DNA of 64,000 nucleotides from Minisyncoccota bacterium (GTDB lineage: Bacteria; Patescibacteriota; Minisyncoccia; Phycocordibacterales; PALSA-1337): positions 23,673 through 87,672 of the forward strand of contig JAGOQK010000002.1 of NCBI GenBank assembly GCA_017991475.1, written 5' to 3'. Below are positions 1 through 64,000 of the stretch, piece after piece. A program made the position numbers and the translations under genes. Positions within the stretch are counted from its first letter, which is position 1, and each line of letters begins with the position of its first letter. The notes under the pieces were generated by a model. That model did no database searches. It saw only the letters and a program-made list of their open reading frames with translations, and had not been told where the DNA came from.

Positions 1-1
1 G

Positions 2-187
2 TATCTCAATATTCCTGCAGGTATTTCTTTCGGTTACTACGGTAGTTTGACAAAGAGTGCAGTCGCTTCATATCAAGCTAAGCTCAATGTTATGCCTGCA
101 GCCGGATACTATGGTCCTCTTACCAAGGTTGCTATGCACTCCGATTTCGTTTCTCACAATTGGCTCACGTTGCTTGGATGGAATTAA
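2..187 (+). CDS. 3' end of a CDS that starts upstream of the window; C-terminal peptidoglycan-binding-like repeat region
   Basis: Frame 2 is open from the window edge to TAA at 185-187. Tandem GYYG(S/P)LTK-AV...repeats resemble PG_binding_1-type motifs. Confidence 0.4.
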   Translation, partial: YLNIPAGISFGYYGSLTKSAVASYQAKLNVMPAAGYYGPLTKVAMHSDFVSHNWLTLLGWN

Positions 188-218
188 TTAATAGTATTCA
201 TCTAATACTAAACTAATT

Positions 219-368
219 ATGTTGAGTACAATCGCAATAGTTCTCGTCGCTTTGTGGCTTCTTGGTGTGGCTACATCGTATACCATTGGTGGCTTCATCC
301 ACGTACTTTTCGTCATTGCAATCATTATGGTCTTGATACGACTAATTAAAGGAGAGAAGATTGTCTAA
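219..368 (+). CDS. 49-aa small hydrophobic membrane protein, lmo0937-family-like
   Basis: ATG 219 to TAA 366-368. MLSTIAIVLVALWLLG...GGFIHVLFVIAIIMVLIRLIKG matches the short lmo0937/YqaE-like membrane peptide pattern. Below the ORF-track length cutoff. Confidence 0.45.
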   Translation: MLSTIAIVLVALWLLGVATSYTIGGFIHVLFVIAIIMVLIRLIKGEKIV

Positions 369-491
369 AAGACGCCTATCACTACAACAGCGGATCCTTC
401 TCAGGGTTCGCTGTTCTGTATTAGCACCCGAGCCTTTGTTTGCTCTGCACCACAATAAGCTTCTCCAGTTTAAATTTGATATAGTAATAAC

Positions 492-743
492 ATGACTTCA
501 AAAGAGATTTCCAGCGGCACAGCGCACAAGCTCCCCAACGATTTGCGGAAAGCCCTTACTTTATCAAGGAAGGCATATGCTGCATGGGAAGATATCACCC
601 CACTTGCTCGCAATGAGTGGATTTGTTGGACAATCTCAGTTAAGACTCAAGAGACAAGAGAGCGACACGTCGACAGGGTTGTTGAGGAGCTCATTGCAGG
701 GAAGCGTCGTCCGTGTTGTTGGGCGGGGTGTGTTCATAGGTAG
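492..743 (+). CDS. YdeI/OmpD-associated (DUF1801-like) small protein
   Basis: Motif ...AWEDITPLARNEWICWTISVKTQETRERHVDRVVEEL... matches the W..L.P..R.E.I.WI..AK..ETR.RRI signature of this family. Confidence 0.5.
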   Translation: MTSKEISSGTAHKLPNDLRKALTLSRKAYAAWEDITPLARNEWICWTISVKTQETRERHVDRVVEELIAGKRRPCCWAGCVHR

Positions 744-796
744 GGGGAAGTAAACCTATCATTTATTTGGCAAACCTGTACAGTGTCTAGTTCTTG

Positions 797-869
797 CTCC
801 GCGGGTAGGATTCGAACCTACGACCAATCCCTTAACAGGGGACCGCTCTACCAACTGAGCTACCGCGGA
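797..869 (-). tRNA. tRNA-Asn (anticodon GTT)
   Basis: Minus-strand cloverleaf: acceptor TCCGCGG/CCGCGGA, D arm GCTC-AGTTGGTA-GAGC, anticodon arm GTCCC-CTGTTAA-GGGAT, T arm GTAGG-TTCGAAT-CCTAC, discriminator G. CCA is not encoded. Confidence 0.9.
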
Positions 870-905
870 ATGTGACGAATTGTACTAACTCCTTTGTGTT
901 ACCTA

Positions 906-1265
906 CTATTTAATCTCTCGAACTCCTGCGTGAACTTCTCTGTGACAGTTTGCACATATCAGGATGCATTTGTCGACCTCCTCTTTGATCTTTTCCCAGG
1001 ATCTGGTTAGTCCTCGCGCTGACAAACCAAAATTCTTTTTTGTAGGGTCCTTGTGGTGAAAATCGAGCGCATCCTGGCAACGATTGTACCCACAAAACAT
1101 GCATTTGCCACCTTTGTATTCACGAGCCATGGCACGGAGCTTTTTACGTCTCAGTGATACAGCTTTGCGCAAATACTGTGCTCGGGATGCATAAGTTCTT
1201 TTTTCTGACATACAATGAAGTATATCAAAATAATACAATGAGCTCGACAGGTAAGAATGTAGCAT
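906..1265 (-). CDS. HNH endonuclease (small, stand-alone)
   Basis: C-terminal CMFCGY...HHKDP...CILICANCHREVH is the HNH/zinc-finger nuclease motif. The likely true start is the internal Met at 1209-1211 (MSEKRTY...). It sits next to the tRNA-Asn. Confidence 0.75.
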   Translation of the reverse strand: MLHSYLSSSLYYFDILHCMSEKRTYASRAQYLRKAVSLRRKKLRAMAREYKGGKCMFCGYNRCQDALDFHHKDPTKKNFGLSARGLTRSWEKIKEEVDKCILICANCHREVHAGVREIK

Positions 1266-1348
1266 ATTTATGGTAGTAAATCAAAAGTGCTGATATAATG
1301 AACATGTATCGGTAGCCGATCGTATTATCAGAATTAACGAATCATCAT

Positions 1349-1717
1349 ATGAATACCAATATCAAGACTACCAACATTTCATTGACCGACGCTATTGCAG
1401 AGTATGTTCAGAAGCGGATGGAGAAGATAGAGAAACTCGTCGGGGATGATACCTCAGTGCAGTGCGATATCGAGCTTGCACGCACGACCGCTCATCATAA
1501 TAAGGGGGATATTTTCAAGGCCGAGATCCATATCGTCGGCACCGGACTCAATATATACAAATCATCTGAAAAAGAAGATCTCTATGCCGCCGTCGATGAG
1601 ATGCGCGATGGGGTACTCCGTGAATTGAAATCGCACCGTCAGAAAAATATGTCACACATTCGCAAAGGGGGAGCCGCCGTCAAAAATATGATGAAAGGTC
1701 TTTGGCCGTGGAAATAG
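1349..1717 (+). CDS. hpf: ribosome hibernation promoting factor (HPF/RaiA family)
   Basis: MNTNIKTTNISLTDAIAEYVQKRMEKIEKL...AEIHIVGTGLNIYKSSEKEDLYAAVDEM fits the sigma-54 modulation protein / S30EA family. Confidence 0.85.
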   Translation: MNTNIKTTNISLTDAIAEYVQKRMEKIEKLVGDDTSVQCDIELARTTAHHNKGDIFKAEIHIVGTGLNIYKSSEKEDLYAAVDEMRDGVLRELKSHRQKNMSHIRKGGAAVKNMMKGLWPWK

Positions 1718-1748
1718 TTTATTCGATCTAGTATTAATCATAGTGCAA

Positions 1749-1928
1749 TGAATCAATCATCATTTTTCAGCATGAAATCGGCTCGTCAGCCAGTTAGCTC
1801 GACACTTGTCGGTATCTTCCTCGCCTCGTGGTGCCTCTGGACCATCGTTTATTACCTCGATCAGAGTGTCGACAAGGTCAGTGCGGCATATCAGAATCAG
1901 CAACAGACAATACAGAACAATCAGTAAG
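1749..1928 (+). CDS. possible 59-aa membrane peptide
   Basis: ATG-initiated ORF with one predicted TM segment (TLVGIFLASWCLWTIVYYL) in an otherwise empty interval. No homology recognised. Confidence 0.2.
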
Positions 1929-1955
1929 AGCTAGCTACTTGCGGGCAGTGTATGA

Positions 1956-2840
1956 TTATCGTGCTTTGAATCCGTTGGTGAAATCAGTGTAACTCATTTC
2001 ATTTTTTCCTTCAGGGATGACCTTTTCTATTATGAGTTTGCCTCCAGAAAGCGAGGCTGCCGTTACCTTCACGCGTACATCTTTTCCGTCTCGGGAAATC
2101 ATAAAATATGCCTGTGGCCATTCGTGGTACGCCTGTATCTTACGAAAATTTTCATAATCATTAGATGACAAATCAACGAGGCCATCCTCTTTTTTTGTTT
2201 TCCTCGTATAGGTAGCCGCTGAATGATCTTGTTCTGTCTCTGTTATCTTGCCGGTCACCCAGTCAGGAAGAATTTCTGCAAGCAATTTTGCGCCTTCGCG
2301 CGCCATCATTTCCTCGAACGCCTCATAGGTGGGCCACTCATTCATGGATACGTCTTTTTGTGCGACGATAGGACCATGATCCATATCCTCGTCGATCCTC
2401 ATGATAGTGACGCCGGTATTCTTCGTGTCATTCAGGATGGCTGCCTGCAAAGGGGAAGCCCCTCGGTACTGCGGAAGTAGTGAAGGATGAATATTGAGTG
2501 TCTTGTGTGGAGGTATTTCAATAAGCTCCCTTGGTAGAATTTTTCCAAAGGAAGCGACGATGAATGTATCGACGGGATCATTTCTCAACAGCTCGATAAA
2601 AGCAGCGTCTATTTTTGCCGGGTTATATACCTCTATATGTTTCTCCGTCGGCAAAGCACTATTGTGCTGAATAGCCCATTTCTTCACCACATTTGGGGTC
2701 ATAACAAGTTTACGTCCCTGGGGTTTGTCGGGAGTCGTAACAATCGCCTTCGGTATGAATCCGAGTTTTGTGAGCTCTTCTAGGACGATCACCGAGAATC
2801 GCGATGATCCGAAGAAAATGAAGGAGGTCTTGTTGTTCAT
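1956..2840 (-). CDS. fmt: methionyl-tRNA formyltransferase
   Basis: N-terminal formyltransferase fold with the HPSLLPQYRGASPLQAAIL motif. Lies downstream of def in the classic priA-def-fmt order. Confidence 0.9.
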   Translation of the reverse strand: MNNKTSFIFFGSSRFSVIVLEELTKLGFIPKAIVTTPDKPQGRKLVMTPNVVKKWAIQHNSALPTEKHIEVYNPAKIDAAFIELLRNDPVDTFIVASFGKILPRELIEIPPHKTLNIHPSLLPQYRGASPLQAAILNDTKNTGVTIMRIDEDMDHGPIVAQKDVSMNEWPTYEAFEEMMAREGAKLLAEILPDWVTGKITETEQDHSAATYTRKTKKEDGLVDLSSNDYENFRKIQAYHEWPQAYFMISRDGKDVRVKVTAASLSGGKLIIEKVIPEGKNEMSYTDFTNGFKAR

Positions 2841-2884
2841 GCAATTACTTATAAATCTTAATTCGAAATTCTGGATTCTCTCTT

Positions 2885-3439
2885 CTAACTCTTACTCTGC
2901 AATTCTCGGACTTCCTCTTCTGACATCTCCCAAATCTCCTTGGCCTTGTCGATGAAAAGTGTGCCATTGAGATGATCGGTTTCGTGCTGGAATATTTGCG
3001 CCAGCAATCCTGATGCACCTCGTTCGATCTTCTCGCCCTTCTCGTTGTATGCGCGGATGGTAGCTTTCATAGATCGTCTGACCTTGCCATACAGCCAGCG
3101 AACAGAGAGGCATCCCTCCTCCATATCTCGCTTCTCTCGTGAGAGCTTGAGGATGGTTGGATTGATGAACACAAGCGGCCCGCCCGGTCCGGTGTATTCC
3201 TTGTCAGCCTGTCTGAGGAGATCGCCTGACACTACGAAGATGCGGAGGGCCACGCCGATCTGGGGTGCAGCAATGGCGACTCCGTCCTTCTGCTCTGCCA
3301 TAGTGACGACCATGTCTTTGATGATGCTATTGATCTTGTCAGTGCCGATATCAGAAATAGGCACTTCTGTTGCTGTGCCGCGGAGGGTCGGGTGCTCGCG
3401 TTGGAGTATCTCGCGTACCATGGGGAAACTGTAACACAC
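2885..3439 (-). CDS. def: peptide deformylase
   Basis: All three PDF motifs are present: GVAIAAPQIG, EGCLSV, QHETDHLNG. The likely start is Met at 3421 (MVREILQ). Confidence 0.9.
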   Translation of the reverse strand: MCYSFPMVREILQREHPTLRGTATEVPISDIGTDKINSIIKDMVVTMAEQKDGVAIAAPQIGVALRIFVVSGDLLRQADKEYTGPGGPLVFINPTILKLSREKRDMEEGCLSVRWLYGKVRRSMKATIRAYNEKGEKIERGASGLLAQIFQHETDHLNGTLFIDKAKEIWEMSEEEVRELQSKS

Positions 3440-3485
3440 AAATAGGGAATTGGGAAAACACTAATAAAAAAGGTAGTGCAACCTT

Positions 3486-5456
3486 TTACAACAAACTCTC
3501 TGGATCTACCTTCACCTTTACGCTTGGTGGAAGTTGCCTAAGTTTAGAGAGCAGGTCAGTATTAGGCCAACCACCTTGTGGAAGTTTTAGCAACCCATGA
3601 ATGATAGAGTTGCCGCGCACCGTCGCCGTGAATGCAGGGAATATGTCGATCTCACGGGGTTCGAGGAGTCGTTGTACTTCAGCCATTTGTGCCGCGATAG
3701 CATCCTTCTTGCCTTCAATAGTGATCTTGATAAGCGTTGAGTACGGTGGATATGAAAATTGCTTGCGGTCATCGAGTGTGGAGCGGTAGAAATCGCTGAG
3801 ATTGCCCTTGAGACCGTATTCAAAAACCTTTTCTTCAGCCTTGCGTGTCTGTACCAGGAATGATCTTCGGGCGAGACTCCTCAAACGGATGAGGAGATGC
3901 ATGATCTTCTCATGGATCCGGAAGTCAGGAAGCGCAAAAAGGGAATCGAGTGAGGCGATAGCTATGTGGTCGATCTTCTCAGTGAGATAGACGAGTGCCA
4001 TTTCGGTACCGAGAAGAATGCTTCCTGGCCTGGTCTTGAACTTCTCGAGAGTATCGGCGATCTGGGTATCAGTCTTGGCACTATCGGCATCGATTTTGAA
4101 TATATCAATATCGGGAAACCGTTCCTTGATGTCCTCGTATACTTTGTCGATACCTATTCCGAGCGGAGCAAGCCTCCATCCGCCACAGGTTATGCAGACT
4201 TCGACCGCGGTTCTACGTTCACCGCAGCGATGGCACATGAAAAAATTCTTACCTGTTCCACCTGAGGTATGCAGTACCACCGGCCCAGAACAATTCTTGC
4301 ATGATACAACAGTATCGCAATCGCTACAGACCGTGATTGGCGATGAACCTCGACGGATGGCGAGAATAAAGAGATGAGTACTCTCACTCTTGTTGTACTG
4401 AATAAGCTCTTCTAGATCTTTTGATAGTACGCGGAACTTCGGCGTAATCACTTCCTCAGGTATTTGATCTGCATCGTGATAAGTTTTTGGTCCTGTAGAT
4501 GTACCTTGCTTCATGTCGATGAGCGCATCAGTTGCAAGTGATACTGATCTCCATTTGAACGGGGAGCCTTGAGCGATCTCGTGGCCATCAGTACGATGAA
4601 GCGTCTCTGTTCTCAGGAGGCTATCTGCACGGTAGACAGTCTGTCCATTGTCACGAGCGATAGTCTCAAGTGCATGTCGCATGTCTATATACGGAAGCTT
4701 CGCTCCGATCCAGCCACGCCCATTTTCACGCTCAATAATTATGGTATCGATGTCTGCTCGTGGAAGTACTGCAAAGGATCCGGTCGCAACTACTACTATC
4801 GAGTGTTTGGTGTTCGCAATACTCTCCCAGGTCTCAATCAGTTGTTTTTTGGGAAGTTTACTATGCAGAGTGAAGATGTACCCCTCGATACCTTTGGTCA
4901 AGGTAGCAGAAATGTTTTTTGCGTCCTCAATGGTTGGCACATAGATTGCTACAGATCTTTTGCGGGCAAATTCCTGTCTGATGAGGCTGCGCCATGATCC
5001 GGTTCGATCCTCATCGTCTCCCTGAACAGCGTAGGTTTCCTCAGGCGCGGAATGTGAGCTGATCGAGGGTGAGGTCCGATTTCGTCCAGAATCTCGGTTT
5101 CCCGGGGCGGCAATTTTGCTGGCATTCTCAAGGAGGGTATCAGATACGAGTGCATCAATAATTGATCCGATATCAGCTGCATAGTAGTCGGCGAGTTTCT
5201 TGCATGAATGGACAAACGCGGCAGGGAAGAAGTGTGTGGCACGGACTCGTTCGAGCTTCTTGAGGGCATAGGGGGCATTTTTGATTTCGGCTTTGATGTC
5301 GAATGCGGGACGAGTAGTAGTTACAAGTGCCGATACGTTCTTGGAGCGCACTGGTACGGTCACGAGGGCGCCTACTGGTACATCAGAGGCGGTGAAGTAG
5401 GAAAGTTCGTTGACTCCCTTAGTTCGTGCAAGCGGTATGACAGTGATGATATTCAT
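3486..5456 (-). CDS. priA: primosomal protein N' (PriA)-like, with degenerate ATPase motifs
   Basis: N-terminal 3'-DNA-binding-like region. A Cys-rich zinc-binding insert is present (CSDCDTVVSCKNCSGPVVLH...CHRCGERRTAVEVCITCGG). The positions of Walker A (TGSGKT), Walker B (DEEHD) and motif VI (QxxGRxGR) read DEDRTGSW, IIIERENG and RLRSLARR. Confidence 0.65.
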   Translation of the reverse strand: MNIITVIPLARTKGVNELSYFTASDVPVGALVTVPVRSKNVSALVTTTRPAFDIKAEIKNAPYALKKLERVRATHFFPAAFVHSCKKLADYYAADIGSIIDALVSDTLLENASKIAAPGNRDSGRNRTSPSISSHSAPEETYAVQGDDEDRTGSWRSLIRQEFARKRSVAIYVPTIEDAKNISATLTKGIEGYIFTLHSKLPKKQLIETWESIANTKHSIVVVATGSFAVLPRADIDTIIIERENGRGWIGAKLPYIDMRHALETIARDNGQTVYRADSLLRTETLHRTDGHEIAQGSPFKWRSVSLATDALIDMKQGTSTGPKTYHDADQIPEEVITPKFRVLSKDLEELIQYNKSESTHLFILAIRRGSSPITVCSDCDTVVSCKNCSGPVVLHTSGGTGKNFFMCHRCGERRTAVEVCITCGGWRLAPLGIGIDKVYEDIKERFPDIDIFKIDADSAKTDTQIADTLEKFKTRPGSILLGTEMALVYLTEKIDHIAIASLDSLFALPDFRIHEKIMHLLIRLRSLARRSFLVQTRKAEEKVFEYGLKGNLSDFYRSTLDDRKQFSYPPYSTLIKITIEGKKDAIAAQMAEVQRLLEPREIDIFPAFTATVRGNSIIHGLLKLPQGGWPNTDLLSKLRQLPPSVKVKVDPESLL

Positions 5457-5543
5457 CGGTTGATGTTTGCGTGTCCTATTTATACCGCATTTTGGGAGTT
5501 TGAGGGGGATTGACGGTTATTCGCACAATGTGTTCTGTTATAT

Positions 5544-6923
5544 TTGTACAATCACCCCAAACCCAGTAGAATATCCCTCATGACCTCGCTCGAAAAGAAA
5601 TCAAAGCCTTCATTTGTCATACAAGGCCTCGGGGGCAAGAGAACCCTCAAGGGAACTATCCGTATCAATGGCGCCAAGAATGCTGCACTCAAGGCCATGG
5701 CTGCTGCAGTACTCTTCGGTGGGCCAGTGGAGCTTCAAAACATTCCTGATAATGCGGATATAGGGACGATGGGAGAAGTGCTCAGAAGACTTGGGGCGGA
5801 TGTCAAAGTTCAAAGTTCAAATGACAAAGATGAATCGCATGGTTTAACTTTAACTATTGATTCAACAACGATTAACTCGACGGATATAGACCAGGAATTG
5901 GCGGGAGGGATGAGGGCATCTGTTGTGTTGACTGGACCACTTCTCGCACGATATGGGAAAGTCAGTTTTCCGGCACCAGGGGGATGTGTTATCGGCGCAC
6001 GCCCAATCGATCTTTTCCTCTCTGCATATGAACAGCTCGGTGCAACTGTTGAGGAGACTGAGTGCTTGTACAACATTCAAGGCAAGAAGTTGTCTCCGAA
6101 AGAAATAACGTTCAAGAAGATATCTGTTGGTGCTACTGAGACCCTCATGATGGCGGCAGTGCTCTTGGATGGTCAGACGATCCTCAATAACTGCGCGAAG
6201 GAGCCAGAAATTGTAAATGTCGCGGAATGGTTGAACGCGTGTGGTGCGAGTATCAAAGGTGCAGGAACTTCAACCATTGTGATTGATGGCACGAATGGAA
6301 GGTTGCTCTCGCCGAAAGTTCCGTTTGTCACGATTCCTGATCGCATCGAAGCGGGCAGTTTCATTCTTTTGGCCGCGTTGACTGCGGAGGATGTGGCTAT
6401 AGAAAACTGCGAACCGAAACATTTGGGCACGCTTCTGGATTTGTTACAAGGTTCCGGAGTGAATATGGAAATAGGTTCAACCTCTATTCGTGTCATCAAT
6501 GATCCAAAGTCTCCAACACCATTCAAGTCATTCAATATTGAAACTCGAGAATACCCAGGTTTCCCAACTGATATTCAGGCACCCGCAGTCGTTTTCCTCA
6601 CTCAAGCAGAGGGAACAAGCAAGGTCACCGAGACTATTTTTGAGGGAAGATTCAAATATATTGAGGATCTCATTGTCCTCGGTGCGAATATTACACCGGT
6701 AAGTCCTCAGGAAATTTCGGTAACTGGTCCGTGCGACCTGAAACAATCAACAGATAGTAGAGAATTGACTACACACGACATCCGAGCTGGTTTTGCTGTC
6801 GTGCTCGCGGCACTCATCGGAGAAGGGAAGTTTGTCGTGAATAATGTCCATCTTATCGATCGTGGGTACGAAAAGTTGGAGGAGCGACTCAGGGGTTTGG
6901 GTGCGGATATTGTGAGGGTTTAA
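5544..6923 (+). CDS. murA: UDP-N-acetylglucosamine 1-carboxyvinyltransferase
   Basis: IQGLGGKRTLKGTIRINGAKNAALKAMAAAVL...GARPIDLF... is the typical MurA/EPSP-synthase fold. The likely start is Met at 5580 (MTSLEKK). Confidence 0.9.
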   Translation: MYNHPKPSRISLMTSLEKKSKPSFVIQGLGGKRTLKGTIRINGAKNAALKAMAAAVLFGGPVELQNIPDNADIGTMGEVLRRLGADVKVQSSNDKDESHGLTLTIDSTTINSTDIDQELAGGMRASVVLTGPLLARYGKVSFPAPGGCVIGARPIDLFLSAYEQLGATVEETECLYNIQGKKLSPKEITFKKISVGATETLMMAAVLLDGQTILNNCAKEPEIVNVAEWLNACGASIKGAGTSTIVIDGTNGRLLSPKVPFVTIPDRIEAGSFILLAALTAEDVAIENCEPKHLGTLLDLLQGSGVNMEIGSTSIRVINDPKSPTPFKSFNIETREYPGFPTDIQAPAVVFLTQAEGTSKVTETIFEGRFKYIEDLIVLGANITPVSPQEISVTGPCDLKQSTDSRELTTHDIRAGFAVVLAALIGEGKFVVNNVHLIDRGYEKLEERLRGLGADIVRV

Positions 6924-7035
6924 AACACAAAATCCGCCGGAGCGGATATGTGCTTTGCGGATTCTGATTATAACCAGTTCCACCTCGTCAGCTATGCAGA
7001 TAGTATATTCTTCTTTATTTATGAAGTCAATTCTG

Positions 7036-7105
7036 TGGACCCAGCGGGAGTCGAACCCGCAGATTCTAGCTGACGAGGTAGAATCGGAGACCACTCCGTG
7101 GGCCC
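7036..7105 (-). tRNA. tRNA-like gene with a non-canonical anticodon arm
   Basis: Acceptor stem GGGCCCA/TGGGTCC is perfect. T arm GCGGG-TTCGACT-CCCGC is perfect. The D arm is short (GGAG-TGGT-CTCC). In place of a 5-bp/7-nt anticodon arm there is a 7-bp stem GATTCTA/TAGAATC with a 10-nt loop CCTCGTCAGC and a 1-nt variable region. The isotype cannot be assigned. Confidence 0.4.
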
Positions 7106-7258
7106 ACTGACAGATTTCTCTGTCCTAATAAGTATAAATGTCCGAAATGAAGAATTAGTGATGAAGTAATAGAGATTTCGTGATAAAGCACTTTTCATGT
7201 TCTAATATTTCTGCAATTGAAGACATCTCACAGTGTGATATAGTCTTTACTACCTTTC

Positions 7259-8272
7259 ATGAGCATTTTCTCCCCAAAACTCGGCATTGACCTAGGTACT
7301 GCAAATACTCTGGTATTCCTGCCGGGTAAAGGAATTGTTTTGAACGAACCTTCAGTCGTCGCTATCTCCGAAGTCGACAAGAAAGTTCTTGCCGTAGGGA
7401 ATGAAGCAAAAGAGATGGTTGGCCGTACACCCGATAGTATTGTCGCGTATCGACCTATGCGCGATGGTGTCATTGCCGACTATCGTGTGACTGAGGCCAT
7501 GCTCCGCTATTTCATCGACAAGGCTTTGGGACGCTGGACTCTCTTCAAGCCTGATGTGATGGTCTCAGTTCCTGCAGGAATTACTTCTACTGAACGTCGT
7601 GCGGTCGTCGAGGCGGCTCTCCGTGCAGGTGCCAAGAATGCCTATGTGGTCAAAGAACCTATTCTCGCCGCTATCGGTGCAGGCATACCGATCCAGGAAC
7701 CTCGTGGACATATGATCGTAGATATCGGAGGAGGTACGACTGACGTTGCGGTGATCTCACTAGGCGGCATTGTCGCATCCACCTCGGTCAAGTGTGCCGG
7801 GAACAAGACTGATGCCGCAATCGCCGACTATGTGAAGAAAACATTTAACCTCGCGATTGGTGATCACATGGCAGAAATCATCAAGATCAATATCGGCTCT
7901 GCAATTCCTCTCGAGCAGGAACTTTCAATGCAAGTGAAGGGTCGTGATTTCATTTCTGGTCTGCCGCGTTCGACCGAGATAAAAACCAATGAGATTGTAA
8001 AAGCTATCGCGGGGCCACTACGCGAGATGATCAAAGCAATCAAGGATGTTCTCCAGGAGACTCCTCCAGAATTGGCTGCTGATATCATCGATCAGGGAAT
8101 TACGCTCACCGGAGGCTCGTCACTTCTTCGTAATTTGCCAGAATTGGTCTTCCGCCGTACGGGTGTGAAGGCACAACTTGCCGAGGAACCGCTTCTTTGT
8201 GTCGCAAAGGGGACTGGTATTGCACTTGATCATTTGGATACATATAAGAAGACGATTATAAGTAAGAGGTAA
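7259..8272 (+). CDS. mreB: MreB/Mbl-family actin homologue (paralogue 1)
   Basis: GIDLGTANTLVF...NEPSVVAI...DIGGGTTDVAVISLGGIV... carries all the actin-fold phosphate and adenosine motifs. Confidence 0.9.
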   Translation: MSIFSPKLGIDLGTANTLVFLPGKGIVLNEPSVVAISEVDKKVLAVGNEAKEMVGRTPDSIVAYRPMRDGVIADYRVTEAMLRYFIDKALGRWTLFKPDVMVSVPAGITSTERRAVVEAALRAGAKNAYVVKEPILAAIGAGIPIQEPRGHMIVDIGGGTTDVAVISLGGIVASTSVKCAGNKTDAAIADYVKKTFNLAIGDHMAEIIKINIGSAIPLEQELSMQVKGRDFISGLPRSTEIKTNEIVKAIAGPLREMIKAIKDVLQETPPELAADIIDQGITLTGGSSLLRNLPELVFRRTGVKAQLAEEPLLCVAKGTGIALDHLDTYKKTIISKR

Positions 8273-8276
8273 AATA

Positions 8277-8483
8277 ATGGAACAATCAAAACTATCTAGG
8301 TTTTTTAAACATAAGACAGGCGGACCCCTACATGCTCCAGTATGGTACGTTTTTCTTGTTGCCCTGTTGGGAATAGTTATCTTTGTGTCAGATAAATTGA
8401 ACTTATTATCTGGCTCTGGATTTATGTACCTAATATTAGTTTTCCTCTGTGCAGCACTTCTATTACTTAGAAAGTATCGCTAA
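8277..8483 (+). CDS. small membrane protein (2 TM)
   Basis: Starts 5 nt after the mreB paralogue-1 stop. Two hydrophobic helices. No homology recognised. Confidence 0.35.
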   Translation: MEQSKLSRFFKHKTGGPLHAPVWYVFLVALLGIVIFVSDKLNLLSGSGFMYLILVFLCAALLLLRKYR

Positions 8484-8571
8484 TTTTCCCTAAAAAGTAG
8501 AGGTTGAACCTCTAAAATATGACTATGTTGAGGTATATTTTGGCTTTTTTCATAGAAAAGACTGTTTATGC

Positions 8572-8600
8572 TTGACAAATATACCGATAGGTGCTACTAT
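8572..8600 (+). promoter_or_regulatory. sigma-70-type promoter (TTGACA-17-TACTAT with an extended -10 TG)
   Basis: TTGACA at 8572-8577, a 17-nt spacer ending in TGc, then TACTAT at 8595-8600. Confidence 0.5.
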
Positions 8601-8606
8601 ATAAAT

Positions 8607-8955
8607 GAATCGTTCCTACTGGGAATCATGTGGCAAATCCCAAGGAGTGCTCAAAAAAGCACAGGTTCAGGTCGACACCAAATGGTCAGGCAATTCTGCG
8701 CCACATCTGACCAGATGTAGAATAGGAGTCACGCTTAACAGGTGATGATTCCCATCCGATCCACGGGGTGATATGTCTCTCCAGTAGTCTGGCAACAGAG
8801 GGGAATAGACTAAGATTCTAAAGAACAGGGGTGAGAGTCGGACATTGTGGTTAGTTCAGGCTCAATAGTTCATTATCGATGAAGGTCATGAAGATCACCA
8901 CAATCTTATGTGATCAAACTGGGTGCGTCGGCTTCGGCTGGCGCACCCTTTTCTC
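8607..8955 (+). ncRNA. candidate ~350-nt non-coding RNA or long structured leader
   Basis: 425-nt interval with no ORF of at least 60 aa on either strand. Bracketed by a consensus promoter and a 12-bp GC-rich hairpin with a UUCG loop plus a T-tract at 8921-8960. Contains several internal hairpins. No RNase P, tmRNA, SRP or T-box signature motifs were recognised. Confidence 0.35.
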
Positions 8956-8960
8956 TTTGC
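8921..8960 (+). terminator. intrinsic terminator
   Basis: GGGTGCGTCGGC-TTCG-GCTGGCGCACCC (12 bp including G.U pairs, UUCG tetraloop) followed by TTTTCTCTTT. It lies inside the ORF-track start of holB, which argues for the later holB start. Confidence 0.7.
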
Positions 8961-8984
8961 GTGAATTTAAAGTACAATGTTTCT

Positions 8985-9674
8985 ATGAATTATAACAACC
9001 TCTCCCACCACGCCTACCTCATCATCGGCAGCGACTCACATCGCCTCGATCTGATCTCCATTCTTGCAAAGGATCACAATATTCTCGCCCAAGCTAACCC
9101 AGACTTTTTTGACCGTTCATATGAAAACCTGACTATCGACGACTCACGAGAATTGAAATCTCTCCACAGTACTCGTCCGATTGGAATTACTGGAAAGAAG
9201 ATTTTCATCATTACAACCAACGCGGCGACTGTTGAAGCACAAAATGCACTTTTGAAACTACTTGAAGAACCTGCGGAGTATGCACATTTCTTTTTGATAG
9301 TTCCATCGGCGCATATTTTACTGCCGACGGTTAAATCACGAATGCAGGAAGTTGTCAGTGGTAAGTTGTCAGTTGTCAGTAAAAAAACTTTAGAACAATT
9401 GAATACTATCGAAGAGGTGCGGAAATTCCTGAAAATGACGCAAGCGAAAAGATTGGAAGTAGTAAAGAAGCTTGTAGAGGATATAACCAAAGAAAAAAAG
9501 ACTAAGCAGGACGTGATCAACTTCCTGGATGCGATCCAGGCTGTTGTCTATGAGGAAAAAGGCATCAAAGAAGGTGCGAAACCTCTTGAAGCTATCGAAA
9601 CTGCTCGAAAATATATCCATGATCGTGCACCGAGCGTGAAGATGCTCATGGAGTATGTGGCGTTGAATATATGA
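8985..9674 (+). CDS. holB: DNA polymerase III delta' subunit (AAA+ clamp-loader)
   Basis: HAYLIIGSD...IFIITTNAATVEAQNALLKLLEEPAEYAHFFLI...LPTVKSRMQEV is typical of delta'. Start placed at Met 8985, downstream of the terminator. Confidence 0.75.
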   Translation: MNYNNLSHHAYLIIGSDSHRLDLISILAKDHNILAQANPDFFDRSYENLTIDDSRELKSLHSTRPIGITGKKIFIITTNAATVEAQNALLKLLEEPAEYAHFFLIVPSAHILLPTVKSRMQEVVSGKLSVVSKKTLEQLNTIEEVRKFLKMTQAKRLEVVKKLVEDITKEKKTKQDVINFLDAIQAVVYEEKGIKEGAKPLEAIETARKYIHDRAPSVKMLMEYVALNI

Positions 9675-9718
9675 TATACTGTTTTTATTAGGAATCAGAT
9701 TAACCAGAATTTTCACCC

Positions 9719-10270
9719 ATGTCCTACGACTTCAACCCATTCAAGAAGCACCTTGCATCATGCGAGGAGTGGCTCAAAAAGGAATTCCAGCAGATCCGCA
9801 CAGGTCAGGCTTCACCATCTGTACTCGACAATGTGAAGGTTGAGGTTTATGGTGCGCCCATGGGACTCAAGGAGGTCGCAAGTGTCACGCTGGAAGGTGC
9901 ACGCACGATTCGTATTTCTCCGTGGGACAAGAGTCAGACCAAGGAAATTGAGAAGGGTATCACCCTCGCTAACACGGGCCTTGCGGTAGTCGTAGATGAT
10001 CAGGGTCTCCGGGTGATATTTCCCGAATTGACCGCCGACCGTCGTACTGAGATCGCAAAAGTCGCCAAAGAAAAGATGGAAGAGGCAAAGAAGCAGGTAC
10101 GCCAGCATCGTGATACGGTGATCAAGGATCTTCAAACAAAGGAAAAGGATGGCCTCATGCCCAAAGACGACGCATTTCGCGCATCCAAAGATGCGCAGAA
10201 GCTTGTCGATGATGCCAATAAGAAGCTTGAAGAAGCGTATGCTAAAAAGGAGAAAGAAATATTAAGTTAA
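9719..10270 (+). CDS. frr: ribosome recycling factor
   Basis: Full-length RRF pattern (…IRTGQASPSVLDNVKVEVYG…TADRRTEIAKVAKEKMEEAK…). Confidence 0.92.
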   Translation: MSYDFNPFKKHLASCEEWLKKEFQQIRTGQASPSVLDNVKVEVYGAPMGLKEVASVTLEGARTIRISPWDKSQTKEIEKGITLANTGLAVVVDDQGLRVIFPELTADRRTEIAKVAKEKMEEAKKQVRQHRDTVIKDLQTKEKDGLMPKDDAFRASKDAQKLVDDANKKLEEAYAKKEKEILS

Positions 10271-11424
10271 TGCTCACCGCGCTCATCTTCATCATTGTTC
10301 TTGCTATCCTAATATTCGTCCATGAACTTGGACATTTTCTTGCTGCTCGTGCGAGCGGTATCCGCGTTGATGCATTCAAGCTCGGCTTTGGACCCAAAAT
10401 ATTCGCATGGAAAAGAGGGGAGACAGAGTACGGGGTCAATCTGATCCCATTCGGCGGATACGTGAAGATACACGGTGAGAATCCTGATGAAGAGTCCTCG
10501 ACAGGTCCTGATGCGGGACGTAGCTTCGTCAATAAGCCGCGCTGGAAGCAGATCATGGTCCTTGTCGCCGGAGTTACATTTAACTTTGTATTCGCGTGGA
10601 TACTGTACGCAGGTGGATTTATGCTTGGTGTGACTGCGACGAGCGATGGATTTGAGCAGTATGCAGATCGCTTCACAGATAATCGTGTCATGATTACCTT
10701 TGTCGAGAAAGGCTCTCCGGCGGAACAAGCTGGACTTATCGTCGGAGATGTTTTGATGGAAGCTCGAATCGTAGCCTCGACCACGCTATCTGGCTTAGTA
10801 TCAACCACGACACGCGAAGGGGTGAGTGCGTCACAGGGAACACTTACAGTCGCATCTATTCAAGGCTTGATTTCGAGCACAAATGGCGGCCCGACGACTT
10901 TGACAGTTGAGAATAGTGCTGGACTCAATGAGGTCGTGATTACTCCCGTGAAAGGAATTGTCGAGGGTAAATACGCTGTCGGTATCGGTATGCAGCAAGT
11001 TGGTGATCTCCGATTGCCATTTTTCACTGCGATCTGGGAAGGTTTGCGCTATATGTTCTTCATGATTCGTGAGACTGCGGTGGGTCTATGGGGGTTTGTC
11101 ATCGGTCTTTTCCAAGGCACAGCGAGTCTGTCAGATGTATCTGGTCCTGTTGGTATTGCTGGTATAGTAGGTACTGCAGCTGACCTCGGATTCACGTACC
11201 TCATCATGATTACCGCGCTTATCTCTATCAACCTCGGCGTTATCAATCTCGTACCTTTCCCTGCGCTCGATGGGGGGCGCGTACTCTTTGTGTTGATCGA
11301 GGGTGTCATCCGTCGTCGTATTCCGATGAAGTTCACCAACTGGGTCAACCTGGTCGGTTTCGGGCTTCTCATGCTCCTCATGGTAGTGATCACCTACAGG
11401 GATATCGCCAAGCTTTTCAAATAA
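10270..11424 (+). CDS. rseP: RIP zinc metalloprotease RseP (site-2 protease) with PDZ domain
   Basis: HELGHF zinc motif in TM1. Central PDZ-like segment. C-terminal LDGG motif. Start overlaps the frr stop (TAATG). Confidence 0.85.
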   Translation: MLTALIFIIVLAILIFVHELGHFLAARASGIRVDAFKLGFGPKIFAWKRGETEYGVNLIPFGGYVKIHGENPDEESSTGPDAGRSFVNKPRWKQIMVLVAGVTFNFVFAWILYAGGFMLGVTATSDGFEQYADRFTDNRVMITFVEKGSPAEQAGLIVGDVLMEARIVASTTLSGLVSTTTREGVSASQGTLTVASIQGLISSTNGGPTTLTVENSAGLNEVVITPVKGIVEGKYAVGIGMQQVGDLRLPFFTAIWEGLRYMFFMIRETAVGLWGFVIGLFQGTASLSDVSGPVGIAGIVGTAADLGFTYLIMITALISINLGVINLVPFPALDGGRVLFVLIEGVIRRRIPMKFTNWVNLVGFGLLMLLMVVITYRDIAKLFK

Positions 11425-11459
11425 TTGGTGAATTTACCTACAAATGATACGATAGTGCC

Positions 11460-12701
11460 ATGAAGCAATCATTCCTTTTCACCAAGACACGTCGCGAAGC
11501 TCCTAAAGATGAGGTCGCCAAGAACGCACAACTTCTCATTCGTGCAGGATTTATCCACAAAGAGATGGCAGGCGTATACTCATTTCTACCACTTGGTCTA
11601 CGTACTCTCCAGAAAATTGTCAGCATCATCCGCGAAGAGATGAACTCGATCGGTGGTCAGGAGGTGACTCTCACAGCACTGCAGGATAAGAAAACTTGGG
11701 AAGCGACCAACCGATGGGACGATGCAGTCGTAGACAATTGGTTCAAGACACACCTCAAGAACGGCAGTGAAGTTGGTCTCGGATTTACCCATGAAGAGCC
11801 ACTCACTGCACTCATGACGGATCACATCAGATCGTTCCGTGATCTTCCTCGAGCTGTGTATCAGTTCCAGACCAAGTTCAGGAATGAGGAGCGTGCAAAG
11901 TCTGGCATCATGCGTGCTCGCGAGTTCCTCATGAAGGATCTCTATTCTTTCAATGTCGATGACGCTGCTCATCAGACATTTTACGAGGAAGCCAAGAAGG
12001 CGTACATCCGCGTATTCGACCGTGTTGGCCTCGGAGGTCAGACATTTGTAACTTTTGCAGCAGGAGGCTCATTTTCGAAATATTCCCATGAATTCCAGAC
12101 TATTACTGATGCAGGCGAGGACACGATTTTTGTGCACGAAGGGAAGAGGATTGCGGTGAACAAGGAGGTATTGAATGATGAAGTTTTAGCTGATCTCGGT
12201 ATTTCTAAGTCAGAACTTGTCGAGAAGAAAGCTGTTGAAGTTGGTAATATTTTCAGTCTTGGTACGAAGTTCTCTGATGCGCTCAACCTGAAGTACAAGG
12301 ATGACAAAGGTGAGTCGAAATCAGTCATAATGGGCAGCTACGGCATCGGCCCTGGGCGCGTCATGGGTACGATCGCAGAGCTCTGGTCTGATGACAAAGG
12401 TCTCGTGTGGCCAGAATCAGTCGCACCATTTGCTGTGCATCTTGTAGCTTTGTTCGACCAGGATGGGGTAGTCCAGAAATCTGCGGACGAACTCTATGAG
12501 AAATTGGTGAAATCTGGTGTTGAGGTTCTCTACGATGATCGCGATGCGACTGCTGGTGAGAAATTCTCTGATTCTGACCTTATCGGTATACCGAAGCGTA
12601 TAGTTATCAGTGCAAAAACTCTCAAAAATGGTGAAGTTGAAGTGAAGTATCGTCAGACAGGGAAGGTTGAGATGGTTAAAATTACAGAAATTTCTAATTA
12701 A
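11460..12701 (+). CDS. proS: prolyl-tRNA synthetase (compact class II form)
   Basis: Motif 2 FRNEERAKSGIMRAREFLMKDLYSF is ProRS-like. A class II anticodon-binding domain lies at the C-terminus. No editing (INS) domain. Confidence 0.75.
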   Translation: MKQSFLFTKTRREAPKDEVAKNAQLLIRAGFIHKEMAGVYSFLPLGLRTLQKIVSIIREEMNSIGGQEVTLTALQDKKTWEATNRWDDAVVDNWFKTHLKNGSEVGLGFTHEEPLTALMTDHIRSFRDLPRAVYQFQTKFRNEERAKSGIMRAREFLMKDLYSFNVDDAAHQTFYEEAKKAYIRVFDRVGLGGQTFVTFAAGGSFSKYSHEFQTITDAGEDTIFVHEGKRIAVNKEVLNDEVLADLGISKSELVEKKAVEVGNIFSLGTKFSDALNLKYKDDKGESKSVIMGSYGIGPGRVMGTIAELWSDDKGLVWPESVAPFAVHLVALFDQDGVVQKSADELYEKLVKSGVEVLYDDRDATAGEKFSDSDLIGIPKRIVISAKTLKNGEVEVKYRQTGKVEMVKITEISN

Positions 12702-12789
12702 CCCAATAATCTTAGGTCAATCGGAAATATTCATGTTGTCCACACTAGTCACCAACTCCCTGGGCAGCTTTGTTGTATAATACTGCTGT

Positions 12790-13134
12790 ATGTCCCTAGA
12801 GTATATTTTTCCCGATCACACCAAGCGCAATCGTACGATTGCTATCGTGGTCGAGTGTGTCGCCGCCTTTTTGGCGATCGGATTGATAGTCTGGGCAGTT
12901 TGGTATTATCGAGCTCCCCAAGAACCAGCTCCTGCGGTTGTGCAGGAACCGGTCAAGGATCTAGCTACCCAGAGACAGGAATGGCTCGATCAACCGAACA
13001 TAGGAACTCCGATAACGGGTGAGCAGCTTGAGCAGCGAAAAGCATTTGTGGAGAAGTCGAGTTCAGCATCATCGGCAACTCCGCTGACCCCGGAGCAGAT
13101 CAAGGCTCGACAGTCATGGGTTGAGAATATTTAG
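12790..13134 (+). CDS. membrane-anchored hypothetical protein
   Basis: Single N-terminal TM helix (AIVVECVAAFLAIGLIVWAVWYY) and a low-complexity C-terminus. Confidence 0.4.
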   Translation: MSLEYIFPDHTKRNRTIAIVVECVAAFLAIGLIVWAVWYYRAPQEPAPAVVQEPVKDLATQRQEWLDQPNIGTPITGEQLEQRKAFVEKSSSASSATPLTPEQIKARQSWVENI

Positions 13135-13168
13135 TGTACTTTGCCTATTATCAAGTTAAATTTTTATC

Positions 13169-13906
13169 ATGAAAAATAAGATCATATCATCGACACTCCT
13201 CCTTATTGGATTCTTCCTCGGCGCAACAGCCCTTTCTACGCTTGCAGCAACATGGACAACCCCAAGTTGTAATCCTTCAACCAGCGGTCCTGGCGCATGT
13301 AATACTGAGGCGCCCGTGCATGTAGGAAGTACTGGGCAGTCGAAGCTCGGACCCCTTCTCGTGAATACAGCCTCAGTTCTCGATGATATTGGTCTCACTA
13401 TAACCGGCAAGATTAAGCTCGATGATATCCGCAAAGGTGCGGGTAAAGTGCTGACCTCTGATGCGGATGGGGTGGGTACGTGGCAGACACCAGGGAATTT
13501 GGATATTTCGAGCCTCTGCAATTCGATACAGACAGGTACGAGCCCATCTGTTACTAGTATTAACTTGATCAAGAACGGAAAAAATATTTGTTCGGATAAC
13601 AATGGTTGCAGTATTCGCCTGCTCGATACGAATGGTACACTCATGAGCACTCCCCCTATTTTATTGCTGATGCAAACGACAAATGGCAACTGGCGAGATA
13701 ATGGCAACGGATCTGGATTGAATGGAGATAGTTCCGCGTCCCCGATAACCAATTCCTCCGTGAACTTTATAACACTTTATGATGATGTTGTTCCTACTAC
13801 ATTAAATAATGTGAGCGGTATCACTGAGACGGCGCCTGATCAGATAAACGTCATTCGATATGGTAACAATGGATACAATACCACGGTGTCGGTTTGTGAT
13901 TTCTAG
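13169..13906 (+). CDS. secreted protein with tail-fibre-like repeat motif
   Basis: Signal peptide (MKNKIISSTLLLIGFFLGATALSTLAA). The motif ...KLDDIRKGAGKVLTSDADGVGTWQTPG resembles the conserved G-KVLTSDxxGxxxW element of phage tail-fibre/endosialidase-chaperone-like proteins. Cys-rich. Confidence 0.45.
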   Translation: MKNKIISSTLLLIGFFLGATALSTLAATWTTPSCNPSTSGPGACNTEAPVHVGSTGQSKLGPLLVNTASVLDDIGLTITGKIKLDDIRKGAGKVLTSDADGVGTWQTPGNLDISSLCNSIQTGTSPSVTSINLIKNGKNICSDNNGCSIRLLDTNGTLMSTPPILLLMQTTNGNWRDNGNGSGLNGDSSASPITNSSVNFITLYDDVVPTTLNNVSGITETAPDQINVIRYGNNGYNTTVSVCDF

Positions 13907-13925
13907 GTTTTCGTTTTTCTAGAAC

Positions 13926-13954
13926 AAAGCCCCGCATCATGGGGCTTTGTTTTT
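13926..13954 (+). terminator. intrinsic terminator
   Basis: AAAGCCCC-gcatcat-GGGGCTTT followed by GTTTTT. Confidence 0.7.
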
Positions 13955-14014
13955 ATACACGACAGTTATTTCGTCCGTGCTTCATTTCCTTGAAAGATGT
14001 GATATGCTGCCTGC

Positions 14015-15079
14015 ATGTTCAAGAAGCATACAGACGCCTTTTTTGCTCGATTCTCCAATGATATTGGGATAGATTTGGGTACAGCAAACACGCTCGTATA
14101 TGTGCGCGGTAAAGGTATCGTCGTAAATGAACCTTCGGTAGTCGCAGTCAATCAGAAAACCGGCCAGGTTGTCGCTGTGGGTCAGACTGCGAAGGATATG
14201 CTCGGAAGGACTCCTCAGCACATCGTAGCGGTGCGACCACTGGTCGACGGAGTCATCTCTGACTTTGAAGTGACTGAGGAGATGCTCTCGTATCTTATGA
14301 AGCGCGCTGGCGAGTATATGCCCAAGAAAATTTTCGGCCCGAGAGTTGTCGTCGGTGTCCCGTCTGGGGTGACCAACGTAGAAGTACGCGCTGTCCGTGA
14401 TGCCACCAAGAACGCTGGTGCGCGGGAAGTCTTCATCATCGAACAACCGATGGCCGGAGCTATAGGCATCCGTCTCCCCGTGAATGAGCCAGTTGGCAGT
14501 ATGATCATCGATATCGGAGGTGGTACAACAGATATAGCAGTCATTTCGCTCGGCGGTATCGTACGCTCCAAGAGTCTCAAGGTTGCAGGCGACAAGCTCA
14601 ACAATGATATCATCTCTTATATCAGGAATGAATTCAAAATTCTCATCGGGGAAACCACTGCAGAGCAGGTCAAGAAAGATGTCGGTGCAGTCATTCCTGG
14701 GGAACCACTTGAAACAACTATTCGTGGTCGTGACCTTATCACCGGTCTTCCGCGCGAGGTCGTTATCACCGACTCTGATATACGAGAGGCAATCAGTCAA
14801 TCAATTGAAGCATTGGTTAGTGCAACAAAAGAGGTGCTAGAAACTACACCGCCTGAGATACTTTCTGATGTCATGAAGCGCGGAGTTCACATTGTTGGAG
14901 GAGGAGCACTCATCAAGGGTCTCGATGAACTTCTTCATGAGATGCTGCGTATTCCCGTAACGGTAGCCGAAGATCCGCTCACTGCCATCGCTCGTGGGGC
15001 AGGTATTGTCCTCGAGGATATCGACGCGCACCGAGCGGTGCTACTTCATAGCGAAGATGATCTACCTGCAACCTCATAG
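14015..15079 (+). CDS. mreB: rod-shape protein MreB (paralogue 2, heads the mreBCD-mrdA cluster)
   Basis: GIDLGTANTLVYV...DIGGGTTDIAVISLGGIV... over the full length. Confidence 0.92.
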   Translation: MFKKHTDAFFARFSNDIGIDLGTANTLVYVRGKGIVVNEPSVVAVNQKTGQVVAVGQTAKDMLGRTPQHIVAVRPLVDGVISDFEVTEEMLSYLMKRAGEYMPKKIFGPRVVVGVPSGVTNVEVRAVRDATKNAGAREVFIIEQPMAGAIGIRLPVNEPVGSMIIDIGGGTTDIAVISLGGIVRSKSLKVAGDKLNNDIISYIRNEFKILIGETTAEQVKKDVGAVIPGEPLETTIRGRDLITGLPREVVITDSDIREAISQSIEALVSATKEVLETTPPEILSDVMKRGVHIVGGGALIKGLDELLHEMLRIPVTVAEDPLTAIARGAGIVLEDIDAHRAVLLHSEDDLPATS

Positions 15080-15893
15080 CCGTCCCTACCAGCGTTTTTC
15101 GCGATTGATCGCGATCTTCTTTGCAGCACTTGTGCTTCTGTGTATCGCTCTCATCATGCTTGCCCCTCATTTCTTTTCCTCTGTCTTTACAAGCATTGCA
15201 CGACCATTCTGGAGGATTCAATTTTCGGTAGAGTCGGGCTCGCTCTCATCACCCGAGCGCCTTCTCGCTGAGAACGAACGACTCAAGTTAGAGATCGAGA
15301 AATTGCGAGTTTCTTCAGAGGGATCAGTATTTTTGATTTCAGAGAATGAAGAGTTCAGAACACTTCTGGGACGGACGGTGTCACCCGCCTCCGCTTCATC
15401 CTCGATACGGCTTGATGCGGGTGTCGCATCGGGCATACTGGAGGAGGGTGCCATCCTCGCGGCCGTCCTCAAGCGCCCTCCTGCGTCTCCGTACGATGTT
15501 CTAATCATAGATGTCGGCTATGCCGACGGCGTCTCTACGACTAGTGCGGTATATGCTCCAGGTAATATTCTCATCGGACGTGTGATCGACGTGCTCAAGG
15601 ATACGTCCAAAGTGAAACTGTATTCCTCACCCGAGGAAAAATACGATGTGCTCATTGGGGCGAACAGGACACCTGCTGTCGCGGTTGGACGAGGTGGCGG
15701 TCATTATGAAGCTCAGATTTCGCGTGAGTCAGGCGTCAAGGAAGGGGACTATGTCATGAGTAACGGATTGAATGATGGTCCGTTTGGTTTGGTGAATTCT
15801 ATTATTTCAGATCCAGCACAAGCATTCCAGACGGTACTCTTCTCTCCGATGACAAATATCTACGAGATTCGTTGGGTGCTCGTGAAGAATTAG
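14994..15893 (+). CDS. mreC: rod-shape protein MreC
   Basis: N-terminal TM segment, a coiled coil (LLAENERLKLEIEKLR) and a beta-rich C-terminal domain. The likely start is Met at 15057 (MIYLQP). Confidence 0.7.
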   Translation: MGQVLSSRISTRTERCYFIAKMIYLQPHSRPYQRFSRLIAIFFAALVLLCIALIMLAPHFFSSVFTSIARPFWRIQFSVESGSLSSPERLLAENERLKLEIEKLRVSSEGSVFLISENEEFRTLLGRTVSPASASSSIRLDAGVASGILEEGAILAAVLKRPPASPYDVLIIDVGYADGVSTTSAVYAPGNILIGRVIDVLKDTSKVKLYSSPEEKYDVLIGANRTPAVAVGRGGGHYEAQISRESGVKEGDYVMSNGLNDGPFGLVNSIISDPAQAFQTVLFSPMTNIYEIRWVLVKN

Positions 15894-16159
15894 TCCACAA
15901 TCCCATGACCATCCGTTTGATACTCGATATTCTCATGTTCCTCACAGTCATCCAGGGGTGGTGGTTTTTTGCTTTACCTATCGCATTGGTCGGCATGCTT
16001 AGGTACTCGAATTATTATGAAGTACTTATAGCCGGTCTCGCGTACGACAGTCTTTTTGGACTGACACCACACGAAGGAATCTCGAGTTATATCGGTTCAA
16101 TTTCAGCTGGTCTTTTATTTGGCGCTATGGTGGTGCTCAAGAAGATCATGAGAAAATAG
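15872..16159 (+). CDS. mreD: MreD-like small polytopic membrane protein
   Basis: Position between mreC and mrdA. Three hydrophobic helices. The likely start is Met at 15905. Confidence 0.4.
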   Translation: MGAREELVHNPMTIRLILDILMFLTVIQGWWFFALPIALVGMLRYSNYYEVLIAGLAYDSLFGLTPHEGISSYIGSISAGLLFGAMVVLKKIMRK

Positions 16160-16186
16160 GTCGTTGTATGTGATATCATTCACGAT

Positions 16187-17950
16187 ATGCGCATATCCTG
16201 GAGAGCTCTAGTGCCCGTATTTCGTCGCCGCAGAAGGCGAGTGACTGAGATTGCGCCTGAGGAGGTGCTCATTGATTCGAGGAATATTCCTGATTTTGAT
16301 ACTACGCAATTCGAGGGCCGCATCGAGCGACCGATATCGCGCGCAATGCTCTATGCTGTTGCGGGTTCCTTCTCTCTGCTCGCACTCGTCTTTATCGGTC
16401 AGGCATGGCATCTACAGATCGCAAAGGGCGAGGAGTACGCAGAAAGAAGCGAGCGCAACATGTTGCGTCCCGTACCCGTATTCGCAGCGCGTGGTGTCAT
16501 CATGGACAGGAATGGGTCATTGTTGGCATGGAATGCACCCAAAGGATCAATCGATACTATCAATTCGCTGGCTTCTACGTCGCTCGGGTCAAGTATCGTA
16601 GGGGATGATGTGGTCGCCCTTAGAGAATACTCCACAACAACAGGACTCGCTCATGTGCTCGGGTATGTACAGTACCCGTCGAAGGACAAGAATGGATTTT
16701 ATTATCAGAATGACTTCGAAGGTATTTCGGGAGTTGAGAAGTATTTCAATAAGGAACTTCAGGGTGAGAACGGTTCTCGACTCGTCGAAGTTGATGCGCA
16801 TGGAGAAATCGTGTCTGAGAACATTGTAAGACCAGCAGAGCCGGGAGTATCCCTCAAGCTGTCGATCGATAGTCGAGTGCAGTCAGCACTCTACAAGAAT
16901 ATAAAAGGTATTGCCGAGCAGGTAGGCTTTGCGGGAGGGGCCGGTATCATCATGGATGTACAGTCGGGAGAGCTTATTGCGATTACAAGCTACCCTGAGT
17001 ATAGTTCTCAAGTCATGTCGGATAGGACTGACAGTGTGGCTGTCCGTGCATTGCTCAACAATCCAAACTTACCCTTTCTGAATAGGGCTGTCGACGGCCT
17101 CTACACACCCGGATCCATCGTCAAGCCGTATGTCGCGCTTGCGGCGCTTACCGAGAATATCATTGACCCAACTACCAATATTGTCACAACAGGTTCTATA
17201 TCCATCCCAAACCCCTACGATTCTACCAAAGCTACTGTTTTTCGCGATTGGAAAAATCATGGGACGATAGATATGCGCCGCGCGCTTGCCGTTTCTTCGG
17301 ATGTGTATTTCTATACGATTGGTGGAGGATACAAAGATCAAAAGGGTCTCGGTATACTGACTATCGATAAGTATCTCAAATTATTTGGTCTTGGCTCTGC
17401 GATTCCGGAATCATTTGCAAGTGGTAAGGTCGGCACTATTCCGACTCCTGAATGGAAAAAAGCCACATTTGATGAGGATTGGTACATAGGAAATACCTAT
17501 CATACCTCCATAGGTCAGTATGGATTCCAAGTCACCCTTATACAGATGGCGCGAGGCATCGCCGCGGTCGCAAATGGAGGAAAACTTCTTGTCCCTACTA
17601 TCATCAAAGACCAGGAGCCTGTCGTTGAGTTTGTCATCGATTCGATCACTCCTCGCAGCTATCAAATCGTCCAGGAAGGCATGCGGGCAGGTACTATCGA
17701 TGGGACTGGTAAGGCTCTCGACGTACCATATACTCACCTAGCAACAAAAACAGGTACCGCCGAGCTCGGTGTATCGAAGGATAAAGTGAACTCCTGGGTG
17801 ACGGGATTTTGGCCCTACGAAAACCCGAAGTATGTTTTTGTGGTGATGTTGGAGAAGGGATCAGTGCACAACCTGATAGGTGCAGCTGCAGCTATGAGGC
17901 AACAGCTCGATTGGATGAATGTAAATACACCTGAATACTTCAAGGAGTAA
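16187..17950 (+). CDS. mrdA: penicillin-binding protein 2 (peptidoglycan D,D-transpeptidase)
   Basis: N-terminal TM segment plus dimerisation domain. Transpeptidase domain with SIVKPY (SxxK). Sits in the mreBCD context. Confidence 0.85.
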   Translation: MRISWRALVPVFRRRRRRVTEIAPEEVLIDSRNIPDFDTTQFEGRIERPISRAMLYAVAGSFSLLALVFIGQAWHLQIAKGEEYAERSERNMLRPVPVFAARGVIMDRNGSLLAWNAPKGSIDTINSLASTSLGSSIVGDDVVALREYSTTTGLAHVLGYVQYPSKDKNGFYYQNDFEGISGVEKYFNKELQGENGSRLVEVDAHGEIVSENIVRPAEPGVSLKLSIDSRVQSALYKNIKGIAEQVGFAGGAGIIMDVQSGELIAITSYPEYSSQVMSDRTDSVAVRALLNNPNLPFLNRAVDGLYTPGSIVKPYVALAALTENIIDPTTNIVTTGSISIPNPYDSTKATVFRDWKNHGTIDMRRALAVSSDVYFYTIGGGYKDQKGLGILTIDKYLKLFGLGSAIPESFASGKVGTIPTPEWKKATFDEDWYIGNTYHTSIGQYGFQVTLIQMARGIAAVANGGKLLVPTIIKDQEPVVEFVIDSITPRSYQIVQEGMRAGTIDGTGKALDVPYTHLATKTGTAELGVSKDKVNSWVTGFWPYENPKYVFVVMLEKGSVHNLIGAAAAMRQQLDWMNVNTPEYFKE

Positions 17951-17959
17951 TTAAAATCA

Positions 17960-18069
17960 CCAGAAGGGCGAGACAAGTGTTTTGTCGCGTGTCATGTTGT
18001 ATTTGTACACGAATCTCTAGTAAACCGTTCTGCATGACACGCGACAAAACACTTGTCTCGCCCTTCTGG
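17960..18069 (-). repeat. palindromic intergenic element, copy A (core in reverse orientation)
   Basis: Perfectly complementary 37-bp arms at 17960-17996 and 18033-18069. They flank the 36-nt core at 17997-18032, whose reverse complement is CAGAACGGT-ttactagagattc-GTGTACAAATACAA. Confidence 0.85.
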
Positions 18070-18142
18070 GGTATGCCGTGCTTCCTTGAAATGATGGGGT
18101 GTATAGTGGTATGATATATTGACTTACCACTTAACTATATAA

Positions 18143-18625
18143 GTGCCTTTTACTATCATGTCCACCGAAACTCAATATCTTACGAACGAAAAGTTCGCGG
18201 AGCTTACGAAAGAACTGGAAAATCTCAAGTCTATTCGTCGCAAGGAAGTTGCTGAACAGCTCGAATACGCAAAGAGGCTCGGTGATCTCTCTGAGAATGC
18301 TGAGTATCATCAGGCCCGCGAGGAGCAGGCTCTCGTCGAGGATCGTATCAGTCGTCTTGAGAATCTCCTCAAGAATGCTGTCATATCAGCAAAAGGAGGC
18401 AGCGATGTTGTGATTGTGGGGTCTACAGTGCGATTGACGAAGGAAGGTGACAACAAATCATACCTCTATACTCTGGTAGGGTCAGAGGAGGCGGATATGT
18501 CACAAGGCAAGGTTTCTAACATGTCACCACTCGGGTCCGCACTCCTCGGACACAAGGAGGGAGACAAAATTCAGGTTACGACCCCAAAGGGAGTTATCAA
18601 GTATCAGGTCGCTGCTGTAAAGTAA
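18143..18625 (+). CDS. greA: transcription elongation factor GreA
   Basis: N-terminal coiled coil with LGDLSENAEYHQAREEQ. C-terminal FKBP-like domain. Confidence 0.88.
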   Translation: MPFTIMSTETQYLTNEKFAELTKELENLKSIRRKEVAEQLEYAKRLGDLSENAEYHQAREEQALVEDRISRLENLLKNAVISAKGGSDVVIVGSTVRLTKEGDNKSYLYTLVGSEEADMSQGKVSNMSPLGSALLGHKEGDKIQVTTPKGVIKYQVAAVK

Positions 18626-18634
18626 TGAAAATCC

Positions 18635-20095
18635 ATGTCCTCACTCGAAGAACTTCGCTCAATACGACTCGGTAAACTCGACCTACTTAAGAAAGCGGGC
18701 ATGAACCCGTATCCAGTCTCTGTACCACGCGACTTCTGTCTCAAGGATGCGCGCGCGAATTTTTCAGAGTATGAAAAGTCTCAGAAAGAGGTTTCTCTGA
18801 GCGGCCGCATCATGGCTATTCGTGGACAAGGCGCCATTCTTTTCGTTGTACTCGATGATGGTAAGTCGACACTCCAGTCGGTCTTCAAGAAGGACACCCT
18901 CAAACCAGAATTATTCGAACTTTTTGCAAATGCGATAGATATTGGTGACATCATCAGTGTCACAGGAACTTTCTTCACCACCAACAGGGGAGAGCAGAGC
19001 ATTCTCGTCACTTCGTGGACTATCGCTTCCAAGTCACTCCTTCCTCTTCCAGAGAAGTGGCACGGTATCACCGATCCTGATGAGCGTTTCCGCAAGAGAT
19101 ATCTCGACTTACTCATGACTCCCGAACTCCGAGTGATGTTTGAGAAGAAATCTCAATTTTGGGATGTAACTCGTAGATTTATGAAGGAACACGGATTTCT
19201 CGAGGTTGAAACTCCAACTTTGGAAACGACGACCGGTGGTGCAGAAGCTACTCCATTTGCAACACATCACAATGATTTTGATTTACCTGTATACCTTCGT
19301 ATTTCAGTGGGTGAGCTTTGGCAGAAGAGACTTATGGCTGCCGGTTTTCAGAAAACATTTGAAATTGGTCGAACATATCGTAACGAAGGTACAAGTCCTG
19401 AGCATGCCCAAGAATTTACCAATATGGAGTTTTATTGGGCGTATGCAAACTATGAGGATGGCATGAAGCTATCTCAGGAACTGTATCGAACACTAGCCAA
19501 GGAGGTCTTCGGAACTACAAAATTTACTACAAGGGGTCACACATTTGATCTGGCGGACGAATGGGTACAAATTGACTACACTGACGAAATCAAGAAACAG
19601 ACTGGTCTAGATATTTCTACTGCATCTGAAAAGGATATGATGAATAAACTTGATGCACTAAACATGAAATATGAGGGAACAAATCGTGAGCGTTTAACAG
19701 ATACTCTCTGGAAGTATTGCCGTAAGAATATTTCCGGACCAGCATTCCTCATCAATCACCCAGTATTGGTTGCTCCGCTAGCAAAGATGGTTCCTGGTAA
19801 AAGTAGTGTAGTTCAAATGTTTCAACCGATCATTGCGGGTAGCGAGGTGGGCAGAGGGTATTCAGAGCTCAATGACCCCATTGATCAGAAGCAACGTTTT
19901 GAAGGGCAGCAAAAATTGATTGAAACTGGTGATACTGAGGCAATGATGTCTGATATGGAATTTGTCGAGATGCTCGAACATGGTATGCCGCCGACATGTG
20001 GTTTCGGGTTTGGCGAAAGACTTTTCAGTTTTATGGTGGATAAACCACTTCGTGAGACGCAGATGTTCCCGCTCATGAGGCCGAAAAGCAAGTAA
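18635..20095 (+). CDS. lysS: lysyl-tRNA synthetase (class II)
   Basis: OB-fold N-terminus. Class II motifs (…FEIGRTYRNEG… / …GSEVGRGYSELNDP… / …GFGFGERL…). Confidence 0.9.
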   Translation: MSSLEELRSIRLGKLDLLKKAGMNPYPVSVPRDFCLKDARANFSEYEKSQKEVSLSGRIMAIRGQGAILFVVLDDGKSTLQSVFKKDTLKPELFELFANAIDIGDIISVTGTFFTTNRGEQSILVTSWTIASKSLLPLPEKWHGITDPDERFRKRYLDLLMTPELRVMFEKKSQFWDVTRRFMKEHGFLEVETPTLETTTGGAEATPFATHHNDFDLPVYLRISVGELWQKRLMAAGFQKTFEIGRTYRNEGTSPEHAQEFTNMEFYWAYANYEDGMKLSQELYRTLAKEVFGTTKFTTRGHTFDLADEWVQIDYTDEIKKQTGLDISTASEKDMMNKLDALNMKYEGTNRERLTDTLWKYCRKNISGPAFLINHPVLVAPLAKMVPGKSSVVQMFQPIIAGSEVGRGYSELNDPIDQKQRFEGQQKLIETGDTEAMMSDMEFVEMLEHGMPPTCGFGFGERLFSFMVDKPLRETQMFPLMRPKSK

Positions 20096-20189
20096 AAAGG
20101 TAAAATTCAAAAGGCAAAATTAAGCGCATTGTCACTTTTGACTTTTGAATTGAACTTTTGATTTTTTAATTTTAACTTTTAAATTTTCC

Positions 20190-20414
20190 ATGAACTTCTT
20201 CACAAAAATGCTCGTCAAGAAACAGCTCAAGGGTAAGATCCCTGAGGGAGAGATGGATAAGATGATAGATATGATCGAGAAGAACCCAGATTTCTTCAAG
20301 CAGATGGCTGCATCTATCCAGGAGAAGATGAAGTCTGGTATGTCACAGGAAGAGGCGGCGATGGCTGTTATGCAGCAAGATGGGGATCAGCTCAAGAAAA
20401 TGATGGGCCAGTAG
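20190..20414 (+). CDS. small hypothetical protein (Lys/Met/Glu-rich)
   Basis: ORF preceded by an AT-rich tract. No homology recognised. Confidence 0.35.
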   Translation: MNFFTKMLVKKQLKGKIPEGEMDKMIDMIEKNPDFFKQMAASIQEKMKSGMSQEEAAMAVMQQDGDQLKKMMGQ

Positions 20415-20421
20415 ACAAAAA

Positions 20422-20440
20422 GCGGGTGATGATCACCCGC
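20422..20440. terminator. bidirectional hairpin between convergent genes
   Basis: GCGGGTGA-tga-TCACCCGC. Confidence 0.5.
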
Positions 20441-20446
20441 CTGGAA

Positions 20447-20620
20447 TTATAGCTTCAAGTATGTCAGTGCAAGCGGCGTAACAATCATCGCACTCGCAAC
20501 AAGCATAAGTGCGATAGCAGTACGGCGGTACTCGCGCGAATTCTGGAATACCTGAAGGAACAGTAGCCCCATCGCTCCTGCAAACATGATAATAATTTTG
20601 ACCAAGAACGCATCTGGCAT
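20447..20620 (-). CDS. 57-aa small membrane protein
   Basis: AAGGAG RBS 7 nt upstream of ATG. Two hydrophobic helices (MPDAFLVKIIIMFAGAMGLLFLQVF...ALMLVASAMIVTPLAL). Below the ORF-track cutoff. Confidence 0.4.
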   Translation of the reverse strand: MPDAFLVKIIIMFAGAMGLLFLQVFQNSREYRRTAIALMLVASAMIVTPLALTYLKL

Positions 20621-20704
20621 AGTATTCTCCTTTCTTCTGAGTTAATAGTAGCATGTAACCCCAAAAACTTTGCAATTTTCAGTATAAACTGTAAACTTCT
20701 CCCT

Positions 20705-21829
20705 ATGTCACTCTCCATCGGCATCGTCGGCCTGCCCAATGTAGGCAAATCAACTCTTTTCAACGCTCTGACCAAGAAGAGTGTTCTTGTTGCAAACTAC
20801 CCATTTGCGACTATCGACCCCTCGGTCGGAGTTGTCGCTGTACCGGATGAACGTCTCCATAAGCTTGCGGAATTTTCAAAGACCCAGAAGACTGTTCCTG
20901 CAGTTGTTGAGTTCGTCGATATTGCCGGTCTCGTCAAGGGTGCATCTGACGGCGAAGGTCTCGGCAACCAATTCCTGACCAACATCCGTGAGACAGACGC
21001 GATCGCAGAAGTGGTGCGCATATTCGAGGATGACAACATCATCCATGTTGATGGCAAGATCAACCCGCTCAAGGATATCGAGGTCATCAATCTCGAGCTC
21101 ATTCTTGCTGATATGCAAACAGTAACCAAGAGACTGGCCAACCTCAACAAGGAGGTTCGTGCGGGTAAGAAGGAGGCCATCATAGAGGCTGGTCTCGTTG
21201 AAAGAATTAAAACAGCCCTTGAATCAGGAAAACTCGCTTCTACGGTCACTCCCGATGAATTTGAGGCGCCATTCCTGCAACATCTCCATCTTCTTACCTC
21301 AAAACCCTTTATGTATGTCCTGAATAAGAAGTCAGGTGGCAAGAATTTGGACGAGATCAACGACGATCGTTTCCAAGCACTTCTGAAATTCTTTGCTGAT
21401 ACCAATGCGAAGTATGTCATTGTCGACGCGGGTATCGAGCAAGAGCTCAAGGATATGGAAGGCCCTGACAAGGTAGAGATGCGTAAGGCATTCTTCGGAG
21501 ACAATATGTCAGTAGAGGCACTCGCGAAGTCTGACGGTATCGATAACCTCATCAAGAAGGGATACGAGCTTTTGAATTTGATTACATATTTTACAACAGG
21601 CGAGAAGGAGACTCGTGCATGGACTATCGGTCGTGGCTGGACAGCGCCCAAGGCTGGCACTGCTATCCATGGAGATTTCGAAGCAAAATTCATCCGAGCG
21701 GAAGTTATTGAGTGGAATAAACTCATCGAAGCTGGATCCTTTGGTGCTGCTCGTGAAAAAGGATGGCTCAGAACTGAAGGGAAGGAGTATGTGGTCAATG
21801 ATGGTGATGTGATGGAATTCAAGATTTAG
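20705..21829 (+). CDS. ychF: ribosome-binding ATPase YchF (Obg-family GTPase)
   Basis: G1 IGIVGLPNVGKSTLFNALT. TGS domain at the C-terminus. Confidence 0.92.
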   Translation: MSLSIGIVGLPNVGKSTLFNALTKKSVLVANYPFATIDPSVGVVAVPDERLHKLAEFSKTQKTVPAVVEFVDIAGLVKGASDGEGLGNQFLTNIRETDAIAEVVRIFEDDNIIHVDGKINPLKDIEVINLELILADMQTVTKRLANLNKEVRAGKKEAIIEAGLVERIKTALESGKLASTVTPDEFEAPFLQHLHLLTSKPFMYVLNKKSGGKNLDEINDDRFQALLKFFADTNAKYVIVDAGIEQELKDMEGPDKVEMRKAFFGDNMSVEALAKSDGIDNLIKKGYELLNLITYFTTGEKETRAWTIGRGWTAPKAGTAIHGDFEAKFIRAEVIEWNKLIEAGSFGAAREKGWLRTEGKEYVVNDGDVMEFKI

Positions 21830-21977
21830 CCCTATTTTAGCCACAATACCGCTCAACAGAGCCATATAATTATCCCCAAAAACTTGCTTTTTGGGGTCAT
21901 ATGTGCTATAATAGTAACAGGTTAGAGTTTCGTCAGTTTGGTAAATTTTGCACAAAAAAATCAACAAGGGATCATCA

Positions 21978-22263
21978 ATATGAGAAGCGTACCGGTCAAG
22001 TCCGCGATCGCCCATCGGAAATGGAATCGCGAACACAACAGTCATTCCTGCAAGCTTCACTTCACTGGTTTCAAACCAGAACGATTGTGGAGATTTGTCG
22101 GGTTAACAGTCCTCATCCTGGCCATCATTGTTCTCCTGGGAAAGGTAACTCAATGAGCAGTAAGCTACGTTCATCGAGCTGGCCACAACTCATCATCACT
22201 GTCATTATCGGAGCTGGCACTATCTGTGCCTTTATCTACGAGCTTCTCAAGATGATCAAGTGA
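21978..22263 (+). CDS. two tandem tiny membrane peptides (59 aa at 21978-22156 and 36 aa at 22153-22263)
   Basis: Each has one hydrophobic helix. AGGGA about 10 nt upstream of the first. Confidence 0.25.
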
Positions 22264-22276
22264 CACAGTTTTCAGA

Positions 22277-22310
22277 AACCGCATCCCTCACCGGACGCGG
22301 TTTTCTTTTT
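22277..22310 (+). terminator. intrinsic terminator
   Basis: AACCGCATCC-ctcacc-GGACGCGGTT followed by TTCTTTTT. Confidence 0.6.
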
Positions 22311-22332
22311 GTAAAAAGTGCCATTTTAAGCT

Positions 22333-25300
22333 ATGATTTTACCCATGAAGAAACCTCAATCGAAAGCGAAGCTGCTCGGCGCATATGACCACAAGAAGGT
22401 AGAAGCAAAGTGGCAGAAGCAGTGGGACAAAACCAAAGCATTCAAAGCTACCGAAGATCCCAAGAAGAAGAAATTCTTTGGCTTGATTGAGTTCCCATAC
22501 CCATCAGGAGATGGTCTCCATGTCGGACATATCCGCTCCAACACAGCCATGGATATCATTGCTCGCAAGAGGCGCCGTGAGGGATACGAGGTGTTGTACC
22601 CAATAGGTTGGGATGCATTCGGTCTGCCAACTGAGAACTACGCTATCAAGACTGGCATCCAGCCTGCCATCGTTACCAAAAAGAACACCGACACATTCCG
22701 TCGCCAGCTCAAGGCACTCGGATTCTCTTTTGATTGGTCACGCGAAATCAACACAACTGATCCGAAGTATTACCGCTGGACACAGTGGATCTTTTTACAG
22801 TTCCTGAAAAAGGGATTGGCATACAAGAAGAAGATGACGATCAACTGGTGTCCCAAGGATCTCATCGGTCTTGCGAACGAAGAGGTGGTCAATGGATGCT
22901 GTGAGCGTTGTGGAACTCCTGTCGAGAAGCGCGACAAGGAGCAGTGGATGCTGGCGATAACAAAGTATGCTGATCGCCTCGACAAGGATCTTGATACGGT
23001 TGATTTTCTCGACAGGATAAAGACACAGCAGAGAAATTGGATAGGGAAGAGTGAAGGAGCGGAGATTAAATTCGAAGTTCGAATATCGAGATCCGAAGCA
23101 AATTCAAAATTAGAAGTACAAATACCTAAAAGGGAGATTACCGTCTTCACGACTCGCCCAGATACCCTCTTTGGTGTGACCTACGTGGTGCTTGCTCCTG
23201 AACATAAGCTCGTGGGTGAATTAATATCCACGATAGAAAATGCTGCAGAAGTTCGTGACTATATTTCAAAGTCCAAGCAGGAGACAGATATCCAAAGAAC
23301 CGACGCCTCAAAAGAAAAGTCAGGCGTGCAACTCAAGGGCATCATGGCCGTCAATCCTGTGAATGGCGAGGAAATCCCAGTCTGGATCTCCGACTATGTG
23401 CTCGCAGACTATGGTACAGGAGCTGTTATGGCTGTTCCTGCACATGATGATCGCGATTTTGAGTTTGCCCAGAAGTACAATCTACCGATCAAGACTGTCA
23501 TCGAGCCTCTCATTGTCAAAGAAGACGGCACTGATGCAGTCAGGAAAGATGCACCCTATGTCGAGCGCAATGCAGCAGTGTGTATCATCAAGCATTGGTC
23601 GGAGGACAAGTATCTCATGTCATTCTACAAAGCCAACGGCTGGAAAGGCTTTGTCGTGGGCGGAATTGAGAATGGTGAGAGCGTCGCAGTTACCGGCACT
23701 CGTGAGATTCATGAGGAGACGGGATACAAAAATGCAAAGTTCGTTCGTGAGGTCGGTACTATTCACTCAAAGTTCTTCCACGCAGTAAAATCTGTGAACA
23801 GGTTCGCTCACTTCAAGGTCGCATATTTCGAACTCTCCGATGGAGATCGTGACGAAATGGCTGAAGAGGAAAAGAAGCTTCATGATGTGGTCTGGCTTTC
23901 TCCCCAAGAAGTCACCACAGCAGTCAATCGCGAAGATATCAAGATCGCTTGGGACTTCTTCAATGGAAAAATTTCATATACAGGAAATGGTCTGCTCACA
24001 AATTCCAACTCATTTGATGGTAAGGATTCAGAATCAGTCAAAAAGGAAATCACCGAGAAGGCGGGTGGCAAGTGGGTTACCACATTCAAGCTCCGTGACT
24101 GGGTGTTCTCTCGCCAGCGTTATTGGGGAGAGCCGATACCAGTCGTACATTGTGATGTATGCGGTGTAGTTCCTGTCCCTGAAAAAGATCTTCCCGTCAA
24201 ACTCCCGAAGGTCAAGAATTATAAGCCGACAGAGACCGGCGAGTCACCACTTGCTGCTATTGAGAAGTGGGTGAATACCACTTGTCCCAATTGTGTCGCG
24301 AATAAGAAGAAACCAAAGTACCTCATCTTCGATTTTGATGGAGTGCTCGGAAACACGTGGACTGAATCAAATGAGGTCAAGGTTGTTATGGGTGATTCGG
24401 CGACTGTAGAGGATGCAGCGGCAGTCACGATGAAACATTTTGATAAGAAGCCATCTACAGAACGCAACCATTCGCTAACGACTGAGCAGTTGCAGAAGAA
24501 GCAAGAATGGATTACTACATTCGGAAAACATCTTTCCGAAACGGATTTTGGTTTGTTCAAAGGCTTTATTGCTGAACTGAAGAAGATCAAGAATGCAAAG
24601 TTTGCAGTCGTCTCATCAGGTTCATCACAGTATGTACTTCCTGCACTCAAAAAATCGGGGATTAAGTTCACACACATTCTTGCCTACGAAGATCACTACT
24701 CGAAGGAGGAAAAGGTAGAAAAAGTCTGTAAGGACTGGGGTATCTCACCGAAGGATGCATATTATTTTACCGATACTAAGGCGGACATTCTTGAGCTTCA
24801 GGATTTGATGGGTCGCGAGCGCATGATTGGATGTGCCTGGGGATGGCATGGATATGAAAAACTAAACGAGCTTCTTCCTGAAAAAATGATCCTTAGGGAA
24901 TTCAAAGACGTTCGCAAAGTCCTCAATCTTGACTGTCTTGCAAAGCGCGAAACAGATACGATGCCAAACTGGGCAGGTTCGAGCTGGTACTATCTCCGCT
25001 ACACAGATCCCAAAAATTCGAAAGAGTTCGCATCAATAGACAATCTCAAGTACTGGACTCCTGTCGACTGGTACAACGGCGGCATGGAGCATACAACTTT
25101 GCACTTGCTCTACTCTCGCTTCTGGCACAAATTCTTGTTCGACCTCGGACTCGTTCCGACCAGTGAGCCGTATCAGAAGAGGACATCTCACGGCCTCATC
25201 CTTGCCGCAGGTGGCGAGAAGATGTCCAAGTCAAAGGGTAATGTCGTGAACCCTGACAGCATCATCGAGACTGTCGGTGCAGATAGTTTGCGCCTGTATG

Positions 25301-25890
25301 AGATGTTCATGGGTCCATTTGATCAGCCGATTGCATGGAATACAGATAATATTGCGGGAGTGCGACGCTTTATTGAGAGAGTGTGGAAGCTCCGTGAGAA
25401 AATTCAGATAGGCACGGCCTCATCTAGGGATGCACAGAAAACCATCCACAAAACGATCAAGAAAGTAACTGAGGATATCGAAGCCATGCGTTTCAATACT
25501 GCAATCAGTTCACTTATGATCGCGCTCAATGAGCTTGAAAAGGTGGAATCGGTGACGGTTGAAAATTTTGAAGCTCTGCTCCAGCTCCTCGCTCCGTTTG
25601 CTCCACACGTCACTGAGGAGCTCTGGGCGTCACTTGGGTACAAGGATTCTATTCATGCATCACCATGGCCCGTATATGACCCTGCACAGGCAGTCGATAG
25701 TGAGGTGACTATCATGATCCAAATCAATGGCAAGACTCGTGGTTCATTTACCGCACCTATCGATACCTCGAAAGAGGAGCTTGAAAAACTCGCCAAGGAT
25801 TCACCGGAAGGAAAAAAGTGGTTGGAAGGTAAGTCCATCTCTAAAGTTATTGTAGTACCGAACAAGTTGGTGAACATTGTAGTCTTATAG
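22333..25890 (+). CDS. leuS: leucyl-tRNA synthetase with two inserted extra domains (Nudix and HAD)
   Basis: HIGH (PYPSGDGLHVGH), the editing region, KMSKS and the C-terminal anticodon-binding region are all present in one 1185-aa frame. An extra Nudix box lies at about 23570-23960 (GGIENGESVAVTGTREIHEETGY). An extra HAD motif-I segment lies at about 24300-24940 (LIFDFDGVLG), between CPNC and AKRETDTM. Confidence 0.9.
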   Translation: MILPMKKPQSKAKLLGAYDHKKVEAKWQKQWDKTKAFKATEDPKKKKFFGLIEFPYPSGDGLHVGHIRSNTAMDIIARKRRREGYEVLYPIGWDAFGLPTENYAIKTGIQPAIVTKKNTDTFRRQLKALGFSFDWSREINTTDPKYYRWTQWIFLQFLKKGLAYKKKMTINWCPKDLIGLANEEVVNGCCERCGTPVEKRDKEQWMLAITKYADRLDKDLDTVDFLDRIKTQQRNWIGKSEGAEIKFEVRISRSEANSKLEVQIPKREITVFTTRPDTLFGVTYVVLAPEHKLVGELISTIENAAEVRDYISKSKQETDIQRTDASKEKSGVQLKGIMAVNPVNGEEIPVWISDYVLADYGTGAVMAVPAHDDRDFEFAQKYNLPIKTVIEPLIVKEDGTDAVRKDAPYVERNAAVCIIKHWSEDKYLMSFYKANGWKGFVVGGIENGESVAVTGTREIHEETGYKNAKFVREVGTIHSKFFHAVKSVNRFAHFKVAYFELSDGDRDEMAEEEKKLHDVVWLSPQEVTTAVNREDIKIAWDFFNGKISYTGNGLLTNSNSFDGKDSESVKKEITEKAGGKWVTTFKLRDWVFSRQRYWGEPIPVVHCDVCGVVPVPEKDLPVKLPKVKNYKPTETGESPLAAIEKWVNTTCPNCVANKKKPKYLIFDFDGVLGNTWTESNEVKVVMGDSATVEDAAAVTMKHFDKKPSTERNHSLTTEQLQKKQEWITTFGKHLSETDFGLFKGFIAELKKIKNAKFAVVSSGSSQYVLPALKKSGIKFTHILAYEDHYSKEEKVEKVCKDWGISPKDAYYFTDTKADILELQDLMGRERMIGCAWGWHGYEKLNELLPEKMILREFKDVRKVLNLDCLAKRETDTMPNWAGSSWYYLRYTDPKNSKEFASIDNLKYWTPVDWYNGGMEHTTLHLLYSRFWHKFLFDLGLVPTSEPYQKRTSHGLILAAGGEKMSKSKGNVVNPDSIIETVGADSLRLYEMFMGPFDQPIAWNTDNIAGVRRFIERVWKLREKIQIGTASSRDAQKTIHKTIKKVTEDIEAMRFNTAISSLMIALNELEKVESVTVENFEALLQLLAPFAPHVTEELWASLGYKDSIHASPWPVYDPAQAVDSEVTIMIQINGKTRGSFTAPIDTSKEELEKLAKDSPEGKKWLEGKSISKVIVVPNKLVNIVVL

Positions 25891-26007
25891 AAACCGAGCG
25901 TGACGACATGTGTGCTCTCACGCTACATCGCAGAACGGTTCGCGAAAGTGTAGTGTACAAATACAACGATGTAGCGTGAGAGCACACATGTCGTCACGCT
26001 CGGTTTC
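25890..26007 (+). repeat. palindromic intergenic element, copy B
   Basis: Perfect 41-bp inverted arms at 25890-25930 and 25967-26007. Core at 25931-25966 is CAGAACGGT-tcgcgaaagtgta-GTGTACAAATACAA. The left arm begins on the last base of the leuS stop codon. Confidence 0.85.
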
Positions 26008-26089
26008 GCTCTATTTGACCAGATTTCCAAGATATGGTAGTATGATTCTATCAAGCCTGGGCATAGGGGATTAGCATATCCCCACAAGA

Positions 26090-27181
26090 TTGACTTTATT
26101 ACAACCAAGTGCTACAAATAGTAGCAATTACTTATCAGCGAATTACATGGCAACTACAACCATTTCGTTCAAGCCCAAGCAAATCGTCAAGAGACTCCTC
26201 GCCTCACTTCCTGACCGTGCCCGTGATGTTATTCTCTATCGTTACGGACTCGGTGCAGACACACGCCGCATGACCCTCGATGGTATCGGCAAGAAGTACA
26301 GCATTACTCGTGAGCGCGTACGCCAAATCGAGAACTACGCTCTCGGAATGATCCGCAAATCAGATGAGTACAAGCTTGAAAAAGCCGTATTCTCTGAAAT
26401 CGAAAACCTCCTTCATGCATTTGGTGGTGTCGTCGTCGAAGATGATTTCCTCGGACATCTCACCAAAGACAAGAGTCTCCAGAACCATATCCATTTCCTC
26501 CTTGTGATCGGCGAACCGTTCACCAAGAAGAAGGAAGACGACGAATTCAGTCATCGCTGGCACGTCAACGAGGCTCTCGCCAACCAGGTCGAGGATGCTC
26601 TTCGCAAGCTCTATGCCAATCTCAACAATCAAGATCTCCTTCCTGAATCAGAGATCATCAACAAGTTCCTCAATCATCTTGAAGGCGTCTCTGAGCGCTA
26701 CAAGAACCAGGAGATTATGAAGCGCTGGCTTGCCCTCTCAAAGTCGATCGGCAAGAATGCCCTCGGCGACTGGGGTACCGCCAAGTCATCAAACATCAAG
26801 ACCAAGGGTATGCGTGATTATGCGTTCCTCGTTATCAGGAAACATGGTTCACCGATACACTTCCGTGATGTTGCAAAACAGATCACCTCTATGTTCAACA
26901 AGAAAGCCCATGTCGCAACGACGCACAATGAGCTCATCAAGGATCCTCGTTTCGTTCTCGTTGGCCGCGGTCTCTATGCTCTCGCTGAGTGGGGATACGC
27001 TCCCGGTATCGTCCGCGATGTCATCCGTCACGTGATCGAGAAGAATGGCCCAATGACCAAGGATGAGATCGTCACCAAAGTCATGAAGGAACGCTATGTG
27101 AAGGAAAACACTATCGCCGTCAATCTTCAGAATCCAAAGTATTTCAAGAAGGACAAGGAAGGTAAATATTCCGCAGCGTAA
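26090..27181 (+). CDS. sigma-70 region-4-like HTH fused to a C-terminal HARE-HTH-like domain
   Basis: Region 4-like segment: ...LPDRARDVILYRYGL...TLDGIGKKYSITRERVRQIENYAL. C-terminal winged-helix resembles the HARE-HTH of RNAP delta/restriction enzymes: DYAFLVIRKHGSPIHFRDVAKQI...KDPRFVLVGRGLYALAEWGY. The likely start is Met at 26147. Confidence 0.55.
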   Translation: MTLLQPSATNSSNYLSANYMATTTISFKPKQIVKRLLASLPDRARDVILYRYGLGADTRRMTLDGIGKKYSITRERVRQIENYALGMIRKSDEYKLEKAVFSEIENLLHAFGGVVVEDDFLGHLTKDKSLQNHIHFLLVIGEPFTKKKEDDEFSHRWHVNEALANQVEDALRKLYANLNNQDLLPESEIINKFLNHLEGVSERYKNQEIMKRWLALSKSIGKNALGDWGTAKSSNIKTKGMRDYAFLVIRKHGSPIHFRDVAKQITSMFNKKAHVATTHNELIKDPRFVLVGRGLYALAEWGYAPGIVRDVIRHVIEKNGPMTKDEIVTKVMKERYVKENTIAVNLQNPKYFKKDKEGKYSAA

Positions 27182-27294
27182 ATAATAGCAAGTTGCTTGG
27201 AAGAAGAGGTTATAATGACCTCTTTTTTCATGCATGAAGATCCTCATTGTTTTGCTGATTTTGGACTTTCCACATTATGTTGTAAACTTAGAGC

Positions 27295-28575
27295 ATGCCA
27301 CTCGAACAGTACTTCCCGGTGCTCGTCAAAGAGTTCCAGGGTATCATTCTTCCGCAATCAATACAGTTCGCCATCACGATAGCCCCTATCGTGCTGTGCA
27401 TCATTCTTGCAACGATCATGTGGCCTCTCTGGGTGCGCTATGTCCGTGCCAAGTTCTTCCTGTCACTCAAATACACGGTACTGGAAATATCACTCCCGAA
27501 GGACACATTCAAATCGCCCCTTGCAATGGAGGTCTTCCTCCAGTCGCTCCACAATACTTCGAACGGAAGCCACTTCGCACAATTCTGGAAAGGGGAGATG
27601 AGGCCATGGTATTCACTCGAGGTTGTCTCGATCGAAGGCCGCATCAAGTTTTTCGTCTGGACAGAGGATCGCCGTAAGGCAGGTGTCATCAATGGTCTGT
27701 ACTCACAATTCCCAGGGATTGAGGTCAAAGAAGTTGAGGATTACACCAAGTCAGTGCATTTCGATCCAGACACCATGAAGGTATGGGCAGCAGAAATGAA
27801 ATTTACTAAAGATGACGCGTACCCGATAAAATCCTATGTCGACTATGGTCTCGACAAAGATCCGAAGGAAGAATTTAAAGTTGATCCCATGCTCCCGATG
27901 CTCGAATTCCTCGGCAGCGTCGGCCCCAATCAGCAGGTATGGATACAAATACTCATTCAGGCACATATTCCCGATAAGCGTAAACCCGGACACTGGTTCA
28001 AAAAGGTGGATAGCTACCAGGAAGGAGCCAAGAAGCTCGTCAACGATATCATGATCCGCGACTCCAAGACCAAAGGTATCAAGGCTGAGAATAAGAAAAG
28101 TGGGGAAGTATTTCCTGACATACCACGCCTCTCAAAAGGTGAGCAAGATGTTGCTGAAGCGATCGAGCGCAGTGTCTCCAAACTTTCTTTTGATACCGGT
28201 ATCCGTGGTATATACATGGGCAGCAAGGAATCATTCAATACTATCTTTGGTGTTGGTGGTATCCTCGGAAGCTTCAAGCATTTCAACACAGAGCACCTCA
28301 ATGGATTCAAGCCTAACGGCGATGTATGGCATCCACGCCTCGGAGATCCGTGGAAAGACTACAAAGATATCCGCAGGAATAGGTACGCGGCCGACGCTAT
28401 CGCGATGTACAAACGTCGCTCATATCACTATGCACCTCACGAAGGGAAGCCGCTTGTCATGAGCACCGAGGAGCTCGCTACGGTCTACCACTTCCCAGGA
28501 TCTGTTGCTGCAACCCCTACACTCCAGCGCATACCATCCAAGAAAGCCGAAGCTCCATCCAATCTTCCTCTCTAG
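27295..28575 (+). CDS. large membrane-anchored hypothetical protein
   Basis: One N-terminal TM helix (ITIAPIVLCIILATIMWPLWV) then about 380 aa of soluble domain with no recognised motif. Confidence 0.4.
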   Translation: MPLEQYFPVLVKEFQGIILPQSIQFAITIAPIVLCIILATIMWPLWVRYVRAKFFLSLKYTVLEISLPKDTFKSPLAMEVFLQSLHNTSNGSHFAQFWKGEMRPWYSLEVVSIEGRIKFFVWTEDRRKAGVINGLYSQFPGIEVKEVEDYTKSVHFDPDTMKVWAAEMKFTKDDAYPIKSYVDYGLDKDPKEEFKVDPMLPMLEFLGSVGPNQQVWIQILIQAHIPDKRKPGHWFKKVDSYQEGAKKLVNDIMIRDSKTKGIKAENKKSGEVFPDIPRLSKGEQDVAEAIERSVSKLSFDTGIRGIYMGSKESFNTIFGVGGILGSFKHFNTEHLNGFKPNGDVWHPRLGDPWKDYKDIRRNRYAADAIAMYKRRSYHYAPHEGKPLVMSTEELATVYHFPGSVAATPTLQRIPSKKAEAPSNLPL

Positions 28576-28578
28576 TCT

Positions 28579-29604
28579 ATGTCTGCTCTCAATTTCAGAA
28601 TCATACCGGATACCCGGCGCTCGCCCAGCCTGTACACCAGGATCAAGAGGGTCCTCCGTGGAAGCAAGATGGCTATCGGCGCATTCTTCATTGTATTGAT
28701 AGCGGTATCGCTGTTCGGTATAGCCAAATCACTAGCGCCGAGCGACTTCTCTCGCGGCACGATCGTCCGTATCAAGGACGGCATGACGGTATCAGAAACG
28801 GCATCGTTGCTCGCGGAAAAGAATATCATCCGGTCTCAATTTATGTACAAAGCATATGTACGCCTGGTACATAGCAGCAATGGTGTCCGTGCCGGCAGCT
28901 ATCTGTTCGACAACCCTCAGTCAGCACTGCGGGTGGCGTATAGGACTGCATATGGCGTCGATGAACTACAGAAGATCAAAGTTGCGATACCCGAGGGTTC
29001 GAGCTCAGTGAATATTGCGCGGATTATTAAAAAGGCGATACCGGCATTTGATGACAAAGCATTCCTGGCTGAAGCGCGGGTGCATGAAGGATATTTATTC
29101 CCTGAAACATACTTTTTTAATCCTGATGTGACTCCAAAGGAAGTGATCTCTGAAATGAAGAGTCAATTCAATGAGAAGGTGGCGACACTGATGGACGCTA
29201 TTGCAACATCTACTCATTCCCTGAATAACATCATCATTCTTGCGTCCATCCTCGAAGAGGAGGCGAACAATACCGTCGACCGGCGCTTGATTTCAGGAGT
29301 GCTCTGGAATCGCACTGATATAGGCATGGCGCTCCAAGTCGATGCACCGTTCTATTATCTCTTTGGTAAAACATCGAGCCAGCTGACTCTGGCTGACCTC
29401 GCGACCACATCACCCTATAACACCTACAAAAATAAGGGGCTTCCACCTGGTGCGATATCCAATCCTGGCCTCGACTCCATCAAGGCCGCGCTTTATCCGA
29501 CACCCTCGAAGTATCTGTTTTATCTTGCTGATTCGAAGGGGGTGACGCACTATGCGGTCACACATGAGCAGCATGTTGAGAATAAGTTCAAGTATTTGCA
29601 ATAA
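28579..29604 (+). CDS. mltG: endolytic murein transglycosylase MltG (YceG family)
   Basis: TM anchor. YceG motifs: GYLFPETY, ASILEEE and a SPYNTYKNKGLPPGAISNPG-type C-terminus. Confidence 0.8.
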   Translation: MSALNFRIIPDTRRSPSLYTRIKRVLRGSKMAIGAFFIVLIAVSLFGIAKSLAPSDFSRGTIVRIKDGMTVSETASLLAEKNIIRSQFMYKAYVRLVHSSNGVRAGSYLFDNPQSALRVAYRTAYGVDELQKIKVAIPEGSSSVNIARIIKKAIPAFDDKAFLAEARVHEGYLFPETYFFNPDVTPKEVISEMKSQFNEKVATLMDAIATSTHSLNNIIILASILEEEANNTVDRRLISGVLWNRTDIGMALQVDAPFYYLFGKTSSQLTLADLATTSPYNTYKNKGLPPGAISNPGLDSIKAALYPTPSKYLFYLADSKGVTHYAVTHEQHVENKFKYLQ

Positions 29605-29672
29605 ACAGTTATCAGTTGTCAGTTACAAGTTGTAAGTAGTAAACAGCAAAAGCGTTTTCATGTAAAAGAAAA

Positions 29673-29701
29673 GGCCGGCGACAGGTGAGTGTCGCGCGGC
29701 C
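29673..29701. terminator. GC-rich hairpin between convergent genes
   Basis: GGCCGGCGAC-aggtgagt-GTCGCGCGGCC. Confidence 0.5.
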
Positions 29702-29726
29702 AGTTGGTGTTGCCGTCAATGCTTGC

Positions 29727-30122
29727 CTACGCGGCTACAGGTAACGGACATATGATTCCCCGGTCACGAAGCATTATCATGAGGTCGCTTTTGAATACCG
29801 TCAGCGCTCCAGTTTCCTGAACCTGAAGAACCAGATTGGGTGCGCTGATGGCGAGCGATGATGACCAAATAACAAGCGGAAGGGGACTAAGCTTCTGTGC
29901 GTGCTGAGCAACAGTCAGACCATCTCCCCCGCGTCCCATTTGATGGTCAGTAATGATTAGATCAAACTGCTCAGTACTCATCAGTCCAATGGCCTCTGGA
30001 GCATTTTTTGCTTCCATGACAGTGTGACCCACTAGTTCCAGATTCATCCGAATCATTTCAATCATTTCGGGTAGATCATCAACCACAAGTATTTTCATTT
30101 TCATAGGTACTATTTCCTTCAA
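29727..30122 (-). CDS. stand-alone response-regulator receiver domain (CheY-like)
   Basis: KILVVDD...LIITDHQM...receiver signature. No output domain. No histidine kinase in the window. Confidence 0.7.
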   Translation of the reverse strand: MKEIVPMKMKILVVDDLPEMIEMIRMNLELVGHTVMEAKNAPEAIGLMSTEQFDLIITDHQMGRGGDGLTVAQHAQKLSPLPLVIWSSSLAISAPNLVLQVQETGALTVFKSDLMIMLRDRGIICPLPVAA

Positions 30123-30139
30123 TGCCTCCCTCGAAATGA

Positions 30140-31396
30140 GTGAGGACTTTCTCCTTGGATAGCTCCGAAGTGGGGCTATTTGAGCTCGCTTTTTGTTGTT
30201 TGTATTGGCGAACTCTCTGTATATATGATAGCATATCCAACATGAAAAGTCAAGCTATTAAACGGCTCAGCAAGGGCTTGAAAAAGCACACTTCGGGCGA
30301 AAAACTCCCCAATAAGCGCGTATTCGTCGGACTCTCAGGTGGAGTAGACAGCTCTGTTTCTGCAGCCCTGCTCAAAGAAGCGGGATATGACGTCACTGGT
30401 GTCTTCATCAAGGTCTGGCAGCCTGACTGGATAGAATGCACCTGGAAGGAGGAGCGCCGTGACGCTATGCGCGTGGCAGCACACCTCGACATACCATTTG
30501 TCACGCTCGATCTGGAGAAAGAGTACAAGCGTGATGTTGCTGACTATATGATCGCTGAGTATCGCGCCGGTCGCACACCCAATCCTGATGTCATGTGCAA
30601 CAAGGCGGTGAAGTTCGGCGGATTTTACGACTGGGCGATGAAAGAGGGGGCGGACTATGTTGCGACAGGACATTATAGTCAAATTCATAGTTCAAAAAGT
30701 GGCATGGGGTACTCATTGAAAATGGGAATCGATCAGAACAAGGATCAATCCTACTTTCTCTGGAATATTCGTGCTGAGCAACTAGGGCACATCTTGTTCC
30801 CGATAGGACACCTGACCAAGCCTGAGGTTCGAAAGCTTGCGGCGAAGTTCAAGCTACCTACCGCAGAAAAGAAGGATAGTCAGGGCATCTGCTTCATAGG
30901 CATGGTTGATATGAAGGAATTTCTTGCACACTATATTGAAGCGAAACCGGGCGATGTCATAGACGAAACGGGTAAGGTCATCGGGAAGCATTCTGGTGCA
31001 GTGTTCTCAACGATCGGGGAGCGCCACGGGTTTACTATTCATGAGAAGGGAACTCAGGACAAACCACGATTCGTAATTGCCAAGGATGTTGAGATGAATA
31101 CTATTACTGTTTCCGAGAGTAAGCACGGTACGCATTCCCCTGAAAAAATAACCTCGCCTGTATCAGTGCGCATCGAGAAGACCAACTGGCCTGGAAGTAT
31201 CCCATCTGTCGGCACTGAATACACCGCGCGAGCTCGGTATCGCCAGAAGCTTGAAACGGTAATTTTCGCTTCAATTGATTTGGCTGCCCAGACTGCTGAG
31301 GTTAGATTTGAACATGCCCCCGAAGCAATGACCCCTGGACAATCTCTCGTAATCTACGATGGTGATACCTGCATCGGTGGCGGCATCATCGAGTAA
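30140..31396 (+). CDS. mnmA: tRNA-specific 2-thiouridylase MnmA
   Basis: PP-loop GLSGGVDSSV and the catalytic Cys region. The likely start is Met at 30242. Confidence 0.88.
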   Translation: MRTFSLDSSEVGLFELAFCCLYWRTLCIYDSISNMKSQAIKRLSKGLKKHTSGEKLPNKRVFVGLSGGVDSSVSAALLKEAGYDVTGVFIKVWQPDWIECTWKEERRDAMRVAAHLDIPFVTLDLEKEYKRDVADYMIAEYRAGRTPNPDVMCNKAVKFGGFYDWAMKEGADYVATGHYSQIHSSKSGMGYSLKMGIDQNKDQSYFLWNIRAEQLGHILFPIGHLTKPEVRKLAAKFKLPTAEKKDSQGICFIGMVDMKEFLAHYIEAKPGDVIDETGKVIGKHSGAVFSTIGERHGFTIHEKGTQDKPRFVIAKDVEMNTITVSESKHGTHSPEKITSPVSVRIEKTNWPGSIPSVGTEYTARARYRQKLETVIFASIDLAAQTAEVRFEHAPEAMTPGQSLVIYDGDTCIGGGIIE

Positions 31397-31405
31397 TTCA
31401 CAGGG

Positions 31406-32179
31406 GTGCGTGACCGTCTTTCTGCTACAATATCCGCCATGCATCACCAGACTCGCACGGCCGTACTCCTCATTATCCTATTGGCAGTAATGAGTGGTCT
31501 CTATGTATTCAACAGGATCAGTGAGCCGTATAGTGTCAACCCAGAGACAGCAGAAGTATATCCATTCAATGGCACCGTCCCTCCTGAGATATCACTCGGC
31601 ACCACCACACAGAAGAATATTATTTTCACTTTCGATGCAGGGTCTGGTACCGCATCAGTAGTCCCTGTCTTGAATGCGCTCAAAAAGCATGGCATCAAAT
31701 CTACATTTTTCATGACAGGTCAGTGGGTACTTCGCAATCCTGAGCTTGCACGAATGATTGTTGCGGATGGCCACGAAGTATTCAATCATTCATTCAACCA
31801 CCCACACCTCACCGAGCTCAGTGACGAACTGATCGCTGCACAGCTCCGCACTGCGGATGAAGCAATTTCTGACATTATCGGTAGTAGCACCAAACCGTAT
31901 TTCCGCCCGCCGTATGGAGATCGAGATGCCCGAGTACTTGCGGCCGCTGCCAAAGCGGGATATCAGTCGGTATATTGGACGGCAGACGCAGGTGACTGGA
32001 TGGAGAGCGAGGGTATGACTTCAGACGAGGTGAAGTACCGTATTTTCTCCAATCTTCGGCCAGGCGCAATCATACTGATGCACCTCGGTGACTCCATCAC
32101 TGGCACCATACTCGACGAAGTGATCACTGAAGTAGAGAGGCTTGGATATGAGACTGTTTCATTGACGCAAGGTCTGTAG
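31406..32179 (+). CDS. polysaccharide deacetylase (NodB homology domain), membrane-anchored
   Basis: TFDAGSGT..., HEVFNHSFNHP and the LMHLGD motif. Confidence 0.8.
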   Translation: MRDRLSATISAMHHQTRTAVLLIILLAVMSGLYVFNRISEPYSVNPETAEVYPFNGTVPPEISLGTTTQKNIIFTFDAGSGTASVVPVLNALKKHGIKSTFFMTGQWVLRNPELARMIVADGHEVFNHSFNHPHLTELSDELIAAQLRTADEAISDIIGSSTKPYFRPPYGDRDARVLAAAAKAGYQSVYWTADAGDWMESEGMTSDEVKYRIFSNLRPGAIILMHLGDSITGTILDEVITEVERLGYETVSLTQGL

Positions 32180-32187
32180 TCAAGAAA

Positions 32188-32297
32188 GCGCGGTGTGCGC
32201 ACATGTATTTTTACTCATGTTATGCAGAACGGTACACTGTAGAATCGTGTACAAATACAACATAACATGAGTAAAAACACATGTGCGCACCTCGCGC
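32188..32297 (+). repeat. palindromic intergenic element, copy C
   Basis: Arms at 32188-32224 and 32261-32297 are complementary apart from one internal A/C position and the two outermost positions. Core at 32225-32260 is CAGAACGGT-acactgtagaatc-GTGTACAAATACAA. Confidence 0.8.
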
Positions 32298-32317
32298 TTC
32301 CCTGATATACTATCGCC

Positions 32318-33166
32318 ATGAATCACCTCATCACCATCACCAAATCTGACGGAACGCAGCAACTTTTTGAAGAAGAGAAGCTCATCAACTCACTTAAACA
32401 CGCAGGTGCCAATGATCAGGCCATCGACGACATACTCGAAACCGTCGAGGCGCATATGAAGGATGGTATGACTACTAATGAGATCTACAGTCATGCCTTC
32501 TCATTGCTGCGCAAACAATCATTCCATACTGCGGTGAAATATTCGGTTCGACGCGCGCTCGCCGAGCTCGGCCCTGATGGATTCCCATTCGAGCGGTTTG
32601 TGTCGCGCATATTCCATGCATGGGGATATGAGACGCTCACTGACCAGCAGGTGATGGGTGCTTGCATCGAGCACGAAATGGATGTGGTCGCCTGGAAAGG
32701 CAAGTCTCTCGCTATGGTCGAGGCCAAGTTCCACAATGAGTTTGGTCTCAAGTCGGATGTGAAAGTCGCTCTCTATGTGAAGGCGCGCTTCGACGATATC
32801 GCTCTCAACGAGTTTGATTATGGAGGAGTACGTCGTAAGCTCACTGAACGCTGGCTCTTCACCAATACCAAGTTTACTGACCAGGCTGTGAAGTATGGTG
32901 CCTGCAATGATCTCAAGCTGATTGGTTGGAACTATCCATCAACTGGAAATCTTCATTCACTTATAGAACAGTTCAGTCTACACCCCATCACCTGCGTAAC
33001 CTCACTCAATCATCAGCAGAAGAAAGATCTCATCGGAAGGAATATCATCACCTGCGCGGATCTCGTCAAAAGGCCTGAAATATTGAAGGATATTGGGGTG
33101 AGGGTGGAGGGTGATGCGCAGAGAGCTGTCGAGGAGGCGAAGTTGATCATGGGGAGTGGGAGGTAA
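32318..33166 (+). CDS. ATP-cone domain fused to a restriction-endonuclease-like (Mrr-cat/PD-(D/E)xK) domain
   Basis: N-terminal ITKSDGTQQLFEEEKLINSL resembles the NrdR/RNR ATP cone. The central ...DVVAWKGKSLAMVEAKFHNE... has a D...E.K nuclease-like motif. Confidence 0.55.
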   Translation: MNHLITITKSDGTQQLFEEEKLINSLKHAGANDQAIDDILETVEAHMKDGMTTNEIYSHAFSLLRKQSFHTAVKYSVRRALAELGPDGFPFERFVSRIFHAWGYETLTDQQVMGACIEHEMDVVAWKGKSLAMVEAKFHNEFGLKSDVKVALYVKARFDDIALNEFDYGGVRRKLTERWLFTNTKFTDQAVKYGACNDLKLIGWNYPSTGNLHSLIEQFSLHPITCVTSLNHQQKKDLIGRNIITCADLVKRPEILKDIGVRVEGDAQRAVEEAKLIMGSGR

Positions 33167-33222
33167 GTTTATCGAGTTTGATCTATCCCTCAGTGTATAC
33201 CTTCCCCACCATGCAGTATTGC

Positions 33223-33296
33223 AAACGCAAATCACTTGCGTTTAGATGACGAAGCCTAGCCATATTATTTCACTCAAACGCAAGTGATTTGCGTTT
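33223..33296. promoter_or_regulatory. two copies of a perfect palindromic operator-like site AAACGCAA-N5-TTGCGTTT
   Basis: Sites at 33223-33243 and 33276-33296 are exact reverse complements of each other, including the 5-nt spacer. A half-site GAACGCAAAA lies at 33353-33362. All are in the 300-nt interval upstream of the UDG gene. Confidence 0.45.
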
Positions 33297-33471
33297 GCTG
33301 TACCACCCCTATTGAGACATAGTTCCACCATTTCCCCCTTTTTGAATCTTGTGAACGCAAAATTTATAAAAGGGGGTAGTAAGGGTGGTGGGTGTTATAG
33401 AGTTTAAAATCTGGCAAGAAAAATGAGAATATCACTTTTCCTTACCTAAATCCCTTTGTTATCATGTCACT

Positions 33472-34077
33472 ATGTTAATCACCTCAAAAACCTCTCTCCT
33501 ACACCAGATCAACGAGGAAATTCTTGCCCTGAAGACTTCTCCACTCTACTCGTACCGCACCACCAACAACTATCTCCCCGTGATCGGAGAAGGAAGTCAT
33601 GATGCAAAAATAATGTTTGTTGGAGAGGCACCTGGCAGGAATGAAGCCAAGACCGGCAAACCATTTTGCGGGGCGGCTGGAAAAGTGCTCGACCAACTTC
33701 TTGCACATGTGAACATTACCCGAGAATCAGTCTACATCACCAACATCGTCAAAGATCGTCCTCCGGAGAATAGAGATCCTACGACACAGGAGATAGCGGC
33801 ATACGGCCCATTCCTGGACAGGCAGATCGAAATCATCCAACCAATGGTGATTGCAGCTCTCGGACGATATTCTATGGGCTATATCATGAAGAAGTTCGGA
33901 CTCGATTTCCAGCTTGAACCCATCAGTCATGCACATGGCAAGTCATACCCTACACAAGCGTCATATGGTCCTATCGAGATCGTTGTGCTGTACCATCCAT
34001 GTGTCGGCGTGTATAATCCACACAACATCCCAAATCTGAAGAAAGATATGGAGGTATTGGGAAGGATTATGAAGTAA
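33472..34077 (+). CDS. uracil-DNA glycosylase, family 4
   Basis: MFVGEAPGRNE motif-A and the Fe-S Cys pattern. Confidence 0.85.
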   Translation: MLITSKTSLLHQINEEILALKTSPLYSYRTTNNYLPVIGEGSHDAKIMFVGEAPGRNEAKTGKPFCGAAGKVLDQLLAHVNITRESVYITNIVKDRPPENRDPTTQEIAAYGPFLDRQIEIIQPMVIAALGRYSMGYIMKKFGLDFQLEPISHAHGKSYPTQASYGPIEIVVLYHPCVGVYNPHNIPNLKKDMEVLGRIMK

Positions 34078-34086
34078 CGAATCACT

Positions 34087-35919
34087 ATGAAGAAAAAGGC
34101 AACAAAATTCACCTCCGCAAGGCAGCTTCTCGACTATCTCAACGATACTCATGTTCGTCTTCATAAGAAGTTTGAAGATTTATTTTGGCTCACACGCATG
34201 GGTCAGGCAGAGAAAGGTCCAGCTATGGCCACTGCAGAACAGGCCCGAGATGCATTTCGTGCAGATGCAGCACTCAAACTCGAGGTTGAATCTCAGATAA
34301 AAAAAGCTAAAGGAAAGATCAAGGCTCGACTACTTATCTGGAAACACTTTTTCGATTTGTATCAAACTCCAGATCATGCACTTGTCATCAAGAAACGTGT
34401 CGCAGACCTCGAAGTAGCATTGCTCGAGAAACGAGGAAAAAGGAAGGAAGGCTATGTCGACCCTGTGACGAATTCATTTATCGAAGCTTCTGAGAACCAG
34501 ATGAGGATGCTCATGCGTACGCACAAAGATGAGGCTGTTAGAAAAGCATGCTTTGATGCGATGGAAAAACTACCTCTCGATCTTCTCGATGAATACATAG
34601 AGATCATCAAAGGTAGGAATGAGTTTGCCCGAGCTCTTGGTTTTGAGAATTTCTATGCCTACAAGGCACGAATCGATGAGGATATGGATATGGATGAGCT
34701 CTTTTCTGTATTTGAAAAAATATATGACAAGACCAAGTATGCATTTGAAAATATCAGAAAGATGGAAAAGCAGAGGCCAGGATTGAGGAAGCCATGGAAT
34801 TTTGCCTACATGCTCACTGGCAATTTTGTTGCAGAAGAAGATCCGTATTTCCAATTCGATGATGTCCTTTCATATTGGGGCCGCTCATTTGCAGCACTTG
34901 GTATCGGATTCCGAGGCGGAAAAGTTACTCTCGACCTACTCGATAGGGAAGGTAAATGGAACAATGGATTCTGCCATTATCCAGACCTCGTGCACTACAA
35001 AAAAGGAAAGTTTATTCCGGGATCAAGTGGTTTTACCTCAAATGCTGTGTATGGTCAGGTCGGATCAGGTGTACTGGGTATCGATACCGTATTTCATGAG
35101 GCAGGACATGCGGCCGATCGTCTCAACTCGCTCCAGGAAGATACCTGCATCAACACAGAGTACCCACCATCGAGCGTATCATGGGCAGAGACACATAGTA
35201 TGTTCATGGATAGTATATCGAGTAGTATCGAGTGGAAAACGCGATATGCAAAAAATGAGAAGGGTGAGTCATATCCTTTTGAATTATTTGAGCGTAAACT
35301 TCGGGCCGTGTATCCACTCAGGCCACTCGAGATGATGCACATACATTTTGTGATGGCATTTGAGCGAGAGGTGTATGAACATAAAAATCTTACACGAGAT
35401 GCAGTGCTTGAGATTGCTCGTACAATTAACAAGAAATTCTTTGACCGCTCCGAGGAATCTATATCGATCCTCAATGTGCCTCATATCTATTCGTGGGAAA
35501 GTTCCGCCTACTATCACGGATATGGTCTAGCCGAGCTCGGTGTATGCCAGTGGAGAGAGTACTTCTTCAAGAAATATGGTTACATCGTCGACAATCCGAA
35601 GGTTGGCAAGGAAATTACGAAAGTCTGGTCGTATGCTTCACTCTATCCTGCAAAGAAATTGATCCGTATAGCCACTGGGAAATCTCTGAGCCCTGATGCT
35701 TTCATACGAATAGTTACAAAGCCTTTCGATGCATTTATTGCTGAAACAAAAAAGAGGGTTGCTGATATGAAGAAGGTACCCCTTTACACCAAACCGGTTG
35801 ACCTCAATGGTACGATAACACTTGTTCATGGTAAGCAGAAAATCGCTGACAACAAGAAAAGTTTTGAAGATATGGACAAGAAGTGGCGTGCTTGGCTCAG
35901 GAAGCTTCCGAGGAACTAA
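34087..35919 (+). CDS. pepF: M3B oligoendopeptidase F-family metallopeptidase
   Basis: HEAGHA zinc motif in an M3-length protein. Confidence 0.75.
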   Translation: MKKKATKFTSARQLLDYLNDTHVRLHKKFEDLFWLTRMGQAEKGPAMATAEQARDAFRADAALKLEVESQIKKAKGKIKARLLIWKHFFDLYQTPDHALVIKKRVADLEVALLEKRGKRKEGYVDPVTNSFIEASENQMRMLMRTHKDEAVRKACFDAMEKLPLDLLDEYIEIIKGRNEFARALGFENFYAYKARIDEDMDMDELFSVFEKIYDKTKYAFENIRKMEKQRPGLRKPWNFAYMLTGNFVAEEDPYFQFDDVLSYWGRSFAALGIGFRGGKVTLDLLDREGKWNNGFCHYPDLVHYKKGKFIPGSSGFTSNAVYGQVGSGVLGIDTVFHEAGHAADRLNSLQEDTCINTEYPPSSVSWAETHSMFMDSISSSIEWKTRYAKNEKGESYPFELFERKLRAVYPLRPLEMMHIHFVMAFEREVYEHKNLTRDAVLEIARTINKKFFDRSEESISILNVPHIYSWESSAYYHGYGLAELGVCQWREYFFKKYGYIVDNPKVGKEITKVWSYASLYPAKKLIRIATGKSLSPDAFIRIVTKPFDAFIAETKKRVADMKKVPLYTKPVDLNGTITLVHGKQKIADNKKSFEDMDKKWRAWLRKLPRN

Positions 35920-35955
35920 TTGGAAACAACGCCCTATATTTGCTAGTATGTCCGC

Positions 35956-37836
35956 ATGACCCAGAAGCTCACCTCCGCGGATATTCGTTCACGATTCCTC
36001 GCATTCTTCGAGAAGCGTGGCCACACGGTCATACCTTCAGCATCACTGGTGACTCCAGATGAGAAGGGTATCACCAATGCAACTCTCTTCAACACCGCGG
36101 GCATGCAGCCACTGGTGCCATATTTGCTGGGCAAACCCTACATCGCAGATGGCAAGAATGTAACTCGGCTCGTAGATGCCCAGAAATGCGTCCGTACAGT
36201 GGATATCGATGATATTGGTGATAAGACACACGCAACTTTTTTCGAAATGCTCGGCAACTGGTCTCTCGGTGATTATTTCAAGCGTGAAGCTATCGAGTGG
36301 AGCTATGAATTCCTAACATCGAAGAGTACTGTGCCTGGTGATCAAGGACTTGGTCTCGATCCGAACCAACTCTATGTGACCGTCTTCGAAGGTGATACTG
36401 TCGCCCCTCGCGACGATGAGGCTGCATCTATCTGGCGTGAAATATTTACGAAAAACGGTATTGAGGTTGGTGGTGACACTACAAAAGGCGAGAAGGGAAG
36501 AATTTTCTATCTTCCTGCGAAGAACAACTGGTGGGAAGCGGGCGACAATGGTCCGTGCGGTCCAGATACCGAGATGTTCTATGATATTTCTGGCAAATTC
36601 TCAGGAAAGCTTTTGACACATACAGAATTCGTCGCTGCTGATGATACTCGTGATGTCGTAGAGGTCTGGAATGATGTCTTCATGCAATATGAGAAGAAGG
36701 ATGGCACGATCATCGGCAAACTTCCGAAGCCCTCGGTGGATACGGGTGCTGGTCTCGAGCGTCTCACGATGACACTCCAGGGTGTGGATAATATCTATGA
36801 TACGGATCTTCTCAAGCCGGTGATGGATCTCATGAAGAGTCCTGACAACCCTATCCGTAACAGACGCATCATCGCCGATCATCTCCGTGGAAGTGCATTC
36901 ATGATCACTGACGGGGTGATCCCATCGAACACAGATCGTGGGTACATCCTTCGCCGCCTCATCCGTCGTGCGATCGTCAATACGACTGACAAGAAGTTGG
37001 ATGCTGAACGTATCTCTGTATTCGTCGACACATTGGTTAACATTTACAAGGATGCATATCCGGAACTTTCCAAGAATGGGGAACATATCAAGAAGGTTTT
37101 GTCCGAGGAGTCTGCCAAGTTTGCAGAAGCGCTCACACACGGCATGCATGAATTTGGTCGCATCTCAAATTCTGGGGCTATCTCGGGAGCCGATGCCTTT
37201 ATGTTGTTCTCATCTTTTGGACTGCCGATCGATGTGACCAAGGAACTAGCGAAGGAAAAGGGGCTTACTGTTGACCTTGTCGCATTTGAGGCAGAATTCA
37301 AAGCCCACCAAGACCTCTCCCGCGCTGGCGCAGAACAAAAATTCAAGGGTGGTCTCGCAGATGCCAATGATCCGATGGTTGTTCGTTATCACACAGCCAC
37401 TCATTTGCTCCACCAAGCTCTCCATGATGTTCTCGGTGAGGATACAGGCAATCAGAAGGGCTCGAATATTACTGCAGAGCGATTGCGCTTCGACTTCACA
37501 GGTGTCAAACTGACTGATGAGCAGAAGAAGCGTGTAGAAGATATCGTGAATGAGAAGATCGCTGCTTCACTACCAATGAACAATGTGGTTCTTCCACGAG
37601 CAGAGGCAGAGAAGACTGGTGCGTGTCACTTCTTCGGAGAGAAGTATGGTGAGGAAATTTCTATTTATTTTGTCGGGAATGATCTCGCATCTGCATATTC
37701 CAAGGAATTTTGTGGCGGCCCTCATGTGAAGAATACGAGTGAACTTGCGGGACCAGAAGGGAAGTGGAGATTCAAGATTCAGAAGGAGGAGGCTGTGTCG
37801 CAGGGGGTGAGGAGGATTAAGGCGATGCTTGGCTAG
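35956..37836 (+). CDS. alaS: alanyl-tRNA synthetase, short form lacking the C-terminal C-Ala domain
   Basis: Catalytic N-terminus (FLAFFEKRGH...NAGMQPL...FEMLGNWSLGDYFK), the editing-domain HxxxH (HTATHLLHQALH) and CGGPHV. Confidence 0.88.
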   Translation: MTQKLTSADIRSRFLAFFEKRGHTVIPSASLVTPDEKGITNATLFNTAGMQPLVPYLLGKPYIADGKNVTRLVDAQKCVRTVDIDDIGDKTHATFFEMLGNWSLGDYFKREAIEWSYEFLTSKSTVPGDQGLGLDPNQLYVTVFEGDTVAPRDDEAASIWREIFTKNGIEVGGDTTKGEKGRIFYLPAKNNWWEAGDNGPCGPDTEMFYDISGKFSGKLLTHTEFVAADDTRDVVEVWNDVFMQYEKKDGTIIGKLPKPSVDTGAGLERLTMTLQGVDNIYDTDLLKPVMDLMKSPDNPIRNRRIIADHLRGSAFMITDGVIPSNTDRGYILRRLIRRAIVNTTDKKLDAERISVFVDTLVNIYKDAYPELSKNGEHIKKVLSEESAKFAEALTHGMHEFGRISNSGAISGADAFMLFSSFGLPIDVTKELAKEKGLTVDLVAFEAEFKAHQDLSRAGAEQKFKGGLADANDPMVVRYHTATHLLHQALHDVLGEDTGNQKGSNITAERLRFDFTGVKLTDEQKKRVEDIVNEKIAASLPMNNVVLPRAEAEKTGACHFFGEKYGEEISIYFVGNDLASAYSKEFCGGPHVKNTSELAGPEGKWRFKIQKEEAVSQGVRRIKAMLG

Positions 37837-38010
37837 GTAGTTGTAGCTGCAAATTTTTCATTCACAGAAATGAGTTTTTGTGGCATAGAATGTTGTTATT
37901 TTGAGCCACCGTTTTTCAAACTATACCACATCTGAAAAAGAAGTTGGGCTTCAGGAATTTCACGAATCGTTGATATGCCTCTGCGGGGTATTGTTACCAC
38001 ATAGCATCAG

Positions 38011-38037
38011 AACACCCTTATTTTTAGGGGTGTTTTT
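38011..38037 (+). terminator. intrinsic terminator
   Basis: ACACCC-ttattttta-GGGTGT followed by TTTTT. Confidence 0.6.
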
Positions 38038-38041
38038 GTGA

Positions 38042-38071
38042 TTGACAGATAGGTACTAAGTATGCTATAAT
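38042..38071 (+). promoter_or_regulatory. sigma-70 consensus promoter (TTGACA-18-TATAAT)
   Basis: TTGACA at 38042-38047 and TATAAT at 38066-38071. Confidence 0.5.
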
Positions 38072-38169
38072 AGTACTAAGTTAGTGAGGTCTTTGAGAAC
38101 TTGGATTGTGGAAGTGGGGTAATAAAGCACGTCGTTTTGTTATCTTGCAAACCACAATTCAAATAATTT

Positions 38170-38376
38170 ATGATTATCCATCTAATCGGCATAACATTCG
38201 GTATATTCCTGATTTGGGCAATCCTAGGACTCATTCCCGGGTTCATATCACTCTACATCCTCAATCGTTTAAACTATAACGAGAATGGATGGCAGACCAA
38301 AATCACTATCATCTGCGGAGGTCCGATTGTCTGGCTCTTTGACTTGGCTTTAGATGATCTTGTGAACAGAGGTTAA
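38170..38376 (+). CDS. small 2-TM membrane protein
   Basis: MIIHLIGITFGIFLIWAILGLIPGFISLYIL... Has its own promoter and a terminator at 38420-38450. Confidence 0.45.
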   Translation: MIIHLIGITFGIFLIWAILGLIPGFISLYILNRLNYNENGWQTKITIICGGPIVWLFDLALDDLVNRG

Positions 38377-38419
38377 TTGGTGACACCTTAAAACATTACA
38401 AGTCACTCGAGAATTTCCC

Positions 38420-38450
38420 CGGCGGTCAGCAATGACTGCCGGTTTTCTTT
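38420..38450 (+). terminator. intrinsic terminator
   Basis: CCGGCGGTCA-gcaa-TGACTGCCGG followed by TTTTCTTTT. Confidence 0.7.
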
Positions 38451-38489
38451 TACACAGGTACCAAATGCACCTATGTTATACTTATTGCA

Positions 38490-39647
38490 ATGTTTTTCTC
38501 GCACCCCAAAAGCTCCCTGATCCTCATTCTCGACGTACAGAGCTCTATCGTGAGAGGCACACTCGTCCACATGCATGCCACGAGCAAGCCCCATGTTGTG
38601 TTCACGCACAGCGTCGGTATCGCCTACAAACCTCATGCGCGTAGTGGATATCTCGTGAAAGCCGCGCTCGCTGCAGTCGAGGAGAATGTAGCCGAATCAC
38701 TTCGATTCATATCTCAGGTCCACTCGATCAAGAATCCTACTCACAATCTTCCCAAGCATATCTCAGCTGTTCACTACGTCCTTTCTTCACCTTGGGTCGT
38801 CTCGCAGGCAAAAACTATCTCACAGTCATTCAAGAAGGAGACCTCCGTCACCAAGGCTGATATTCTCAAACTCGTTTCAGAGGAGCGTGCCAAGATGAGT
38901 CAGAAGGATGAGCACGATATCCGCGTTATCGAGGAAAAAATATTCGATGTCCGCCTCAACGGCTACTCTATCGCATCATGGGAGAGCAGGGCCACTACCC
39001 AACTCGAGGTGTCTTTTGTCAGTAGTCTGGCAGGAGGGCGCATGATCGAACGCTTTATCCAAGCGTGCGACCGAGCAGTCGGCAAGAAGTCAGTGATGTT
39101 CCATTCCTCGCTCTTCCTGCAGCATGTGGCTATCCAGAAGGTGGTACCAGACCGAGCCTCATACGCACTTATTCATGTTCACGGCGAGCTCACCGATATC
39201 GCGATTATGCATGCTCACTCCTGTATATTCTTTGGATCATACCCATTTGGCATACATTCCATCGTCCGTACGATCGCCCGCGAATTGAAGGTGAGCGAAC
39301 AGACTGCGGATTCTACACTCAATCTAGTCACTCAGAAGGCGCTCGATACTGCTCAGTCCAAGAAACAGGCTTCAATTGTTGATAATATGAGTAACGGATG
39401 GATCGGTGAATTCAGGAAATTGCTCAAAATCAATCCTCTGGCATGTGGAATCCCTCATCACGTCATCATTTCTGCACGATCTCATGAGGATTTTTTCATG
39501 AATAGTTTCAAGAAGGCATATCCACAGTCCACACTCGAGGTGCTCGATTTGGACATGATGCGCGCACATGTAGACTTCGAGAATACCGCAGAAAAATTGC
39601 GCCTCACCGGCCTCTATATCATCGCTATACACAGCATGGAAAAGTAG
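38490..39647 (+). CDS. divergent actin-fold (FtsA/PilM-like, ASKHA superfamily) protein
   Basis: N-terminal LILILDVQSSIVRGTLV resembles the phosphate-1 motif. ALIHVHGELTDIAIM...GSYPFG resembles the phosphate-2/adenosine region, with His in place of the usual Asp. Confidence 0.3.
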   Translation: MFFSHPKSSLILILDVQSSIVRGTLVHMHATSKPHVVFTHSVGIAYKPHARSGYLVKAALAAVEENVAESLRFISQVHSIKNPTHNLPKHISAVHYVLSSPWVVSQAKTISQSFKKETSVTKADILKLVSEERAKMSQKDEHDIRVIEEKIFDVRLNGYSIASWESRATTQLEVSFVSSLAGGRMIERFIQACDRAVGKKSVMFHSSLFLQHVAIQKVVPDRASYALIHVHGELTDIAIMHAHSCIFFGSYPFGIHSIVRTIARELKVSEQTADSTLNLVTQKALDTAQSKKQASIVDNMSNGWIGEFRKLLKINPLACGIPHHVIISARSHEDFFMNSFKKAYPQSTLEVLDLDMMRAHVDFENTAEKLRLTGLYIIAIHSMEK

Positions 39648-39712
39648 GTTGATTATGGTATAATTTCTCTGTTACATTTTGACCTTTGCCTTTTAACCTT
39701 TGAATTATCTCC

Positions 39713-41140
39713 ATGCCCCGACGCGTCCAAGACATTGTACCCAACAATCATCGCTCCATCAGGGATATTCCTGTCGAGCGCAATGATATCCAAGCTCCTG
39801 TCGAGCCTCCACGCAAGCGCACTTCGGGCAAACCGATCACTGTCAGAAAGCCTGAAATGGAAATGCGCCGAGAAGTGCGTGAAGAGGATACTGCTGATGA
39901 AGCCCCTGAGCCCGTCAAGCGCGTATCCGTCACTCCGCCGAGCAGAAAGAAGAGATCTTCTGGATCAAAGAAGTTCATACTCATGCTTATGGGTATTGTG
40001 GTCATTGTCGCGGGAGCCGGGTATGTAGCCTCAGTATATTTCTCTCGAGCTGCATTCAGCATCGTCCCGAAATCTATACCTATCACTGTGAATGGGGCGT
40101 ACACTGCGCAACCTGCTGGAACCAAGAGTACCCTCACGTATGAACTCGCTGTCGTGAAGGGAAGCGCCAATGTCTCAGTTCCCGCAACCGATGGTCCAAG
40201 TATTTCTACTTCTGCGAAGGGTAGGATCACGGTGTACAACAAATATATCGCTACCGCTCAACGCCTCATCGCAGGGACTCGATTTGCGGATAGTACGGGT
40301 CGTATTTATAAGCTCACTGACTCTATTTCAGTACCTGGGTACACCACATCAGGCGGCACCATAGTTCCCGGCAGTATTACTGCATCCGTCGTAGCCGATC
40401 AGCCCGGTGAATCGTACAATCTGACCAAGAATGAAGCGACCGCCGACCTTACCATCGTCGCATACAAAGGAACACCTCGATATGAGACTGTCTACGGTAG
40501 GGTTTCGACCGATATTATCGGCGGATTCGTAGGTACGAAGAAAACCGTAAGTCCATCAGCCCTTGCGTCTACCACCGAAGAGCTCAAAGCCAAGATTGTT
40601 GCTTCGCTTTCTGAACAGATCCGAAATACTCTCCCTGAAGGTTATGTCATGTATCCAAATGCATATGTTCCCGTATTCTCGGCCGCTACTGTCGGAACAG
40701 GGGATCCCAAATCAGCTACAGTTACGCTTCAAGGAACTCTGTACGGAATTCTTTTCAAGAAGAGCGAACTCGTTGCGCGTGTAGCGGGTGAAGAAGCGAT
40801 CTCCATGTTTGATGGATTTGCCTTCGATACTCCTGGGTTTGAGTCACTCGATTTTAGTATTGCAAACCTCAAGGATTTCTCGCCTGAAAAGAAGAATACT
40901 CTCATCATCAAACTCAAGGGCGACGCTCATCTCGTCGGTTCGATACCTGTTGAGGAGCTCAAAAAGAAGCTTGCAGGACTCTCGCTTGCAGATACAAGCA
41001 GCGTACTTCGCCAGTACAAACCTGTTATAGAGATTGACAAAAGTTCTGGTGAAATCACTCCTCCGTGGTCCAAAGTTCCGAGCAATCCAGAGCGTATTCG
41101 CGTAGAAGTACAACCTACGAGCGGTACTCAAACTGAGTAA
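39713..41140 (+). CDS. bitopic membrane protein with a large beta-rich extracytoplasmic domain
   Basis: Basic/acidic cytoplasmic N-terminus. One TM helix (FILMLMGIVVIVAGAGYVASVYF). About 350 aa of Thr/Ser/Val-rich domain. Operonic with the actin-fold gene upstream. Confidence 0.4.
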   Translation: MPRRVQDIVPNNHRSIRDIPVERNDIQAPVEPPRKRTSGKPITVRKPEMEMRREVREEDTADEAPEPVKRVSVTPPSRKKRSSGSKKFILMLMGIVVIVAGAGYVASVYFSRAAFSIVPKSIPITVNGAYTAQPAGTKSTLTYELAVVKGSANVSVPATDGPSISTSAKGRITVYNKYIATAQRLIAGTRFADSTGRIYKLTDSISVPGYTTSGGTIVPGSITASVVADQPGESYNLTKNEATADLTIVAYKGTPRYETVYGRVSTDIIGGFVGTKKTVSPSALASTTEELKAKIVASLSEQIRNTLPEGYVMYPNAYVPVFSAATVGTGDPKSATVTLQGTLYGILFKKSELVARVAGEEAISMFDGFAFDTPGFESLDFSIANLKDFSPEKKNTLIIKLKGDAHLVGSIPVEELKKKLAGLSLADTSSVLRQYKPVIEIDKSSGEITPPWSKVPSNPERIRVEVQPTSGTQTE

Positions 41141-41249
41141 TAGTCGCATGACTACAACCGGAAGTGCGTTACTTCCAAGCAAGTAGTCGCATGACTATTG
41201 ACGAAATAGGTATACATCTGCTAAGATACCGAGACGCGCAAAATAACAG

Positions 41250-41483
41250 ATGGACACCGCGCCGCAACCCAAAAATAGTTCAAAAAATACCGCAAACGGC
41301 ATTGTCGTAGAGGCATTGCCTGATACGTTGTTCCGAGTGGAACTGAACGACTCGAAAGAGATCGTCCTTGCGTATCTCGCCGGCAAGATGCGTATGAATC
41401 GCATACGAGTCCTGATTGGCGACAAGGTTGAGCTAGAGTTGGATCCATATGGTGGCCGCGCTCGTATCACTAGACGTTCATAA
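41250..41483 (+). CDS. infA: translation initiation factor IF-1
   Basis: S1-like OB fold (…[52 protein letters not shown]…). Confidence 0.9.
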
Positions 41484-41486
41484 CCA

Positions 41487-41603
41487 TGAGAGTAAAAGCA
41501 TCAGTCAAAAAGATCTGCCCAAAGTGTACCGTCGTCCGTCGATGGGGCTACGTGTATGTCGTATGCAAGTCCAACCCAAGGCATAAACAGCGCCAGGGAT
41601 AAT
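41487..41603 (+). CDS. rpmJ: 50S ribosomal protein L36
   Basis: [38 protein letters not shown]. 38 aa, so below the ORF-track cutoff. Confidence 0.9.
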
Positions 41604-41628
41604 TTTCAATATTCATCAACTAACTCAT

Positions 41629-42009
41629 ATGCGTATCCTCGGTATCACAGTCCCAGAAAACAAGCGCCTCGAAGTTGCGCTCACCGCTATTTATGGTATC
41701 GGACGTTCCCGAGCTCACCTCATACTCAAGACGGTAAAAGTCGACCCTGCTACCAAGTCAACTCAGCTCTCAGTCGATCAGGAAAATGAGATCCGTAAGC
41801 TCGTCGAGAGCTACAAGATCGAAGGTGACCTCAAGCGTGAGGTTGCAGGCAACATCAAGCGTCTCAAGGATATCAAAGCCTATCGCGGCAGTAGACATGC
41901 TCGTCACTTGCCGACGCGTGGCCAGAGAACCAAGACCAATTCCCGAACCGTTAGAGGTAACGTACGAAAGACTATGGGATCTGGTAAGCGTAAGGAAGAG
42001 AAGAAGTAA
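41629..42009 (+). CDS. rpsM: 30S ribosomal protein S13
   Basis: MRILGITVPENKRLEVALTAIYGIGRSRA... Confidence 0.92.
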   Translation: MRILGITVPENKRLEVALTAIYGIGRSRAHLILKTVKVDPATKSTQLSVDQENEIRKLVESYKIEGDLKREVAGNIKRLKDIKAYRGSRHARHLPTRGQRTKTNSRTVRGNVRKTMGSGKRKEEKK

Positions 42010-42027
42010 TCAACAATAATCACTACC

Positions 42028-42456
42028 ATGGGAAAGAAGCGAATAGCAACAACTGAAGGAGCAGAAGCAAAGGGTGCAGACAAGGCACCAGTGGTTTCGG
42101 CCAAGAAGCGTATCGAGTCTGGAATCCTCCATGTCCAGTCAACCTACAACAACACCAAGGTTATGGTTACTGATGTTAAAGGCAATGCACTCATGTGGGG
42201 ATCAAGCGGTGGTGCAGGATTCCGTGGTGCCAAGAAGGGAACTCCATTTGCAGCAGCCAAGGTGGGCGAGACGCTCGCTCTCAAGGCAGCCAATATTGGC
42301 ATGAAGGAGGTCGCCGTTGTCGTAAAGGGTGTCGGATCTGGCCGTGAGTCAGCTATCCGCGGCTTCATCAGCAAAGGCATCATCATCACATCCATCAAGG
42401 ATGAGACACCGATACCATTCAATGGTCCGAAGCCTAAGAAGCCTCGCCGCGTATAA
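42028..42456 (+). CDS. rpsK: 30S ribosomal protein S11
   Basis: ...GILHVQSTYNNTKVMVTDVKGNALMWGSSG... Confidence 0.92.
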   Translation: MGKKRIATTEGAEAKGADKAPVVSAKKRIESGILHVQSTYNNTKVMVTDVKGNALMWGSSGGAGFRGAKKGTPFAAAKVGETLALKAANIGMKEVAVVVKGVGSGRESAIRGFISKGIIITSIKDETPIPFNGPKPKKPRRV

Positions 42457-42488
42457 ATTCACTTATCTAACCCTTATCATCTAATCCT

Positions 42489-43094
42489 ATGCAAATCGGC
42501 CCACGCTACAAGAAAGCACGATATCTCGGAGCAGCAATCTTCAAGAAGACTCAGTCTCCGAAGTACGCTATTCGCGCACAAGCAAAGACGAAGACGGGTA
42601 AGCGTAGGGGTGCGAAGAGTGAGTATGGCCGTCAGTTGCTAGAAAAGCAGAAGGCTCGCTACAGCTACGGTGTTTCAGGAGGCCAGTTCACCAACTACGT
42701 CAAGGACGCTCTTCAGACCAAGGGTGACAACTCCAAGAACCTCCTTCGTATTCTCGAAGGTCGCCTCGATAATGTCATCCTCCGTGCTGGTTTTGCACAG
42801 GGACGCTCTGCAGCTCGCCAGATGGTCTCTCACGGCCACCTCTGTGTCAACGGTGGTATCGTGACCATCCCGTCATATCAGGTTCGCATCGGGGACGTTG
42901 TCACCATCCGTGAGGGCAGTAAGAAGAAGGTTCTTTTCGCAAAGCTGGATGAGGAGCTCAAGGCAGTCAAGGCTCCTGCGTGGATTTCAGTCGATACAGA
43001 GAAGAAGTCTATCAAAGTCGAAGGGGAACCGACGACTGATACGACAGAGCTCCTCTTCGACGTCAAGGCAGTGCTCGAGTTCTACACTCGCTAG
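42489..43094 (+). CDS. rpsD: 30S ribosomal protein S4
   Basis: MQIGPRYKKARYLG...S4 domain... Confidence 0.92.
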   Translation: MQIGPRYKKARYLGAAIFKKTQSPKYAIRAQAKTKTGKRRGAKSEYGRQLLEKQKARYSYGVSGGQFTNYVKDALQTKGDNSKNLLRILEGRLDNVILRAGFAQGRSAARQMVSHGHLCVNGGIVTIPSYQVRIGDVVTIREGSKKKVLFAKLDEELKAVKAPAWISVDTEKKSIKVEGEPTTDTTELLFDVKAVLEFYTR

Positions 43095-43141
43095 ACAAAT
43101 ATCATTTTTAATGTATAATTAATCGTCTATTTACAAATACC

Positions 43142-44116
43142 ATGACACACGACCTTATCCTCCCATCAAAACCAAAGATCGTTAGCGAGCAGGGCACCAG
43201 CGGCGTCTACGAGATCGATGGACTCTATCCTGGTTACGGCCACACTCTCGGCAACTCACTTCGCCGTATTATCCTCTCATCTCTCCCTGGTGCAGCAGTA
43301 ACCAAGGTCAAGATCAAGGGTGTTGAGCACGAGTTTTCTTCAGTCGATGGCGTCAAAGAAGATGTTATCGTAATTTTGCTTGCTCTCAAGAAGCTCCGCG
43401 TCCGTATCACCGGTGATGAGGCTATCGTCATGAACCTCAAGGTCAAGGGTGCCAAGGATGTTACTGCCAAGGATATCGAGGCACCTGGTCAGATCGAGAT
43501 CCTCAATCCTGAGCTCCATATCGCAACCCTTACCGAGAAGTCGTCTGAGCTCGATATTGAGATCACGGTCGAGAAGGGTCTCGGATATGTTTCCAAGGAA
43601 GTCATCCAGAAGGATCGTGTCGACATCGGCTCTATCACTCTCGATGCAGCCTTCACACCTATTCGCAAGGCCAACTACGAGGTCGAGAATATGCGCGTCG
43701 GAGATCGTACTGATTTCAATCGCCTCCGTATCTCTATCGAGACAGATGGCACCATGACTCCTCGTGAAGCACTCGAGCAGTCCATCACACTCATGATCCA
43801 CCAGCTCAAGGCTATTGTCGGTTTTGTCGACAAAGAAGAGGTCAAGGCTGAAGCCGCTGAGGATGATTCAGCAAAGGCTGAGTCCCCAGAAGGATCACTC
43901 AAGGATATCGATGCTGAGCTCCTCAAGACTCGCATAGACAGCCTCGGATTCTCTGCTCGCACCGCCAAGGCTCTCGTCAACGGCAACGTCCGCACCCTCG
44001 GGGGACTTGCTCGCAAGAAGGAGTCAGATATCATGGATATCGACGGCCTTGGAGCAAAGGGAGTTCAGGAGATCAAGAAGTTATTGGCCCAGCACGGAAT
44101 CACACTAAAGCAGTAA
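43142..44116 (+). CDS. rpoA: DNA-directed RNA polymerase alpha subunit
   Basis: N-terminal dimerisation domain, and a C-terminal alpha-CTD (…IDSLGFSARTAKALVNGNVRTLGGLA…). Confidence 0.92.
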   Translation: MTHDLILPSKPKIVSEQGTSGVYEIDGLYPGYGHTLGNSLRRIILSSLPGAAVTKVKIKGVEHEFSSVDGVKEDVIVILLALKKLRVRITGDEAIVMNLKVKGAKDVTAKDIEAPGQIEILNPELHIATLTEKSSELDIEITVEKGLGYVSKEVIQKDRVDIGSITLDAAFTPIRKANYEVENMRVGDRTDFNRLRISIETDGTMTPREALEQSITLMIHQLKAIVGFVDKEEVKAEAAEDDSAKAESPEGSLKDIDAELLKTRIDSLGFSARTAKALVNGNVRTLGGLARKKESDIMDIDGLGAKGVQEIKKLLAQHGITLKQ

Positions 44117-44137
44117 CTTTTAACTTATTACTTATTT

Positions 44138-44488
44138 ATGAGACACAGTAGCAACAAAAGAAAGTTCGGCCGCGAGAAGAATCAGCGTAATGCTCTGATG
44201 TCATCTTTGGCGCGCAACCTCATCCGCGATACGCGCATCAAAACAACCACTGCCAAGGCCAAGGAGCTCCGCCCAATGGTCGAGAAGCTCGTCACCAGGG
44301 CCAAGTCTGGTACTATTGCTGCACGCCGCCTCATCAATAGTCGCATCAAGAGCCCAATCGAGACCAAGAAGCTCGTCGAGGTTGTGGCTCCGAAGTACGC
44401 TGACCGCAAGGGAGGCTACACCCGTATTATCCGCCTACCAAACCGTGATCTCGACGGTAGTCCGATGTCTCTCATAGAATTTGTATAA
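44138..44488 (+). CDS. rplQ: 50S ribosomal protein L17
   Basis: MRHSSNKRKFGREKNQRNALMSSLARNLI... Confidence 0.92.
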   Translation: MRHSSNKRKFGREKNQRNALMSSLARNLIRDTRIKTTTAKAKELRPMVEKLVTRAKSGTIAARRLINSRIKSPIETKKLVEVVAPKYADRKGGYTRIIRLPNRDLDGSPMSLIEFV

Positions 44489-44496
44489 TTACTGCC

Positions 44497-44841
44497 ATGA
44501 AATACACCATTGACGCACAAGGTAAGAAGATCGGGCGCATCGCCAGCCAAGCTGCTGCGTATCTTCTTGGCAAGAGTATGACTTCATTTGCAAAGAATGA
44601 GGTTGCAGATGCACAGGTCGAAATCATCAACGCAGACAAGGCTGATATCACAGCTCGCAAGAAGGCCAACGATACCTATGTCACCTACACTGGATTCCGC
44701 GGAGGTCTCAACAGCGAGACACTTGGTGAACTCATCAAGCGTCGTGGTATGACAGAGGTCTTCCGCCGCACTGTTTACCGAATGCTCCCAAATAACAGAT
44801 TGAGGGATTTGAGGATTAAGAACCTGAGCATCAAAGAGTAA
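44497..44841 (+). CDS. rplM: 50S ribosomal protein L13
   Basis: MKYTIDAQGKKIGRIASQAAAYLLGK... Confidence 0.9.
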   Translation: MKYTIDAQGKKIGRIASQAAAYLLGKSMTSFAKNEVADAQVEIINADKADITARKKANDTYVTYTGFRGGLNSETLGELIKRRGMTEVFRRTVYRMLPNNRLRDLRIKNLSIKE

Positions 44842-44853
44842 TAGTATTTATCC

Positions 44854-45264
44854 ATGACTGCAAAAACCACCACAACCAAATACTTCGAAGCTGTCGGTCG
44901 CCGCAAGACCGCTACTGCTCGTGTCCGCCTCTTCCCATCTGCAAAGGCTGGATTTGAGGTCAACGGCAAGACGCTCGAGGCATATTTCCCGGTCAAAGAG
45001 ATGCAGATGAATGCAACTGATCCTTTCACCAATGCCAAGGCTGCAGAGAAGTTCCATGTCACCGCCAAGATTGCAGGAGGAGGTATCTCAGCTCAGTCTG
45101 AGGCTCTTCGCCACGGCATCTCCCGCGCGCTCCTCGTCTACGATGTAGAGCTCCGCAGCAAGCTCAAGAAGATCGGTTTCCTCCGCCGCGACCCTCGTGC
45201 CAAGGAACGCCGCAAGTTCGGATTTAAGAAGGCTCGCAAGTCTCCTCAGTGGAGTAAGCGTTAG
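44854..45264 (+). CDS. rpsI: 30S ribosomal protein S9
   Basis: ...YFEAVGRRKTATARVRLF...RRDPRAKERRKFGFKKARKSPQWSKR. Confidence 0.92.
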   Translation: MTAKTTTTKYFEAVGRRKTATARVRLFPSAKAGFEVNGKTLEAYFPVKEMQMNATDPFTNAKAAEKFHVTAKIAGGGISAQSEALRHGISRALLVYDVELRSKLKKIGFLRRDPRAKERRKFGFKKARKSPQWSKR

Positions 45265-45364
45265 TCCTATCGATTTTATATCAATGAAAAGGGGAGTGGC
45301 AACACTCCTTTTTTCGTGCTAAATTCACTGTGAACACGGAATCAACATCTGACCTTTACAATAT

Positions 45365-45889
45365 ATGAATGCACCGACACTAGTGGCACTTTGCGCAACG
45401 GTCCTCCTTATCGTATGCGTATGCATCTACCAATACATTATCGAAAGGGATGAGTTGGCGCGTGCGCGATGCCGTAAGATAATACAGCAGCTATATGGCT
45501 CACGCGGATGCGGCGGAGATCGATATGCCCTCAAATTGTTCGAAGAGGGCATGACAATCTTCCTTAGTTCACGAGTAGACTTCTCACGCCTCGGACTCCT
45601 TCCAGGTGACAACTTCGCTGCTGCGGCATACGACGCATTCTGCGAGTACATGACAGGGTGGCGTAGGCAACACGAACAGCTGGAGGAGGATGTCTTGGAG
45701 CTCAAAGCTGAAGACATGGATCGATTTGTCTACTTGAGTCGAGTCGCCCAACTCGGGTCTGAGCTCCAGAAGTCTCAGATTGAGCTTGAAATCCTCGAGA
45801 AGGAAGCCTCACGCTTCTATGTCGTCTGGTTACAGCCGAAGGATGGTACTATCGGCCATAATCCCGATATGGAAATAAGTACAACATGA
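45365..45889 (+). CDS. membrane-anchored hypothetical protein with coiled-coil C-terminus
   Basis: N-terminal TM helix. No homology recognised. Confidence 0.4.
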   Translation: MNAPTLVALCATVLLIVCVCIYQYIIERDELARARCRKIIQQLYGSRGCGGDRYALKLFEEGMTIFLSSRVDFSRLGLLPGDNFAAAAYDAFCEYMTGWRRQHEQLEEDVLELKAEDMDRFVYLSRVAQLGSELQKSQIELEILEKEASRFYVVWLQPKDGTIGHNPDMEISTT

Positions 45890-46569
45890 ACCAAAATAGT
45901 TTCAACCTCCCCTTGCCGGGAGGTTTTTTCTTGCAAGAATTCGTGAAAATCCGTATACTCAATCCACCTATGAAGAAACCTCATGAAGACAACGATATCA
46001 TCCCTGAGGAAGAAAGTCTCAAGAAAGACCTCGATTCCGGCACCGACACTCTCGACGACAGCGTCGTAGCTGAAGAAGCTATGGGTGACACTATCAAGAA
46101 ACTCCGCGAAAAGATCAAGAAGCTTGAATCAGAAAAGCAGGAATACCTCACCGGCTGGCAGCGTGCAAAGGCTGACATGGTCAATGCACGACAGCGCGAT
46201 GAGGCAGAGCGCAAAGATTTCATCAAGTATGCCAACGAAGGGCTCATTTCTAATCTTATTTCCGTACTCGATAGCTTCGATATGGCTATGGGGAACAAGG
46301 AAGCTTGGGAAAAGGCTGACAAGAATTGGCGTGTAGGGGTTGAGTATATCTATTCGCAGCTGATAAAGGTGCTTACCGAGAATGGGTTGACAGAGATTAA
46401 TCCTATGAATGAAAAGTTCGACAATGCCAAGCATGAGGCAGTCTCCTATGAGCCGGTCACCGATGAGAAGCTTGATCATATGATCGTTGGGGTTATACAA
46501 AAAGGGTATTCCTTGAATGGAAAGCTGCTCAAGGTGCCAAAAGTGAAGGTTGCTGAGTTTAAGAAATAG
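45886..46569 (+). CDS. grpE: nucleotide exchange factor GrpE
   Basis: Coiled-coil region, then DSFDMAM...GVEYIYSQLIKVL...KGYSLNGKLLKVPKVKV. The likely start is Met at 45970. Confidence 0.88.
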   Translation: MNQNSFNLPLPGGFFLQEFVKIRILNPPMKKPHEDNDIIPEEESLKKDLDSGTDTLDDSVVAEEAMGDTIKKLREKIKKLESEKQEYLTGWQRAKADMVNARQRDEAERKDFIKYANEGLISNLISVLDSFDMAMGNKEAWEKADKNWRVGVEYIYSQLIKVLTENGLTEINPMNEKFDNAKHEAVSYEPVTDEKLDHMIVGVIQKGYSLNGKLLKVPKVKVAEFKK

Positions 46570-46580
46570 GTGAAATAAAA

Positions 46581-46610
46581 ATGACCAGCAACATGATGCT
46601 GGTCATTTCT
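46581..46610 (+). terminator. intrinsic terminator after grpE
   Basis: ATGACCAGCA-acatga-TGCTGGTCAT followed by TTCT. Confidence 0.6.
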
Positions 46611-46634
46611 GAAAAGGGAGTACTGCTTTCTGTG

Positions 46635-46880
46635 CTATGTGTCGAACGGGGTCACCATAACGACCCGTTGATGCCAGGCCATCAAACTCCACCAACCTTC
46701 AGCTGCACCAGCGATGCCATCTGGAAGAACGAAGAACCTGCCTGATTTGCCATAGGGATTATCGATTCTCGTCAAATCATATTCCGCTGGATCGATGCAA
46801 ATCCATTTCTCTCTGGCCGGTTGTTTACCCGCACTCGTAGTGTCCAAAACCTGGACTGGTAAGATAACCTGTATCTTCAT
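46635..46880 (-). CDS. 81-aa hypothetical protein
   Basis: AAGGA RBS 8 nt upstream of the ATG. No homology recognised. Confidence 0.4.
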   Translation of the reverse strand: MKIQVILPVQVLDTTSAGKQPAREKWICIDPAEYDLTRIDNPYGKSGRFFVLPDGIAGAAEGWWSLMAWHQRVVMVTPFDT

Positions 46881-46907
46881 CGGTCAATCCTTTGTGTAAA
46901 TTGTTGT

Positions 46908-47363
46908 ATGCTTTTGTTCTATTTCAAATTATCATATATTTTGTATCATGTCAAAATATTGTACTGGAAAATCTCTTCATTTTTTCATCAGTTCTGCTAT
47001 ACTACTCACATGTTAGCTACCCGCGAACTACAGCTCGTCCCGACCCAGAATCAAGCCCTTCAGAACGGTCAGCTGGTTTCGCGCATATTCACAGACACCT
47101 CAGGCCGTTCATTCCGCCTGACCTTCTTGGTCACTATGATCGATGGGGAAGCTCGTGGCCATCTCGTCTCTGCGCAAGAGATTGGTAAGAAAGCATCTGC
47201 GACCGATCAGGTCTTCTGCCTCCCATTTTCATGCCCGAAGATTGTAGCCTCCACTCCATATGTTTCCAAAGTCACCTCATTTGTATCACCGTATTTTTCT
47301 CTCGATTTTTTGATCAATAGTCAACCTACGAGAGCACCTTCTCGAACAAACTCTAATTTTTAA
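46908..47363 (+). CDS. hypothetical protein, probably leaderless from Met at 47010
   Basis: TATACT -10 hexamer at 46998-47003 sits 6 nt upstream of ATG 47010. No SD sequence. Confidence 0.35.
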   Translation: MLLFYFKLSYILYHVKILYWKISSFFHQFCYTTHMLATRELQLVPTQNQALQNGQLVSRIFTDTSGRSFRLTFLVTMIDGEARGHLVSAQEIGKKASATDQVFCLPFSCPKIVASTPYVSKVTSFVSPYFSLDFLINSQPTRAPSRTNSNF

Positions 47364-47460
47364 TTTTAAATTTTGAAATAATAATTTAATGTCTAAATTG
47401 ATAAATTAAGACATTCGAAATTATTTAAAAATTCAAAATTCATAATTAAAAATTATCTCC

Positions 47461-47703
47461 ATGTACATCAAAGTTCGTGCAAAAACTGGTCAACGCAAAG
47501 AAGAAATCATTACCGAAAGCGCCGACCACTTCGTCATATCAGTGAAGGAGAAAGCTGAACGAAATATGGCAAATAAAAGGATACTTGAAATCGTCAGAAG
47601 TTTGTTTCCCGGAAAGTCTGTCAGGATCATCAATGGTCACCAGAGTCCAGGGAAGTTGATAGCGGTGGATTCCCCCTCGCATAAAGCTTCGGAGGACAAG
47701 TAA
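47461..47703 (+). CDS. DUF167/YggU-family small protein
   Basis: ...KVRAKTGQRKEEI...HFVISVKEKAERNMANKRILEIVRSLF...IINGHQSPGKLIAV matches UPF0235. Confidence 0.6.
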   Translation: MYIKVRAKTGQRKEEIITESADHFVISVKEKAERNMANKRILEIVRSLFPGKSVRIINGHQSPGKLIAVDSPSHKASEDK

Positions 47704-47775
47704 TAAAGAGTGAATACTGAAAGTTCTAAAAAAATACCGCCAGGTTTTGTACTGGCGGCTAGGATCAAGATTATT

Positions 47776-47994
47776 TTAGTGCATCTTGAGCTGAATCGTT
47801 CTTTCAAGGGGTTTCTCTGAACTGTACTGTGCAGCATTCATTTTAGTGGCTATGTGCAAGGCAATCATAAGGCCAAACACCATCACTGGAAATGCGAGGG
47901 CACAGAAAAGCGCAGTCCACAGTCCACGAACTTCTTGAAGACTCATTACAAACTTCTTGAACATACAGGTATTCCCCAATGCTTTAACCTCCAA
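47776..47994 (-). CDS. possible small membrane protein
   Basis: One hydrophobic helix. Weak translation signals. Confidence 0.2.
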   Translation of the reverse strand: MEVKALGNTCMFKKFVMSLQEVRGLWTALFCALAFPVMVFGLMIALHIATKMNAAQYSSEKPLERTIQLKMH

Positions 47995-48078
47995 ATGAAA
48001 ACTTGGTCAAATGAGCATAATTGTTAGGTTACTGAAACTAAAATTAGATTACTACATTAATCATTAATTGTCAATACC

Positions 48079-49980
48079 ATGTCCAAAATTATCGGAATCG
48101 ACCTCGGTACAACATTCAGCGCCGTCGCAGTGATGGAAGCTGGCGTACCGAGAGTCCTCGAAAACGCAGAAGGTGCGCGTACAACACCTTCGATTGTCGC
48201 CCAATCAAAAACAGGCGAAAGACTCGTGGGACTTCTTGCAAAGAGGCAGGCCGTCACCAACCCCAAGAACACGATATTCCAGATCAAGCGCTTCATCGGA
48301 CACACCTTCGATGAGGAGAGTGTGCAAAAGGATATCAAAAATGTTTCATTCGAAGTCAGGAAGTCATCCAACGGTGGCATCGAAGTCAATATGGCTGGAA
48401 CTTGGATGAGGCCGGAAGAAGTCTCAGCCATGATCCTCACCAAGCTCAAGAATGACGCAGAAGCCCGTCTCGGCGAGAAGGTCACTCAGGCAGTCATCAC
48501 TGTTCCTGCGTACTTCAACGACAGTCAGCGCCAAGCTACCAAGGATGCAGGCAAGATCGCAGGACTCGAGGTCATGCGTATCATCAATGAACCTACAGCT
48601 GCAGCGCTCGCATACGGATTTGCAAAGAAGAAGGACGAGAAGATCGCTGTGTTCGACTTTGGTGGAGGAACATTCGATATCTCCGTCCTCGAAGTAGGCG
48701 ATGATGTCATCGAAGTCAAATCTACTGATGGTGACTCACACCTCGGCGGACGCGATATCGATGCGAAGATCGTGAACTGGCTCGCTGATACATTCCAGAA
48801 AGAGAACGGTATCGACCTTCGCAAGGATGCACTCGCACTCCAGAGACTCGATGAAGCAGCAGAGAAGGCAAAGATCGAGCTCTCGACAGCAGCACAGACC
48901 GAGATCAATATCCCATTTATCACTTCAGGATCTGATGGACCGAAGCACCTCCTCGTCACTCTCACTCGCGCACAGCTCGAGCAGATGACACAGGAATTCA
49001 TCGATCGCGCTATGGCTATCACCAAGCGCGCAGTCGAAGCTTCTCCATTCAAGGTAGGTGAAATCAATGAGATCGTCATGGTGGGCGGACAGACACGTAT
49101 GCCAGCTCTCCAGGATGCGGTCAAGAAGTTCTTCGGTAAGGAGCTCCACATGGGAGTTAATCCTGACGAGGTGGTTGCGGTGGGCGCGGCTATCCAGGGA
49201 GGTATCCTTGGTGGCGATGTGAAGGATGTGCTCCTCTTGGATGTCATTCCTCTGTCACTCGGAATCGAAACTATGGGTGGTGTTGCGACAAAACTCATCG
49301 AGAAGAACACCACTGTTCCTACCCAGAAGTCACAGATATTCTCGACCGCGGCTGACAATCAGCCATCAGTAGAGATTCATATCACGCAAGGTGAGCGACC
49401 TATGTCTGCAGACAACAAATCTCTCGGCAGATTCATCCTCGATGGTATCGCCCCAGCACCACGCGGTACACCACAAGTAGAGGTGACCTTCGATGTGGAT
49501 GCAAACGGTATCCTCAATGTGACTGCAAAGGACAAGGCGACCGGAAAGGCGAACTCGATCAAGATCACAGCTTCTTCAGGTCTCTCCAAGGAAGAGGTTG
49601 AGAAGATGAAGCAGGAAGCTGCTGCTCATGAAGCAGAAGATAAGGCCAAGAAGGATATCGTCGAGGCCAAGAATATCGCCGAGCAGCTCATCTACATGTC
49701 AGAGAAGTCTCTCAAGGATGCAGGTGACAAGGTGCCTGCTGATCTCAAGAAGTCTATAGATGAGAAGATACTCGCACTCAAGAATGCAAAGGATGCAGGT
49801 ACACCAGATCTCAACGTGATCAAGGCTGCAACTGAGCTTTTGTCAGGTGAGATACAGAAGGTGGGACCATTCATAGCTGAAGCTGAAAAGGCAAAGCAGG
49901 GTGGTGACAAGACGAATCCAGAGGCTGGTAAGGCGCCAGAAGGAGATGTGAAGGACGCTGAGTTTAAGGAGAAGAAGTAG
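48079..49980 (+). CDS. dnaK: chaperone DnaK (Hsp70)
   Basis: [14 protein letters not shown]...DLGGGTFD...full Hsp70 architecture. Confidence 0.95.
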
Positions 49981-50045
49981 GTAATAAAAAAGACCTCCGT
50001 AGCTTCCCTGAAGTAATTCGGGGAAGCGAACGGGGGTCTGTGAAA

Positions 50046-50474
50046 CTACGCAACATTACAAAGCACCCAACCATGTTTCTTGAGATTTTCGATGTCAGCT
50101 TCTGTTGCATCCCAACTCTCACAATCCGGTAGGCTGAGAACGACCTCGACGAGGTATTCCAAATTCACTCCTCCACGGTCTAATCCTTGAAGTAATCGTG
50201 CACTCCGCACAACATGAGGCTTAGATATTCCCCAGCACAACACCTCCATTCCATTGACCAAATTGATGGTACAATCGTCAACATTACGTTTGTAGATCTG
50301 CTTTGTGAATGAGGCTTTAACCGTTAGAAATATTGAGTACGGTGATTTCATAGAATGATTTAAAAGAATTTTGTTGATTGATCCAAGGCAAAACATCCCA
50401 AGATGCCCTGCCTGTCCACGAAGCTTCATGCGAAGTAGGACAAAACTACTGAAATCAAAGTAACATAATATCAC
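50046..50474 (-). CDS. hypothetical protein in the inserted islet between dnaK and dnaJ
   Basis: No homology recognised. Divergently oriented to the TA pair. Confidence 0.35.
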   Translation of the reverse strand: MILCYFDFSSFVLLRMKLRGQAGHLGMFCLGSINKILLNHSMKSPYSIFLTVKASFTKQIYKRNVDDCTINLVNGMEVLCWGISKPHVVRSARLLQGLDRGGVNLEYLVEVVLSLPDCESWDATEADIENLKKHGWVLCNVA

Positions 50475-50574
50475 TGTAAAGTCAACTAGTGCGCTTGCTC
50501 ACTCTAAATAGCGTGGTATACTACCTTTACAGGTCGCCTTCGGGCGTCAGCGGCTGAAATAACCGCAAACTAAC

Positions 50575-50754
50575 ATGAATACACTCACTCTACAAAAACA
50601 ATCAAACAAACTTGAGAAGATCATTAAAACAGCAAGCAGAGCCTTGTTTGAATTTGAGGTCGCTCAAGCAAAATGGGAAAGAGCTCACGGTATGGGAAGA
50701 TCTTATAAGTCCGTTGATGCTTTCATGCGTCACATCAAGCGTAAACTGAAATAA
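50575..50754 (+). CDS. putative antitoxin (59 aa) of a type II TA pair
   Basis: Small basic ORF ending 5 nt before the toxin start. Below the ORF-track cutoff. Confidence 0.45.
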   Translation: MNTLTLQKQSNKLEKIIKTASRALFEFEVAQAKWERAHGMGRSYKSVDAFMRHIKRKLK

Positions 50755-50759
50755 GACCA

Positions 50760-51029
50760 ATGGCACGAGAGATTTTCCCGTTACCGGCATTCGAAAGGAG
50801 GCTGGAAAAGTTTCTTAACTACCATCCGAACATGGATTCAGATGTCAAACGCGCACTCAAATTTCTTGTGCGCGATGTGCACTATCCGCGACTAAAAACC
50901 CACAAGCTCCATGGAAAGATGAAAGAATCGTACGCTTGCAGCATAAACTACCAGTACCGCATTTCCTTCACTTTTGATGAAAAGTATATCTATCTTGAAT
51001 CTATCGGTTCACACGATGACGTTTACTAG
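50760..51029 (+). CDS. RelE/ParE-superfamily type II toxin
   Basis: ...HYPRLKTHKLHGKMKESYACSINYQYRISFTFDEKYIYLESIGSHDDVY matches the RelE/ParE family C-terminal pattern. Confidence 0.65.
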   Translation: MAREIFPLPAFERRLEKFLNYHPNMDSDVKRALKFLVRDVHYPRLKTHKLHGKMKESYACSINYQYRISFTFDEKYIYLESIGSHDDVY

Positions 51030-51060
51030 AAATATACTTTGATCAAAATATCAACTCAAC

Positions 51061-51975
51061 ATGTCCAAAGATTACTACAAAACCCTAGGCCTCGAAAAAT
51101 CCGCCTCCAAAGACGACGTCAAGAAGGCGTTTCGTAAACTCGCGCATGAACATCACCCTGACAAGAACAAAGGTAATGCAGCATCTGAGCAGAAATTCAA
51201 AGAGGCGAGCGAGGCTTACAGTGTACTCTCAGATGACCAGAAACGTGCGCAATACGACAGATTCGGATCGGCAGGAATGGGTGGGGGAGGATTCAACCCA
51301 GGAGCTGGTGGTTTCGGCGGACAAGGCTTCGGTGGTTTTGACTTCTCAGGATTCCAGCAGGGTGGGGGAGGATTTCATTTCAATCAAGGTGGCGTGGAGT
51401 TTGATCTCGGAGATATTTTCGGAGACTTCTTCGGTGGCGGACGCCGACCACGCAAGGGCAGGAATATTACGGTGGACGTCGAACTCACATTCAAGGATTC
51501 TATCTTCGGCATCGAGAAGGAGATCAACGTGGAGAGCGTGAAGCTCGCCGTGAAGATTCCAGCAGGAATTGAGAACGGACAAGGATTGCGTATCGGAGGA
51601 AAAGGGGAGGATGGACCGGGCGGCAAAGGTGACCTCATCGTGCGTGTCTGGGTCAAGGAACATGCTCACATAAGAAAGGAGGGCTTCGACCTCGTCATGC
51701 AGCTACCGATCAAGCTCACAACTGCGCTCGCCGGCGGCTCCATGGACATCGAGACACTTGATGGAACTATCGAACTAAAAATACCCGCAGGGACTTCTCA
51801 CGGCGAAATCCTTCGCGTCAAAGGCAAGGGAGTACCCTATGAGAATCAAGGCAGCGTCTTTGGCACAGGTGGCCGTCGTGGCGATCTCCTTGTCGTGACC
51901 CATATTGAGATGCCGAGGAAGTTGTCCAAGAAGGCGAAGGAGCTTATTGAAGGGCTCAAAGAAGAGGGGGTGTAG
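51061..51975 (+). CDS. dnaJ: DnaJ-family co-chaperone lacking the zinc-finger (type II/CbpA-like)
   Basis: J domain with HPD, then a long Gly/Phe-rich region, then C-terminal substrate-binding domains. There is no CxxCxGxG repeat. Confidence 0.85.
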   Translation: MSKDYYKTLGLEKSASKDDVKKAFRKLAHEHHPDKNKGNAASEQKFKEASEAYSVLSDDQKRAQYDRFGSAGMGGGGFNPGAGGFGGQGFGGFDFSGFQQGGGGFHFNQGGVEFDLGDIFGDFFGGGRRPRKGRNITVDVELTFKDSIFGIEKEINVESVKLAVKIPAGIENGQGLRIGGKGEDGPGGKGDLIVRVWVKEHAHIRKEGFDLVMQLPIKLTTALAGGSMDIETLDGTIELKIPAGTSHGEILRVKGKGVPYENQGSVFGTGGRRGDLLVVTHIEMPRKLSKKAKELIEGLKEEGV

Positions 51976-52005
51976 AAATCGTCTATTATCTGATATCATA
52001 TCTCC

Positions 52006-52959
52006 ATGTCCAAGAAAATCCTTCTCTCAGGTGTCAAACCTACTGGCTCAGCCCATATCGGCAACTATTTCGGTGCAATGAAGCAGTTCGTCGATCTCCA
52101 GAATAGTGGCAACTACGAGTGCCACCTCTTCATCGCCGACTATCATGCCCTCAACCTTATCCAGGACAGGGAACAGATGAAAAAGCTCACCTATGAGCTT
52201 GCTCTCGACTATCTCGCTATCGGTCTCGATCCGGCCAAGTCCATAATTTTCAAGCAGTCAGATATCTCAGCACATACCGAGCTCGCGTGGATTTTCGACA
52301 CCATCGTTACCATGCCATACCTCATGCGTGCGCATGCATACAAGGACGCAGAGGCCAAGAACAAGGAGATTAGTGTTGGCACTTTCAACTATCCCGTCCT
52401 CATGGCCGCTGATATCCTCCTCTATGACACTGACGTCGTCCCAGTCGGACAAGATCAGAAACAACACGTCGAATATTCCCGCGACATCGCGCTCAAGTTC
52501 AACCACACATTCAAAGAAGAGACATTCAAACTCCCTGAGCCGCTCATCCTGGAATCCGTCGCCACAGTCCCGGGAATCGACGGCCGCAAAATGTCCAAGA
52601 GTTACAACAACACCATTCCGCTCTTCGCAACGCGTGACGAGATCACCAAGGCAGTCATGAGCATCGTCACTGATTCAAGCGGAGATGTTCCGATGAATGT
52701 TTACAATATTCACAAGCTATTCAAGACCGAGTCCGAACTCAAGCCGCTCTATGACGCCAACAAGGGCAAATACAAGGCACTCAAGGACGCACTCATCGAC
52801 GACATAGACGCATTCATCAAGCCGATGCGCGAGAGGAGGGCAGAGCTCGCGCACGACGAGAAGACCATCATGAAAATACTTGAACAAGGTGCTGAGCAGG
52901 CCAAGAAGGTCGCAAACCAGAAGCTCGAAGAGGTCAAGAAGGCGATCGGCGTACTCTAA
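52006..52959 (+). CDS. trpS: tryptophanyl-tRNA synthetase
   Basis: GVKPTGSAHIGNY (HIGH region) and KMSKS. Confidence 0.9.
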   Translation: MSKKILLSGVKPTGSAHIGNYFGAMKQFVDLQNSGNYECHLFIADYHALNLIQDREQMKKLTYELALDYLAIGLDPAKSIIFKQSDISAHTELAWIFDTIVTMPYLMRAHAYKDAEAKNKEISVGTFNYPVLMAADILLYDTDVVPVGQDQKQHVEYSRDIALKFNHTFKEETFKLPEPLILESVATVPGIDGRKMSKSYNNTIPLFATRDEITKAVMSIVTDSSGDVPMNVYNIHKLFKTESELKPLYDANKGKYKALKDALIDDIDAFIKPMRERRAELAHDEKTIMKILEQGAEQAKKVANQKLEEVKKAIGVL

Positions 52960-53106
52960 TCTCTGATCTCTGATCATTGATGCTCGTCCGCAGGGTAGAC
53001 CTGTGCACCCCTGCTCCATCACGATTTCTCTATCACTTCTTCACTATTCCTTCATATCAACTTGGTATGATCGTGTGTATTAGTAGTCAGTAATCACACA
53101 CACATC

Positions 53107-53301
53107 ATGTCACTAGATTCAAAAGATCTTGAACTCATAGAACGCATCGTTTACAAAAATAGCGACGATATCGCCATATCTATTGCTCGTAGCTTTCAAC
53201 GCCTCGAAGAGCGCATCGACGGCTCGGAGTCGCGAATATATTCACGCCTTGCAGACCTAGAAGACCGTATCGAATCCAGCAGCCTTGCGGTACTCGATTG
53301 A
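53107..53301 (+). CDS. possible 64-aa acidic coiled-coil peptide
   Basis: ORF only. Converges on the cysS 3' end. Confidence 0.2.
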   Translation: MSLDSKDLELIERIVYKNSDDIAISIARSFQRLEERIDGSESRIYSRLADLEDRIESSSLAVLD

Positions 53302-53316
53302 CTGCACACTCGAAAC

Positions 53317-54681
53317 CTATTTGCTCACAACCTTGATACCAGTAGGAGTATCGGAGATAGTATATCCACGGCCCTCTATCTCAACACGGAGCGCATCAGC
53401 CTTGTCCCATTCCTTGGCTTTACGAGCTTCCTCACGCGCATCGACGAGCGCCTGTATCTCGAGTGGAATCTTCTCCTCCTCGATCGGCGCAAGTGACCCA
53501 AGCTTGAGACCAAAAACACGGTCGAAATCAAGAATGGTCGCACGCTTGTCAGCATCTGAAACAGCGGCATCCTTGAGCAATTCCCAGACGAGCGCGAGTG
53601 CCTGTGCAGTACCTAGATCTTCATTGATATAGGCTGTAAAACGGGCCTTATAGGCTTCAGAAACAGTGCCTCCGTCTCTGAGGTTGCTCATAGTAGTCAT
53701 GAGCTTTATGAGGGCATTTTGAGCCCCACGGACGGCTTCTAGAGTGAAATTCACGGGCGATCTATAGTGAGCAGTCAGAAGCCAGTAGCGGTAAGCGAGA
53801 GGAGATATCATGTCATCTTCGAGGGTTTCAAGCTTCGCAATGTTACCCTTGGACTTGGCCATCTTCTCATCAGCCATTGTGATGAATGCGCCGTGCATCC
53901 AGTAGCGAGCAAATGGTTTACCTGTCGCACTCTCAGACTGCGCGATCTCATTGGTATGATGAGGGAATATGAGATCGGCACCGCCGGTATGTATATCAAT
54001 GGTTTCGCCGAGTGCCTTCATAGCCATTGCCGAACACTCGATATGCCATCCGGGACGACCAGCCCCGAAAGAAGCGTCCCATGAATTATCTCCATCCTGA
54101 TCTGTTGTGAATTTCCACAGTGCAAAATCATGCGGGTTATCCTTGTCATACTCATCATTGGCGACACGCTGGTGCGCGGTGTCGTCTGATGTTGCTGCAT
54201 CAAGCTTCAGATGCGCAAGCATCCCATAATCCTTCACCTTGGAGATGCTCATATACACACCATCAGTAGCTTTGTATGCAAATCCTTTCTCGAGGAGCTT
54301 TTCGATAAGCGCAACCATATCAGCAATATGATCGGTGGCACGGATAAGATGGTGAGGTACGAGGATGTTCAAGGATTTCAATCCTTCAATAAAGAGGTCT
54401 TCGTACTTGCGGGTGAGTGCCGTGAGGGTAACACCTTCTTCGCGACTCCTTCTGATCGTCTTGTCGTCGACATCGGTGATATTCATCGCCTGATTGACCG
54501 TGTATTCGTTGTACTCGAAAGCGCGTCGAATCAGATCATTCATGACGAAAGTGCGATAGTTACCTATGTGGGGTGTGTCATACACCGTCGGGCCACAGTG
54601 ATACATAGAAACTGCTCCTTCTTTGAGAGGGGAGAATAATTCCAGAGAGCGTGACAGGGTATTGTAGAGTTTAATAGGCAT
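53317..54681 (-). CDS. cysS: cysteinyl-tRNA synthetase
   Basis: HCGPTVYDTPHIGN (HIGH) and KMAKSKGN (KMSKS). Confidence 0.92.
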   Translation of the reverse strand: MPIKLYNTLSRSLELFSPLKEGAVSMYHCGPTVYDTPHIGNYRTFVMNDLIRRAFEYNEYTVNQAMNITDVDDKTIRRSREEGVTLTALTRKYEDLFIEGLKSLNILVPHHLIRATDHIADMVALIEKLLEKGFAYKATDGVYMSISKVKDYGMLAHLKLDAATSDDTAHQRVANDEYDKDNPHDFALWKFTTDQDGDNSWDASFGAGRPGWHIECSAMAMKALGETIDIHTGGADLIFPHHTNEIAQSESATGKPFARYWMHGAFITMADEKMAKSKGNIAKLETLEDDMISPLAYRYWLLTAHYRSPVNFTLEAVRGAQNALIKLMTTMSNLRDGGTVSEAYKARFTAYINEDLGTAQALALVWELLKDAAVSDADKRATILDFDRVFGLKLGSLAPIEEEKIPLEIQALVDAREEARKAKEWDKADALRVEIEGRGYTISDTPTGIKVVSK

Positions 54682-54684
54682 GTT

Positions 54685-55614
54685 CTACATCCACTTCTTC
54701 CTTCTAAACATATACCAAATCGCCGCGCTCACCGCGAGCATAAAGAAGAGGATAGCGTACCATCCGACACCATATTCAATGAGCGGGACATTGATAGCAG
54801 GAATAGTGAAGAGTGCAGCGATGAATGTGGCTGGCTGGAATATGAAAGCGACCAGTGTGAGACGCTTCATGATGTCATTCTGCTTGGTGTTGAGTAAAGA
54901 ATCGTTGGTCTCACGCAGATCCGCGAGGAGTTCACGGGAATTGGAAATAAGCTCGCGGATGCGATTGAAATCATCTCTGATGTCGCGCATGTAGATACTG
55001 AATTCTTTGCCGAAAATCGACGACTCATCGCGAGAAATCATGTCTGACCAGATCTCCTCGTGAACACGGGCGGTCTGCTTGAAATCGATAAGTTCACGCG
55101 ACAGATCTGAGAGCCCCTCGACCATCCTGCGCTCATCACCACCGAATACACGTGTCTCGGCACTCACGAGGGCATCCTTGATATTCTCGAGATCCTCACA
55201 CATACCCGCATAGATGCGCTTGACTATATAGTAGAAGAGGTGGCCTGCGTGCTCAATCTTCTCCTCCTTGTTGAGGATAGAATTGGTCTCGAAGACCTTG
55301 CCGAAATACTCGAGCTGCTCGATAGTATCGAAGCGCGAGGTGATGAGGAAATTCTTGCCAATGACGAAATCAACCTCGCGATCCTCGATCTCGTAGCCGT
55401 CACCTTTCTTGGCACGGACACGGACGGGGAGTGTGAGCACAACGAGAATGTATTCCTTGTAGAAATCGATCTTCGCAAGAGATGAGGACTCCATGAGCTC
55501 CTCGCCGACGAGTGGATGGAGACTGTAGCGCTTAACTAGACCAGAAATCTCTTCGGTATCAGGATTGGAGACATCGAGCCAGACAAGACCTTTCGAAGCG
55601 TGATGGGTAATCAT
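54685..55614 (-). CDS. corA: CorA-family divalent cation transporter-like protein with altered signature motif
   Basis: Cytoplasmic alpha/beta domain plus two C-terminal TM helices. The inter-TM loop reads FTIPAINVP where the canonical YGMNF would be. Confidence 0.6.
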   Translation of the reverse strand: MITHHASKGLVWLDVSNPDTEEISGLVKRYSLHPLVGEELMESSSLAKIDFYKEYILVVLTLPVRVRAKKGDGYEIEDREVDFVIGKNFLITSRFDTIEQLEYFGKVFETNSILNKEEKIEHAGHLFYYIVKRIYAGMCEDLENIKDALVSAETRVFGGDERRMVEGLSDLSRELIDFKQTARVHEEIWSDMISRDESSIFGKEFSIYMRDIRDDFNRIRELISNSRELLADLRETNDSLLNTKQNDIMKRLTLVAFIFQPATFIAALFTIPAINVPLIEYGVGWYAILFFMLAVSAAIWYMFRRKKWM

Positions 55615-56872
55615 GGTTGTTATTGTAGCAAATCATTTCCACTTATGCGATAATACTCGCACCATGAACACTCAAGACCGCAAGATTATTATTTTCCTCG
55701 TCGGACTTCCCGCACTCATCTTCGCTTTCTTCATCGGCATGTATGTCGGAGGAGGGGATACACCAGGGGGCGGCGCTCTCGGTGGTAGCAACTCTGCCGT
55801 CTCAGATGATGAGTTCGCACCATTCTGGAGAGCATGGCGAGAGCTCGATGACAAATACGTAGCTGCAGCGAGTACCACTCCGCAAGAGCGTGTCTGGGGT
55901 TCCATCGAAGGCCTCGCCGCTTCGTACGGCGATCCATACACCGTCTTCTTCCCACCCGTAGAGGCCAAAATGTTTGCCGAGGAAATTTCAGGTAACTTCG
56001 AGGGTGTCGGTATGGAGATCGGCGTCAAGGACAAGCAGCTCCAAGTCGTCGCTCCTATCAAGAATAGTCCTGCAGAACGCGCAGGTGTCAAAGCTGGTGA
56101 CCTCATCCTGAAGATCGACGAGAAGAGTGCCTCGGATATGTCGACTGATGCTGCCGTGAAGCTCATTCGTGGTGCGAAGGGTACTGCGGTCAAAATCACC
56201 TTCCTCCCCAAAGGAGCAACCAAACCCGTCGAGCGTACCATCATCCGAGATGTCATCGACATACCGACACTTGATACCGAGAGGAAAGAGGGTGGCATAT
56301 TCGTGATTCGCCTCTACAGTTTCACCGCCAATTCCGCCAACCTCTTCAGGAATGCACTCCGCGAGTTCGTACTTTCAGGTGACAAGAAGCTCATTCTCGA
56401 CCTTCGCGGCAATCCAGGCGGCTATCTCGATGCCTCATGGGATATGGCCTCATGGTTCCTTCCTGCAGGACAGACCGTCGTCACCGAAGATTTCGGGGGC
56501 AACGCAGAACCCAAGGTATATCGCAGCAAGGGATACAACATATTCACCAAGAATCTCAAAATGCTCGTGCTCGTCGACGGAGGTTCTGCATCAGCATCGG
56601 AGATTCTCGCAGGTGCACTCAAGGAAAATGGTGTCGCCAAGCTCCTCGGAACCAAGACATTTGGTAAGGGATCGGTTCAGCAACTCATCTCCATCACTTC
56701 AGACACCTCACTCAAGGTTACTATAGCTCGCTGGCTCACTCCTGGAGGCCACAATCTCTCACACGACGGCCTGGAGCCTGATTACAAGGTCGAGCCGACC
56801 GAGAAGGACATAGCTGACAAGAATGATGTCCAGATGGCCAAGGCAGTTGAAATATTGAACGCGGCACAGTAG
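55613..56872 (+). CDS. ctpA: carboxyl-terminal processing protease (S41) with PDZ domain
   Basis: PDZ segment (GVGMEIGVKDKQLQVVAPIKNSPAERAGVKAGDLI) and S41 catalytic region (VLVDGGSASASEILAGAL...GKGSVQ). The likely start is Met at 55664. Confidence 0.88.
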   Translation: MVVIVANHFHLCDNTRTMNTQDRKIIIFLVGLPALIFAFFIGMYVGGGDTPGGGALGGSNSAVSDDEFAPFWRAWRELDDKYVAAASTTPQERVWGSIEGLAASYGDPYTVFFPPVEAKMFAEEISGNFEGVGMEIGVKDKQLQVVAPIKNSPAERAGVKAGDLILKIDEKSASDMSTDAAVKLIRGAKGTAVKITFLPKGATKPVERTIIRDVIDIPTLDTERKEGGIFVIRLYSFTANSANLFRNALREFVLSGDKKLILDLRGNPGGYLDASWDMASWFLPAGQTVVTEDFGGNAEPKVYRSKGYNIFTKNLKMLVLVDGGSASASEILAGALKENGVAKLLGTKTFGKGSVQQLISITSDTSLKVTIARWLTPGGHNLSHDGLEPDYKVEPTEKDIADKNDVQMAKAVEILNAAQ

Positions 56873-56895
56873 TATAGGCTCATAATCCCAAACAC

Positions 56896-57339
56896 ATGAA
56901 AATCATCCTATTGAAAGACATCTCTAAGCTCGGCAGGAAGTATGAAGTCAAAACCGTCAGTGACGGATACGCTATCAACATGCTCATCCCACAAGGACAG
57001 GCTATCGCAGCCACCGCAGACGCTCTCAAGCGTCTCGAGAAAGAGCGAGCTCAGGTAGAAGGTGAGCGCAAGATTCAGGATGAGCTCCTCGTCAAGAATC
57101 TTGAAGGCCTCAAGAATGTGACTCTCACTATTGCCGGTAAAGCCAATGAGAAGGGTCACCTCTTCGCCGGTCTCCACAAGGAAGTCATCGCCACTGAAAT
57201 TGAGAAGCAGACTCGACTCAACATTGACCCTTCATTTATTGAGCTCGCACATCCACTCAAGGAAGTCGGTGAGCACACGGTTGATATCAAGGCAGCAGGG
57301 AAGGTGGTGAAGTTGAAAGTGGTGATTGAGGGGAAATAA
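56896..57339 (+). CDS. rplI: 50S ribosomal protein L9
   Basis: MKIILLKDISKLGRKYEVKTVSDGYAINMLIP... Confidence 0.9.
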   Translation: MKIILLKDISKLGRKYEVKTVSDGYAINMLIPQGQAIAATADALKRLEKERAQVEGERKIQDELLVKNLEGLKNVTLTIAGKANEKGHLFAGLHKEVIATEIEKQTRLNIDPSFIELAHPLKEVGEHTVDIKAAGKVVKLKVVIEGK

Positions 57340-57368
57340 CGGCTCAGCGAGCATCTGAATATGTAAAA

Positions 57369-57395
57369 AAGCCGCCGAATTGCATTCGGCGGCTT
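57369..57395. terminator. bidirectional intrinsic terminator
   Basis: AAGCCGCCGAAT-tgc-ATTCGGCGGCTT, flanked by an A-run upstream and T's downstream. Confidence 0.7.
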
Positions 57396-57403
57396 GTTGC
57401 GAG

Positions 57404-58567
57404 CTATGACAGAGACATGTCTCTCATTTGAGCCATGAGATTTCGCGCACGCTTGTGCTGCTCAGAATTCATGATCTTCGAGATCTCCGTGCGCTGTGTT
57501 TCCAAACTCCGGAGACGCTCATTAAGAACGCTAATTTCAGCCTCCTTTGAAGCGATACTGTTCTGGATATTCTCGATCTGTGCAATGATCTGTGCACTTT
57601 TTTCAGATGCCTGTCCAAGCTCTCGAGCCATCTCAATCAGCGTTTCAATCTGAGCGAGCATGGATACTGGATCTGTTGGCTGTGGAACCGCGACTGGAGT
57701 TACCTGTGGAGGTGTAGTACTTGAAGATTCCTTCTCTGGTACAGCAGGGGATGCTGGAGAAAGAACTGTTGCTTCATCTGGAGCAAGCTCATAGTAGTGC
57801 TTGTCCTCACTGACCTTCATCAACCCACGATTGATCATTCCACGGAAAACAGGACCCATGGCATTCGGGCTAACCCTGAGTCCAAGCTTACTTATTACCG
57901 CAAACGTCAAACCCTTTACTGGTGCACGACCCATTGGGTAGTGTTCACGTATTGCCATCCTGATCACCTTGAGCGCCTCGAGGTCATTGGACATGCCAGT
58001 CATTGACTCATGCTGCGGCACAGCCGGCAATGGAGGGATTGATGGTGTAACTTCTGTTGGCTGAGGTACTGATGGTGACTTGGTGGTCACATCAGTGACG
58101 GGAATGAAAGCCCTCGAATCTCCATCGTGCGACAACTTATTGGCTTTTGCATCCAGCACAGGAGCTTTTTCAGCCCTCTGCAGCTTGAGCGGTTGCCAAT
58201 AACCCTTTTCAGTATACCTGCTGAGAGATGTGAATAGATACTGCGGAGGATGACCACTCTGCGAATGGAGGTAGCCACCGTACCGACAATCATTGGTACC
58301 TATCCGAACGATCATACCGCAGCTTCCACCATTACCCTCAGACCGGATACGTATCCAATCCTCAGCGTGAAAGGTGACACAGTCATTGGGGCCAGTTATA
58401 TGGAAGGTGAAATTACCTTTGAGACCAGCCTCATTCAAGAAACTCTCGACGAGCGGAGCTATCCTGGATGATATCTTGCTGCTTGCGGTGATATTGCCCT
58501 TGAGGCTGACCACTGCTCTGGAAGGTGATACGACGGGGGACTTCTTTGCGATTGTACTTGTACTCAT
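57404..58567 (-). CDS. hypothetical protein: Pro/Ser/Thr-rich linkers, a winged-helix-like middle and a C-terminal coiled coil
   Basis: No TM helix. No enzymatic motif recognised. Confidence 0.4.
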   Translation of the reverse strand: MSTSTIAKKSPVVSPSRAVVSLKGNITASSKISSRIAPLVESFLNEAGLKGNFTFHITGPNDCVTFHAEDWIRIRSEGNGGSCGMIVRIGTNDCRYGGYLHSQSGHPPQYLFTSLSRYTEKGYWQPLKLQRAEKAPVLDAKANKLSHDGDSRAFIPVTDVTTKSPSVPQPTEVTPSIPPLPAVPQHESMTGMSNDLEALKVIRMAIREHYPMGRAPVKGLTFAVISKLGLRVSPNAMGPVFRGMINRGLMKVSEDKHYYELAPDEATVLSPASPAVPEKESSSTTPPQVTPVAVPQPTDPVSMLAQIETLIEMARELGQASEKSAQIIAQIENIQNSIASKEAEISVLNERLRSLETQRTEISKIMNSEQHKRARNLMAQMRDMSLS

Positions 58568-58796
58568 ACCATTTCAATGATCCAACGAACAAGCTCAATG
58601 ATGCCACATGGCATGCCTGATCTACTCGACCAAACACTTCTTCGATACTCATTCTTTAGTATACACAATACTATTTTATTCTGTTTTTGTCAAAACAAAC
58701 TTGCTGCAAGCCTACTGTATGTGATCAACTCGTACAACAACAAAAAAGAGGCTGAGCGACCTCTTTTTTCACTTGAACTCGTAGTAAAGCTGGATA

Positions 58797-59069
58797 CTAC
58801 TTCACATGCACAATATTCTTCCTCACAATATCATTGTTGAATGAAGTCTTGCGCTTGGTTCCGTATGAGACGACACCATCCTTGAGTGCAAAGAGGGTGT
58901 GATCCTTACCAGTACCGACATTGGTACCTGGAAGGGTAGAAGTTCCACGCTGGCGGAGGATGATCTGACCAACCGTGATCTTCTGGCCATGATTGACCTT
59001 AACACCAAGGTATTTTGGATTTGAATCTCGACCGTTTTTTGTCTGACCGGCGGCTTTCTTATGTGCCAT
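58797..59069 (-). CDS. rpmA: 50S ribosomal protein L27
   Basis: [24 protein letters not shown]... Confidence 0.92.
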
Positions 59070-59400
59070 AGTAGTAGGGGATTGCGGTTAAATTAGTCAG
59101 GACAATATAACATATACCCTTGGAAATTACAAGAAATAGGGGAGTTATTGGGCCAAAACACCTATCTAGCCTACCAACCCCCTATTCCAAGACCCATTCT
59201 AGCCTCTTGATTGGCACCAAAATCGCCCTTAGCCGCGATCCTGTCAATAGATCCGAAGGGAAATCCATCTGCCTCGTAATGCTATATTCTAAGCCATTCT
59301 ACAGCCCTATGAATCCTCGACACCCATTATATGGCTCAAAATAAGGGTATTTGAGGTGTAAAATATGGCCTTGTTGAGCCATATTATGGCGTCTCAGCTA

Positions 59401-59479
59401 TTGACTTCTAGGGTCAAAGGTGCTATACTTGTTAGGTAAAGCGAATAGGTAACCTCATGGTTACTTCATTCGTTTTTTT
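59401..59479 (+). promoter_or_regulatory. promoter (TTGACT-17-TATACT) followed by a leader-embedded intrinsic terminator
   Basis: TTGACT at 59401-59406 and TATACT at 59424-59429. A compound hairpin (outer CGAAT/ATTCG, inner GTAACC/GGTTAC, loop TCAT) plus T7 spans 59442-59479 and ends 8 nt before ATG 59488. Confidence 0.45.
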
Positions 59480-59487
59480 ATTGAATT

Positions 59488-59955
59488 ATGCTTGAACTTA
59501 CAACTGGTGTGGTGTTCCTCATGTCATCTCTCTATGGTTCCGGACACAGCGACAATCACATCGACACGATTATTGCGAACTCCGACGCTCCGATAGAAGT
59601 GACCGCGAACGAAGCTCGCTCTCTGACAAGCTCAAAGCAGATGCAATCATATCTCCAGCAGGAGTACTTCGACACACCCGTCCTCATTGAGGTCGCGCGC
59701 TGTGAATCAGAGTACCGCCAGTTCGACTCGAACGGCAAAGTTATCCGAGGACGTATCGTTCCGGACGACATCGGCGTGATGCAGATCAACGAGTACTTCC
59801 ATGGCGAGACCGCCAAGAAGCTCGGCTACGACATCTATACCGCAGAAGGTAACGTCGCATACGCGAAGTATCTCTATGGTAAGTATGGACTCAAGCCCTG
59901 GTCAGCCTCAGCACCGTGTTGGAACAAAAATGGTGACATCGCTTTGGCAAAGTAA
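59488..59955 (+). CDS. secreted lysozyme-like/SLT-domain (lytic transglycosylase-like) protein
   Basis: Signal-peptide-like N-terminus. ...ARCESEYRQF...DIGVMQINEYFHG...YDIYTAEGNVAYAKYLY... resembles the SLT-family E-S...GLMQ...Y signature. Confidence 0.5.
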   Translation: MLELTTGVVFLMSSLYGSGHSDNHIDTIIANSDAPIEVTANEARSLTSSKQMQSYLQQEYFDTPVLIEVARCESEYRQFDSNGKVIRGRIVPDDIGVMQINEYFHGETAKKLGYDIYTAEGNVAYAKYLYGKYGLKPWSASAPCWNKNGDIALAK

Positions 59956-59989
59956 TTGAGTCTGGAAATTAGTAAACAGTAAACAGAGA

Positions 59990-60016
59990 GGCGCATCATA
60001 TATGGTGCGCTTTTTC
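59990..60016 (+). terminator. intrinsic terminator
   Basis: GCGCA-tcatatatgg-TGCGC followed by TTTTT. Confidence 0.55.
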
Positions 60017-60208
60017 TGTTTACAAATTTCTGGTTACTGTTTACTTATCGTGCTGTCTGCAGGGAAGAGAGGAGTAGAATAAATTCCAGCCCGAACCTTG
60101 GCCTGAATTCTCCACTCGATACCATGTCGCACAATATACATTAACTACCTTACCTAGGGTAAAAAATAAAGCCTCTGAGGCTTATGGGCTATATAATCTC
60201 TAGACAGT

Positions 60209-60592
60209 TCAGATCGGTATCGCCTCTGGCTGTGGAATAACTGGCGCACTTGATTGTAAACTATCTGGTTCCCCATTCTTGATTTTCGTAAGCGCTTCGA
60301 TAGCTGGGTTCCAGATCAAATCCAGGAAAATATCATTCCAGAGATACGTGACCGGCTTCTTCAGATAATTATTCCAGACATTGATCATGATCTCCTGCGT
60401 GAACGAGAAATTGTCCCTCCCTGCCGGTGAATTGACGATATCTCGGATATTGAGGCCAAAGTAGCTCAATATAAGAAGTGCGACGACGATAAGGATGATA
60501 GTACGGATGAAACCTTGATTATGAGGTATTTTTTTCATGACTCTATTGTAGCGCATTTTCCTGATGAAGTTCTGGGGGTTATTCACATACAC
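60209..60592 (-). CDS. membrane-anchored hypothetical protein
   Basis: One TM helix (IILIVVALLILSYFGL). No homology recognised. Confidence 0.4.
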   Translation of the reverse strand: MYVNNPQNFIRKMRYNRVMKKIPHNQGFIRTIILIVVALLILSYFGLNIRDIVNSPAGRDNFSFTQEIMINVWNNYLKKPVTYLWNDIFLDLIWNPAIEALTKIKNGEPDSLQSSAPVIPQPEAIPI

Positions 60593-60611
60593 ATGACCGC
60601 ATATACAAGCC

Positions 60612-61931
60612 CTAGAGGTAGGACAGCGGGTTCAGGTAGGCATTGAGTGGCGCGTACGGGATGATGATGCCAGGACATGACCTACTGTTGGCCACCTGAA
60701 GACCTTGGGTCGCGTACACACCGAAATGAAGGTGCGGACCTGTGGTGAAGCCTGTATTGCCGCTATAGCCAATGATCTGTCCACGAGCTATAGGATCACC
60801 AATCTTAACCGTGTTGAGCGACATGTGCGCGTAGAGGGTTGTGATGCCATTGGGGTGCTCGACCGATATCCAATTCCCGTATCCGCATTTGATCTGCGAC
60901 TTCGTAGTGAACGTATGACTTACGACGCCACTTGCAGCAGCCTTGACCGGAGTGCCGATAGAAGCTCTAAAATCTATTCCGTTGTGTTCGCCGCTCGAGC
61001 CTTTGTAAACCTGCGGATTGGCCGTCGAGAACGGTGTATTGCCGAAGTATTGAGTTACGAATACATTATCGAGTGGCCACGACAAAACTCCAGATCCAAC
61101 ATGGGGAAGTACGGTCGGGTCAATAGCTATTTTGAGGGCCTGTTCAAGCGAGGCCACTTCCCTCTCGAATGATTCCTTCAAAGCCTTACGCTCAGCCAAC
61201 ACTCTCTGATACTGAGATTCGCTCTGTTTGGTTTCCTTCAAGAGATAATTCTGCTCAGCCGTGGTGGTCAGTACAACCTCACGCTGATCCTTGAGCTGTT
61301 TACTGAGTGTAAGAAGATCGGCTTTGGCCTTTTCGGTAGCCTTCTTGTTGGTCTCGAGATTCGCCTTGGCATTCTGAAGACTTGCGATACGGTCGACGAG
61401 CGCGTTCTGAATAGCTGCTATGTTATCCATCGAATTCCACGCATCAGAGAGAGATTTCTCGCCAAGAAGCAATTCCGGCAAGGAACGATCACTAATCTCA
61501 TTCACGCTCTGATATGAACGCGCGATAATACGACGATCCTCGGTAATTGTTTCCTCCTTGTCCGATATCTGACCACCGAGCTGCTGTATGAGGAGATTCT
61601 TCTCGGCAATCTTACTCTCAGTGACCTTGATATCGGCCTCGAGCTTCTTCTGAGTGAGTTGAAGAGACTTGATCGTCGCTGACAATGAAGACACCTGTGA
61701 ACCGATCTCATTGAGCTGCTTCTGGTAGCTTGCGATCTCTTTTTCAAGTGCCTGAATTTCGTTTGCGCGTTGATCTATCTTTGACTGAAGTTCGTCGACT
61801 GATTGAGCGGAGACGGAGGCAAAAAACAATCCGTGTATACAGATGAGTGCAAGTATCGTTGCTAGAAAAACTGATCGGTAGGGGACTCCCCTATTCACGC
61901 TACCTTGCCTTGTATTCTGAAAGTGCTGCAT
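60612..61931 (-). CDS. M23-family peptidase with N-terminal coiled coil (EnvC/NlpD-like)
   Basis: Signal peptide and a long coiled coil. M23 motifs are HNGIDF and GPHLHFGVY. Confidence 0.88.
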   Translation of the reverse strand: MQHFQNTRQGSVNRGVPYRSVFLATILALICIHGLFFASVSAQSVDELQSKIDQRANEIQALEKEIASYQKQLNEIGSQVSSLSATIKSLQLTQKKLEADIKVTESKIAEKNLLIQQLGGQISDKEETITEDRRIIARSYQSVNEISDRSLPELLLGEKSLSDAWNSMDNIAAIQNALVDRIASLQNAKANLETNKKATEKAKADLLTLSKQLKDQREVVLTTTAEQNYLLKETKQSESQYQRVLAERKALKESFEREVASLEQALKIAIDPTVLPHVGSGVLSWPLDNVFVTQYFGNTPFSTANPQVYKGSSGEHNGIDFRASIGTPVKAAASGVVSHTFTTKSQIKCGYGNWISVEHPNGITTLYAHMSLNTVKIGDPIARGQIIGYSGNTGFTTGPHLHFGVYATQGLQVANSRSCPGIIIPYAPLNAYLNPLSYL

Positions 61932-61955
61932 AATTCATGATCATCGATACGCAGG

Positions 61956-63350
61956 TTATCCGAGCTTCTTAAGTGCAGAGGAAATTCTTGCAAGCGCCTC
62001 TTCCCTACCGAGGACAACTGCAGAAATAAATGGATCGGGTGACTTCTCTTGTCCAGTGAGTGACATGCGAAGCGGCCAGAGGACATCACCTTTGCCGTTG
62101 GCTTCCACGTAGGGCCAGAGCGCACTCTTGACGGCATCAGCAGTGAATTCGTCGGGTGAAATTGCTGAAAGTATTTCAGAAGCCTGAGTAAGGTGCGTTA
62201 CGGCCGCTTTCGCATCAGGATTTTTTTTCCAGAGGAGGGATTGCGCGGGATAATCCTGTATCGCGCGTACGAAAGCCAGTTCTCCTGTGGATGCGAGCAT
62301 CGTTGAAACCTCTGAGAAAGTCGTAATCTTGTCACGCAAGATGGGTACAAGTTTCTTGAATACATCGCTCTTGGGCACGACCCATTCTGGCAAGAATGGA
62401 ATCGTATGTTCAATGAAATCAGCATCAGAAAGCTTCAAAACATATTGGCGATTGAACCATTTGAGTTTCTCTTCATCGAAAACGGCACCGGACTTTTGTA
62501 CGCGGTCGAGGGTAAATCCACTGAGAATCTCATCAATAGAAAGCACCTCCTTGTCATCTGACGGATGCCAGCCAAGGAGCGCGAGATAGTTGACTATAGC
62601 TTCACGAATAAATCCCTTCCCGCGATACTCACTGATTGGAACTGCGCCCTTCCTCTTGGAAAGCTTGGACTTGTCCGCAGATAGCAAGAGCGGAATATGA
62701 GCATAGTGAGGTACAGGTGCACCGATAGCCTCGAATATGAGGATCTGGCGTGGTGTATTGGAGATATGATCCTCGCCGCGAATGATGTGCGTGATACCCA
62801 TCTCATGGTCGTCAATAACCACGACGAGATGGAATACTGGCTCGTCTTCACTCTTGGCAATGACGAAATCACCGAGCTCAGTTGTATCGAACTCGATGCG
62901 GCCGCGGATGATGTCGTCGAACACAACCTTCTTGTTTGGATTCTTGAAACGAATAACTGAGCGGGGTGGTGCATCATCCTTCGTCGACAATCCTGTAACA
63001 CCACCCTCCTTGTTTCTAGCAGCCTTCAGTGCAGCCTCATTTTCCGAAGTAGAAACATACGCATGACCGCTTTCGATCAACTTTTTGATATAGCCTTTGT
63101 AGATATCGGTACGATCCGACTGGCGGTAGAATTCATCGTACTCAAGACCTAGCCATTTGAGACTTTCGACGATATTCTCCTCGTACTCTTTCTTGGAGCG
63201 TTCTTTATCTGTGTCTTCAATACGCAGGATGAACTTGCCCTTGTTCTGCCGCGCGTATATCCATGAAAAAAGCGCCGTGCGGTATGATCCTGCATGGAAA
63301 TAGCCTGTCGGCGACGGGGCAAAGCGGGTTACGACCTTCTGAGTGGACAT
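61956..63350 (-). CDS. gltX: glutamyl-tRNA synthetase
   Basis: RFAPSPTGYFHAG (HIGH region), ...KLSKRKG and the anticodon-binding domain. Confidence 0.9.
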   Translation of the reverse strand: MSTQKVVTRFAPSPTGYFHAGSYRTALFSWIYARQNKGKFILRIEDTDKERSKKEYEENIVESLKWLGLEYDEFYRQSDRTDIYKGYIKKLIESGHAYVSTSENEAALKAARNKEGGVTGLSTKDDAPPRSVIRFKNPNKKVVFDDIIRGRIEFDTTELGDFVIAKSEDEPVFHLVVVIDDHEMGITHIIRGEDHISNTPRQILIFEAIGAPVPHYAHIPLLLSADKSKLSKRKGAVPISEYRGKGFIREAIVNYLALLGWHPSDDKEVLSIDEILSGFTLDRVQKSGAVFDEEKLKWFNRQYVLKLSDADFIEHTIPFLPEWVVPKSDVFKKLVPILRDKITTFSEVSTMLASTGELAFVRAIQDYPAQSLLWKKNPDAKAAVTHLTQASEILSAISPDEFTADAVKSALWPYVEANGKGDVLWPLRMSLTGQEKSPDPFISAVVLGREEALARISSALKKLG

Positions 63351-63543
63351 GCAAACAGTATAGCAGAAATTGGCGGTTTAGAAACACAAAAGCCCCTGAA
63401 AGGGCTTAAAGTGTTACCGATTGTATGCCTCTTAAAAAGAGACATGGGACCACGCTGGGGTTTGATTCCCTTTGCTCCACCAGTCGATATAATCGACTCT
63501 ACAAGTTTAATGCTTCCATATAAAAAGTCAATAACTATTTTCA

Positions 63544-63613
63544 TGGACCATGGGGGAATCGAACCCCTAACGCATCACTGGTAAGATGGTGCATTGACGC
63601 CAGTCATGGCCCC
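63544..63613 (-). tRNA. tRNA-like element (acceptor and T arm present, no canonical D/anticodon arms)
   Basis: Minus strand GGGGCCATG...GGGGTTCGATTCCCC-CATGGTCCA. An 8-bp acceptor-like stem and a perfect T arm are present. The 37 nt between them do not fold into D and anticodon arms; 7-nt, 8-nt and 9-nt loops were tried. Confidence 0.3.
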
Positions 63614-63694
63614 TCACGGAATTACTTCCGCACTAAAATCATACACAATTGAAATGAGGAAACAGTGATGATGCGATAGAGAAACCGTGATGAT

Positions 63695-64000
63695 CTATTT
63701 GATCACCGAATTCTTGACGGTTCCATGCTCGATGAACTCAATCACATTCTGTGCAGCAACCTTCGCCATCTCAGTACGAGCAGATTCACGTGCAGAGGCG
63801 ATATGAGGCGTCAGAATGACATTGGGCAGCTTGTTGAGGCCGCGCGCGAGCTTGGGCTCAAATTCGAAGACATCGAGTCCTGCACCAGCGATAGCACCAT
63901 CCTGTAAGGCTTTGACGAGGGCATTTTCGTCGACAACCGGACCACGAGAGGTATTGATCAGGAATGCAGTCGGCTTCATCATCTTGAGACGAAGCTCATT
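63695..64000 (-). CDS. D-isomer-specific 2-hydroxyacid dehydrogenase, C-terminal part (gene continues beyond the window end)
   Basis: ...[36 protein letters not shown]...[12 protein letters not shown] is the NAD-binding/catalytic C-terminus of 2-HADH enzymes. Confidence 0.7.

Follow-up and report, generated by a model that had tools for sequence, protein, structure and literature searches.

Integron attC sites are imperfect or perfect palindromes that lie right after an open reading frame, are recognized as a folded single strand, and keep their structure while their sequence varies. REPINs show compensatory changes that keep their hairpins and have a single-copy trans-acting enzyme that is encoded elsewhere (PMC3116915). 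For the Correia/NEMIS elements (CREE) of Neisseria, the literature describes an IHF site in the central region and RNA hairpins that are bound or cut by RNase III (PMC2649163). TIGR systems have been reported from phages and parasitic bacteria (PMC12045711).

The window analyzed here (the whole stretch of DNA, 64,000 nucleotides from a Minisyncoccota bacterium) contains three copies (A, B, and C) of an intergenic palindromic element, belonging to a family whose members measure about 110–125 bp and have arms of 37–42 bp per side. Similar to REPINs, these elements are non-coding intergenic sequences of approximately 100 nt with two inverted halves, can form a long hairpin in ssDNA or RNA, preserve it by compensatory changes, and are vertically persistent. 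However, REPINs have invariant 16-mers at their outer ends (the hairpin base) and a less conserved spacer, whereas here the loop is invariant and the stem varies. REPINs also reach tens to hundreds of copies per genome, compared with five to six known copies (a lower bound) in this family, and their trans-acting enzyme is known, whereas here such an enzyme is only hypothesized. No GTAG/CGTC-type head was seen in the elements, and a Pfam scan of 40 window proteins revealed no RAYT gene. Because the copies have different outer arm ends (CCAGAAGG, GAAACCGA, GAAAGCGC, CCCCGACA, and CCCCGCAA) and the invariant part is the central loop, assignment to REP or REPIN-RAYT was rejected.

Correia elements are likewise palindromic intergenic insertions (about 100–150 bp) that are polymorphic between related genomes; they are co-transcribed with neighboring genes and provide the closest "works like" model for effects on transcripts. 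Their terminal inverted repeats of 26 bp are conserved, their targets show TA duplications, and their near-identical copies number in the hundreds, whereas in this family the ends are not conserved, a target duplication is not visible, and the arms differ by 21–39% between copies. For MITEs, insertion polymorphism is shared (sites A–D are empty in some relatives), but conserved terminal inverted repeats are lacking, with arms 61–79% identical and termini not conserved. The preliminary description of these elements had already characterized the architecture as the inverse of that of MITE and IS, with a conserved center and variable yet complementary arms, and our comparisons agree and extend this to REP elements.

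The traits of attC sites named above recall this family, but in attC sites R''/R' boxes (RYYYAAC/GTTRRRY) are located at the outer ends, extrahelical bases are present, and cassette arrays lie near intI. In contrast, the conserved part of this family is central, outer boxes are absent, the neighbors are syntenic housekeeping genes, and there is no array. As no GTTRRRY was found at the 3' ends of the elements and no integrase in the window, an integron origin was discarded. TIGR units resemble the family in their variable, consistently palindromic flanks, short conserved motifs, and variable internal sequence (PMC12045711), but they form tandem arrays beside a Tas gene and have box C/D motifs and two 8–12-nt spacers, all of which are absent here. 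Specifically, no box C (RUGAUGA) or box D (CUGA) was found apart from one CTGA in the L016 copy, the copies are single and 6–8 kb apart, and no Nop-domain match was obtained. The units are also not CRISPR, as they are single, without an array, and have flanks that are inverted copies of each other rather than unique spacers. An intrinsic terminator does not fit a stem of 37–42 bp with a 36-nt loop and no consistent U-tract, nor a divergent copy (D, see below) and an intra-operon one (C). An Rfam scan of the window at the gathering threshold yielded only a tRNA, and permissive scans of copies B and C gave generic matches to miRNA-precursor hairpins on both strands, at roughly half of the gathering score or less and in most cases far below half. 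Blastn against annotated phages and plasmids found no match. The preliminary description, which had recognized no repeat class and had considered the elements not CRISPR-like, is therefore upheld with respect to Rfam, REP/REPIN, MITE, attC, TIGR, phages, and plasmids.

Organization of the three copies in the window

The core pattern CAGAACGGT-N13-GTGTACAAATACAA has exactly three matches in the window, compared with zero expected (Table 1). Allowing up to three mismatches added no further match in the window, and 100 shuffles gave none. The spacing between the arms is exactly 36 nt in copies A, B, and C, which are the three longest inverted repeats of the window. The arms of copy C can be followed over 45 nt at 89% complementarity, and this imperfect extension spans 32180–32305. 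A repeat family with one architecture at three loci, as first proposed, is thus confirmed by the exact cores, inverted arms, and fixed spacing.

Table 1. Palindromic elements and their cores, in positions of the window.
Feature	Position	Strand	Description
Copy A, whole element	17960..18069	(-)	arms 17960-17996 and 18033-18069, 37 nt, 100% complementary
Copy A, 36-nt core	17997..18032	(-)	CAGAACGGT TTACTAGAGATTC GTGTACAAATACAA
Copy B, whole element	25890..26007	(+)	arms 25890-25930 and 25967-26007, 41 nt, 100% complementary
Copy B, 36-nt core	25931..25966	(+)	CAGAACGGT TCGCGAAAGTGTA GTGTACAAATACAA
Copy C, whole element	32186..32299	(+)	39-bp stem with three non-Watson-Crick positions (A.C, T.C, and G.T)
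Copy C, 36-nt core	32225..32260	(+)	CAGAACGGT ACACTGTAGAATC GTGTACAAATACAA

The genes around the copies are housekeeping genes that are syntenic in relatives. Copy A has the stop codon of mrdA (17950) on one side and a promoter-like site of greA (18086–18115) on the other. The left arm of copy B begins on the final base of the leuS stop codon, and the -35-like box of the next gene lies 7 nt from the end of the element (promoter-like site at 26015–26043). Copy C is flanked by the stop codon of a polysaccharide deacetylase gene (32179) and the ATG of an ATP-cone/Mrr gene (32318); with only 13–20 nt to this ATG, it is located inside an operon. The RNA hairpins of copies A–C have calculated energies of -65 to -88 kcal/mol (z = -11 to -14), and those of the DNA hairpins are -43 to -59 kcal/mol on either strand. 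Another long hairpin of the window, at 33216–33303, is unrelated to the family.

Long palindromes can be generated by MDA chimeras, and short-read assemblers have trouble at these loci, such that an assembly or amplification artifact with chimeric fold-back joins has to be considered. However, NCBI MAGs, ENA and NCBI assemblies with identical sequence, JGI contigs, and Logan unitigs, which were obtained independently with different samples and pipelines, all show this architecture, the elements lie inside long contigs, and they have in common a specific asymmetric core that is unrelated to the flanks. Over 7,423 bp, the Logan read-level assembly (L006), which is independent of the window, does not differ from it, and it terminates 30 nt inside the left arm of copy B; this is the expected effect of a true palindrome on the assembly graph and argues against an artifact. 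The probability of an artifact, a possibility raised when the elements were first described, is therefore practically nil. The flipped core of copy A was recovered as a minus-strand match, but short-read assembly determines its orientation only weakly, given that perfect arms of this length exceed typical k-mers.

Further copies and their genomic sites

We searched GTDB representative genomes, JGI metagenomes, and IMG/VR viral contigs for the core pattern in its exact and relaxed forms. These scans revealed only two true extra copies, D (L001) and E (L002), and the counts are lower bounds because palindromes break assemblies. Three other matches in metagenomes lack arms and were dismissed as chance matches. 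Copies D and E do bear arms, and the concern that the core might consist of chance 9-mers or 14-mers without arms does not apply to the true copies. Both were found in one Parcubacteria MAG, which probably represents the same organism as the window. The origin from a CPR (Parcubacteria) genome, presumed in the preliminary description, is supported. The sixth core-bearing copy (D'', in L016) belongs to another species, occupies a site orthologous to D, and has three transitions in the core ends. The spacer is 36 nt long in all six copies, and the genomes with intact cores are JBDLTF01 and GCA_964357625. A rescan of the viral contigs with a degenerate core gave no match, and a covariance-model search of 292 kb found nothing beyond the six copies. 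The family is real and unusual, but has few copies and no recognized partner or function.

The copies are spread over unrelated intergenic sites, whose gene arrangements include tandem, convergent, divergent, and intra-operon ones. Copy D separates serS from dprA, which are transcribed divergently, and lies 14 nt from the ATG of dprA; copy E is located between convergent stop codons. The preliminary description had placed every copy 0–9 nt behind a stop codon and ahead of a plus-strand gene, a rule that holds inside the window but breaks down beyond it. The link to gene 3' ends does not generalize, and therefore the results do not point to termination or RNase III processing as a dedicated role.

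L008 lacks an element at sites A, B, and C; site B is also vacant in L011–L014, and site C in L007. At site D, an element is present in L001, L015, L016/17, L018, and L020 (truncated in the last) and absent from L023/24. This patchy occupancy of orthologous sites indicates that the copies were not all acquired at once, the one at site D being the oldest, those at A and B more recent, and C confined to the window lineage. Such presence and absence favors a selfish or duplicative origin, and the empty sites could represent loss instead of absence of gain. The empty-site sequences of L008 and L007 are unlike the arms, which speaks against arms derived from the target site. Small native hairpins are present at the empty sites A and B of L008 but not at sites C and D, and so a rule of insertion into hairpins is unsupported. 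Comparison of occupied and empty sites revealed no evident direct repeat, with flanks too diverged to define the junctions. The 40 window proteins scanned against Pfam also contain no candidate transposase, integrase, RT, Nop-domain protein, or nuclease, and those that could be identified are all housekeeping proteins.

Variation of the core and mirrored change in the arms

The five exact copies agree fully in the 9-nt and 14-nt ends of the core, and all nine variable positions fall within the central 13 of the 36 nt (P = 7.6e-6). These central nucleotides vary, as first described, but do not differ completely: 4 of the 13 positions are invariant, and two loop subtypes can be distinguished, namely, ..AGTGTA (B, D, and E) and ..AGAWTC (A and C). 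In the core-sense strand, the small inner helix of the core has only wobble-compatible transitions (C-G to U.G and G.U to A-U), and the inner helix of the RNA minimum-free-energy core fold has no two-sided covariation. A conserved TGTA/TACA mini-hairpin in the DNA fold was rejected, as it is disrupted in the L016 variant. A promoter within the core was also rejected, since the conserved 14-mer and its reverse complement, read by eye, contain no acceptable -35/-10 pair. Sequences from JGI 3300056827 and 3300056850 have kept the arms with scrambled or deleted loops, including L007 A' (14-nt loop), L007 B' (about 37 nt), and L015 (38 nt). The conservation of the core is lineage-specific, with loss at all three orthologous sites examined in L007/L015-type genomes. 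The sequence-specific core of the preliminary description accordingly stands for the ends in the five exact copies but not for these genomes.

The homology of the arms between copies is weak (mean alignment score 7.0, compared with 2.9 ± 1.4 for shuffled arms). Within copies, all 162 arm pairs of A, B, D, and E are Watson-Crick, with no G·T. Over the inner 16 bp of the six copies, pairing is 100%, and two-sided changes occurred at 14 of the 16 pairs and one-sided changes at none. Pairing this high was not found in any of 500 shuffles, and slid registers are 25–54% paired. Complementary arms with residual similarity between copies, as originally noted, are thus well beyond chance. The orthologous copies D and D'' provide a direct comparison: the element is 89% identical, its neighboring spacer is barely alignable, and all differences in the paired zone are mirrored, including a 1-nt indel. 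Furthermore, an ATGTGT box lies between 16 and 18 nt from the core, depending on the copy, and the arms are nonetheless perfect, which implies that indels are mirrored.

The absence of wobble pairs and of one-sided changes, together with the mirrored indels, points to DNA-level copying from arm to arm by template switching, rather than ordinary RNA-stem selection, as the process that shapes the arms. The selection on structure that had been proposed is supported insofar as pairing is maintained; strong selection on an RNA structure is not, as the changes favor arm copying. Published work describes template switching as making imperfect inverted repeats perfect, with multi-base compensatory changes and mirrored insertions, and as extending arms and inverting spacers or loops (PMC8794818; PMC8604942, PMC13100816). 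Hairpins of this origin match the family in that all changes are mirrored, the arm length is variable, and the spacer is flipped. However, template switching is a mutational mechanism and not an element family; it leaves the shared, invariant, and asymmetric core unexplained and does not account for homologous copies at new loci. Perfect stem covariation alone is no proof of an RNA-level function.

Origin and possible roles of the family

We tentatively interpret the family as a slowly spreading foldback repeat, restricted to a lineage within the Parcubacteria/Paceibacteria clade, with the asymmetric 36-nt loop as a recognition motif for a trans factor; to this joint reading we assign somewhat less than an even chance. 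Arm complementarity would be kept by copying one arm from the other at the DNA level, and the likely route would be intramolecular template switching (quasipalindrome correction) in replication or repair. The spacer ends would form a bipartite recognition motif, presented as a single-stranded loop on an extruded hairpin (ssDNA, cruciform, or RNA) and bound by a putative trans-acting factor encoded elsewhere. This factor may itself carry out the copying of the element, or it may be a host protein that came to use it, and its loss would explain the decay of all three loops in the L007/L015-type lineage. Effects on neighboring transcripts, as a roadblock, terminator, or RNase III substrate, may be a context-dependent by-product.

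Several observations run against the foldback repeat. Only six core-bearing copies were found, of which five may share one genome, and the copy number is far under that of typical MITE or REPIN families. No mobilizing enzyme, target-site duplication, or excision product was seen. Copy C, the youngest by phyletic pattern, is the least rather than the most perfect. Several species retain copy D at the same locus, where both its arms and its core have changed less than the spacer beside them; such retention resembles purifying selection acting on the locus and would not be expected of a purely selfish element. Arm copying could also be mimicked by selection for Watson-Crick pairing on both strands, as in a cruciform.

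One alternative is a host-functional cis-acting RNA, in which a hairpin of ~40 bp with a protein-bound apical domain would be a signal for mRNA processing, stability, or termination (e.g., an RNase III site or a block to 3'-exonucleases, by analogy to REP/BIME or Correia elements in mRNAs). A stop codon on one side and the next promoter-like site on the other place copies A and B at the boundaries of transcription units, and the location of copy E, the extreme stability of the hairpins, the wobble-compatible transitions of the inner core helix, and the conservation of the element at site D relative to its flanking spacer all agree with such a role, as do T-rich tracts read downstream of several copies in the core-sense direction. 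Nevertheless, we consider this RNA unlikely, though well worth weighing: arms with neither G.U pairs nor one-sided changes are atypical for RNA stems, and the inner helix lacks two-sided covariation. In addition, copy A is antisense to both neighbors, copy D is situated in a divergent promoter region, an efficient terminator so close to the ATG at the intra-operon copy C would be harmful, and the same gene junctions exist in close relatives without the element.

Strict Watson-Crick pairing would be required if both strands must fold, as expected for a chromosomal DNA site where a protein that binds or processes DNA would recognize a sequence-specific loop on a cruciform or hairpin, for example in replication (primosome), recombination, or nucleoid organization. 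The invariable spacer length, the fixed 13-nt spacing of the bipartite motif, the stability of the DNA hairpins on both strands, and an orientation independent of transcription are consistent with this possibility. However, no such protein is known, there is no positional regularity along the chromosome, three copies are within 14 kb and the rest of the window has none, and close relatives manage without the sites. Sister lineages also keep the arms while the loop decays, which suggests that the loop is dispensable for palindrome persistence. We regard a DNA site of this kind as quite improbable. A stand-alone guide-type or small regulatory RNA (a TIGR unit, an IS110 bridge-RNA-like molecule, or an shRNA-like precursor) would have its target set by the variable 13-mer or the variable arms. 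Its logic superficially matches that of TIGR stem-loop arrays (PMC12045711), and the conserved center is 36 nt long. Against it stand the lack of a tandem array, of box C/D motifs other than the incidental CTGA, and of a gene for a Nop-domain protein or other nuclease among the scanned window proteins. Moreover, the 13-mers match nothing in the window above shuffled expectation, the arm 14-mers do not recur elsewhere, and the arms are homologous between copies and hence are not unrelated spacers. The motif and target search largely refuted the guide-RNA reading, which is now highly improbable.

In addition to the foldback repeat favored above, we envisage that the asymmetric 36-nt loop on a perfect stem of ~40 bp may be the cis-recognition module of a hairpin-dependent CPR system, an idea that appears unlikely to us even with both of its versions taken into account. 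In one version, the family would be a copy-and-paste element whose second arm is rebuilt from the first by fold-back or template-switch synthesis at each copying; if true, this would explain arms that are always perfect and diverge fast around an invariant loop. In the other, the family would represent a novel type of structured RNA or ssDNA ligand, bound by protein and co-evolving with a partner specific to the lineage. If true, this would explain why the core ends are identical among divergent paralogs of one genome, different in the orthologous copy of another species, and decayed everywhere in a third lineage.

Genomes of CPR/Patescibacteria are tiny and gene-dense, and to our knowledge descriptions of repeat or mobile-element families in them are scarce. 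Palindromes such as these break short-read assemblies and make the orientation of the spacer ambiguous, with consequences for MAG quality. The joint loss of the loops in one lineage leads us to predict a partner that acts in trans, and a family that persists across species is a natural experiment in how a bacterial chromosome tolerates long palindromes and keeps them perfect.

Architecture of the elements and variation of the core

A pattern scan of the 64-kb window for CAGAACGGT-N13-GTGTACAAATACAA yielded three exact matches, one in each of the copies A, B, and C (see table). Allowing up to three mismatches added no match in the window, and 100 dinucleotide-preserving shuffles of the window gave none. 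In an unbiased inverted-repeat scan, the same loci were the three longest inverted repeats of the window, each with exactly 36 nt between the arms, in agreement with the preliminary description of a core within long inverted arms. Folding energies were -65 to -88 kcal/mol as RNA (z = -11 to -14) and -43 to -59 kcal/mol for each strand as DNA. All three copies lie inside 14.3 kb (17960-32305), which suggests local spread or regional preference if the genome holds few copies.

An assembly artefact, raised earlier as a concern, has hardly any probability. The independent Logan assembly L006, built from raw reads, matches the window without a single difference across 7,423 bp and ends 30 nt inside the left arm of copy B (window 25919); this is the point at which a genuine palindrome interrupts a k-mer graph, and the loci are therefore not artefactual. 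Another Logan assembly also ends inside an arm, with contig L018 starting within the right arm at the orthologous position of copy D (site D). Such short-read breakage makes spacer orientation weakly determined, so the reported flip of the copy A core agrees with its minus-strand match but is not firmly placed. It also makes copy numbers in metagenome-assembled genomes (MAGs) lower bounds; MAG and unitig assemblies from this clade are probably fragmented at these palindromes, with copy numbers underestimated.

Other genomes were searched for the core, as had been proposed. With one genome scanned for each GTDB species, two additional copies came to light, D and E, on two contigs (L001 and L002, respectively) of Candidatus Parcubacteria MAG JBDLTF01, each with 42-nt, 100% complementary arms and a 36-nt core. 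A relaxed core pattern had only three armless chance matches in JGI metagenomes, IMG/VR had no match even with a degenerate core, and nothing was found in annotated phages and plasmids.

Among the five exact copies (A-E), all nine variable core positions fall inside the central 13 of 36 (P = 7.6e-6), and the 9-nt and 14-nt ends are therefore constrained. Contrary to the first description, the central 13 nt are not wholly different: four of 13 positions are invariant, and two loop subtypes exist, ..AGTGTA (B, D, E) and ..AGAWTC (A, C). The ends, described as invariant, indeed have no difference at 23 positions in these copies, while the arms differ by 21-39%. The orthologue of D in L016 (D''; core CGGAACGGT-TCACTGATGTGTA-GTGTACAAACACGA, also in L017) differs from D at five of 36 positions, including three transitions in the ends, a divergence rate similar to that of the arms. 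Since the core ends differ between D and D'' yet not among the exact copies, the uniformity of the latter far exceeds the expectation from the orthologue rate. It is possible that end constraint is much stronger in the window lineage and relaxed elsewhere, or that copies of one genome follow a genome-specific consensus through trans-factor co-evolution or concerted evolution. Under either option, the loop would function in the window lineage as a recognition sequence. All five identical cores could derive from one genome. Neither of two candidate folds establishes a structure inside the core: in the predicted 6-bp inner helix, variation is wobble-type and one-sided only and one position is mostly unpaired, and an alternative TGTA/TACA mini-hairpin (DNA fold) is broken in the L016 variant.

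Elements and neighboring features in the window and in related contigs
Feature	Position	Strand	Description
Copy A	window 17960-18069		core 17997-18032 (-); arms 37 nt, 100% complementary
Copy B	window 25890-26007		core 25931-25966 (+); arms 41 nt, 100% complementary
Copy C	window 32186-32299		core 32225-32260 (+); 39-bp stem; with an imperfect extension to 32180-32305, arms 45 nt, 89% complementary
LeuS	window 22333-25890		1,185 aa; editing and anticodon-binding domains separated by inserted NUDIX and HAD_2 hydrolase domains
Non-coding stretch 5' of sigma70_r4/HARE-HTH gene	window ~26008-26140
Same stretch in relatives	L007 13794-13939; L008 13527-13666; L011 3309-3448; L012
ORF in leuS/sigma-like intergenic space	L011 2951-3298		115 aa; no Pfam family on record
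tRNA gene	window 797-869	-	Rfam RF00005, 72.6 bits
Long hairpin unrelated to the family	window 33216-33303		arms 28 nt, 93% complementary, each itself a small palindrome; 32-nt loop
AT-rich inverted repeat	window 47354-47455		arms 31 nt, 84% complementary, 40 nt between; flanked by two short ORFs
Different long hairpin	L008 14707-14829		arms 35 nt, 89% complementary, 53-nt loop; after sigma-like gene
Native palindrome at empty site A	L008 2424-2464		ATATTTCAAG-C-CTTGAAATAT; centred on mrdA stop, overlapping greA -35 box
Native hairpin at empty site B	L008 13500-13527		TGTTGTG..CACAACA; 3' of leuS

Gene context and site occupancy

The window is core housekeeping chromosome, with the order mrdA, copy A, greA-lysS-ychF-leuS, copy B, a sigma-like gene, DUF8128, yceG, mnmA, deacetylase, copy C, and ATP-cone/Mrr; no mobile-element gene was found among 40 window proteins scanned. 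The placement first described, with a start 0-9 nt past a stop codon and a plus-strand gene following, applies only within the window. Copy E takes up the space separating the stop codons of two convergent genes, and D separates serS from a divergent DprA-like gene, with the dprA ATG 14 nt away. The apparent tie to gene 3' ends is accidental and peculiar to the window. From the end of copy C to the next gene's ATG there are 13-20 nt; because in relatives this gene follows immediately on the deacetylase gene, copy C sits inside an operon.

Several neighboring features were recorded. Among LeuS homologues from Patescibacteria in the database, many likewise carry NUDIX, in some cases together with HAD or alpha/beta-hydrolase inserts. 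Genomes with only 76-86% identical LeuS share a nearly unchanged non-coding sequence 5' of the sigma70_r4/HARE-HTH gene; two TTGAC(C/T) -35-like boxes lie in it, as do a pair of conserved small hairpins, GGGGATTAGCATATCCCC and TGCTACAAATAGTAGCA, and it may be a regulatory leader. In L011, the ORF listed in the table fills the position of element B.

Occupancy of sites A-C was compared in LeuS-anchored syntenic loci and that of site D in SerS-anchored loci. L007, whose LeuS is 86% identical, has long hairpins at sites A and B, with family-like arms (..ACATGTGTGTTCTGTGTATGTCATG), paired at 95% and 91%, and loops of 14 and ~37 nt without the core; site C is empty. These loops resemble the window cores weakly and in the matching orientation only (p ~0.02-0.03 each), which fits orthologous elements with decayed cores. 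All three sites are empty in L008 (LeuS 76% identical), as is site B in L011-L014. Site D is occupied in L016/L017, from the same assembly as L008 (GCA_964357625.1), and in L015 (SerS 95% identical), which has perfect family-like arms around an unrelated 38-nt loop lacking significant similarity to the core in either orientation. In L020-22 (SerS 86% identical), site D has a hairpin with 25-bp arms and a 5-nt loop, whose arms match the outer family arm as far as the CATGTG box, indicating a central deletion; the site is empty in L023/24 (SerS 84% identical). A covariance model of six core copies, another proposed check, recovered no new core copy in 292 kb from the clade, its one additional match being L015 (30 bits, from arms alone).

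Taken together, these sequence comparisons indicate that D is old and that A and B are younger; C is known from the window lineage only. The conserved core is lineage-specific: two lineages retain it, and it has been lost from each of the three sites examined in L007/L015-type genomes, with L007 and L015 assumed to be one lineage.

Small native palindromes were seen at empty sites A and B of L008 and were absent from empty sites C and D. The hairpin at window 33216-33303 occupies part of an intergenic region of 305 bp, compared with only 27 bp in L007, and may represent another insertion specific to this lineage; no copies were found elsewhere in the DNA compared. The long L008 hairpin has neither the family core nor the CATGTGT box. 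Intergenic hairpins of such length may turn up repeatedly in this clade.

Mirrored evolution of the arms

Left arms are 61-79% identical between copies and nonetheless homologous as a set, sharing the CATGTGT box and proximal ..ATG/..TCG. In copies A, B, D, and E, all 162 pairs are Watson-Crick, and G.T is absent. Of the 45 positions in copy C, five are not Watson-Crick. When the inner 16 bp and the core of six copies were aligned without gaps, 14 of 16 inner pairs have changed on both sides and none on one side, with 100% of cells paired. None of 500 shuffles reached these values, and slid registers were 25-54% paired. The box-to-core distance varies from 16 to 18 nt, so indels are also mirrored. 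Between D and D'', all paired-zone differences are mirrored and none is one-sided (three substitutions and one 1-nt indel when gapped; six differing positions when ungapped).

Ordinary RNA stems evolve via G.U intermediates and carry several percent G.U. The lack of such pairs, together with mirrored indels, points to a DNA-level process in which one arm serves as template for its partner. Replication template switching copies one arm onto the other, and also extends arms and inverts spacers (PMC8794818, PMC8604942, PMC13100816). Elements with a scrambled loop (L015 and site A of L007) still have near-perfect arms, and arm maintenance is thus independent of the core.

Known systems and possible origin

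The elements match none of the described repeat classes with which they were compared, in line with the preliminary description. Rfam has no family at threshold for them; the tRNA is the only window match at the gathering threshold, and sub-threshold matches are generic miRNA-precursor hairpins on both strands, which reach at best about half of each family's gathering score and usually far less. REP/REPIN elements have invariant 16-mers at the hairpin base and a variable, compensating central part (PMC3116915), whereas here the centre is conserved; this reversed layout, with no head motif found and no RAYT gene among the 40 window proteins, led us to reject them. MITE/Correia elements were rejected because the termini are not conserved and target duplication is not visible, attC sites for want of R''/R' boxes, a cassette array, and an integrase in the window, and CRISPR, as stated before, for want of an array. 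TIGR stem-loop arrays were rejected, with no array, box C/D motif, or Tas gene. For an intrinsic terminator the geometry is wrong, and C and D are placed where ending transcription would do harm or be of no consequence.

Our favored but tentative reading, held at slightly less than an even chance, is a lineage-restricted foldback repeat family. The repeat would slowly colonize intergenic DNA by duplication, and its arm complementarity would be kept by DNA-level arm-to-arm copying. The asymmetric loop would serve as a bipartite recognition motif for a putative trans factor, with effects on neighboring transcripts as context-dependent by-products. Architecture, mirrored arm changes, variable site occupancy, and lineage-dependent loop decay are observed directly; template switching, the trans factor, and the way the family spread are inferred. 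A host-functional, cis-acting RNA hairpin is unlikely: the predicted RNA folds are very stable, but the perfect covariation without G.T, earlier ascribed to strong selection on a structure, is better explained by a DNA-level mechanism than by selection acting on RNA. Less probable again is a cruciform DNA site serving a DNA-processing protein; each strand is predicted to fold stably as DNA, and the arms persist around scrambled loops. A guide-type RNA is very improbable; the loop holds a variable 13-mer, and neither the 13-mers nor the arms have targets.

The family belongs among small intergenic palindromic or stem-loop repeats, and its novelty lies in the inverted conservation pattern of the six copies, which is both unusual and testable.

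Follow-up and report, generated by a model that had tools for sequence, protein, structure and literature searches.

ORF1 is a clear case of a sigma-factor domain that has been reused outside a sigma factor. It combines one sigma-70 region 4 (sigma-4) with four tandem winged helices (WH1 to WH4). The strongest evidence on its role is the gene neighbourhood, which places it with a membrane-anchored ATPase module of VirB4/VirD4 type and not with transcription genes. We propose, with a probability of roughly 40%, that ORF1 is the DNA-recognition partner of a split, membrane-anchored motor that resembles a coupling protein. The gene lies in a 64-kb window, by which we mean the whole stretch of DNA that was analysed. 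The domain and gene calls for ORF1 and for the two genes downstream, ORF2 and ORF3, are far beyond chance. The features of ORF1 and its flanks are as follows.

26015..26043, forward strand: sigma-70-type promoter-like site before ORF1 (TTGACC, 17-nt spacer, TAGTAT, TG of an extended -10)
26147..27181, forward strand: ORF1, 344 aa, a sigma-4 followed in tandem by four winged helices, from a family of candidate phyla radiation (CPR) bacteria
26168..26368, forward strand: sigma-70 region 4 domain (aa 8-74), from Pfam (51.8 bits), PDB matches to SigA and a fold match
26372..26794, forward strand: WH1 and WH2 (aa 76-141 and 142-216), from AF2 secondary structure
26795..27004, forward strand: WH3, the HARE-HTH (aa 217-286), Pfam HARE-HTH 33.9 bits
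27005..27178, forward strand: WH4 (aa 287-344), from the AF2 model, kin to the HARE-HTH repeat
27194..27234, forward strand: hairpin in the gap before ORF2, with a T-run after it, similar to an intrinsic terminator or attenuator

The earlier note had described ORF1 as a sigma region-4-like HTH joined to a HARE-HTH-like winged helix, with regions 2 and 3 missing, and the profile searches bear this out. Sigma70_r4 (PF04545) matches aa 17-71 with an E value of 5.7e-14 (51.8 bits against a threshold of 24.1), and HARE-HTH (PF05066) matches aa 222-282 with an E value of 4.2e-8 (33.9 bits against 25.9). No Pfam match to Sigma70_r2 or Sigma70_r3 was found in ORF1, even at E<=1. The NCBIfam sigma models match through region 4 alone, and all of them score far under their cutoffs. 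The AF2 model (pLDDT 90), together with internal profile comparisons, resolves the sigma-4 followed by four related winged helices, of which the HARE-HTH is the third. The internal repeat is seen in the hhalign probabilities between WH1 and WH2 (71%), WH2 and WH4 (86%), and WH3 and WH4 (76%). Whole-chain fold matches of the model are tandem winged-helix proteins. The protein as a whole has a pI of 9.6, and its basic modules are the sigma-4, WH3 and WH4. WH1 and WH2 are variable in sequence and acidic to neutral (pI 5.8 and 6.9). WH3 (pI 10.2) carries the invariant motif H-F ... T-x-H-N-E-L-I ... L-x-G-R-G-x-Y, and WH4 (pI 9.6) gives weak Pfam matches to DUF3320, DUF7669 and DUF4777. The NCBI entry identical to the 344-aa protein is KBC33_01235, from a Candidatus Pacebacteria MAG; an alternative in-frame start, TTG, is present at 26090.

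The sigma-4 is closest to that of housekeeping (RpoD/SigA-type) sigma factors in the NCBIfam and PDB region 4 alignments. It shares about 43% identity with E. coli region 4, and its model superposes on solved sigma-4 structures with an rmsd of 0.8-1.5 Å (about 1 Å). Residues R24, R32, L44, T54 and R55 of ORF1 align with R554, R562, L573, T583 and R584 of E. coli sigma-70, and E56, R57, R59 and Q60 align with E585, R586, R588 and Q589. The -35-contact residues R584, E585, R586, R588 and Q589 are identical in ORF1. Eight of the nine mapped contact residues are invariant in 47 diverse family members (32-54% identical to the window protein), among them T54, R55, E56, R57, R59 and Q60. The ninth, R24, is the majority residue in these 47 and is invariant in 50 closer members. 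The recognition helix, ITRERVRQIE, is invariant throughout the family. Judged from these alignments, the sigma-4 appears to keep the full -35-type recognition surface, and binding to such DNA is predicted. An intact recognition helix of this type is equally expected in a promoter-binding transcription factor, and this weighs against the reading of ORF1 as a motor partner. The patch through which sigma-70 contacts activators (K593, R596, K597) is lost in ORF1, where the aligned residues are Y64, G67 and M68.

ORF1 does not qualify as a sigma factor or as an RNA polymerase delta subunit. It differs from RpoD/SigA in the loss of the activator patch and the addition of four winged helices, and the absence of regions 1.2, 2 and 3 rules it out as a sigma factor. 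A split sigma factor to which ORF1 supplies region 4 in trans was rejected, as CPR RpoD proteins keep their own region 4 (in L052 and L047, for example). The delta subunit of Firmicutes (RpoE) shares the HARE-HTH with ORF1, and the low-GC delta model TIGR04567 matches at an E value of 1.8e-6. However, the score is 28.1 bits against a cutoff of 42, the acidic tail is absent from this basic protein, and the HARE-HTH, N-terminal in delta, comes fourth among the five modules of ORF1. An ECF/anti-sigma pair does not account for the architecture either. ORF1 lacks region 2, and ORF2 has no match to an anti-sigma family and has a modelled fold that matches VirB4; its large domain is also predicted to follow the transmembrane helix, the reverse of the anti-sigma topology.

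The features of the two downstream genes are as follows.

27295..28575, forward strand: ORF2, 426 aa, assigned to DUF8128 through its homologues, one N-terminal transmembrane helix plus a predicted cytoplasmic alpha/beta domain
27352..27435, forward strand: the single hydrophobic segment of ORF2 by hydropathy (about aa 20-47), predicted to span the membrane
28516..28572, forward strand: C-terminal tail of ORF2, conserved and disordered (...R-x-P-S-K-K-x-E-A-P-x-N-L-P)
28579..29604, forward strand: ORF3, YceG/MltG, Pfam 233.6 bits

ORF2 had been read as a membrane-anchored protein with no recognisable domain, followed by mltG. The anchor and mltG stand; the lack of a domain holds for older libraries only, since homologues of ORF2 carry PF26449. 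ORF2 itself is unmatched in the Pfam and NCBIfam copies searched, but homologues at 58-96% identity carry PF26449.1 (DUF8128), and a profile of distant DUF8128 members matches ORF2 at 4e-148. Because R48, R51, K53 and K59 follow the transmembrane segment, the positive-inside rule would place the large domain in the cytoplasm. The only PDB fold matches of the DUF8128 model are to the VirB4/TrwK ATPase (probability 0.94-1.0, TM about 0.35). The cytoplasmic domain may resemble the VirB4 N-terminal domain at the level of the fold only, which weighs against a motor partnership; a profile comparison of DUF8128 with TrsD and TrsE of pSK41 gave no sequence link. The tail contains invariant columns from P408 to P425, is kept down to 22% identity and has a pLDDT below 50. 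In proteins in which DUF8128 is fused to an ATPase, it lies about 12 residues ahead of the ATPase start.

Far from being an unrelated unknown, as first assumed, the membrane protein is a conserved partner of ORF1. DUF8128 is encoded directly downstream of the ORF1 homologue at 17 of 18 genome loci. It is also downstream at 54 of 57 metagenome loci, for which only the HARE/WH4 part was used as the query, and at 50 of these it lies within 700 nt. The two genes are on the same strand, with a median gap of 71 nt as a lower bound. The pair persists at loci of 30-38% identity where every other neighbour differs. Among the gene pairs compared by distance matrix, ORF1 and DUF8128 show the highest correlation, with r = 0.89 and a partial r of 0.69 when SecF is controlled for (19 loci, uncorrected distances). 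The module is found next to SecDF, or to LeuRS/MltG/MnmA, with the same gene order in distant CPR classes. No transcription gene is a conserved neighbour of ORF1 at the genome and metagenome loci. Gene order in small CPR genomes can mirror inherited operons rather than protein contact, which is a point against a motor partnership.

An ATPase with TrwB_AAD_bind/TraG-D_C/DUF87 matches follows DUF8128 at 38 of 40 loci outside the window's lineage. It scores 35-54 bits against TrwB_AAD_bind (threshold 20.5), matches TraG-D_C as well and has the Walker A motif GKTGMGKT. Its nearest solved relatives in the PDB are TrwB and DotL; the NCBIfam coupling-protein models all score far under their cutoffs. 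The ATPase has no transmembrane segment of its own, and DUF8128 would be its anchor, either in trans or by fusion. Three DUF8128-ATPase fusions were found, 43-54% identical to one another. DUF8128 is the counterpart of the N-terminal half of CPR coupling-protein-like ATPases, and together with the ATPase it recreates the layout of VirB4 (TrwK) and VirD4/TrwB, an N-terminal domain followed by a P-loop domain. The CPR version differs in that the gene is often split in two and no other type IV secretion genes adjoin the module. TrwB also has a short two-helix anchor, whereas DUF8128 pairs one helix with a predicted cytoplasmic domain of some 380 aa. Replacement of FtsK by this ATPase is unlikely, as FtsK_SpoIIIE is absent among its Pfam matches and the TM7x literature mentions FtsK.

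The window's own lineage departs from this pattern. No ATPase was found in the flanks of the window locus and nine related loci or in the 64-kb window, nor in the roughly 10 kb gained by extending the window outward through Logan contigs. The gene after DUF8128 is MltG instead, both in the window and in each of the nine Paceibacteria-type relatives examined. Both observations tell against a motor partner, as does the terminator-like hairpin that divides ORF1 from ORF2 in the window. The hairpin has a folding energy of -22.1 kcal/mol (z = -3.98) and is absent from the list of the simple terminator scan.

We envisage ORF1 as a CPR-specific cytoplasmic protein that would bind double-stranded DNA through its sigma-4 and the basic HARE-type WH3 and WH4. 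The variable WH1 and WH2 may serve as a spacer or a partner-binding region. ORF1 would cooperate with DUF8128, the product of the next gene, which would form the membrane-anchored N-terminal half of a VirB4/VirD4-type P-loop ATPase of the FtsK-HerA superfamily. The ATPase half would be supplied, in most CPR lineages, by the gene directly downstream of DUF8128 or by fusion to it. The role of ORF1 is then most likely DNA recognition or loading for the membrane motor, comparable to that of TrwA or TraM for coupling proteins and of the gamma domain for FtsK. The domain anatomy, the conserved DNA-contact residues, the gene pair, the link to the ATPase and the fusions are observed; DNA binding by ORF1, its contact with DUF8128 or the ATPase, and the cargo of the motor are what we infer.

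In TrwA/TrwB and TraM/TraD, as for ORF1, the gene of a small DNA-binding protein (a predicted one in the case of ORF1) lies directly upstream of that of a VirD4/TrwB-type ATPase, and the CPR ATPase shares the TraG-D_C ('TraM recognition') region. TrwA and TraM are ribbon-helix-helix proteins with no known homology to ORF1. Since ORF1 is built from a sigma-4 and winged helices, it is not a member of the TrwA/TraM family, and any resemblance would be one of working manner. HTH or winged-HTH DNA readers that accompany FtsK-HerA motors are a shared theme of the FtsK gamma domain, DndH variants and BrxA/DUF4007; these are fused domains or defence parts, whereas ORF1 is separate, vertically inherited and in a housekeeping context. 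As precedent, modules with a sigma-related HTH or several winged helices occur beside HerA/FtsK pumps in systems related to Dnd and BREX (PMC10853773, PMC12839542). The CPR module has no known relaxase or oriT (PMC12102498).

The ORF1 family comprises 584 clusters at 50% identity, and the named members are all CPR/Patescibacteria, in line with the lineage specificity suggested in the earlier note. NCBI gives the family the product name 'sigma factor-like helix-turn-helix DNA-binding protein', and HARE-HTH is precomputed on nearly all homologues. Literature searches for DUF8128, for the combination of HARE-HTH and Patescibacteria, and for the NCBI product name in this setting found nothing. The abstract of Aravind & Iyer 2012 on HARE-HTH reportedly mentions bacterial proteins that mix features of the alpha subunit and of sigma factors. 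The one non-CPR homologue found is BCM94557.1 ('RpoD'), on the Abditibacteriota plasmid pIAD-21. Its residues 226-565 align to the whole profile of sigma-4 and four winged helices (hhalign 99.6%, E 1.3e-23), and its N-terminal extension of 225 aa is not found in ORF1. It opens a BREX-like operon (MmeI/Eco57I-type methylase, DUF4007, BrxL) that has no DUF8128 or coupling-protein ATPase. A phage or plasmid origin of ORF1 was rejected, with no phage match and this homologue as the only plasmid match.

A conventional regulator is a doubtful alternative to the motor partner. The sigma-4 would bind -35-like hexamers and repress or activate the DUF8128/ATPase operon, perhaps with other promoters, and ORF1 would make no contact with the motor. 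The invariant -35-contact residues fit such a role, and so does the position of ORF1, without exception the leading gene just before the module. A promoter-like site precedes ORF1 in the window and the hairpin follows it; five such sites occur in the scanned region against 4.7 expected, so the site by itself is a consensus match only. A 41-nt inverted repeat upstream of ORF1 was rejected as a conserved operator, as it is not kept in relatives. The Abditibacteriota homologue heads its operon, a frequent position for regulators, and this also speaks against a motor partner. However, ORF1 is more conserved in the window's lineage (80% identity) than LeuRS (61%), MnmA (60%) and DUF8128 (58%), which a local regulator would not usually show. 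An operator-binding repressor would not need as many as five DNA- or protein-binding modules, and ORF1 distances follow DUF8128 more closely than SecF.

It is rather unlikely that ORF1 is a general accessory factor of the CPR RNA polymerase, with the sigma-4 docked to the beta flap, the -35 element or both and the HARE-HTH bound to polymerase like the N-terminal domain of delta. Adjacency to DUF8128 would then be inherited gene order. The two recognisable domains each have precedents in polymerase-bound proteins, the kinship of the sigma-4 to RpoD/SigA and the match to the delta model agree with this, JGI annotates relatives of ORF1 as the delta subunit, and the family is strongly conserved and widely distributed. 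These points are set against conserved neighbours that are DUF8128 and the ATPase, the basic pI and missing acidic tail, the delta score below its cutoff, the lost activator patch and the normal region 4 that RpoD keeps in CPR genomes.

A defence or 'DNA capture' system, in which the HARE-HTH senses foreign or differently modified DNA and hands it to a HerA/FtsK-type pump, is very improbable. In its favour, a role in telling modified DNA apart has been proposed for HARE-HTH, winged-helix scanners recur beside HerA/FtsK pumps in capture systems related to Dnd and BREX, the ATPase matches PADLOC mad8 at 1.9e-15 and the non-CPR homologue sits in a BREX-like locus, but the module has a fixed housekeeping context and constant gene order across distant CPR classes, no nuclease or methylase lies near it, ORF1 and ORF2 give no PADLOC match other than that of the sigma-4 to MzaA, and the family occurs in 1 of 2.9 million viral contigs.

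We return to ORF1 as the proposed DNA reader of a membrane motor. In a survey, 2,918 of 3,035 Patescibacteria genomes encoded homologues of VirD4-type coupling proteins, mostly at a distance from virB4 and type IV secretion genes, and the authors could go no further than to suggest that these orphans were 'exapted for other functions' (PMC12102498, 2025). A speculative and, in our estimate, unlikely extension is that the three proteins together make up a chromosomal machine for DNA translocation, inherited vertically throughout the CPR and exapted from monoderm conjugation. In such a machine, the sigma-4 would take promoter-like -35 hexamers as loading or orientation signals for the membrane-anchored motor, and these ultrasmall epibionts would use it for DNA uptake, chromosome handling or the exchange of DNA with the host. 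If true, this would account for the 'orphan' coupling proteins of some 96% of Patescibacteria genomes.

A large part of bacterial diversity lies in Patescibacteria, yet roles are known for very few of the conserved proteins specific to their lineage. Here an orphan ATPase gains two fixed partners, an anchor, DUF8128, with a predicted VirB4-like fold and a putative DNA reader that reuses the -35-recognition module of a housekeeping sigma factor. The binding of ORF1 to TTGACA-like DNA, its docking on DUF8128 or the ATPase, and the cargo of the motor are now testable questions. The near-constant adjacency of ORF1 to DUF8128, the proposed membrane half of a motor of conjugation type, points to a conserved but little-studied DNA-handling machine of CPR.

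The N-terminal part of ORF1 matches Pfam Sigma70_r4 (aa 17–71; 51.8 bits, threshold 24.1), and a HARE-HTH winged helix lies at aa 222–282 (33.9 bits, threshold 25.9). No match to sigma region 2 or region 3 was found with Pfam. The NCBIfam sigma models align to the protein via their region 4 only, and the NCBIfam model for the low-GC delta subunit reaches 28 bits, short of its cutoff of 42. The earlier note, which had described a sigma region 4 without regions 2 and 3, a HARE-HTH-like domain, a membrane protein and then mltG, was accurate. The genes and features concerned are the following:

26147–27181, + strand: ORF1, 344 aa, sigma region 4 and winged-helix protein
27295–28575, + strand: ORF2, 426 aa, DUF8128 protein
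28516–28572: conserved tail of DUF8128
28579–29604: YceG/MltG (Pfam)

The finding is genuine and has more structure than was noticed. An AlphaFold2 model of ORF1 built from 50 homologues (mean pLDDT 90) shows sigma-4 helices at aa 10–71, followed by four helix/strand modules at approximately aa 79–139, 142–211, 222–279, and 289–343 (WH1–WH4; WH3 is the HARE-HTH). PDB structures of SigA region 4 overlay the N-terminus of the model at 0.8–1.5 Å. Over the whole chain, the PDB gives as best matches proteins with winged helices in tandem, namely UFL1/DDRGK1, SelB (C-terminal part), Dcc1, and RPC62. Module profiles excised from a 47-member family alignment are mutually related (WH1 with WH2, 71%; WH2 with WH4, 86%; WH3 with WH4, 76%). 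Taken together, the predicted modules, the PDB matches, and this relatedness indicate that ORF1 is a sigma-4 domain with four HARE-type winged helices. Both domains of the proposed fusion thus stand, but not its two-domain build. The domains and their fusion are already catalogued in databases, whereas the five-module anatomy appears to be undescribed.

Sigma-4 (pI 10.3), WH3 (pI 10.2), and WH4 (pI 9.6) are basic and strongly conserved; the sequences of WH1 and WH2 vary, and these two are acidic to neutral. Residues R24, R32, L44, T54, R55, E56, R57, R59, and Q60 of ORF1 align with R554, R562, L573, T583, R584, E585, R586, R588, and Q589 of E. coli sigma-70, which genetics and the Taq sigma-4/−35 DNA structure have established as the −35-contacting residues. 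All but R24 are invariant in the 47 family members, which are 32–54% identical to the window protein. At position 24, most of these have R, which is invariant among 50 closer members. The basic patch of sigma-70 that is touched by transcription activators (K593, R596, K597) is not retained in the alignment.

ORF2 had been called a membrane protein with no recognisable domain. It indeed has no match in the local Pfam and NCBIfam libraries, but its homologues bear PF26449 (DUF8128). Basic residues come after its one hydrophobic segment (aa 20–47), which predicts a cytoplasmic location for the large domain. The only significant PDB matches to its AlphaFold2 model (pLDDT 74) are VirB4/TrwK chains (top 10: probability 0.94–1.0, E 2e-4 to 6e-3, TM about 0.35). 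This link to VirB4 was not confirmed at the sequence level in comparisons with TrsD and TrsE of pSK41. The disordered C-terminal tail, ...SKKxEAPxNLP, is kept down to 22% identity, and the motif SKKxxxPPxNLP is a candidate docking peptide. In some lineages (loci L012, L013, L064) this motif is repeated at the extreme C-terminus.

DUF8128 is the conserved partner of ORF1. It lies 3′ of ORF1 in 17 of 18 loci from species-representative genomes. The pair persists in loci at 30–38% identity, where LeuRS, MltG, and MnmA no longer adjoin. Among 80 metagenome loci, retrieved by the HARE/WH4 part of ORF1 only, 57 have sufficient sequence to show the next gene; 54 of them have DUF8128 downstream, 50 of these within 700 nt. 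The two genes share a strand, and the gaps between them are short. Across 19 complete loci, the highest correlation of distance matrices is that of ORF1 with DUF8128 (r = 0.89; partial r = 0.69 controlling for SecF), and the ORF1–SecF correlation largely vanishes when DUF8128 is controlled for (0.27). This co-variation is suggestive only. One metagenome locus (L101:8400–10957) has two DUF8128 ORFs in tandem between the sigma-4/HARE gene and an ATPase gene.

The usual order outside the window's lineage is SecD, SecF, ORF1, DUF8128, and an ATPase of approximately 600 aa. The ATPase is downstream in 38 of 40 loci, and SecF adjoins upstream in 31 of 50. The ATPase matches TrwB_AAD_bind, TraG-D_C, DUF87, and T4SS-DNA_transf, and often has a CxxC-x17-CxxC zinc ribbon. 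It has no membrane segment, its Walker A motif is near residue 40, and the coupling proteins TrwB and DotL are closest to it among solved structures. In three loci, single ORFs of 964–993 aa join DUF8128 and the TrwB/VirD4-like ATPase end to end:

L120:2345–5302: DUF8128–ATPase fusion
L157:1698–4676: DUF8128–ATPase fusion
L160:8391–11282: DUF8128–ATPase fusion

The mutual identity of these fusions is only 43–54%, so they represent a settled trait of a lineage rather than an error of assembly. The PPxNLP motif lies about 12 residues ahead of the ATPase N-terminus. From the linkage and the fusions, DUF8128 is probably the N-terminal membrane half of a VirB4/VirD4-like ATPase of CPR type, and ORF2 of the window would be that half on its own. 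In another locus, a 659-aa gene call (P0272, L168:6001–7980) fuses SecF to the sigma-4/HARE protein, with DUF8128 and the ATPase following; it is a lone case at a contig coverage of 3.6×, so it may reflect a lost stop codon.

Among 1.84 billion cluster representatives searched, the ORF1 family accounts for 584 clusters at 50% identity (E ≤ 1e-30), nearly all of 330–390 aa and aligned end to end. Word-indexed searches scored at least 8,000 candidates. Every named member among the matches listed is from Patescibacteria (Paceibacterota, Parcubacteria, Kaiserbacteria, Taylorbacteria, Campbellbacteria, Doudnabacteria, Falkowbacteria, Peregrinibacteria). The family is almost absent from viral contigs (one locus) and phage genomes. 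ORF1 has an identical database entry, filed as hypothetical, from a Candidatus Pacebacteria MAG; NCBI names the family "sigma factor-like helix-turn-helix DNA-binding protein", and JGI sometimes uses "delta subunit". Our literature search on the family and on DUF8128 found nothing. One homologue is non-CPR, the Abditibacteriota plasmid protein BCM94557.1 (hhalign, 99.6%, whole sigma-4 plus four-winged-helix profile covered). This 568-aa protein, annotated "RpoD" but really such a homologue with an N-terminal extension, comes from the gene that opens a BREX-like operon (AP024153.1, 86.5–102.9 kb; L166/L167), ahead of an MmeI/Eco57I-type methylase, DUF4007, a small AAA protein, two large proteins without a Pfam match, and BrxL.

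Nine related loci of Paceibacteria type all have the window's order, ORF1, DUF8128, MltG. No ATPase was found within the flanks of these loci or within the 64-kb window. Identity between the window and the related locus L001 is 80% for ORF1, 61% for LeuRS, 60% for MnmA, and 58% for DUF8128; ORF1 is better conserved here than its housekeeping neighbours. Elsewhere in the CPR, ORF1 diverges more quickly (mean p-distance 0.60 vs 0.41 for the ATPase and 0.52 for SecF). The window's LeuRS (22333–25890) has 1185 aa, against 877 aa in L001 and 793 aa in the related locus L084, a difference of about 300–390 aa. NUDIX (aa 432–530) and HAD hydrolase (aa 662–822) domains are inserted after its editing domain and before the second half of its catalytic core. 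An inverted repeat with perfect 41-nt arms (25890–26007; arms 25890–25930 and 25967–26007, spacer 36 nt) runs from the final nucleotide of the LeuRS stop codon to 8 nt 5′ of the promoter-like site of ORF1. Its RNA fold has −87.8 kcal mol−1 (z = −13.7); it occurs once in the window and is not kept upstream of ORF1 in relatives. Between MltG and MnmA, on the opposite strand, a 131-aa ORF (29727–30122, − strand) consists of a response-regulator receiver domain alone, with no gene at that place in L001, L002, L083, or L084 (relatives with called genes listed). An ATP-cone protein with an Mrr-type restriction-endonuclease fold (32318–33166) recurs a few genes 3′ of the module in the Paceibacteria-type loci L001, L006, and L084.

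Our statements on the functions of ORF1, DUF8128, and the ATPase are all inferences from sequences, modelled structures, and genomic context. The best-supported reading, to which we give a probability of roughly 40%, is that ORF1 is the DNA-recognition or loading partner of a split, membrane-anchored, coupling-protein-like motor. It accounts for ORF1 and DUF8128 being near-obligate neighbours, for the link to the ATPase and the fusions, for the predicted cytoplasmic placement of DUF8128, and for the multi-module DNA-binding build of ORF1. It leaves unexplained the intact −35-type reading head and the lack of a nearby ATPase in the window's lineage. Because of these two features, two other readings are serious rivals: ORF1 may regulate the module by binding an operator or promoter, which is possible but doubtful, or it may be a general RNA polymerase accessory factor, which we consider unlikely. 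A role in defence or DNA capture is highly improbable, given the fixed housekeeping context of the module.

VirD4-type coupling-protein homologues are abundant in Patescibacteria (5,713 in 2,918 of 3,035 genomes), with only 148 near virB4, the relaxase missing from most systems, and the function unknown (PMC12102498). Sigma-related HTH and multi-winged-helix "scanning" modules have been described on the HerA/FtsK pumps of defence systems (PMC10853773, PMC12839542). The conserved link of ORF1 to DUF8128 and an orphan coupling-protein-like ATPase appears to be undescribed. As a DNA-recognition or loading partner, ORF1, although not homologous to any of them, would serve this motor in the manner of TrwA or TraM with coupling proteins, or of the gamma domain of FtsK.
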